A DNA stretch of 21,004 nucleotides. Source: Pyrinomonadales bacterium. Its GTDB lineage: Bacteria; Acidobacteriota; Blastocatellia; Pyrinomonadales; Pyrinomonadaceae. The position numbers and the translations under genes are program-made. Each line of letters starts with the position of its first letter. Position 1 is the first letter of the stretch. This document shows, piece after piece, positions 1 through 21,004 of this stretch. The stretch is taken from the NCBI GenBank assembly GCA_038251885.1, contig JBBSAX010000072.1, positions 1 through 21,004 of the forward strand, in the 5' to 3' direction. The notes beneath the pieces were generated by a model. The model searched no databases, was not told where the DNA came from, and saw only the letters and a list, made by a program, of their open reading frames with translations.

Positions 1-29
1 CGAAGAATCTTTCGTAAGGAAACCCAATC

Positions 30-1340
30 TTGGACGCTGTTATTACCCAAAGTTCAAATTTTAGTTCGTTAAATTCATCTATGGCAAATGCCGGATCGGA
101 CGAAAAAACAACTGTGCAAAGCGCCAGTGACTTAGTATTTCACCTCGGTTTATGGCTGTCGGGACTGGAAAGTTTTCTCAATATTCGCAATCATTCTTTT
201 GCCGAAGACAATCGATCAAAAGTTTCCGCGCGGGATTGGACGAGGGAATTTCGCCTGACGCATTCGACGTTTCTTTTATGTTCGCGGCTCGCTTTTCAAC
301 TCGGAAATAAAATAAAAAACGAAGATCAGAATAGTTTTGAATTTTCATCCGAAGAAATTTTTAACCTCTCACAGACCTTAAAGGACGCAATTTTGTTAAA
401 TGAAGGACTTCTTCGCGCCGCGCCGCTCAAATTCGGCGAATGGACGGCTTGGAGCAATCTTCTTTACAACAAATTCAAAACCCTCGGTGTTTTTGACAAA
501 TTGATTAAAAATGCCGAAGAAACGGGAGAAAAATCTCTTCCTGAAAATCTTGTGAAACTGATCGAATCAAAACCGATTCCGTTTGCCGCAAAAGCCGATT
601 TGCAACTCGTTTTGCCGCGTTTCGCCAAGATTTTAAAATGGCTCAGTATAATCGGCGAGATGCTTAAAAAAGACGAGCCGCTAAAACCCGCACTTCTGAT
701 TTTTTCGCGCATTTACGAGCAGATCAATGAGATGACAAGTTTTATCAATAATCGTCTTTTGCGTTTTCCAAATGAAGAAGACGAACTTTTCGGAACTCTC
801 GACGGCGCAGCTTATACGGCTTCGATTGAGCTTCGAAAAGTCTTTAATCACGAACTTTCCGGTCTTGTTGATATTCGCACAACGCCTTCGGTTTATGCCA
901 AAATTGAAACGGCTTATGCACTTTTGAATGATAGTTTTCAACTGACTTTGATAAGTTTTGCAACTCTCATCGAACCTACGATTGAAGCAGGACAAATTTT
1001 CCCGAATCTTAAAACTAAATTCGAGCAATCAATGATTTTGCGGCAAAAAATGTGGGACATTCTGCAAGACGTGCGAAATGCCGAGCAAAATCCTGAAAGT
1101 TTTCCAGTTGATAATTTGCACAATGAACTAATTGATTTTCGGGATAGAACACAGCATTTTCTTTTCTATAAAGACAAGGAAACGATTGAGAGATTTATCG
1201 AAGAAGTTTTAATTGCCAAGAATAAAAAGGATTTAGTTCCGATTTTGCACCGTTTCAGCGCGTATATCGAAACGCTTTTCGGACAAGTAAATATGCGCGT
1301 TGTTCTGGCAAATAATCCGTTTGAATATCCGCAAAACTAA
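30..1340 (+). CDS. hypothetical protein (436 aa, no recognisable domain)
   Basis: Long uninterrupted ORF. An in-frame stop at 15-17 means the start lies inside the window. TTG at 30 sits 9 nt after AAGGA (16-20); an alternative ATG is at 81. I see no signal peptide, TM segment or catalytic motif. A convergent bidirectional hairpin follows. Confidence 0.6.
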   Translation: MDAVITQSSNFSSLNSSMANAGSDEKTTVQSASDLVFHLGLWLSGLESFLNIRNHSFAEDNRSKVSARDWTREFRLTHSTFLLCSRLAFQLGNKIKNEDQNSFEFSSEEIFNLSQTLKDAILLNEGLLRAAPLKFGEWTAWSNLLYNKFKTLGVFDKLIKNAEETGEKSLPENLVKLIESKPIPFAAKADLQLVLPRFAKILKWLSIIGEMLKKDEPLKPALLIFSRIYEQINEMTSFINNRLLRFPNEEDELFGTLDGAAYTASIELRKVFNHELSGLVDIRTTPSVYAKIETAYALLNDSFQLTLISFATLIEPTIEAGQIFPNLKTKFEQSMILRQKMWDILQDVRNAEQNPESFPVDNLHNELIDFRDRTQHFLFYKDKETIERFIEEVLIAKNKKDLVPILHRFSAYIETLFGQVNMRVVLANNPFEYPQN

Positions 1341-1351
1341 CCAATAAATTA

Positions 1352-1430
1352 GCCGCAAAAAAGCACAAAAAGCACAAAAGTAAACTTAATTCTTTATATT
1401 ATCTTTGCGTTTTCTGTGCTTTTTTGCGGC
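1352..1430. terminator. bidirectional hairpin between convergent genes
   Basis: GCCGCAAAAAAGCACA (1352-1367) is the perfect reverse complement of TGTGCTTTTTTGCGGC (1415-1430). The A/T runs lie inside the arms, so either strand reads stem plus U-run. It sits between the stop at 1340 (+) and the stop at 1444 (-). Confidence 0.55.
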
Positions 1431-1443
1431 TATATCAATAAAT

Positions 1444-3981
1444 TTACTGCGATCTCAAAGTTGCCAGAGGTTTTCTGAATAAAACATCAAAACTCGCAAT
1501 TGCGCCGATAATCATTACTAAAGCGGTCGTAATTAAAATTCCCGCAAGCGTTATCGTCAGATTAAATTCCCATTCGATGTCGAGAATATATTTCGACACG
1601 GCAAACGACAGTAAAACAGCAAAACCCGTTCCGATGATTCCAGCTAGAAGACCTAAAAGTCCGTATTCTGTAAAAAGAATCGCCGCGAGAGTTTTCCGTT
1701 TTGCACCGAGCGTTTTTAGTACGGCATTTTCGTAAATTCTTTGTGATTTCGTCAGCGCGACCGAGCCGATCAGGATTAAAATTCCGCTTAAAATCACGAA
1801 ACCGCCGACGAATGAAATTGCCAGAACAAAATTGTTAATTAATTTTTGAACCGCCGCAACGATGTCGGCAACGTCGAAGATTTGAATATTGGGAAATTGG
1901 TCAATCACATCTCGCTGTAACCTCGCGCGTTCGGTTTCGGGAAGTTTTTTGATAACAGTCGCGACAAAGGTTTGCGGCGCGTCTTGCAGGACATTCGGCG
2001 CGAAAACGAAGACGAAAGCCGTCCGCGTGTTTCGCAAGTCAATATCGCGAATACTTGCGACGCGAGCCGTGATTTTTCTGCCCGAAACGTCAAAGGTTAT
2101 CGAATCACCGATTGTTACGCCCAAATCTTTGCTCATACTTTCTTCGACCGAAACTTCCGGCACGTCCGAAACTTCGTTCCACCAATTTCCGGCGATAACG
2201 GTTTCGTTTTCGTCTAAATTCGGACGATAAGTTACGGCAAATTCACGCCCGATTCTGCCTTGTTCCTGACGCACTTCGGGACTTTGAAAATTGATCGGTT
2301 CGCCATTGATGTAGGCGATTCGCGCTCTGATCGTCGGAATCGCCTGTGCCTCTTCGCCGGTTGCTTTTGTAACAATTCGCTGCAATTCGCCGATCTGACT
2401 TTTTTGAATATCAATAAAAAACAAACTCGGCAAAGTCTGATTGCGCGTAAAATCGAATTCTCTGACGAGATTCGACTGCAAAAATTGAACGCTGAGAACG
2501 ACAAATGCACCCAAACCGACCGCAAGCAAAATTATCCGCGTCTGATTTCCCGGACGATAGAGCGAATTTATTGCCTGTGAAAGCGAAAATGATCCGAGAT
2601 TTTTAACTTTTTTGAGCAAAAGAGTTAAAATCCAAGCTGCAAAATATAAAATAACGGAAGTTAAACCTAAACCGACGAGAAAGAACGCACCGACAATCAG
2701 TGAACCTGCTTGCCAGACTGCCAAACCTAAAAGTCCACCAACGGAAATAATTGTAAAAATCGTTTTCGTCCAATCAAGACGGCGCAAATTTTTATTATTT
2801 TCATCGCGCAGAAGCAAATTCGGCTTGATGTTGCGAACCTGCAAAAGCGGCAGAGCGGAAAAAAGAAAAGAGATCAAAACGCCCAAAAGAACGCCTTGAA
2901 ACGCGGTCGAAAAATGCACGGCATAACTCATTTCCGGCGGCAATTCCGCGCCGAAATAACTTTGCGCCGCCCAAAGCGTAAGCTGTGCCAGCAAAACGCC
3001 GAAAAGACTTCCGATAAATCCTAAAGTCAGAATTTGCAGTAAATAAACCGTGATAATGCGCGTTCCGCTTGCGCCGAGACATTTCAAAACGGCGACCGAT
3101 TTGCGCTTTTGTTCGACAAAGACACGCGCCACATTCCAAACGCCGACACCGCCGAGAACCAAAATTAAAAGTCCGGTCAAAGACAGATAATTTTCCGTCC
3201 GCGCAAATTGTTCGCCGAGTCTTTCCTGCGATTCGCGGTATGAACGAACTCGAAGAATCGTGCCTTGCAAATTGTCGCGCAATTGTTTGACGAGCGCGGT
3301 CGGATTTTCCGAAGTTCTGTAAAGAATTCGGCGCGTAAGTCGTCCGCGATTTCCCGTCAAACCGGCTTCGTCAAACGCTTTTTTCTCAACAAAAACGCGC
3401 GGTCCGAGCCGAAAACCGCCCGAATCGCCCGGTTCTGATTCAAACGCGGCGCGAATCTCGAATTCGACTTCACCGATGCGGATTTTATCGCCGACTTTTA
3501 AGTTCAAATCTTCCAATAAAATCGGCGCAACGACCGCGCCGCGATTTTCTAAGAGTTTAAAATCAAATAGTTTTCCGTTTTCCAAAGTGAAATTTCCAAC
3601 AAGCGGAAACGGCGATTCGATGCCTTTTAATTCGACAATCGAGAAATTTTCGTTCGCTTTATCAACCGGACGCGACATCGCCGAAGCCGTGATCGCTTCG
3701 TTTCGCGCTTCGACGATTGAAGATTTGTTGATAATTTCCTCGATTTTCGAGATTTCCGTCGGCGAAAAATCGTTGGTCGAAATAATTTCAAGATCAGCCG
3801 TCATCAACGCACGAGCATCGCCGCCGACCGCTTGCGCCAAATTTTGAATCAAGGAGCGAAGCGCAACAACCGAACCGACACCAATCGCAATGCAAAGAAA
3901 GAAAAACAAAAGCCTGCGCCATGATGAACGAATTTCGCGAAATGTTAGATTAAATATGAATTTCATATATTTACGAATCAA
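1444..3981 (-). CDS. ybbP: ABC transporter permease, duplicated FtsX-domain type (YbbP-like)
   Basis: 845 aa. The N-terminal TM follows FREIRSSWRRL. There are two FtsX-type modules (LKCLGASGTRIITVYLLQILTLGFIGSLFG and LKTLGAKRKTLAAILFTEYGLLGLLAGIIG), each preceded by a large extracytoplasmic segment. It lies 18 nt downstream of the ATPase gene. An alternative start is Met6 (3966). Confidence 0.85.
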   Translation of the reverse strand: MIRKYMKFIFNLTFREIRSSWRRLLFFFLCIAIGVGSVVALRSLIQNLAQAVGGDARALMTADLEIISTNDFSPTEISKIEEIINKSSIVEARNEAITASAMSRPVDKANENFSIVELKGIESPFPLVGNFTLENGKLFDFKLLENRGAVVAPILLEDLNLKVGDKIRIGEVEFEIRAAFESEPGDSGGFRLGPRVFVEKKAFDEAGLTGNRGRLTRRILYRTSENPTALVKQLRDNLQGTILRVRSYRESQERLGEQFARTENYLSLTGLLILVLGGVGVWNVARVFVEQKRKSVAVLKCLGASGTRIITVYLLQILTLGFIGSLFGVLLAQLTLWAAQSYFGAELPPEMSYAVHFSTAFQGVLLGVLISFLFSALPLLQVRNIKPNLLLRDENNKNLRRLDWTKTIFTIISVGGLLGLAVWQAGSLIVGAFFLVGLGLTSVILYFAAWILTLLLKKVKNLGSFSLSQAINSLYRPGNQTRIILLAVGLGAFVVLSVQFLQSNLVREFDFTRNQTLPSLFFIDIQKSQIGELQRIVTKATGEEAQAIPTIRARIAYINGEPINFQSPEVRQEQGRIGREFAVTYRPNLDENETVIAGNWWNEVSDVPEVSVEESMSKDLGVTIGDSITFDVSGRKITARVASIRDIDLRNTRTAFVFVFAPNVLQDAPQTFVATVIKKLPETERARLQRDVIDQFPNIQIFDVADIVAAVQKLINNFVLAISFVGGFVILSGILILIGSVALTKSQRIYENAVLKTLGAKRKTLAAILFTEYGLLGLLAGIIGTGFAVLLSFAVSKYILDIEWEFNLTITLAGILITTALVMIIGAIASFDVLFRKPLATLRSQ

Positions 3982-3999
3982 AATTAAAACAATCTGTGT

Positions 4000-4716
4000 T
4001 TATCCGTGTTCATCTGTGGATAAATTTTCTTCACTTGCTCCAAAATTGTTGTAGTTATCGCTAATGACTTTTCCGTCTTTCAAGATAATTTGACGTTGAG
4101 ATTTATCAGCCAAATTCTGGTCGTGCGTCACTAAAACGAGTGAAACATTGTGGCGGTCGTGCAGATCGGTCATTAGATCGAAAATGTGATTTCCGGTTTT
4201 AGAATCGAGATTTCCGGTCGGTTCGTCGGCGAGCAGGATTTTCGGTTGATTGGCAAATGCTCTGGCAATTGCGACACGTTGTTGTTCACCGCCGGAAAGT
4301 TCTGTTGGATAATGATGTCCGCGATTAGTTAGTTCAACGGCTTCGAGCAAGTCTTTAGCGCGTTGTTTGGCATCTTTTAATCCCAGAATTTCCATCGGAA
4401 TCAAGACATTTTCAAACGCCGTCAAACTCGGAATCAAGTGAAAAGACTGAAAAATAAAACCGATCTTTTCGCTTCGCAAAGTCGCCAGACCATCTTCGTT
4501 CATATCGGTGATATTTTCATTGTCAATCAAAATTGCGCCCGAAGTCGGCGCGTCGAGTCCGGCGATCAAGCCCAGAAGTGTTGATTTTCCGCTGCCTGAC
4601 GCGCCCGTTATGGAAACAAATTGCCCGTCGGGAATTTCCAAAGTTACATCGTTTAAAATCGTCAGAGCATCCGCGCCGGATTGGACTGTCTTTGTTACAT
4701 TTTGAAGAGTTATCAT
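4000..4716 (-). CDS. ybbA: ABC transporter ATP-binding protein (YbbA/LolD-like)
   Basis: Walker A GASGSGKST, signature LSGGEQQR, Walker B ILLADEPTGNLD and H-loop VLVTHD are all present. It lies directly upstream of the YbbP-like permease and divergent from the TesA-like gene, as in the E. coli tesA/ybbA-ybbP locus. Confidence 0.9.
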   Translation of the reverse strand: MITLQNVTKTVQSGADALTILNDVTLEIPDGQFVSITGASGSGKSTLLGLIAGLDAPTSGAILIDNENITDMNEDGLATLRSEKIGFIFQSFHLIPSLTAFENVLIPMEILGLKDAKQRAKDLLEAVELTNRGHHYPTELSGGEQQRVAIARAFANQPKILLADEPTGNLDSKTGNHIFDLMTDLHDRHNVSLVLVTHDQNLADKSQRQIILKDGKVISDNYNNFGASEENLSTDEHG

Positions 4717-4725
4717 AATAAAAAT

Positions 4726-4800
4726 TGTGAATTGTAAATGGTGAATGGTTAATACTTGGTTTTTAATTTACCATTCACCATTTACAATTTACCATTATTA
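4726..4800. promoter_or_regulatory. inverted arrays of 7-bp repeats in the ybbA/tesA divergent intergenic region (function unknown)
   Basis: Tandem heptamers TGTGAAT TGTAAAT GGTGAAT GGTTAAT occupy 4726-4753. The opposing array ATTTACC ATTCACC ATTTACA ATTTACC ATTATTA occupies 4766-4800. The two include a perfect 18-bp inverted repeat (4732-4749 / 4770-4787). The repeat is certain; a regulatory role is inferred from its position only. Confidence 0.4.
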
Positions 4801-4880
4801 ATAGCTTGCAAAAATGACGCAAACAAGTTCGACATTTTTTGCATCATAAAATACGAGTTCAAAAAACATTTTATAAATAT

Positions 4881-5582
4881 ATGCATAAATTTATTCGATT
4901 ATTTGTAGTTTTAAGTTTCATTTCTTTTGCGATAGTTTTTTCGGCGTGCGACGTTTCGACTGCCGAACAATATTCAAATGCCAACGCGAACAGACCGCTT
5001 ATAAAACCGAAAATTAACTCGGCAAGACCGAAGATCGTTGCTTTCGGCGACAGTTTGACGGCAGGATTCGGGCTTACCGAAAAAGATTCTTATCCGTATC
5101 TTTTGCAGAAAAAAGTTGAAGCCGACGGATATAATTATGAAGTCGTCAATGCCGGAGTTTCAGGCGAAACAAGCTTAGGGGGATTAGAGAGAATTGATTG
5201 GGTTTTAGAACAGGAAAATGTCAAAATCTTAGTTTTAGAACTCGGCGCAAATGATCTTCTGCGAGGTTTGCCGGTCGAGAAAATGAAGGAAAATCTGAGT
5301 AATATCATCGAAAAAGCAAAGGCAAAAGATGTCAAAGTTCTGCTCTGCGGAATGCTCGCGCTGGACACGATGGGCGCACAGTATCAGCGCGATTACGTAA
5401 TGGCTTTTCCTGATCTGGCAAGCGAATACAAGGTCGAATTTCTGCCGTTTATTTTGGAAAACATCGCGCTCAAAAAAGAATTAAACCAAGCCGACGGAAT
5501 TCATCCAAACGCTGAAGGTTCGAAGATTATGACCGCAAATGTTTATAAATCTTTAAAACCGATGCTCTCCGAAAAGCAATAA
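4881..5582 (+). CDS. tesA: SGNH/GDSL hydrolase, TesA-like arylesterase/lysophospholipase, probable lipoprotein
   Basis: SGNH blocks are present: FGDSLTAG (Ser), GVSGET (Gly), GANDLL (Asn), DGIHPN (Asp-x-x-His). The ORF is open from TTG 4839. ATG 4881 gives a typical signal peptide, MHKFIRLFVVLSFISFAIVFSAC, with a lipobox-like FSAC. A hairpin terminator follows. Confidence 0.85.
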   Translation: MHKFIRLFVVLSFISFAIVFSACDVSTAEQYSNANANRPLIKPKINSARPKIVAFGDSLTAGFGLTEKDSYPYLLQKKVEADGYNYEVVNAGVSGETSLGGLERIDWVLEQENVKILVLELGANDLLRGLPVEKMKENLSNIIEKAKAKDVKVLLCGMLALDTMGAQYQRDYVMAFPDLASEYKVEFLPFILENIALKKELNQADGIHPNAEGSKIMTANVYKSLKPMLSEKQ

Positions 5583-5607
5583 ATTGCGCGTTGGTCTTCG
5601 ATGTTAG

Positions 5608-5647
5608 AAAAAGCCGTCGTTGTAAGTTTTCAATGACGGCTTTTTTC
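5608..5647 (+). terminator. rho-independent terminator after the tesA-like gene
   Basis: AAAAAGCCGTC...GACGGCTTTTTT: a GC stem (5613-5618 / 5635-5640) extended by inner pairs, followed by a T6 tail at 5641-5646. Confidence 0.7.
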
Positions 5648-5880
5648 CAAGTCTTGAATCTAAAATAAAATTAAAGACGAAATTTTAGTCTGGAAGTCAG
5701 AATAAAATCCAAAAAACCAAATTTCAAGACGGCAGAAATACTTGGGAGATAATATTCAAAGCAGCTATCAAACCCCCAATTAAAAAAGAACAAAGAAACT
5801 TTTTCGCCGAATTTACGAGATTTCGTGAATCGGTCAGCATTGCTCTCGATGCGATTCGGGCGAATTGGACGCGCTCGGCT

Positions 5881-7056
5881 TTGACGGTTTTGGGAATCGT
5901 GGTCGGTGTCGCGGTGGTTGTAATGGTCGCCGCACTTTTGCAGGGCGCACAGCAATTTATCGTTAAAACGACTTCAGATTTTGCGCCCGATGTTTTACGA
6001 ATCGAAAAGGCTGCGTTTCAGGATTTCGGTGCGGATGGACAGGCTTTTTTCGAAGCGCAATCGAAACGACCGGATATTTTGCCCGAAGACCTTGAATTTT
6101 TGCGAGAAAGATTAGATACGCAATTTGAAGTCGGCGGACAGACTGACGCATCACTTCCGGCGCGGCGCGGCGCAAAAACGCTCGTCGGTATTGCTGTTCA
6201 AGGCGTAACGCCGAATATTACAGAACTCTCCAATGTGAAAATCGCTTACGGACGCGGCTTGACTTCGACGGATGATTATTTTCGCCGAAATGTCTGTGTT
6301 GTCGGTCAAGATGTCGTGGATGAACTTTTCAACGGTGCAAATCCAATCGGCGAAGAGATTCGGCTCGGTCAATTGCCTTATGAGGTCGTCGGCGTAGCAC
6401 AGCCGCGCGGTTCGGTTTTTGGAAATTCGCAAGATGGTTTCGTTCAGATTCCGCTCGGAACATTTGTTAAAATTTTCGGCACACGCTCGCGTTCATTGGC
6501 GATTCTGGTAAAACCGATTGACAAAAATTCGATCTCGGAAGAAGAAGCCGAAGAGCAAGTTCGAGTTGCGATGCGGATTCGGCGCAAACTTGTTTTGACA
6601 GACAAAGACGATGATTTCAGTCTTATAACATCAAAAAGTATCAAGGCTTTTTCGGGAAATTTGACGGGAATTGTCGGCACGATTATTTATCCTTTGACGG
6701 CGATCTCGCTCTTTGTGGGCGGTGTCGTCGTGATGAATATGATGCTCGCGTCGGTCGTCGAACGAACGCGCGAGATCGGCATCCGTATGGCATTAGGCGC
6801 ACGTCGCGGCGATATTTTGACGCAATTTCTGATCGAAACAACGACGCTGACGCTTTTGGGCGGAATCTTAGGCATTATTTCAGCGGCTGTTTTAGTTTGG
6901 CTGATAACTTTTTTGACGAATTTTTCTTTAAGCGTCCCGCTATGGGCGGTTTTAGCGGCGGTCGGGGTTTCGTGTTTGGTCGGTATAGTTTTCGGCGTAA
7001 TTCCGGCGCGTCAGGCAGCACGGTTAAATCCAATCGAAGCATTGCGGGCGGAATAA
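5881..7056 (+). CDS. MacB-type ABC permease (MacB periplasmic domain + FtsX), no fused ATPase; true start probably upstream
   Basis: C-terminal FtsX signature VERTREIGIRMALGARRGDILTQFLIETTTLTLLGGILGI, with a large periplasmic segment after TM1. 5881 (TTG) is the first canonical start. The frame is open back to the stop at 5686-5688 and encodes the family-typical ...FRESVSIALDAIRANWTRSALTVLGI with no ATG, GTG, TTG or CTG (see findings). Confidence 0.85.
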   Translation: MTVLGIVVGVAVVVMVAALLQGAQQFIVKTTSDFAPDVLRIEKAAFQDFGADGQAFFEAQSKRPDILPEDLEFLRERLDTQFEVGGQTDASLPARRGAKTLVGIAVQGVTPNITELSNVKIAYGRGLTSTDDYFRRNVCVVGQDVVDELFNGANPIGEEIRLGQLPYEVVGVAQPRGSVFGNSQDGFVQIPLGTFVKIFGTRSRSLAILVKPIDKNSISEEEAEEQVRVAMRIRRKLVLTDKDDDFSLITSKSIKAFSGNLTGIVGTIIYPLTAISLFVGGVVVMNMMLASVVERTREIGIRMALGARRGDILTQFLIETTTLTLLGGILGIISAAVLVWLITFLTNFSLSVPLWAVLAAVGVSCLVGIVFGVIPARQAARLNPIEALRAE

Positions 7057-7094
7057 ATTCAATTATTTATAGCTTTATTTAACAAGGTGGAAAA

Positions 7095-7763
7095 ATGAAA
7101 AAATTACTTTTAACAGCTATTTTTATACTGGCGGCGATGTTGCAAGTGTTTGCACAAACGGAAATTGCGCTAAGTTCGGTAAAAGTTGAAAATGCGGATA
7201 CTTCTACGGATAAAGCCGTTTCCGAAACATTGCGGAGCGATCTGCCGATTATTCCGCAGCAGAATAATTATGTCCGTCCGACGGCAGATCAGCGTTTTAA
7301 GCGTTACTTAAACAAAACGGTCGGCACGGGATTGATCGGTGTCGGAATCGGTGCGACGTTTCAGCAAATATCGAACAATCCGCCGGAGTGGGAAAAGACC
7401 GGCAAAGGTTTTGCGCGGCGTTTAGGCTCGAATTTCGGCGAAAATGCGATTCAGGAAACGGTCGCTTACGGCATCGAAGAAACTTTCAAACTCGACAGTA
7501 AATTTTATAAAAGTAAGAAAAGAGATTTGGGTTCGCGCATTAAAAACGGCTTGCTTTCCGGCATTACGGCACGAACGCCGAGTGGGAAAAGAGTATTTAA
7601 CCCCGCGCCGATTATCGGCACTTACACGGCAAATTTGATTTCAACGCAAGTTTGGTATCCGAAGCGTTTTGGTTACAAAGATGGTCTTCGGCAGGGAACG
7701 CAAAGCGTCGGATTTTCAATCGGTTTCGGACTTTTGAATGAATTTTTGTTAAATCGAAAATGA
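7095..7763 (+). CDS. secreted hypothetical protein
   Basis: AAGGTGG lies 7 nt upstream of the ATG. Signal peptide is MKKLLLTAIFILAAMLQVFA/Q. There is an ATGA stop/start overlap with the next permease gene (7760-7763). No domain recognised. Confidence 0.7.
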   Translation: MKKLLLTAIFILAAMLQVFAQTEIALSSVKVENADTSTDKAVSETLRSDLPIIPQQNNYVRPTADQRFKRYLNKTVGTGLIGVGIGATFQQISNNPPEWEKTGKGFARRLGSNFGENAIQETVAYGIEETFKLDSKFYKSKKRDLGSRIKNGLLSGITARTPSGKRVFNPAPIIGTYTANLISTQVWYPKRFGYKDGLRQGTQSVGFSIGFGLLNEFLLNRK

Positions 7764-9022
7764 ATCGCCAGCTTTTTTACGAAACGTGGCGAACGGTTTT
7801 AGATTCAATTCGCTCGCATAAATTACGCGCCGGATTAACGCTGACAGGCGTGATTATCGGCACGGCGGTCGTCGCGTTGGTCGGCGCGGTTTTGACCGGG
7901 CTGTCGCAGCGCGTCGCTGAAGTTTCGGAAAAAAGTTCGCCGAATGTCATTTATTTTACAAAGCAAGACCGCATCGGTCCGTCGCTTCAGCAGCCGACCG
8001 CCGAAGAAAGACAGCGCAAAGACCTTACATACGAAGACATTTTGGCGGTCGCCGCTCTTGATTCGCCGCAAGCTGTTTCGCCGCAGAAAGTTCGCGGTTC
8101 ATATGGTCCTTCGGCAAATATTCCGAAAGTTACCGCGAACAGCCGAACAGCGATTAATCCTTTGATTCTGGGAATTTGGGAGAATGGTCCATTAGTTGTT
8201 AATATTCCAATCGCCAGCGGACGATTCTTCACGGAACAAGAAAGAAAGTCGCGGGCTTCGGTCGCCGTGATCGGCGCGGGCGTGGCAACGCAAATTTTTC
8301 AAGAAACCGACCCGCTCGGCGAAACTATAAAGATTGACGGAAAACTTTTTCGCGTGATCGGCGTTTTGTCAAAAGCGTCCGGCGAAGGCGTGATCGGGAG
8401 CGACGAAATTGACGAGCGTTCGATCTATATTCCATTTGAAACCGCACGGAAAAATTATCCAGAGATTGAAGAAAACGTCATCATCGTTCGTGCGCCGAAG
8501 GGCAAGATTGACGAAGTTCAGGAAGAAGTAACGAATCTCTTGCGTCAAAGGCGCGGAGTTCCATTCGATAAACCGAACAATTTCGGCGTAAATCGTCCTG
8601 AGCAAATATTTACGCTCGTTAATGATATTATCAACGGCTTGGGAACGGTGATCGTGCCGATTGCGCTGGCAAGTTTGCTGGTCGGCGGTGTCGGTGTGAT
8701 GAACATAATGCTCGTTTCGGTCAAGGAACGCGCCGCCGAAATTGGAATCAGACGCGCACTCGGCGCAACGCAAAAAACGATCTTAACGCAGTTTTTGCTT
8801 GAAGCGATGACGCTCACGGGCTTGGGCGGAATCATCGGCATTGCGGTCGGATTAACGCTCGCCTTTTTGGTGCGAATCGTCGTCAGTTTTCCGGCGGCAG
8901 TTCCGATCTGGGCAATTCTTTCGGGCTTCGGCGCATCGGTTTTTATCGGACTTTTTGCCGGAATGTATCCGGCATTTCGCGCCGCCCGACTTGACCCGAT
9001 TGAGGCAATGCGCGGAAACTGA
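7760..9022 (+). CDS. MacB-type ABC permease (MacB periplasmic domain + FtsX), no fused ATPase
   Basis: N-terminus ...LDSIRSHKLRAGLTLTGVIIG (TM1), then a ~250-aa periplasmic segment and FtsX signature KERAAEIGIRRALGATQKTILTQFLLEAMTLTGLGGIIGI. It ends with the family-typical RAARLDPIEAMR. Paralogue of 5881..7056. Confidence 0.9.
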   Translation: MNRQLFYETWRTVLDSIRSHKLRAGLTLTGVIIGTAVVALVGAVLTGLSQRVAEVSEKSSPNVIYFTKQDRIGPSLQQPTAEERQRKDLTYEDILAVAALDSPQAVSPQKVRGSYGPSANIPKVTANSRTAINPLILGIWENGPLVVNIPIASGRFFTEQERKSRASVAVIGAGVATQIFQETDPLGETIKIDGKLFRVIGVLSKASGEGVIGSDEIDERSIYIPFETARKNYPEIEENVIIVRAPKGKIDEVQEEVTNLLRQRRGVPFDKPNNFGVNRPEQIFTLVNDIINGLGTVIVPIALASLLVGGVGVMNIMLVSVKERAAEIGIRRALGATQKTILTQFLLEAMTLTGLGGIIGIAVGLTLAFLVRIVVSFPAAVPIWAILSGFGASVFIGLFAGMYPAFRAARLDPIEAMRGN

Positions 9023-9028
9023 AATAAT

Positions 9029-10192
9029 ATGAACGTAACACATCTCGAATGCGCTAATTGCCATAAAAACTACGAAGCAAATCAATTATTAAATCTCTGC
9101 GGCGAATGCGGCAAACCGCTTCTCGTTCGCTACGATTTGGAGAAAGCGAAAGAAACTTTGACGAAAGATTCGCTTGCTTCGCGTGAATCAAATCTCTGGC
9201 GTTACAAAGAAGTTTTGCCGGTTGAAAATGTTGAAAATATCGTCAGCTTCGGCGAAGGTTGGACACCGCTTTTAGAAACAAAAAAATTGGCTGAATCGCT
9301 TCCCGTAAAATTAAATCTTTTTATCAAAGACGAAGGACAAAATCCGACGCAAAGTTTCAAAGCTCGCGGAATGACGGCGGCGATCTCGATGGCAAAAGAA
9401 TTGGGCATAAAGAAATTAGCCGTGCCTTCGGCGGGAAATGCGGCTGGCGCATTAGCGGCTTATGCGGCACGGGCGGGAATGGAAGCCTTTATATTTATGC
9501 CTTCAGATACGCCGAAAGCGAACATCATCGAATGTCAGCAGACTGGCGCGAATGTTACTTTGATTGACGGTTTAATTACCGATTGCGGCGCGGAAGTCGC
9601 GCGACGAAAAGACTCGGAAGGTTGGTTTGACGTTTCGACTTTGAAAGAACCGTATCGCGTCGAAGGCAAAAAGACGATGGGTTACGAACTCGCCGAGCAA
9701 TTCAAATGGAATTTGCCGGACGTGATTTTATATCCGACGGGCGGCGGAACGGGTTTGATCGGAATGTGGAAGGCGTTTGACGAGATGGAAAAAATGGGTT
9801 GGATCGGTGAAAAAAGACCGCGAATGATTTCCGTTCAATCTCTGACCTGTGCGCCGATTGTTCGCGCTTTTCACGAAGGCAAACGCTTTGCCGACGAATT
9901 TGAAAATGCCGAAACGGTCGCTTCCGGTTTGCGAGTTCCGAAGGCGATCGGCGATTTTTTGATAATTGACGCACTTCACGAATCGCACGGAACTGCAATC
10001 GCTGTTTCCGATGAAGAATTGGTCAAAGCCGTCAAGGAAATCGGCGCAGCGGAAGGCATTTTTACTGCACCCGAAGGTGCGGCGTGTCTTCCGGCTTTGC
10101 GAACTATGATCGAGCAGGATTTGGTCAAAGAAAATGAAACTGTCGTGATTTTCAACACCGGCGCGGGCGTGAAATATTTGGAGTGTTTCTAA
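9029..10192 (+). CDS. thrC: threonine synthase-like PLP-dependent enzyme (fold type II) with N-terminal zinc ribbon
   Basis: N-terminal CANC...CGEC knuckles, [12 protein letters not shown]-lysine motif QSFKARGM and glycine loop [10 protein letters not shown]. Starts 6 nt after the permease stop. The family assignment is solid. Substrate specificity (ThrC versus a related synthase) cannot be settled from sequence alone. Confidence 0.75.
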
Positions 10193-10193
10193 A

Positions 10194-10472
10194 AAAAACG
10201 GAACGCGAACTTTAGTTCGCCGGAAAACTTAAATGTTTTGAACAAATTAATTGAAGGATGTGCAAATTAAAGTTTATTGCTTTCAATAATTAATACTCGG
10301 AATAGATGAGAGATGAAAGATGATAACTGATAGATTAAATCTGTCATCTGTTACCTATCAATTATCATCTACTCCGAATAGCTTTTCTTAAATTTCTAAT
10401 TTGCACATCCTTCAACTAATTCTATAAATTAACGATTTATGACTGGCGAACTAAAGTTCGTGTTCCGTTTTT
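10194..10472. repeat. ~279-bp nested imperfect palindrome (MITE-like element, giant terminator hairpin or structured RNA)
   Basis: Outer arms 10194-10221 / 10445-10472 are complementary at 27/28 positions; the one mismatch is G-T. Inner arms 10251-10269 / 10397-10415 are perfect over 19 bp. Core arms 10319-10333 / 10355-10369 match at 14/15. Each outer arm also holds its own GCGAAC-N4-GTTCG(C/T) hairpin. The left end is an A-run and the right end a T-run. Confidence 0.8.
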
Positions 10473-10561
10473 CATATCAATTTAAAACCATTTTACAGAA
10501 ATCTACGAAGTAAAAAGTGAAGTCTTAACAAAAATAGCAATACGAACAAGGGAATATAAAA

Positions 10562-11284
10562 ATGAATTTAGAAGGAAAAACAGTATTAATTGTCGGCGCG
10601 GGACGCGGAATAGGTCGTGCTGTCGCCGAACTTTTTTCAAACGAACACGCCAATATCGTCATCAGTTCGCGCAGCGAAGCCGAATTGATGGAACTCGAAT
10701 ATAAATTGAACACGAAGGGAAATCCGAATGTTCTTGCACTAGCGGCTGATGCTTCGGTCGAAGCGGACGTAAAATCTCTGGTCGAGCAAAGTATCAGTAA
10801 ATTCGGTTCGATAGATTTTTTGATTCACGCGGCGGGAATGGGAGTTTTGAAACCATTCGGCGAACTGACGCTTGAAGATTTTGATAACCTGATGAATGTC
10901 AATGTCCGAACGGCTTTTAATGTTTTGCAAGCGGTTTTGCCGCAAATGGCAGAGCAAAAATTCGGTCGCGTTGTGGCAATTCCGGGAATTTTGGGCAAAG
11001 CACCGATGATGCAGGCTTCCGTCTATTGCGCGGCAAAATACGCTCTGACGGGAATGATAAAATGTTTGAAGGACGAATATAAACGCTATGGAATTCGTTT
11101 TTCATTAATGCACTTCGGCGGCGTTGATTCTTCGTTTTGGGACAATATCACGATGAAGGTTCAGCGCGACAAAATGCTTTCGGTCGAAGCGGCGGCAAAT
11201 GCCGTATTTTTCGCCGCGACACAATCCGGCGAAGGCGTAATGTCGGAAATTGTTTTAATGCCCGAATCTCATCAACTCGTTTGA
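10562..11284 (+). CDS. short-chain dehydrogenase/reductase (SDR) family oxidoreductase
   Basis: Rossmann motif VGAGRGIGRA, LIHAAG, catalytic YCAAKYAL (YxxxK). 240 aa, typical of classical SDRs. Confidence 0.9.
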   Translation: MNLEGKTVLIVGAGRGIGRAVAELFSNEHANIVISSRSEAELMELEYKLNTKGNPNVLALAADASVEADVKSLVEQSISKFGSIDFLIHAAGMGVLKPFGELTLEDFDNLMNVNVRTAFNVLQAVLPQMAEQKFGRVVAIPGILGKAPMMQASVYCAAKYALTGMIKCLKDEYKRYGIRFSLMHFGGVDSSFWDNITMKVQRDKMLSVEAAANAVFFAATQSGEGVMSEIVLMPESHQLV

Positions 11285-11341
11285 ATGACTGAGATTTCGT
11301 GATTTTATTTGAATGGCGAAGGTAAAAAAATAGCAAATAGT

Positions 11342-11377
11342 AAAAAGTCGGATTGATTAAGTTCAATCCGACTTTTT
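11342..11377 (+). terminator. rho-independent terminator after the SDR gene
   Basis: AAAAAGTCGGATTGA-TTAAGT-TCAATCCGACTTTTT: an 11-bp perfect stem (11346-11356 / 11363-11373), a 6-nt loop and a T5 tail. Confidence 0.8.
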
Positions 11378-11510
11378 GCATTAAATTTTAATTTTTCGGT
11401 TCAATAAACAAATCTTAAAAAAAAACTAAAGTTTTATAATTTTCAGCCGAAATGTAGAAAGGATAAATTTCCATTATCCAAATTCTTATTACGCAAAATA
11501 TTATAAAACA

Positions 11511-12422
11511 ATGTTTAGTTCAGTAAATCAGACAACCACCTTTGAAGAAACAACAGCACCACCCGAAAATAGTATTGCGAAAATTCTCAAAGCAAATCTG
11601 CCGCCTTTGCCGGGAAGTGTTTTTCGCGTTTTGGAATTATTGCGCGATGTCAATGTTACAAATTCCGCCTTAGCAAACGCAGTCGGTTACGATCCATTAT
11701 TGGCGGCGCGTCTTTTGCGTCTGGCAAATTCGACATATTATTCACGCCAAAATAATGTCACGACGATTTCCAGAGCGATTGACACAATCGGCACGAAAGC
11801 CCTTTATGACGCGGTAATGCTCGGCGTTGCCGCCAACACATTTTCTAAAGAAATCGAAGGTTCGGAAACCGGACGCGCAATTTGGGAGCATTCGTTGGCA
11901 GTCGCAATTTTAGCCCGAAAATTGACCGATGTTCTGCAAATGCGCGGTGCGGAAAACGCCTTTCTCTGCGGACTTCTGCACGACATCGGCAAATTGATTT
12001 TATTAAAATCCGATCCCGAAGGTTACAACTCTCTTTTAGACAGAAATGATGAGGATGAAATGATGAAATCCGAAGATGAATTCTTCGGGGTTAATCACGC
12101 CGAAGTCGGCGCATTATTGATCAAACGCTGGAACTTACCGGACGCAATTTCATCCGTTATCCTTTATCATCACGAGCCTGCAAAAACCGATCAAGCGATT
12201 TTTACCGCGCACGTTATCAGCGTAGCTGACCTGATCGCCGATACTTATGGTTACGGGGTTTCTCCGATAAAAGAAGACAATTATACGGAAGACGAAGAAA
12301 TCTCGTTGTTGCAATCGGACTCGATATTCGCACTTCATTTAACACAATCGCAGATGTTCGAAGCGTGGGAAAGTATTCAGCCGAATCTGCAAGATATTGT
12401 TAAAACTTTCAGAGGAAAGTGA
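11511..12422 (+). CDS. HDOD domain-containing protein (stand-alone)
   Basis: Typical HDOD blocks: LPPLPGSVFRVLELL, GYDPLLAARLLRLANSTYY, IGTKALYD, WEHSLAVA, CGLLHDIGKLIL, NHAEVGALL, ILYHHEP. No receiver, GGDEF/EAL or other partner domain. Confidence 0.85.
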   Translation: MFSSVNQTTTFEETTAPPENSIAKILKANLPPLPGSVFRVLELLRDVNVTNSALANAVGYDPLLAARLLRLANSTYYSRQNNVTTISRAIDTIGTKALYDAVMLGVAANTFSKEIEGSETGRAIWEHSLAVAILARKLTDVLQMRGAENAFLCGLLHDIGKLILLKSDPEGYNSLLDRNDEDEMMKSEDEFFGVNHAEVGALLIKRWNLPDAISSVILYHHEPAKTDQAIFTAHVISVADLIADTYGYGVSPIKEDNYTEDEEISLLQSDSIFALHLTQSQMFEAWESIQPNLQDIVKTFRGK

Positions 12423-12548
12423 AAAGTTGACAGCAAGTTATCAGAGTTAAAGAAAGTTTGCGGATAGTTTGAAAACATCCAACTTGCTCCAAAAAACGCT
12501 TTAAAATTATTAAATTCCAATTTATAAAATACGCCGAAATAAATAAAT

Positions 12549-13427
12549 ATGATTCCATATACCAATCAATACGAACCGCCAATGCCCGTTATCAAATCTA
12601 AAGTTGATATTGAAACTCTTTTGATCACAAAATTACCGCCGTCGCCCGGAACGATGATGCGGATCACCACGCTTTTGCGCGATTATAATGCTTCGACACG
12701 GGAAGTTACGCAAGCGATCAGCTACGAACCTGTTTTAGTTGTTCGTATTTTGCGTCTGGCAAATTCGCCCGTTTACGCGCTTGAAAGAAACGTAACTTCG
12801 ATTCAGGCGGCAATGGCAGCGGTCGGCACGAAAGCGATTCACGACATTGTAATGATCGGTCTGGCTTCGACGACATTTTCAAAAGAGATTAAAAATTCGC
12901 CGATTGCCAGAAAGATTTGGGAACATTCGCTCGCGGTCGCAATGACAGCGCGTGAACTGAGCAAAGTTCTCGGAATGCGCGGAACGGAAGAAGCCTTCAC
13001 CTGCGGACTTCTGCACGACATCGGTAAACTCATTCTTTTGAGCAACGATATTGAAGGCTATCCGACGATTTTGGGCTACACCGGAGAAAACGATATGCTG
13101 TGGGGCGAAGACGAATTATACGGCTACAATCACACCGAAGTCGGTTCGCTGATTGCACGGCGTTGGAATCTGCCGGAAGAAGTTTATTATTCGATTCTGC
13201 ATCACCACAACCCGTCGCAATCGGATCAGGGAAATATTGTCACACATCTCGTTGACATTGCCGACACAATGGCAAATATCAAAGGCTACGGCTTACGCCC
13301 CGAAGAAGAAGAAAAACTCGAAAATTCCGAGTCCGTGATGAAACTCGGTTTTACTCCAGTGCATCTCGAAAACGCTTGGAAAAATGCCGAAAGCAACATC
13401 AACGAAGTGATAAAAACTTTTGCTTAG
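12549..13427 (+). CDS. HDOD domain-containing protein (stand-alone), paralogue of 11511..12422
   Basis: The same block order: LPPSPGTMMRITTLL, SYEPVLVVRILRLANSPVY, VGTKAIHD, WEHSLAVA, CGLLHDIGKLIL, NHTEVGSLI, ILHHHNP. Confidence 0.85.
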   Translation: MIPYTNQYEPPMPVIKSKVDIETLLITKLPPSPGTMMRITTLLRDYNASTREVTQAISYEPVLVVRILRLANSPVYALERNVTSIQAAMAAVGTKAIHDIVMIGLASTTFSKEIKNSPIARKIWEHSLAVAMTARELSKVLGMRGTEEAFTCGLLHDIGKLILLSNDIEGYPTILGYTGENDMLWGEDELYGYNHTEVGSLIARRWNLPEEVYYSILHHHNPSQSDQGNIVTHLVDIADTMANIKGYGLRPEEEEKLENSESVMKLGFTPVHLENAWKNAESNINEVIKTFA

Positions 13428-13457
13428 AAATTTACACAATTCTATTTCAAAGTATAA

Positions 13458-13495
13458 AATCCCGATTACGTTTATGTAGTCGGGATTCTTTCTTT
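13458..13495 (+). terminator. rho-independent terminator after the second HDOD gene
   Basis: AATCCCGATTA-CGTTTATG-TAGTCGGGATT: 11 bp including one G-U pair, followed by CTTTCTTT. Confidence 0.6.
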
Positions 13496-13594
13496 GATTT
13501 GAGAAAAATTATCATTTGTCCGGCTTTTAAAACTGTAATTTTTAGACTTTCAGAATAGTTACTGATGATTGTAAAATATCTCTGAGGTTAAAAA

Positions 13595-13834
13595 ATGAAT
13601 TGGCAAGATAAAATCGTTTCGGATAAAGAAATTTTGCTTGGCAAGCCGACAATTAAAGGAACACGGCTTTCGGTCGAGTTTGTTCTCGAACGTCTGGCAA
13701 GCGGTTGGACGCAAGAACAGCTTTTGGAAAATTATCCGCGTTTGACAAGAGAAAATTTGCAGGCGGTTTTCGCTTACGTGGCGGATTGTTTCAAGGACGG
13801 TTTGATGTATGAACTTTCGGCAGAAACCGTGTAA
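13595..13834 (+). CDS. DUF433 domain protein (antitoxin-like, orphan)
   Basis: GAGG lies 9 nt upstream of the ATG. The sequence ILLGKPTIKGTRLSVEFVLERLASGWTQEQLLENYPRLTRENLQAVFAY matches my recollection of the DUF433 signature (GxPxIxGTRxxV...Y). Confidence 0.75.
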   Translation: MNWQDKIVSDKEILLGKPTIKGTRLSVEFVLERLASGWTQEQLLENYPRLTRENLQAVFAYVADCFKDGLMYELSAETV

Positions 13835-13873
13835 GAAAATTTTTGTTATAATTTCAGCAAGGAGAAAAGAGAA

Positions 13874-14125
13874 ATGGAAATTACATTTACAATTTCTGAT
13901 GAAACAGCCAAACAACTTTCCAGACGCGCCGGTAAAGAAGGGCAGAATGTTTCGACCTTTATGGCTAAAATTGCCGAGCGCGAAGCGAAAAAACCGACGC
14001 TCGACGAAGTTCTTGCGCCCGTCCGCCGTCAGTTTGCCGAAAGCGGTATGAACGAAAACGAATTAACCGAACTCGTCAGGGAAGAAAGAAAGGCGATTCA
14101 AAAAGAAAAGCGCGGGGAAAAATAG
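13874..14125 (+). CDS. ribbon-helix-helix-type antitoxin (partner of the PIN gene)
   Basis: AAGGAG lies 8 nt upstream of the ATG. The N-terminal beta-strand EITFTISDE plus helix AKQLSRRAGKEGQNVSTFMAKIA looks RHH/CopG-like. Its stop TAG (14123-14125) abuts the ATG of the PIN gene (14126). The tail is charged. Confidence 0.65.
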   Translation: MEITFTISDETAKQLSRRAGKEGQNVSTFMAKIAEREAKKPTLDEVLAPVRRQFAESGMNENELTELVREERKAIQKEKRGEK

Positions 14126-14611
14126 ATGTATGACAAAAAAATCGCCGTTGTTTTTGATTGCAACATTTATATTCAAATTGTCTTGAACTCTTTCGGCGCG
14201 GCGAAATCCTGTTATAATTTGATTGATAAAAACGAAATCGAACTCTTTATAACGCAAGAAATTTTAGAAGAAACAGCCGATGTCTTATCGCGTCCGCGAA
14301 TTAAAAAGTTGGTTCCTGCGCTGACTCCTGCACTGATCGAAGATTTTTTGGAAGACATTGCTTCAAAAGCCGTAATAATCGAAAATATTCCCGAAGAATT
14401 TAAATACGAACGCGACCCGGACGACGCGCTTTATATCAATTTAGCTGTTATAGTTCCAGCCGACTACCTGATTAGTTTAGACAGAGATTTGCTTGATTTG
14501 ATGAAAGACGATTATAAGGAAAGCCGGGAATTTATGAAGCGTTATCCTTTTATAAAAGTGCTAACGCCGCAAGAACTTTTAAAGAAGATAGATGAACTAA
14601 GAAAACTTTGA
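14126..14611 (+). CDS. PIN-domain toxin (PIN_3 / 'putative TA system toxin component, PIN family' type)
   Basis: Acidic PIN positions occur in the expected order: VVFDCNIY, ITQEILEETADVL, DPDDALYINLAV, LISLDRDLL. It abuts the upstream small antitoxin gene. Confidence 0.8.
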   Translation: MYDKKIAVVFDCNIYIQIVLNSFGAAKSCYNLIDKNEIELFITQEILEETADVLSRPRIKKLVPALTPALIEDFLEDIASKAVIIENIPEEFKYERDPDDALYINLAVIVPADYLISLDRDLLDLMKDDYKESREFMKRYPFIKVLTPQELLKKIDELRKL

Positions 14612-14615
14612 TTAA

Positions 14616-14690
14616 ACACTCGTCGGATTCGCTTTTACTTCCGACAAACATTTTGAACAAGCGGGATTTATTAAACTTTTAGAGAAATAA
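14616..14690 (+). pseudogene. 3'-terminal remnant of a vapC-type PIN gene
   Basis: 14638-14690 is 48/53 identical to the last 53 nt (16200-16252) of the intact vapC-like gene. It reads ...AFTSDKHFEQAGFIKLLEK* against ...AFTSDKHFEQAGFIKLLGK*. The frame is closed by TAA at 14613-14615, so only ~24 codons survive. Confidence 0.85.
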
Positions 14691-14776
14691 AATATCTTCT
14701 CTGTGGCAATCCACGTAGAAAAACCGCGAAATATTTTTAATAATCAAGCAAGAAACAAATTTGGAGAATTTAAGTT

Positions 14777-15499
14777 ATGCGTCTTCTTGCTTTTTATTTT
14801 ACAGTTGCGTTTTTAGCTTTTGGGATTGGAATATTGATCGTTTCAAAATTCTATCAAAAATCGGAAAATACAATTATTAATGTAGTTGAAACAAAGATAA
14901 TTCAAGATAAAAAGAATATTTCCAAAGATTTCGGAACTGGTTCTGCAACTTCTGACAGACTAATGAATGAGCCTGTTTATGTTCCAAAATTGCATAAACC
15001 GACGTGTAGCGACAAAAAATTATTACCGATTTGGAATGAATTAAAAAAAGACAAAGAGTTTAAAGAACGCGAAAAAGAATTTTATCAGAAAGCCGATTGC
15101 TCAGAAATGTTGCATATTCAAAAAGCAGACTTAAATGATGATGGGCAGAAAGAGATTATTTTATCAGGAAATAACAGTAATTTATGTGATGCCGCCTTCA
15201 GTTGTTTTTATTGGATTTTCGAGAAAAAGGGCAACAAATATAAACAAATTCTTCGCTCAACTGCTACTGGTTACAATGAAATTGCTAATTATACAATAAA
15301 GAGAGGCATTGAAATTGGCAAAACAAAATCAAATGGTTATCGGGCAATTATTTTGAGAGGCGGTCCAGGTTATCAAACATTTCAATCTACATTTCGGTTT
15401 GAAGATAATAAATATGAAGAAAAGGAATGTTTGACTTTTGATGTTGTTCTTAATAATAAGGATTGGGTTAGAAGTTGCAAGGAAGCGTGGAAAGAATAG
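14777..15499 (+). CDS. membrane-anchored hypothetical protein (cargo 1)
   Basis: GGAG lies 10 nt upstream of the ATG. N-terminal TM anchor MRLLAFYFTVAFLAFGIGILIV. It contains a DLNDDGQKEII FG-GAP/VCBS-like turn and several Cys. A 60-nt sample at the start is 20/60 G+C, markedly AT-richer than flanking genes. Confidence 0.65.
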   Translation: MRLLAFYFTVAFLAFGIGILIVSKFYQKSENTIINVVETKIIQDKKNISKDFGTGSATSDRLMNEPVYVPKLHKPTCSDKKLLPIWNELKKDKEFKEREKEFYQKADCSEMLHIQKADLNDDGQKEIILSGNNSNLCDAAFSCFYWIFEKKGNKYKQILRSTATGYNEIANYTIKRGIEIGKTKSNGYRAIILRGGPGYQTFQSTFRFEDNKYEEKECLTFDVVLNNKDWVRSCKEAWKE

Positions 15500-15544
15500 T
15501 TCAATTGAATATAATGCTCCATAAAACTTGGAAAAATCTCAATA

Positions 15545-15591
15545 ATTTGTTAGTTTCAACCTTTAATTTCTGCAACTAAAACGGAAAATTT
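15545..15591 (+). repeat. copy 1 of a 47-nt junction repeat (5' region of the antitoxin-vapC pair)
   Basis: ATTTGTTAGTTTCAACCTTTAATTTCTGCAACTAAAACGGAAAATTT is 43/47 identical to 16812-16858. Weaker similarity extends ~20 nt upstream (AAACTTGGA / AAATTTGGA). Confidence 0.9.
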
Positions 15592-15597
15592 ACAGCT

Positions 15598-15834
15598 ATG
15601 ATAAAAGTCAAAGGAAAGGTAGAAAACGGCAAAATTCTCGCGCTCGAACCTGTGGATGATTACGAAGGCAAAGACGTAATTATAACTTTAGATGACGAGC
15701 CGGAATCGGAAAATCAAAGCGGTTGGAAAAGATTGTTGACGGTTATCGAAGAAAACCAAATTGACGCGAATATTACCGATTTAGCACATCAGCACGACCA
15801 TTATTTATATGGCAAATCAAAGCGTGAAGATTAA
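15598..15834 (+). CDS. antitoxin (AF2212/DUF104-like N-terminus) paired with VapC
   Basis: MIKVKGKVENGKILALEPVDDYEGKDVIITLDD resembles the short DUF104-type antitoxin fold. 78 aa with an acidic tail. It overlaps the start of the PIN gene by 26 nt. Confidence 0.6.
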   Translation: MIKVKGKVENGKILALEPVDDYEGKDVIITLDDEPESENQSGWKRLLTVIEENQIDANITDLAHQHDHYLYGKSKRED

Positions 15835-16252
15835 ACCGCGCGAAAATGTTTTTGCCGACACAGCCGCTTTTATCGCGCTTCTGATTCGCAGAGATGAGTT
15901 TCATCAAAAAGCTAACGAAATAATGGCTGAGTTGAGCGGAAAAGACACAAAATTATTTGTTACCGAACTAATTCTTATCGAACTTGCCAACGCTCTTTCA
16001 TCAGTCGAACTTCGAGCGCGAGCCGTGATTTTGATTGACGAATTACAGACGCTTCCGAATGTTGAAATCATTTGGTCAAGCACCGAACTCTTTAAAAAAG
16101 CGTGGACTCTCTACGGCGAAAGACCCGACAAAGAATGGAGTTTGACCGACTGCGCGAGCTTCGTCGTGATGAAAGAACTCGGAATCAATCTAGCATTCAC
16201 CTCCGACAAACATTTTGAACAAGCAGGATTTATTAAACTTTTGGGAAAATAA
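15809..16252 (+). CDS. vapC: VapC-type PIN-domain toxin
   Basis: The four conserved acidic positions are in PIN order: VFADTAAFIAL, TELILIELANAL, SLTDCASFVVM, AFTSDKHFEQAGF. 147 aa, overlapping the upstream antitoxin. The start could instead be GTG 15824. Confidence 0.85.
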   Translation: MANQSVKIKPRENVFADTAAFIALLIRRDEFHQKANEIMAELSGKDTKLFVTELILIELANALSSVELRARAVILIDELQTLPNVEIIWSSTELFKKAWTLYGERPDKEWSLTDCASFVVMKELGINLAFTSDKHFEQAGFIKLLGK

Positions 16253-16325
16253 TATTATGAATCCGGTTACTTTTTGTTTTACGGTTGCACTATTAGTATT
16301 CGAAACTGTGTTTGATTAAATTCTT

Positions 16326-16772
16326 ATGTCTAAAATTATTCGTTGGAATACGCCATTTACAGATACTCAATATCCTTCGGTAGAATTTTTGACTACGATT
16401 GAACAAGATAAATATAATGTTCTAAAAGTTTTAGTTGCGCCTTCTGGAATAGATAAATATCCGAAGTATTTAATGAATTTTGGACAGGTTATTGCCTTTA
16501 CCTGTATGGAAGAAGCAAATGCTCCTGATCGTGGTTTTGATTCCGTTTCAGAAGAGATTGAACCACATCTATCAACTTATAAATGGATTGATTCACCTTG
16601 GTTGAAATCATACGAATCTCAAATACATTTTATTCCATCAGGTCATTTGGGATATTTTTCGCATTACTTAATTTTTGGTGGAGATAGCAATGTAGAAGTA
16701 ATTACACCTTATGAACCATTAATAGAAGTAGTTGAGAAAAAAAGACTCTTTAAGGTTGAACGCGAACTTTAG
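16326..16772 (+). CDS. hypothetical protein (cargo 2, 148 aa)
   Basis: Uninterrupted ORF in a very AT-rich stretch with no clear RBS and no domain recognised. Its last codons (GAA CGC GAA CTT TAG) lie within a 16-mer shared with the arm of the palindrome at 10.2 kb. Confidence 0.5.
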   Translation: MSKIIRWNTPFTDTQYPSVEFLTTIEQDKYNVLKVLVAPSGIDKYPKYLMNFGQVIAFTCMEEANAPDRGFDSVSEEIEPHLSTYKWIDSPWLKSYESQIHFIPSGHLGYFSHYLIFGGDSNVEVITPYEPLIEVVEKKRLFKVEREL

Positions 16773-16811
16773 TATTTTCGGAATCAAATAAATTTGGACA
16801 ATAATGTTGAA

Positions 16812-16858
16812 ATTTGTTAGCCTTAACCTTTAATTTCTGCATCTAAAACGGAAAATTT
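16812..16858 (+). repeat. copy 2 of the 47-nt junction repeat, here upstream of the radical SAM operon
   Basis: ATTTGTTAGCCTTAACCTTTAATTTCTGCATCTAAAACGGAAAATTT is 43/47 identical to 15545-15591. It ends 32 nt before the ATG at 16891. Confidence 0.9.
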
Positions 16859-16890
16859 TTACTTAGCTTTTTTTACATTTGAGGATAATT

Positions 16891-18846
16891 ATGTTTAGTG
16901 ATAATTTCAGACGCGGCGAAGGGAAAGGGAAAGGGAAAGCGGGTTCAAAGATTGCTTCAAAACTGGCGGATGTCGGTTGGAAGGCGTTTCAGGCGGTGAA
17001 TAAATCTTTGCCGGAAGGGAAATCTATTCAGCCGAATTGGGCGGCGGAACCGCTTTTGAAAAGCTATGAACGCACTGCGCCGCCGCTCGGATTTCCGCGT
17101 GAAACGGATTCTTTGTGTCCGAAATGCGTCAAGCAAGTGCGCGAAGGTGTGATAAATAAAGACATTCCGCTGGAGATTTTGATGAATTCGCATCCGGGCG
17201 AGATCAAGGCGCAGATTGTCGAAGAAAACGGGCAAGTCGTGATGCGGAAAACCTGCCCGACGCACGGCGAATTTGTGGACGTGATGGCGACCGATCCGGC
17301 GTTTTTAGAGCGTATCGAATCGCTTTTTTACGGACGCGATTTTCGTTCCGCCGAAGACGAACACATCCACAAACACGGAACTTCCGACATCAAATACGGA
17401 CGCGGCGCGGTTTTGACGGTTGATCTGACGAACCGCTGCAATATGATGTGCAACCCGTGTTTTATGGACGCAAATCAAGTCGGCTACGTTCACGAACCGA
17501 CATTTGAAGACACGAAAGCGATATTAGACCGCGCGATTTCGTTCAAACCGAAACGTCAAATTATCATTCTATTTTCCGGCGGTGAACCGACGATTGCGCC
17601 GCACTTTTTAGAATCGGTTGCGTATGCGAAAAAGATCGGTTTTTACCGAATCTTAGCGGCGACGAACGGAATTCGTTATGCCGAAGATATAGAATTTTGC
17701 AAAGCGGCAAAAGAAGCCGGACAACACGGCGTTTATCTGCAATTTGACGGCGTTTCAGAAGAAAAAAACAAACATCGCGGAGTCGGAAATTTGTTCGACG
17801 TAAAACTTCGCGCGATTGAAAATCTCGCGTCGGTCGGCATCAAAGTTACGCTTGTCACGACAATTGTAAATACGATAAATAACGATGGAATCGGCGACAT
17901 CGTAAAGTTCGCCGCTGACAATATTGATAAAGTTCAAACCATCGCATTTCAGCCGGTTTCATTTACGGGACGCGACGAAGATGTTTCCGATAAAGACCGA
18001 ATCGAGCAGCGTTACACGCTCGCGGGAATGGCGCAGGATTTGGATACGCAAATGGACGGAACGCTCAAACCTCTGCGCGATTGGTTTCCGCTTTCGTCTT
18101 ATTCAGCATTTACTTCCGTGATGGATATGCTGCAAGGTGCGGACGCGCCGTGGGGTTGGTCTTCGTGCAATTGTCATCCGAATTGCGGGATTTTCACGTT
18201 GATGATCGTCAACAAAAAATCCGGCGAAATTCGTTCGCTTTTTGAATTTTTCAATTACGAACAATTTATGAAAGACGTGGCGACGATCACCGACACGGCT
18301 CGCGGAAAAAAGCTGACGATGGCGCAACTCGGAATGGCGATTATGCGAAATTACAACGCCGCAAACGCGCCCGAAGGTTTTCCCGTTTCGCAGATTCTGA
18401 ATCTGTTCAAACCGTCGTCCGCCGATTCAAATTCGGATCGTAATGACCGAATGAAGCAGGAAAAATCGGAAGAAGATGTCTGGCGAGTTTTGTGCGTCGA
18501 AGGAATGTGGTTTCAAGATTTATTCAATTACGATTTCCGCAGAACCGAAATGTGTGTCATTCCTTATGGAACACAAGAAGGCGAAGTTTCGTTTTGCGCT
18601 TATAATACGGGAGTCGGCTGGCGGCAAATCATCGAAGAAATGCACAAAACCGCGAGCCTGGGCGAATGGTATCAAGAACACGGTCGCCACGCCGTCTATG
18701 CGAAAGGCAAAGAAGTTCCCGGAATCAAAAAATCCCGCTCTATTTCTCTACCTGTAATTGCTAATATTGTTTCGGAAGACAACGACGCGCCGAGTGTTAC
18801 GCCGTATTTGATTGAGGAAGAAGAATCTGCAACATTAAATGTGTAA
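16891..18846 (+). CDS. radical SAM enzyme with Tes / GDGT-MAS (tetraether lipid synthase)-like architecture
   Basis: GAGGA lies 5 nt upstream of ATG 16891; the ORF is open from TTG 16879. Motifs in order: CPKC...CPTHG zinc-ribbon/rubredoxin-like pair, radical SAM triad CNMMCNPC, FSGGEPT, ATNGI, YLQFDG, FQPVSFTGR, Cys cluster CNCHPNC, and C-terminal MCVIPY...SFCAYN. Radical SAM membership is near certain. The Tes-family assignment rests on my recall of the family's motif order, not on an alignment. Confidence 0.8.
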   Translation: MFSDNFRRGEGKGKGKAGSKIASKLADVGWKAFQAVNKSLPEGKSIQPNWAAEPLLKSYERTAPPLGFPRETDSLCPKCVKQVREGVINKDIPLEILMNSHPGEIKAQIVEENGQVVMRKTCPTHGEFVDVMATDPAFLERIESLFYGRDFRSAEDEHIHKHGTSDIKYGRGAVLTVDLTNRCNMMCNPCFMDANQVGYVHEPTFEDTKAILDRAISFKPKRQIIILFSGGEPTIAPHFLESVAYAKKIGFYRILAATNGIRYAEDIEFCKAAKEAGQHGVYLQFDGVSEEKNKHRGVGNLFDVKLRAIENLASVGIKVTLVTTIVNTINNDGIGDIVKFAADNIDKVQTIAFQPVSFTGRDEDVSDKDRIEQRYTLAGMAQDLDTQMDGTLKPLRDWFPLSSYSAFTSVMDMLQGADAPWGWSSCNCHPNCGIFTLMIVNKKSGEIRSLFEFFNYEQFMKDVATITDTARGKKLTMAQLGMAIMRNYNAANAPEGFPVSQILNLFKPSSADSNSDRNDRMKQEKSEEDVWRVLCVEGMWFQDLFNYDFRRTEMCVIPYGTQEGEVSFCAYNTGVGWRQIIEEMHKTASLGEWYQEHGRHAVYAKGKEVPGIKKSRSISLPVIANIVSEDNDAPSVTPYLIEEEESATLNV

Positions 18847-18851
18847 AAGAA

Positions 18852-19763
18852 ATGGAAATTGTCAAAACTTTCAAAAAGTTGGGCGATCTCGCTAAGCTAA
18901 TGATGTTCGGAATGCCCGTGAACGCCGTCGGCTCGATTGATGCAACGAAGCGTTGTAATCTGCGCTGTGAGCATTGTTATTTTTTTGCCGAAGAACATAA
19001 GGAAGTCGAATTAACGGTCGAGGAATGGACGGCGAAATTCGAAGCAATGAAAGCGGCGGGCGATCCGATGATGCTCTGCACTTGGGTTGGCGGCGAACCG
19101 CTCGTTCGCAAACCTTTGATAGACATCGGAAGAAAATACTTCAAACACAACACGATTGTAACCAACGGAACGATGGAATTGCCCGATTGGACTGATTGCA
19201 CTTGGGTAATTTCGATTGACGGCACGGAAGAGGCGTTTGCCAAAATGCGTGCGCCCGGAATTTATCAGAAAATCAAGGAAAACGTCCAACGTCATCCTGA
19301 TTTGAAAATTCAAATTTCGTGCGTTCTGACTTCTCTAACCAAAGACTGCATCGAAGATTTAATTATCGAATGGGGACATCTCGCTCGTGGCGGAATTATC
19401 TTCGATTTCTTTACGCCTGTAAATAAATTGGACGAATCACTCTGGATTGATTGGACGGAACGCGATCAAATAATTGATAAACTGCTTGCGCTTAAAAAGA
19501 AATATCCCGGGAAAATCAATATGCTCGATTCGACGCTCGATTTGATGAAATCGAAAAAATCGAGAAGCGTTACGGACAATTGCCTTTTCAAAGAAAAAGC
19601 CTTCACGCTCGGCGCGGACGGTAAACCGAAGGGCAAATGTATGATGGGCGACAACGCTGATTGCGACCGTTGCGGCTGTGTCGTGCCGTTTTATATGGCG
19701 ACGTTGAACAGCCCGAAATTGGTGTTGCAAGAGGCATTCAAAAAAGCTGCGGGCAGAAATTAA
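18852..19763 (+). CDS. small radical SAM enzyme with C-terminal Cys cluster (twitch/SPASM-like), partner of the upstream radical SAM gene
   Basis: CNLRCEHC triad near the N-terminus, VGGEPL, and C-terminal C-x7-C-x2-C-x-C (CMMGDNADCDRCGC). It starts 5 nt after the upstream stop, suggesting translational coupling. Confidence 0.8.
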   Translation: MEIVKTFKKLGDLAKLMMFGMPVNAVGSIDATKRCNLRCEHCYFFAEEHKEVELTVEEWTAKFEAMKAAGDPMMLCTWVGGEPLVRKPLIDIGRKYFKHNTIVTNGTMELPDWTDCTWVISIDGTEEAFAKMRAPGIYQKIKENVQRHPDLKIQISCVLTSLTKDCIEDLIIEWGHLARGGIIFDFFTPVNKLDESLWIDWTERDQIIDKLLALKKKYPGKINMLDSTLDLMKSKKSRSVTDNCLFKEKAFTLGADGKPKGKCMMGDNADCDRCGCVVPFYMATLNSPKLVLQEAFKKAAGRN

Positions 19764-19806
19764 CGCACAAAAAACTTTTCAATCGGAAAGTAATTCGAGG
19801 AATTTT

Positions 19807-20451
19807 ATGAGTAGCGCAATTTTAGATACAACCGAAACCGTCGGCGCGTCAAATCTCGCCGTTGCAAATCGCGCTTATATTTCGTTTGACGAATATCTCG
19901 AACAATCAAGCGATACGCACATCTGCGAATGGGTTGACGGGGAAATAATAAATATGCCGGGAGCAAGTTTTGAACACCAAACGATAAGTGACTTTTTGCT
20001 GAAAATTGTTAGTTTTTATGTTGAAATTAATGATTTAGGTGTCGCCGTATCTTCGCCTTTTGTGATGAAACTCGAAGCGGAAAGACGTGGGTGCGAACCG
20101 GATATTTTGTTTGTCGGAAATGAAAAAAAACATCTGATAAAGAAAAATTTTCTCGACGGCGCGGCTGATTTGGTGGTTGAAATTATCTCGCCCGAATCTA
20201 TCGGACGCGACCGGGGCGAAAAGTTTGTCGAATACGAAGCCGCCGGAATAAAAGAATTTTGGTTGATTGATCCGACCAGAAAACAAGCCGAATTTTATAA
20301 TTTAAATGACGAAGGTTTTTATCGTTTAGCAAACATTTCCGACGGCGTTTTTCGTTCGCAAATTTTGCCCGAATTTTTTCTGCGCGTCGAATGGCTGTGG
20401 GAAAAAAATCTGCCGACTATCGGTGCGTTAAAAGAGTTAAATTTAATCTAA
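19807..20451 (+). CDS. Uma2-family (DUF820) restriction-endonuclease-like protein
   Basis: GAGGA lies 6 nt upstream of the ATG. PD-(D/E)xK-like blocks typical of Uma2 are present: FEHQ, EPDILFV, DLVVEIISPES...D...K...EY...GIKEFWLIDP. Confidence 0.85.
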   Translation: MSSAILDTTETVGASNLAVANRAYISFDEYLEQSSDTHICEWVDGEIINMPGASFEHQTISDFLLKIVSFYVEINDLGVAVSSPFVMKLEAERRGCEPDILFVGNEKKHLIKKNFLDGAADLVVEIISPESIGRDRGEKFVEYEAAGIKEFWLIDPTRKQAEFYNLNDEGFYRLANISDGVFRSQILPEFFLRVEWLWEKNLPTIGALKELNLI

Positions 20452-20500
20452 TTGTGAATAATTAAGATTCACTCTACTATCGTAAAAAAGACTTTTTTAG

Positions 20501-20637
20501 CTGGGAGCGCACGCATCCTGCGTGCCACGCCGCTGGCAAAGCGGCGTGAAAAATTTCTGCATTAAATAAAGTTTATTTGTGGCAGAAATTTATTCGCGCT
20601 CACGCGCTCAGCACGCAGGGATGCGGTGCGCTCCCGG
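20501..20637. repeat. GC-rich multi-stem element (REP-like repeat or structured ncRNA)
   Basis: The outer stem CTGGGAGCGCACGCATCCTGCGTGC (20501-20525) pairs with GCACGCAGGGATGCGGTGCGCTCCCGG (20611-20637), with two 1-nt bulges. It encloses a perfect 9-bp hairpin CACGCCGCT-GGCAA-AGCGGCGTG (20526-20548) and an AT-rich near-perfect palindrome at 20551-20591. A tandem 8-mer CGCGCTCA x2 lies at 20595-20610. A T-rich run follows at 20645-20657. Confidence 0.75.
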
Positions 20638-20731
20638 CAGACTGTTTTTTATTTTTTACGGCATTTATTGAAAAATTACTTTTAGTTCATACCCACAAAT
20701 TTTAGATTTGTGCGAATTTTTACAAAACATT

Positions 20732-20764
20732 AAAAAACCGCTGAATTGCAATTCAGCGGTTTTT
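20732..20764. terminator. bidirectional rho-independent terminator
   Basis: AAAAAA-CCGCTGAATT-GC-AATTCAGCGG-TTTTT: a perfect 10-bp stem flanked by A6 and T5. It lies 31 nt downstream of the minus-strand gene's stop and at the end of the plus-strand radical SAM/Uma2 unit. Confidence 0.8.
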
Positions 20765-20794
20765 ATTATTTGATTGAATTGTGTAATTCTGCAA

Positions 20795-21004
20795 TTACCT
20801 CAATATTCTCTCGCCGACGGCGATAAAGTTCAGATCGGTCAAATCGTCCGCAATACTCAACACCTGCGGAGTAAAAGTAAATTGTTTTGAATTGACCGCA
20901 AAAACATAAGTTTCGCCCGCTCCGACATTCGTAAATCTGTAATAGCCGAACGTATTGGAACGCGCCGTGCGAATCTCGCCGTTTGAATCTGTCATTGTAA
21001 CAAC
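20795..21004 (-). CDS. C-terminal fragment of a protein ending in a carboxypeptidase-regulatory-like (CarboxypepD_reg) beta-sandwich domain; partial, continues past the window end
   Basis: ...TDSNGEIRTARSNTFGYYRFTNVGAGETYVFAVNSKQFTF...DLNF fits the D.nG.Y.f.nv..G.Y pattern of CarboxypepD_reg. The frame stays open beyond the listed Met to position 21004. Confidence 0.6.
   Translation of the reverse strand, partial: VVTMTDSNGEIRTARSNTFGYYRFTNVGAGETYVFAVNSKQFTFTPQVLSIADDLTDLNFIAVGERILR

Follow-up and report, generated by a model that had tools for sequence, protein, structure and literature searches.

Integration hotspots are chromosomal sites at which variable islets, rich in toxin–antitoxin (TA) and defense genes, lie between conserved core genes, as exemplified by the TA-rich islands of M. 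tuberculosis. In homology-facilitated illegitimate recombination, a single homologous anchor is combined with a microhomology join. The hotspot concept is reportedly set out in a 2017 study by Oliveira, Touchon and Rocha; homology-facilitated illegitimate recombination and microhomology-mediated tandem duplication are said to be treated by de Vries and Wackernagel and by Prudhomme et al., both in 2002; and type II VapBC modules and the mix-and-match of TA partners reportedly by Makarova et al. in 2009 and Leplae et al. in 2011. Sedentary chromosomal integrons and CALIN arrays with TA cassettes are known from Acidobacteria, for which one study employed a dedicated attC model (PMC8352920).

In the soil Acidobacterium studied here, the DNA directly 5′ of a radical SAM (rSAM) gene is a fast-changing site that accumulates TA pairs and small AT-rich genes. 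The stretch analyzed, hereafter the window, comprises 21,004 nucleotides, and all features discussed lie on its + strand; the rSAM comparison set consists of 80 species loci. With a probability of roughly 0.6, we regard the locus as an islet of TA modules and orphan genes in a long-lived insertion hotspot directly 5′ of the Tes-like rSAM gene, made of two stacked units and with no dedicated recombinase. It is read as a variant of known TA-rich hotspots, and a novel gene-cassette system is rejected. The gene order proposed by an earlier, sequence-only reading (DUF433 gene, RHH-PIN pair, repeat A1, cargo 1, repeat B1, vapBC ending in repeat A2, cargo 2, repeat B2, rSAM) was re-checked, and all features were found in their places.

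Gene content and the vapC-derived repeat

The left edge of the islet is a terminator-like hairpin with a T-run 3′ of the HDOD2 gene (13458–13497; 13-bp stem). Its counterpart at positions 4827–4875 of L092, a close relative from a separate sample, shows 90% identity and is followed directly by a spacer and the cargo 1 gene (c1). No significant homology was found for positions 13498–13565 of the window, which lie 5′ of a leader with an extended −10-like element (TGATTGTAAAATATC..GAGG, 13566–13594). This leader is homologous to the DUF433 upstream regions of L097, L111, L114, and L023, and also to the native vapB1 upstream regions of L093, L099, and L100. The orphan, antitoxin-like DUF433 gene itself (13595–13834; PF04255, E = 1e-21) encodes a protein 86–90% identical to copies in L023, L030, L097, L113, and L114; the gene that comes after those copies is DUF5615-like (judged by eye, with no Pfam run), at2, or vapB1. 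Next in the window (13874–14611) are an RHH-like antitoxin gene (13874–14125) and a PIN_3 toxin gene (14126–14611), assigned by Pfam and TIGRFAM (PIN_3, E = 3.9e-15; TIGR00305, E = 1.4e-20; RHH matched weakly), and no homologues of this pair were found in the 80 rSAM loci.

An intact vapB1-vapC1 pair lies farther downstream, and such a pair was found upstream of rSAM in all long contigs examined. The vapB1 gene (15598–15834; 78-aa product) overlaps the start of vapC1 (15809–16252; Pfam PIN, E = 2.5e-13), whose product aligns with M. tuberculosis VapC20 (E = 3.5e-7), including four acidic residues. Repeat A2 is the 3′ end of vapC1 (16193–16255), whereas its partner A1 (14616–14693) is a mere 3′ stump, comprising the last ~24 codons of the gene, the stop codon and 3 nt; the stump begins 5–9 nt past the PIN_3 stop codon and reads in frame as AFTSDKHFEQAGFIKLLEK*. 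The copies are identical at 55 of 63 positions (14631–14693 versus 16193–16255; BLASTN window self-search, E = 8e-16), and the 48/53 counted earlier was confirmed for the best 53-nt stretch. The vapC 3′ end is kept at the DNA level throughout the vapC family, and repeat A is the 3′ end of a single such family. Identity to the vapC1 3′ ends of other genomes is 84–92% for A1; for A2 it is 79–85% with most genomes and 92.5% with L092. Because A1 is nearer to ends found elsewhere (up to 92%) than to A2 (87%), the two look like different alleles. A1 is, to all appearances, the remnant left after the RHH-PIN pair overwrote a vapBC.

The rSAM upstream region and its variable slot

The conserved right anchor of the hotspot is the rSAM gene (16891–18846, with its ATG at 16891; Pfam Radical_SAM and Zn_ribbon_HMPTM), which scores 321.7 bits against the NF045702 Tes model, below the cut-off of 450, and is 80–97% identical in amino acid sequence across the 80 species loci. 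The gene shows no recombination breakpoint, its identity to L002 being about 90% along the entire length, and this observation speaks against the preferred reading. B2 (16788–16890) is the native rSAM upstream region, with a promoter-like core and the full 5′ leader at a conserved distance to the ATG. B1 (15522–15593) is a second copy of this region, carrying a −35-like TTGGAA, an extended −10-like TGTTAGTTT, and a leader of ~40 nt, and is joined to vapB through the microhomology TTTAC; the same five nucleotides are common to the vapB1 upstream region of L093 (GGAGTTTACAGTTATG) and the rSAM leader (AAAATTTTTACTTAGC). Between 15544–15591 and 16811–16858 the copies agree at 44 of 48 positions (E = 4e-13 in the self-search), with the 43/47 reported earlier confirmed for the best 47-nt stretch, and the gapped repeat extends over about 15522–15593 and 16788–16862.

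B recurs at −110 to −25 of the rSAM ATG, at a fixed distance, in no fewer than 21 further species of Pyrinomonadaceae, with no vapBC near most of these loci, and the cores TTGG and AATTTGyTAGsC do not vary among the species compared. From its position and conservation, B looks like the promoter of rSAM together with the first part of its leader. A simple sigma-70 promoter scan did not call it, an Rfam search of B gave no match, and the cross-species comparison of B revealed no conserved RNA fold. The sequence-only reading had taken B for the vapBC 5′ region and the rSAM operon for a third position that had lost its vapBC; neither view survives, since B is native upstream of rSAM, mostly without vapBC, which makes B2-rSAM the ancestral state and B1 the copy. 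Between B1 and B2, the left halves share only 54% identity, and they match two different alleles present in other species, B1-left (type I) being 89% identical to L049/L009 and B2-left (type II) showing 89% identity to L055/L045. Identity between the two right halves is 90%, and neither exceeds 82% when compared with any other locus. TA modules are preceded by scars of the rSAM 5′ region in four arrangements, each with a different cut point: leader position −22 in the window and L092, the ATG in L095, +45 in L111, and +30 in L045.

The c1 gene (14777–15499) is AT-rich and fast-evolving, and its product has an N-terminal membrane anchor, as judged by eye. The spacer before it (14694–14776) is common to L092 (4880–4953), and the last ~15 nt (14757–14771, TTTGGAGAATTTAAG) resemble the extreme end of vapC (compare the vapC-c1 joint CTTTTGGAGAAATAAAATTATG). 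In L002, L049, L097, L179, and L180, a c1 homologue immediately precedes B-rSAM; L177 has one behind vapBC, and L092 has one in the corresponding slot, at 46% amino acid identity. The family is thus the usual upstream neighbor of rSAM rather than imported cargo. A third repeat pair, missed in the sequence-only reading, is formed by a c1 5′-end stump of 20 codons and a stop (16257–16321) that sits right after the vapC1 stop codon, with 16257 to ~16307 (MNPVTFCFTVALLVFETVFD*) homologous to 14777–14827. This joint of vapC stop and c1 start is also present in L023 (twice), L045, L093, L095, and L097–L115, and c1 stumps end at cut points scattered from +50 to +73, with six different genes following them. 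The cuts cluster within about 25 nt and joins fall at start and stop codons; random illegitimate events would leave this unexplained unless selection is invoked, a further point against the preferred reading.

Cargo 2 (16326–16772), a 148-aa protein from a family of 76 sequences, is unrelated to cargo 1. Neither cargo ORF matched a Pfam family, and an AF2 model of cargo 2 (pLDDT 82) found no fold match in the PDB. DNA homology of cargo 2 to relatives is restricted to the ORF. The slot it occupies is bounded by the vapC 3′ end and c1 stump on the left and by B-rSAM on the right, and holds at least nine unrelated AT-rich gene families across relatives. A single cargo allele, consisting of a c1 stump and ORF206 (91% aa), accompanies vapBC1 in L103 and at2-vapC2 in L045. 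One ORF in L034 was judged SIR2-like by visual inspection of a sequence motif. For the cargo ORFs, no separate promoter could be identified. The low G+C noted earlier in 60-nt samples (20/60 in cargo versus 33/60 in rSAM) was reproduced and agrees with whole-gene values: GC 0.32 and GC3 0.25 for cargo 1 and 0.33 and 0.19 for cargo 2, versus GC 0.45–0.48 and GC3 0.44–0.53 for the HDOD genes, PALP, and two rSAM genes.

L092 is syntenic with the window at 84–91% DNA identity (vapBC 91%, B2-rSAM 87%) and is laid out as c1′-B1′-vapBC-ORF226-B2′-rSAM, with ORF226 in place of cargo 2. This difference in slot gene bears out the earlier proposal of a variable hotspot, in which like flanks enclose different AT-rich ORFs in different genomes. 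Since L092 has the same B1-vapBC-X-B2-rSAM layout, the duplication of B is genuine and predates the separation of the two lineages. The A1-carrying block 13498–14700 is absent from L092, which shares B1-vapBC, so that A1 and B1 stem from separate events. Nor is vapBC the conserved flank; the joints that are kept are the rSAM promoter and the point at which the vapC stop codon meets the start of c1. From the original A-cargo-B interpretation, the hotspot, the repeats, and the gene order stand, while the identity of B, cargo 1 as an import, and vapBC as a flank do not. The term hotspot is relative, since gene order downstream of rSAM is fluid as well in the comparison of rSAM loci.

Proposed history and its alternatives

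In the basic unit, a TA module would be followed by c1 or an ORF in its place, by the rSAM promoter region B, and by rSAM, and the window would contain two versions of this unit, stacked head to tail by illegitimate and homologous recombination. Unit 1 would comprise DUF433, a vapBC1 later overwritten by RHH-PIN_3 with the A1 stump left behind, c1, and B1 with its type I left half; unit 2 would comprise vapB1-vapC1, the c1 stump, cargo 2, and B2 with its type II left half, followed by rSAM. DNA of the form vapBC-X-B-rSAM, originating in a related genome or in a sister copy, would have been joined in through homology in B/rSAM on the right and, illegitimately, through the 5-nt TTTAC in the rSAM leader on the left, whereupon the old promoter copy B1 would drive vapBC and rSAM would retain the intact B2. 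Later, the slot ORF would have been swapped and the vapBC of unit 1 overwritten, with homology supplied by the joints that are conserved (the vapC 3′ end and c1 start; B core AATTTGTTAG), alongside occasional illegitimate joins and with no dedicated recombinase involved. B1 would transcribe vapBC and, by read-through, cargo 2, and the TA pairs would hinder deletion of the islet. Among the comparison genomes, neither a donor-like nor a recipient-like haplotype of the exact window lineage was found. Import itself is questioned by the B right halves: one linear import alone cannot give the recipient type in both, and the fact that they are almost identical, in the window as in L092, is more easily reconciled with duplication in place or with subsequent gene conversion.

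A purely in-place history would start in one genome with a tandem duplication, mediated by microhomology, that took in vapB-vapC-c1-B as far as TTTAC, after which unit 1 decayed and c1 and B-left of unit 2 were replaced by homologous allele exchange. The interleaved order A1-B1-A2-B2 is that expected of a tandem duplication, TTTAC lies at the novel joint, and the right half of B is specific to the lineage and nearly the same in either copy and in either genome; moreover, a DUF433-vapBC1-c1-B(type I)-rSAM haplotype exists in L097, and L177 carries DUF433-vapBC1-c1 up to its contig end. We nevertheless consider this course unlikely, although it is the alternative we take most seriously. A1 and A2 resemble different alleles rather than recent copies, the two left halves of B likewise represent different alleles, and the sequences lying between the short repeats share no homology, so that at least two further exchanges would be needed and the account would converge on the preferred one.

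A dedicated cassette system, in which modules would leave as circles and insert beside rSAM, with the vapC-end/c1-start joint and B as attachment sites and a recombinase encoded elsewhere (e.g., an integron integrase acting in trans, or another enzyme), seems decidedly improbable. It would account for the repeated arrival of new material beside rSAM, the co-orientation of all genes, the promoterless cargo ORFs, and the frequent join context TAAAATTATG; moreover, both cargo families occur as cassettes in integrons of related bacteria, a homologue of cargo 2 (57%) residing in a true integron in L085 (IntI, 484.6 bits on TIGR02249) and a c1-domain ORF lying between two attC matches in L078. Yet Pfam and other family searches of the window matched no recombinase or transposase family, and the best attC hit there reached only 9.8 bits (E about 1, no match), in agreement with the earlier statement that no integrase, transposase, or attC is in view; attC matches are likewise absent beside the slot in 80/80 rSAM loci. 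The 16–24 nt from cargo stop codons to B (about 20–60 nt in relatives) are too short for the attC sites seen here (86–112 nt), the junctions in c1 and rSAM are scattered rather than fixed, an A/T-rich ATG context is common to ordinary window genes, and viral contigs held no close relatives. Chance similarity, or a chimeric assembly merging two strains in one contig, has hardly any probability left: the shortness of the repeats, the DNA-level conservation of the vapC 3′ motif in many PIN genes, and the fact that the window is an entire 21-kb MAG contig speak for it, but the self-search E-values, an identical 6.6-kb Logan contig (possibly from the same reads), and the layout that recurs in L092, from another sample, all tell against it.

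Comparison with known systems

Like sedentary integrons and CALIN arrays, the window intersperses co-oriented small AT-rich ORFs with TA pairs, its cargo is presumably expressed from an upstream promoter, and both cargo families are true cassettes elsewhere; unlike them, it has no intI, attI, or attC, and its boundaries lie off GTTRRRY cores at scattered junctions. The resemblance to homology-facilitated illegitimate recombination, which here would be read from sequence, is that each new block is anchored on one side in conserved B/rSAM and joined on the other at TTTAC, with cut points that vary by lineage; unlike in a simple join of this kind, the duplicated recipient-type B right half needs an extra step, namely, unequal sister exchange or gene conversion.

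With chromosomal hotspots the window shares a fixed position amid conserved genes, content that varies between related genomes, low G+C, and TA modules and stumps (with the SIR2-like ORF in L034), and there, too, dedicated machinery is unnecessary. It differs in its tiny scale of single-ORF slots, in the co-orientation of all genes with the anchor gene, in the absence of tRNA, integrase, and prophage, in its polar growth beside the anchor gene, and in the repeated duplication of the anchor promoter and 5′ end. The PIN toxin with its small overlapping upstream gene and the orphan antitoxin-like genes are as in type II VapBC systems, and the overwriting of modules by modules in the window and its relatives, as where DUF433 is followed by DUF5615-like, at2, vapB1, or RHH genes, resembles the mix-and-match of TA partners. 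What sets this locus apart from that general pattern is that the swaps occur repeatedly at one chromosomal address and reuse the vapC-end/c1-start joint.

Repeats, genes and composition of the array

The two pairs of direct repeats reported from the sequence alone, at 48/53 and 43/47 identity, are borne out by alignment. A1 (14631-14693) and A2 (16193-16255) agree at 55 of 63 positions (48/53 over the best 53 nt), and B1 (15544-15591) and B2 (16811-16858) at 44 of 48 (43/47 over the best 47 nt); a self-BLAST of the window (E = 8e-16 and 4e-13) ranks them, among direct repeats, behind the HDOD paralogues alone. The earlier gene calls likewise hold. All genes of the region lie on the + strand, and comprise DUF433, RHH (a weak match), PIN_3, a 78-aa gene overlapping PIN, two ORFs belonging to no known family, and the radical SAM gene (rSAM), whose start is most likely the ATG at 16891. 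The AT-richness claimed for the two cargo ORFs is equally evident: cargo 1 (c1, 14777-15499) and cargo 2 (148 aa, 16326-16772) have GC contents of 0.32-0.33 and third-position values (GC3) of 0.25 and 0.19, respectively, against 0.44-0.53 in the HDOD genes, PALP, and the two rSAM genes, with the toxin-antitoxin (TA) genes intermediate. No tRNA, Rfam family, integrase, or transposase was found within the 21-kb window, which is the entire MAG contig, and a search for transposon, IS, or MITE features yielded a single weak inverted repeat within 12000-19000.

The array can be partitioned into two units, DUF433-RHH-PIN_3-A1-c1-B1 and vapB1-vapC1-c1 stump-cargo 2-B2, the latter followed by rSAM. A simple tandem (segmental) duplication with continuous homology across both does not account for them, given that they share only 63, ~50, and 48-70 nt; their cargo proteins are unrelated to each other.

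The intact TA pair (15598-16252) is consistent with a type II VapBC module, in which a PIN toxin with its acidic residues is preceded by a small overlapping gene. The vapC1 product carries a PIN domain (PF01850, E = 2.5e-13) and, aligned to Mycobacterium tuberculosis VapC20 (5wzf), retains the acidic residues D17, E53, D114, and D133; vapB (15598-15834) overlaps it by 26 nt, and the two co-occur in at least 15 loci. The 78-aa putative antitoxin has no Pfam, NCBIfam, or PDB sequence match. Repeat A is the conserved 3′ end of this one vapC family (the vapC1 protein has more than 3,500 relatives), and A1 consists of in-frame final vapC codons that begin a few nucleotides past the PIN_3 stop codon. 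Carriage by phage was rejected, as neither vapC1 nor cargo 2 has a close relative in viral contigs.

In the second unit, the vapC stop is followed immediately by a stump of 20 codons (16257-16321), whose homologue is the 5′ end of c1 (14777-14827). This joint, running from the vapC stop through AAAATTATG into the c1 5′ end, recurs in other genomes (twice in locus L023, in L045, L093, and L095, and in most of L097-L115), and it occurs behind two different vapC families. The stumps are cut at positions from +50 to +73 of c1, a scatter that is not site-specific. A special role for TAAAATTATG is weakened by the similarly A/T-rich start contexts of ordinary window genes, and a further c1 stump proposed upstream of DUF433 was discarded because the alignment beyond 13566 is not significant. 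At the contig end of L023 (1-165), what appears by eye to be a transposase-like C-terminus (...AVIHLTMIRMLVRRLAPDFSD*) abuts a vapC1 3′ stump, which suggests insertion of an IS into vapC in that genome.

Several palindromes occur in the wider region. A near-perfect hairpin of ~280 nt between PALP and SDR (10190-10476) resembles a MITE and has a folding energy of -116 kcal/mol (z = -17 relative to shuffles); it borders the segment by which PALP and rSAM are separated in the window genome. Other intergenic palindromes lie at 1350-1432, 4716-4803, 20500-20638, and 20733-20764, the last a perfect one of 32 nt. A palindromic insert of ~200 nt after HDOD2 in the close relative L092 (4618-4826), missing from the window, also looks MITE-like.

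The upstream region of the radical SAM gene

A scan of the rSAM protein against one genome per species returned 80 loci at 80-97% amino acid identity, all from Pyrinomonadaceae or related Acidobacteriota. At least 21 of the 80 possess a B2-like sequence, always in single copy and positioned ~110 to 25 nt before the ATG of rSAM, and in most cases with no vapBC nearby. The sequence-only reading, which regarded B as the 5′ region of vapBC, is thus corrected, and B as a vapBC operator is rejected on the same grounds: B belongs upstream of rSAM, and B1 is an additional copy that precedes vapB. Consequently, the proposal that the position before rSAM had lost its vapBC has the direction reversed, and B2-rSAM is the original arrangement.

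The conserved columns of B comprise TTGG(A/C)A and, 18 nt further, an invariant AATTTG(T/C)TAG(C/G)C that can be read as TG-n-TAGCCT, a putative extended -10 element; the leader is less conserved. RNAalifold detected 0 conserved pairs among 22 sequences, and B has no Rfam match even at E <= 1, so that a cis-regulatory structured RNA (riboswitch or leader) was rejected. Conserved at rSAM and devoid of conserved RNA structure, B is read from its position and conservation as the putative rSAM promoter together with the first ~40 nt of the leader. A simple sigma-70 scan of the window listed many AT-rich chance sites and did not call B as a promoter. The GTTAGCC of B was also considered as an integron core or insertion site and dismissed, since variable DNA begins upstream of the -35-like element and not at G/TT. 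The best NCBIfam match of the rSAM protein (16891-18846) is the tetraether lipid synthase Tes (NF045702), at 321.7 bits, under the cut-off of 450. Tes-family enzymes make membrane-spanning lipids, and promoter rearrangements here could therefore alter the expression of this Tes-like anchor gene.

The c1 family is small and fast evolving (16 sequences, 30-64% identity). Its members lie directly upstream of B-rSAM in five other loci (L002, whose rSAM is 97% identical at the amino acid level, L049, L097, L179, and L180) and after vapBC in L177, with left-hand neighbours that vary among them. Cargo 1 is thus no imported cargo, as had been supposed, and c1-B-rSAM is the ground state, in which TA modules enter before or into c1 and other ORFs replace the c1 body. 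A 207-aa ORF at 8789-9412 of L003 matches c1 solely in residues 1-21, which form the c1 membrane anchor; as the remainder is unrelated, it may be an in-frame fusion of a c1 5′ stump to a new body.

Across the lineage, the ORF adjoining B-rSAM belongs to at least nine unrelated families: c1, cargo 2, ORF226 (L092, L060), ORF152 (L030), ORF105 (L095), ORF259 (L093), two distinct ORF206 families (L023; L045 and L103), and those of L025 and L064. Most of these ORFs in relatives have a GC content of 0.31-0.38, versus 0.48-0.50 for rSAM. In more distant species, PALP (L051 and others), SDR, or HDOD genes directly abut rSAM; in the window, PALP lies 6.7 kb away. Such variable content between conserved flanks, combined with the deviant composition of the inserted genes, characterizes an integration hotspot. 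Scars of the rSAM 5′ region upstream of TA modules occur in four arrangements, each cut at a different point: leader position -22 in the window and L092, the ATG itself in L095, +30 in L045, and +45 in L111. New blocks have therefore entered repeatedly beside rSAM, with only those outcomes surviving that restore an intact B-rSAM. In L103 and L045, one and the same cargo allele accompanies different TA modules, showing that exchange takes place within the joint.

Individual loci offer further observations. The neighbours of the conserved rSAM protein vary on both sides, downstream gene order included. In L095 (5290-5790), an at2-type antitoxin gene is joined, at the ATG, to a complete duplicate of the rSAM promoter and leader; the gene is interrupted by ~130 nt and followed by vapB1-vapC1. 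In L034, a 1018-aa ORF (6716-9772, - strand; GC 0.35) with a SIR2-like GAGxS motif, recognized by eye, adjoins rSAM, and the hotspot may thus take up defence-type genes too.

Probable allelic origins of the two units

From the FtsX gene to CarboxypepD_reg, the close relative L092, which stems from another JGI sample, keeps synteny with the window at 84-91% DNA identity; its order is HDOD2, terminator, spacer, c1′ (46% amino acid identity), B1′, vapB, vapC (91%), ORF226, B2′, and rSAM. Since it carries both B1′-vapB and B2′, the duplication of B and its fusion to vapB are real and predate the split between the two. In L092, ORF226 occupies the slot between vapC and B2; in the window, the c1 stump with cargo 2 does. 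Homology ends 9 nt past the vapC stop (16261) and is regained at the left border of B2 (16790), a clean replacement of cargo between conserved flanks. L092 lacks the block 13498-14700 (DUF433-RHH-PIN_3-A1), so A1 and B1 stem from separate events. Because the arrangement DUF433-vapB1-vapC1-c1 is common (L097, L113, L114, L177), the first unit is best read as a version of it in which vapB1 and the greater part of vapC1 have been overwritten by RHH-PIN_3.

In their left halves, consisting of the -35-like element and spacer, B1 and B2 are only 54% identical. The left half of B1 is 89% identical to L049 and L009 (type I, also in L002, L007, and L097), and that of B2 is 89% identical to L055 and L045 (type II, also in L023, L030, L093, and L095). 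Between the right halves, identity is 90%, against at most 82% to any other locus, and likewise within L092. A1 is 84-92% identical to the vapC1 3′ ends of many genomes and 87% to A2, while A2 is 79-85% identical to most other vapC1 3′ ends and 92.5% to that of L092. B1 and vapB join at TTTAC, a microhomology common to the rSAM leader and the native upstream region of vapB. Together, these half-site identities, the A alleles, and the TTTAC join argue that two haplotypes of the same upstream unit have been stacked, the units probably being different alleles of one locus.

Such stacking would require one illegitimate junction, the other being a crossover, or a later conversion, within the invariant core of B. 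The allelic differences favour import from a relative, with a homology anchor in B/rSAM, and the sharing of near-identical right halves by B1 and B2 favours a tandem duplication in place followed by allele replacement; both are candidate routes. A recombination breakpoint within rSAM was rejected, none being seen in the gene.

Integron cassettes and the proposed islet

Cargo 2 has no Pfam, NCBIfam, or PADLOC match and no PDB fold match. A homologue of 57% identity is one cassette of a complete chromosomal integron in Pyrinomonadaceae (L085, 3827-12444 of a 401-kb contig; also L086 and L087), whose intI, at 484.6 bits on TIGR02249, served as a positive control and which has at least 13 attC sites of 86-112 nt (GCCTAACAAC...GCGTTAGRC). 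L078 (13995-15782) has a small cluster of attC sites with no integrase in view: a 178-aa ORF carrying the C-terminal domain of c1 lies between two attC matches, the second of which is immediately adjacent to an IS110-family transposase, ~2 kb downstream of rSAM. On account of these attC contexts, the cargo families belong to the integron cassette pool.

Closer cargo 2 homologues (79-83% amino acid identity) occur in other contexts, flanked by a 26-nt hairpin repeat, and window DNA is homologous to them only within the ORF. The hairpin (GTCTCAAAAACGACCCTTTTTGAGAC; L082 5950-6480; L083 2400-2520, 3190-3215, and 3700-3850; L084) sits between small co-oriented ORFs, these closest homologues included; neither the window nor any of the 80 rSAM loci has it. 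It may represent a REP-like element, a terminator-like one, or a different type of cassette boundary.

Our best reading of the locus is an islet of TA and orphan genes at a long-lived hotspot. It would have arisen as locus haplotypes were stacked and swapped by illegitimate and homologous recombination, with the duplicated rSAM promoter (B1) now presumably driving vapBC. The notion that conserved flanks enclose exchangeable cargo survives in part: exchange is seen in the comparison genomes, the flanks had been misidentified, and nothing indicates a dedicated mechanism. We consider it improbable that the locus is instead an integron-like gene-capture platform made of ordinary sequence, operating independently of a recombinase or with an unknown one. 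On that account, TA modules and AT-rich ORFs from the integron-cassette pool could have been added successively beside rSAM; the joint of vapC end and c1 start and the rSAM promoter core would be reusable recombination sites; and the promoter copy left by each addition would express the captured genes, which the TA pairs would lock in place.

Under the islet reading, the locus shows at nucleotide resolution how, in an uncultured soil lineage, a small hotspot of the chromosome expands, as upstream units of a conserved gene are stacked, a promoter copy is reused for incoming TA genes, and ORFs are swapped between short joints. A further lesson is that a new cassette mechanism should not be deduced from short repeats that surround TA genes.

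The locus was also compared with integrons and CALINs, for which an IntI gene and attC sites after the cassettes were sought. Among window ORFs, Phage_integrase and IntI have no match. A covariance model run with filters off gave no attC in the window (best match 9.8 bits, E about 1) and no match beside the slot in any rSAM locus; the model recovers all L086 sites and two in L078, and, as it was built from the 13 sites of one Pyrinomonadaceae integron, very different attC types could escape it. With only 16-24 nt between the cargo stop codons and B, the window has no room for an attC. In both features the locus differs from an integron, and its orphan AT-rich genes, at a site that is not an integron, are hereby connected with families known to move as integron cassettes too.

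What the first reader, a model, noticed from the sequence alone, without database searches (positions are those of the whole stretch)
16891..19763. Two-gene radical SAM operon headed by a Tes/GDGT-MAS-like enzyme: candidate bacterial membrane-spanning-lipid module
Seen in the sequence:
- A 651-aa ORF combines a CPKC...CPTHG metal-knuckle pair, the CNMMCNPC radical SAM triad, FSGGEPT, ATNGI, YLQFDG, FQPVSFTGR, a CNCHPNC cluster and a C-terminal MCVIPY...SFCAYN block.
- Five nt later comes a 303-aa second radical SAM gene (CNLRCEHC, GGEPL, C-terminal C-x7-C-x2-C-x-C).

Established knowledge: to my recollection, this domain order and these motif blocks characterise the archaeal tetraether lipid synthase family (Tes / GDGT-MAS). 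That family joins two lipid tails by radical C-C coupling. Bacterial homologues have been proposed, but not genetically proven, as the source of iso-diabolic-acid and branched-GDGT lipids in Acidobacteria.

Inference: this pair could be a bacterial tail-coupling module. I do not know the small partner enzyme from the archaeal system, so it may be the novel part (accessory modification, activation or a second coupling step).

Unusual features:
- a ~75-aa N-terminal extension containing GEGKGKGKAG;
- no Cys motif between the knuckles and the radical SAM triad;
- a location at the end of a toxin-antitoxin cassette array rather than among lipid genes.
Basis: partly seen in the sequence, partly recalled or inferred. 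Interest (0 to 1): 0.8.

Follow-up and report, generated by a model that had tools for sequence, protein, structure and literature searches.

The report
Divergent acidobacterial Tes-like enzyme with partner
A soil acidobacterium (Pyrinomonadaceae) encodes a full-length but divergent relative of the archaeal enzyme that welds two lipid tails into membrane-spanning lipids, next to a small uncharacterised radical SAM enzyme; this gives a testable but unproven candidate for how these bacteria make iso-diabolic-acid lipids.

Summary
Two co-directional radical SAM genes, 16891-18846 (651 aa) and 18852-19763 (303 aa), lie 5 nt apart, and every quoted motif is present.

The large protein is a true full-length homologue of Tes/GDGT-MAS:
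- PDB 7TOL, sequence E 4e-68.
- Model-to-structure TM 0.85.
- It keeps the rubredoxin site, the radical SAM triad, and the catalytic C-terminal cluster ligands with the labile Met and the conserved Tyr.

It is not a canonical Tes:
- It scores 322 bits against the 450-bit NCBIfam cutoff.
- It lacks all ligands of the N-terminal [4Fe-4S] cluster.
- It falls in a separate clade (bootstrap 100) spread over Acidobacteriota subdivisions 3, 4 and 6.

The small gene is a Twitch/SPASM-like radical SAM enzyme of no described family.
- It follows the Tes-like gene in 59 of 75 informative Blastocatellia genomes, often beside lpxA/D/B and lptD.
- Sister lineages of the Tes-like gene lack it.
- Its 47-50%-identical relatives elsewhere sit in lipid operons without any Tes.
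- So it is an accessory lipid enzyme, not half of a universal module.

The tail-coupling role is a published, still unproven hypothesis (Zeng 2022). Verdict: a new variant of a known kind, of moderate interest.

The parts
16891..18846 (+). Tes/GDGT-MAS-like radical SAM enzyme, 651 aa, of the clade without the N-terminal cluster. Features: amphipathic N-terminal helix (17-39); rubredoxin-type site C76, C79, C122, H125; H-x-H-x-H-G (157-163) in place of the [Fe4S4]N ligands; radical SAM triad C183, C187, C190; [Fe4S4]C ligand equivalents C432, M539, C555, C569 and Y559; extra conserved C426 and C428.
   Evidence: Pfam Zn_ribbon_HMPTM plus Radical_SAM. NCBIfam Tes 321.7 bits over profile positions 2-483 of 486, cutoff 450. 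PDB 7TOL E 3.8e-68. Ligand columns. AF2 model pTM 0.82; Foldseek 7tol TM 0.85. Invariant residues in alignment A3.
16773..16890 (+). AT-rich intergenic leader of 118 nt with a GAGGA ribosome-binding site 7 nt before the ATG at 16891. No convincing promoter match was found inside it.
   Evidence: Sequence; promoter/terminator scan at chance level.
18847..18851 (+). 5-nt junction between the two genes (AAGAA). No terminator is predicted here, so co-transcription is likely.
   Evidence: In the nearest relatives the gap is 6-58 nt (L011, L012, L014, L008, L007, L010).
18852..19763 (+). Small radical SAM enzyme of 303 aa from an undescribed family. Features: amphipathic N-terminal helix (2-19); triad C35, C39, C42; invariant C76 just before GGEP; invariant C244; C-terminal C263-x7-C271-x2-C274-x-C276, probably one auxiliary Fe-S cluster (Twitch-like).
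   Evidence: Pfam Radical_SAM only; best NCBIfam hit 49 bits against a 400-bit cutoff. Invariant columns. AF2 pLDDT 88.5. Foldseek best hits SkfB, SuiB and anSME, TM about 0.6, 14-18% identity.
13595..16772 (+). Upstream toxin-antitoxin array. This is context only and not part of the lipid genes. It holds DUF433, RHH-like plus PIN, a 240-aa unknown ORF, a 78-aa ORF plus PIN, and a 148-aa unknown ORF.
   Evidence: The array is absent from most related loci, which carry lpx/lptD genes instead.
19807..20451 (+). Uma2-family putative endonuclease downstream (context only). It is also downstream of the pair in L003.
   Evidence: Pfam Uma2 1e-32; PADLOC PDC-S03; L003 gene table.

Best explanation
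The 651-aa protein is a peripheral-membrane radical SAM enzyme of the Tes/GDGT-MAS superfamily. It most likely joins the terminal carbons of two lipid alkyl tails, probably iso-C15 acyl chains of glycerolipids. That would yield iso-diabolic-acid-type membrane-spanning lipids, which are typical of subdivision-4 Acidobacteria.

Inferred mechanism, by homology to GDGT-MAS:
- SAM is cleaved at the C183/C187/C190 cluster.
- The 5'-deoxyadenosyl radical abstracts H from a tail terminus.
- The substrate radical is parked on the C-terminal [4Fe-4S] cluster (C432, C555, C569, labile M539).
- A second SAM activates the second tail.

The enzyme belongs to a distinct Acidobacteriota clade that has lost the surface N-terminal [4Fe-4S] cluster. 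Its electron-delivery route therefore probably differs from the archaeal enzyme.

The 303-aa gene encodes a separate, Blastocatellia-restricted accessory radical SAM enzyme with one probable auxiliary cluster. It acts on the same membrane-lipid pool. The reaction is unknown: either a tail modification or a head-group modification.

Shown here: homology, ligand conservation, the separate clade, the synteny, and the lipid-gene contexts. Inferred: the substrate, the product, and the partner's reaction.
For: Homology of the large protein:
- Full-length match to the Tes model. It is the best NCBIfam hit by a wide margin (322 bits against 211 for TrsS).
- GDGT-MAS crystal-structure sequence match at E 4e-68 over residues 105-597.
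- Predicted fold TM 0.85, rmsd 3.9 A to 7TOL. The next hit is only the generic core, at E 4e-7.
- Conserved: rubredoxin C/C/C/H, the radical SAM triad, C338/M439/C455/C470 equivalents and Tyr459 (ligand roles from PMC9433317).

Distribution and literature:
- The clade occurs in Pyrinomonadaceae, Vicinamibacterales and Bryobacteraceae. These correspond to subdivisions reported to make iso-diabolic acid (PMC13159169, PMC13274423).
- No mss homologues were found in Acidobacteria (PMC13159169).
- The protein is very strongly conserved: >=85% identity in more than 120 clusters.

Partner:
- The Tes-like gene is upstream on the same strand in 59 of 75 informative loci. Loci without it fall into a few sub-lineages.
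- Neighbours are lpxD/A, lpxB and lptD.
- Relatives at 47-50% identity lie in lipid operons: PagL, an LpxL-like acyltransferase and an ACP; MlaC and an OEP; a PIP-synthase-like enzyme, an HpnN-like RND transporter, a flippase-like protein and MlaC.
- Both proteins start with strongly amphipathic helices.
Against: - No experiment exists for this clade.
- It fails the curated Tes cutoff and lacks one of the four metallocofactors of GDGT-MAS.
- The related Terriglobus roseus-type subclade has lost the C-terminal cluster cysteines, although subdivision-1 strains make iso-diabolic acid. So the clade does not map simply onto the phenotype.
- Only 3 of 14 iso-diabolic-acid-producing acidobacteria had Tes homologues under stringent criteria, and those authors favoured an alternative pathway (PMC13159169).
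- These bacteria are mostly aerobes, while characterised tail-coupling enzymes work anaerobically.
- The lpx neighbourhood may be mere conserved gene order.
- The partner works without Tes elsewhere, and Tes-like genes work without it. Any functional coupling is therefore optional.
Confidence: 0.5

Rival explanations
1. The large protein has the Tes fold but carries out a different radical reaction or uses a different hydrophobic substrate. Examples would be outer-membrane or lipid A acyl chains, or another C-C or C-S coupling. Iso-diabolic acid in Acidobacteria would then be made by a still unknown enzyme.
For: - Below the curated Tes cutoff, in a separate clade, with the N-cluster lost and extra invariant C426/C428.
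- Conserved neighbourhood of lipid A genes rather than phospholipid genes.
- The T. roseus subclade lacks the C-cluster ligands even though that host's group makes iso-diabolic acid.
- PMC13159169 argues for an alternative acidobacterial pathway.
Against: - All catalytic-site features named for GDGT-MAS (the [Fe4S4]C ligands, Met439, Tyr459) are retained.
- The whole fold, including the helical cap region, is retained.
- The clade's taxonomic spread matches the subdivisions that produce iso-diabolic acid.
Confidence: 0.25
2. The small radical SAM enzyme modifies a polar head group rather than the alkyl tails. The target would be a cyclitol or sugar, in the manner of the Twitch dehydrogenase BtrN or the archaeal calditol synthase. 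Its link to the Tes-like gene would then be only that both tailor the same membrane lipid.
For: - In L089 the 47%-identical homologue lies directly after a phosphatidyl/archaetidyl-inositol-phosphate-synthase-like gene and a MocA (inositol-dehydrogenase-like) oxidoreductase.
- In Desulfuromonadaceae it lies next to a sugar deacetylase and a GT2 glycosyltransferase.
- It has a single-auxiliary-cluster Twitch-like architecture.
- Radical SAM head-group enzymes are known (PMC13459092).
Against: - No sequence or fold match to BtrN or SpeY ranks above the generic maturases.
- No glycosyl or inositol genes are conserved next to it in Blastocatellia.
- Its conserved neighbour there is a tail-coupling-type enzyme.
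Confidence: 0.2
3. The pair is a peptide (RiPP) or cofactor maturation cassette, or an anti-phage defence module, as the flanking toxin-antitoxin and Uma2 genes and the SPASM/Twitch fold matches might suggest.
For: - TA cassettes upstream and a Uma2/PDC-S03 gene downstream.
- The small protein's nearest solved folds are RiPP maturases (SkfB, SuiB, CteB) and viperins.
- Weak pVip hits in PADLOC.
Against: - The pVip hits are core-only: 47 and 34 bits over about 150 and 90 residues.
- No precursor peptide or transporter is conserved nearby.
- The TA context is absent in most of the 80 related loci, which carry lpx/lptD genes.
- The large protein matches GDGT-MAS along its whole length.
Confidence: 0.04
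4. The large protein is a 7,8-dihydro-6-hydroxymethylpterin dimethyltransferase of methanopterin biosynthesis, as JGI names many homologues and as the Pfam domain name implies.
For: Names given by JGI; Pfam Zn_ribbon_HMPTM.
Against: That annotation stems from MJ0619, which was re-assigned as GDGT-MAS. The methylase activity could not be corroborated (PMC9433317).
Confidence: 0.01

Closest known systems
Tetraether lipid synthase Tes / GDGT-MAS (MJ0619, PDB 7TOL/7TOM; MA_1486; NCBIfam NF045702)
   Same: - Same domain order: rubredoxin-type zinc ribbon, radical SAM core, C-terminal cluster domain.
- 30% identity, TM 0.85.
- Rubredoxin C/C/C/H, the CX3CX2C triad, the [Fe4S4]C ligands, the labile Met and the conserved Tyr are all kept.
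   Different: - All [Fe4S4]N ligands (C73, C77, C80, His) are replaced, by H, H, S, K.
- About 67 extra N-terminal residues containing a conserved amphipathic helix.
- About 50 extra disordered C-terminal residues.
- Extra invariant C426 and C428.
- 322 bits against the 450-bit cutoff.
- A separate clade (bootstrap 100).
- Bacterial host with fatty-acid lipids rather than isoprenoid ethers.
Canonical-type bacterial Tes homologues (e.g. Ca. Koribacter versatilis and Ca. Solibacter usitatus, 40-42% identical to MA_1486; Zeng 2022, Chen 2022/2025)
   Same: Acidobacterial hosts, and the same hypothesised role in iso-diabolic acid, tetraester or brGDGT formation.
   Different: Representatives that retain the N-cluster mostly pass the Tes cutoff (421-638 bits). 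The window protein belongs to the other clade, which lacks that cluster. I did not have the Koribacter or Solibacter sequences, so placing them in the canonical clade is an inference from the identities reported for them.
Mss, bacterial membrane-spanning lipid synthase (Thermotoga maritima, Thermoanaerobacter ethanolicus)
   Same: It is the experimentally shown bacterial tail-to-tail coupling radical SAM enzyme, the same reaction class proposed here.
   Different: It is a different radical SAM family, reported absent from Acidobacteria and active only anaerobically (PMC13159169). No Mss sequence was available for a direct comparison.
Gms, GMGT synthase (SPASM radical SAM, AhbD-like), whose bacterial homologues cluster with tes in Acidobacteria and Planctomycetes (PMC11214058, PMC11186832)
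   Same: It is a second radical SAM gene next to tes in Acidobacteria, it is often auto-annotated as AhbD/Fe-coproporphyrin synthase, and it has a C-terminal Fe-S domain.
   Different: - Gms is over 400 aa, with a six-helix N-terminal domain and a full SPASM domain holding two four-Cys clusters.
- This protein is 303 aa, has one N-terminal helix, has only five or six conserved non-triad cysteines, and gives no SPASM Pfam hit.
Twitch/SPASM radical SAM enzymes (SkfB, SuiB, anSME, MoaA, BtrN)
   Same: Partial TIM-barrel radical SAM core followed by a short Cys-rich C-terminal domain. These are the best fold matches (TM 0.55-0.65).
   Different: Only 14-18% identity, a different Cys spacing (C-x18-C-x7-C-x2-C-x-C), and a lipid-gene context rather than a peptide or cofactor context.

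Membership tests
Tes / GDGT-MAS (NF045702; PDB 7TOL) | Full-length homology: rubredoxin zinc ribbon, radical SAM core and C-terminal cluster domain | tested here: met
   Pfam PF23545 plus PF04055. NF045702 aligned over profile positions 2-483 of 486. 7TOL E 3.8e-68. Foldseek TM 0.85, rmsd 3.9 A.
Tes / GDGT-MAS (NF045702; PDB 7TOL) | Score at or above the curated equivalog cutoff (450 bits) | tested here: not met
   321.7 bits. Clade relatives score 171-414 bits; N-cluster-containing representatives score 421-638 bits.
Tes / GDGT-MAS (NF045702; PDB 7TOL) | Rubredoxin-type iron site C9-x2-C12...C33-x2-H36 | tested here: met
   C76, C79, C122 and H125 are invariant in A3.
Tes / GDGT-MAS (NF045702; PDB 7TOL) | N-terminal auxiliary [Fe4S4]N cluster (C73, C77, C80 and a conserved His) | tested here: not met
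   The aligned residues are H158, H162, S165 and K. There is no Cys between 122 and 183.
Tes / GDGT-MAS (NF045702; PDB 7TOL) | Radical SAM CX3CX2C triad | tested here: met
   C183, C187, C190.
Tes / GDGT-MAS (NF045702; PDB 7TOL) | C-terminal [Fe4S4]C cluster with labile Met439, and conserved Tyr459 | tested here: met
   C432 (=C338), M539 (=M439), C555 (=C455), C569 (=C470) and Y559 (=Y459) at sequence level. Ligand roles are from PMC9433317. That C338, C455 and C470 are the three Cys ligands is my inference from family-wide conservation.
Tes / GDGT-MAS (NF045702; PDB 7TOL) | Two hydrophobic lipid-binding pockets | tested here: inconclusive
   The fold, including the helical cap (helices 456-522), is retained.
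Tes / GDGT-MAS (NF045702; PDB 7TOL) | Placement inside the clade of characterised Tes enzymes | tested here: not met
   In the NJ tree of 32 representatives, the proteins lacking the N-cluster form a separate clade with bootstrap 100. MJ0619 lies in the other clade.
Tes / GDGT-MAS (NF045702; PDB 7TOL) | Tail-to-tail Csp3-Csp3 coupling activity on lipids | not testable with these tools
   Needs expression or reconstitution followed by LC-MS.
Gms (GMGT synthase) | Over 400 aa, six-helix N-terminal domain, and a SPASM domain with two fully Cys-ligated auxiliary clusters | tested here: not met
   303 aa, one N-terminal helix, six conserved non-triad Cys, no SPASM Pfam hit. The Gms definition is from PMC11186832 and PMC11214058.
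Gms (GMGT synthase) | Sequence similarity to characterised Gms (E <= 1e-80 in Garcia 2024) | not testable with these tools
   No Gms sequence or model was available. There is no Gms family among the NCBIfam hits shown.
Mss (bacterial MSL synthase) | Homology to T. maritima or T. ethanolicus Mss | not testable with these tools
   No Mss sequence is held. The literature reports no mss homologues in Acidobacteria (PMC13159169).
Twitch/SPASM-type radical SAM enzymes (small protein) | Radical SAM core plus a C-terminal Cys-rich auxiliary-cluster domain | tested here: met
   Invariant C244, C263, C271, C274 and C276. Best folds are SkfB, SuiB and anSME. Cluster binding itself is inferred.
Prokaryotic viperin or other PADLOC defence systems | Full-length match to a defence-system model | tested here: not met
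   Only pVip core matches of 47 and 34 bits, covering part of the profile.

The most novel reading that the evidence does not exclude
The 303-aa protein founds a new family of lipid-modifying radical SAM enzymes. The family is present in at least four unrelated lineages, always in membrane or outer-membrane lipid operons, and it would catalyse a so far undescribed reaction. In Blastocatellia it has been recruited next to a Tes-like enzyme that lacks the N-terminal cluster. Together they would make the subdivision-4-specific lipid set: iso-diabolic acid and its glycerol ethers or methylated derivatives. That would give a genetic marker for one source group of brGDGT-type proxy lipids.
Probability: 0.2. 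Interest if true: 0.8.

Novelty: new variant of a known kind. Interest (0 to 1): 0.55.

Why it matters
Branched GDGTs and iso-diabolic-acid lipids underpin widely used temperature and pH proxies. Even so, the enzymes and the producing organisms are still poorly constrained.

This analysis gives a defined acidobacterial Tes-like clade to test:
- It is recognisable by the loss of the [Fe4S4]N ligands, the H-x-H-x-H-G motif and the CxCHPxCG motif.
- It spans subdivisions 3, 4 and 6.

Such a clade may explain why stringent searches found Tes homologues in only a few iso-diabolic-acid producers.

Mechanistically, a natural Tes variant with one cluster fewer would show which cofactors are dispensable for Csp3-Csp3 coupling.

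The small partner adds a candidate for an unknown lipid modification. Because it recurs in lipid operons of other bacteria, its reach would extend beyond Acidobacteria.

Tried and rejected
- Defence-island reading: the PADLOC scan gave only weak viperin-core hits, and the TA context is not conserved. Rejected.
- Small protein as a Gms homologue: rejected on architecture (PMC11186832). A direct sequence comparison was not possible.
- Small protein as a paralogue of the large one, or of the AhbD-like 459-aa enzyme in L001: only radical SAM core similarity, 24-26% over 120-170 residues.
- Promoter/terminator scan: at chance level, uninformative.
- Supplementary Table S21 of PMC13159169 (which acidobacteria carry Tes homologues) is not held.
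- Source names for the distant small-protein homologues gave no taxonomy.
- The ORF-clustering count of adjacency (52 of 67) undercounts because of overlapping-ORF filtering. The tblastn count (59 of 75) is the one used.


Full report
**Observation.**
The window carries two co-directional ORFs, 16879/16891..18846 and 18852..19763.
- The ATG at 16891 has a GAGGA 7 nt upstream. It gives a 651-aa product identical to database protein P0001.
- The second gene starts 5 nt after the first stop.
- No Cys lies between residues 122 and 183.
- The upstream toxin-antitoxin array (DUF433; RHH plus PIN; a 78-aa ORF plus PIN) and the downstream Uma2 gene are real.
- More than 120 clusters are >=85% identical to the large protein, and dozens are 68-88% identical to the small one. 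Source names place the window in Pyrinomonadaceae (Acidobacteriota, Blastocatellia, subdivision 4).

**The large protein is a Tes/GDGT-MAS homologue.**
- Pfam finds the HMPTM/GDGT-MAS zinc ribbon plus a radical SAM core.
- The NCBIfam Tes model aligns end to end (profile positions 2-483 of 486) and is by far the best family: 322 bits against 211 for TrsS.
- The only solved relative is GDGT-MAS, at E 3.8e-68 over residues 105-597.
- An AlphaFold model (pTM 0.82) superposes on 7TOL with TM 0.85, rmsd 3.9 A and 30% identity. The next hit, MoaA, matches only the core.

**Cofactor ligands.**
I used the ligand list of Lloyd et al. (PMC9433317) and an alignment of 35 family representatives with MJ0619.
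- Kept: the rubredoxin site (C76, C79, C122, H125).
- Kept: the radical SAM triad (C183, C187, C190).
- Kept: the C-terminal cluster positions C432, C555 and C569, the labile methionine (M539) and the conserved tyrosine (Y559).
- Across 60 sequences of this clade and its sister lineages, H162-G163-x-S165 is invariant and H160 is nearly so. Two extra cysteines, C426 and C428, are invariant in C-x-C-H-P-x-C-G.

**It is not a canonical Tes.**
- The score of 322 bits is below the curated 450-bit cutoff.
- An exhaustive search of 1.84 billion cluster representatives found 8,255 relatives.
- Representatives that keep the N-cluster mostly score 421-638 bits. Those without it score 171-414 bits.
- In a neighbour-joining tree (491 columns, 100 bootstraps), the proteins without the N-cluster form one clade (bootstrap 100), apart from the clade holding MJ0619.
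- The window, other Pyrinomonadaceae and P0243 group together at bootstrap 94.
- The P0243 lineage includes Vicinamibacterales and Bryobacteraceae.
- A third subclade includes Terriglobus roseus WP_014786616.1. It has also lost the C-terminal cluster cysteines.

**The small protein.**
- It has only a generic Radical_SAM Pfam hit, and no NCBIfam family comes near its cutoff.
- The family is small: 538 database hits and 225 of 185,579 species genomes.
- Invariant residues are the triad, C76 before GGEP, C244, and C263-x7-C271-x2-C274-x-C276.
- A confident model (pLDDT 88.5) matches SkfB, SuiB, CteB, anSME, viperin and MoaA at TM 0.5-0.65 and 14-18% identity. This is the Twitch/SPASM fold type with room for one auxiliary cluster.
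- It lacks the size, the N-terminal helical domain and the double-cluster SPASM domain of Gms (PMC11186832).

**Is the pair conserved?**
- All 80 retained species-representative loci come from Blastocatellia.
- By tblastn, the Tes-like gene (76-89% identical) lies upstream on the same strand in 59 loci. Of the 21 without it, five have too little upstream DNA, which gives 59 of 75.
- The gap ranges from 6 to 2,851 bp. It is 6-58 bp in six of the window's nearest relatives. Elsewhere it often holds a roughly 200-aa signal-peptide protein (28 loci) or a DUF2846 protein.
- The loci without Tes fall into two or three sub-lineages of the small-protein tree, so adjacency is ancestral.
- Conserved neighbours are lpxD/lpxA-like genes (43 loci), lpxB (35) and lptD (17). 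The toxin-antitoxin setting is peculiar to the window's lineage.
- Outside Blastocatellia the coupling dissolves. Three sister Tes-like genes have no such partner.
- The partner's 47-50%-identical relatives have no Tes. They lie next to:
  - PagL, an LpxL/PIM-type acyltransferase, an ACP, B12-radical SAM genes, a GT2 and a deacetylase;
  - an OEP and MlaC;
  - an HpnN-like RND transporter, a flippase-like protein, a PIP-synthase-like transferase, a MocA oxidoreductase, a TolC-like protein and MlaC.

**Interpretation.**
- The large protein most likely performs Tes-type tail-to-tail coupling on bacterial lipids. This fits four points: the catalytic cluster environment is retained; the clade occurs in subdivisions reported to make iso-diabolic acid; Mss is absent from Acidobacteria (PMC13159169); and the protein is very strongly conserved.
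- The idea was published in 2022 (PMC8941075). In the literature I could read it is still untested for Acidobacteria (PMC13274423, PMC13459092). Chen et al. 2025, cited in PMC13023045, links canonical-type homologues to tetraesters in Koribacter; I could not read that paper.
- Loss of the surface N-cluster implies a different electron path.
- The partner is best read as an optional lipid-tailoring enzyme. The available contexts do not separate tail chemistry from head-group chemistry.
- Both proteins begin with unusually amphipathic helices, which fits membrane-surface enzymes.

**Caveats.**
- There is no experimental evidence.
- The T. roseus-type subclade argues against a simple match between clade and phenotype.
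- The NJ tree has no outgroup.
- The lipid pockets were not inspected.
- No Gms, Mss or Cds sequences were available.

**Verdict.**
This is a new variant of a known kind: a Tes-like clade without the N-terminal cluster, paired in Blastocatellia with an undescribed small radical SAM lipid enzyme. Interest is moderate (0.55). The central hypothesis is already in the literature, but the clade definition and the partner make it sharper and directly testable.

Noticed in passing
window 11511-12422 and 12549-13427 (+): Two tandem paralogous HDOD plus HD-domain proteins (303 and 292 aa), probably signalling proteins. The second gives weak Cas3-HD hits in PADLOC that reflect only the HD domain.
   Followed up: partly
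window 1444-9022: A cluster of MacB/FtsX-type ABC transporter genes: an 845-aa double FtsX permease, an ABC ATPase, two MacB-like permeases, a 222-aa unknown ORF and a GDSL lipase. This looks like a lipoprotein-release or efflux-type system.
   Followed up: partly
window 13595-16772 and 19807-20451: Three toxin-antitoxin-like cassettes (DUF433; RHH plus PIN TIGR00305; a 78-aa ORF plus PIN), with two unknown ORFs (240 and 148 aa) upstream of the pair. A Uma2 nuclease matching the PADLOC candidate family PDC-S03 lies downstream. The Uma2 gene is also downstream of the pair in L003.
   Followed up: partly
L006-L085, between the Tes-like and small radical SAM genes: The intergenic gap varies from 6 to 2,851 bp and behaves as an insertion hot spot. 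It holds a roughly 200-aa signal-peptide/C-terminal-TM protein in 28 loci, a DUF2846 protein in 6, and an Unstab_antitox gene in L003. A small HisKA-only ORF lies downstream on the opposite strand in 41 loci.
   Followed up: partly
L001 and L002 (Desulfuromonadaceae), about 3000-13000: A lipid-type cluster rich in radical SAM genes. It contains PagL, three B12-radical SAM genes (HpnJ/HpnR/ladderane-lipid-like), a small radical SAM gene, an XrtA-type deacetylase, a GT2, a 459-aa AhbD-like radical SAM/SPASM gene with a roughly 105-aa N-terminal extension (Gms-like architecture), an LpxL/PIM-type acyltransferase and an ACP. It may encode an unusual lipid.
   Followed up: partly
L089 2597-11056: An operon in this order: HpnN-like RND transporter, flippase-like protein, PIP/AIP-synthase-like CDP-alcohol transferase, MocA oxidoreductase, small radical SAM homologue, TolC-like OMP, MlaC. 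It looks like synthesis and export of an inositol-type lipid to the outer membrane. The organism is unknown.
   Followed up: partly
P0244 (Terriglobus roseus WP_014786616.1), P0249, P0264: A subclade of the proteins lacking the N-cluster has also lost the three C-terminal cluster cysteines (A/S/S or H/S/C). Its C-terminus no longer aligns with the Tes model. It is probably a different chemistry or an inactive paralogue, in hosts that make iso-diabolic acid.
   Followed up: partly
L088 (Bryobacteraceae) 9658-10743: A HemN_C-type radical SAM gene (361 aa) lies two genes downstream of the Tes-like gene. It could be a HemW-type protein, or a class C methylase candidate for methylated iso-diabolic or brGDGT chains.
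   Followed up: no
P0310 (representative, 510 aa): It scores 584 bits on the Tes model, but L, S and Y align at the [Fe4S4]N cysteine positions. This could be an independent loss of that cluster within the canonical clade, or a local misalignment.
   Followed up: no
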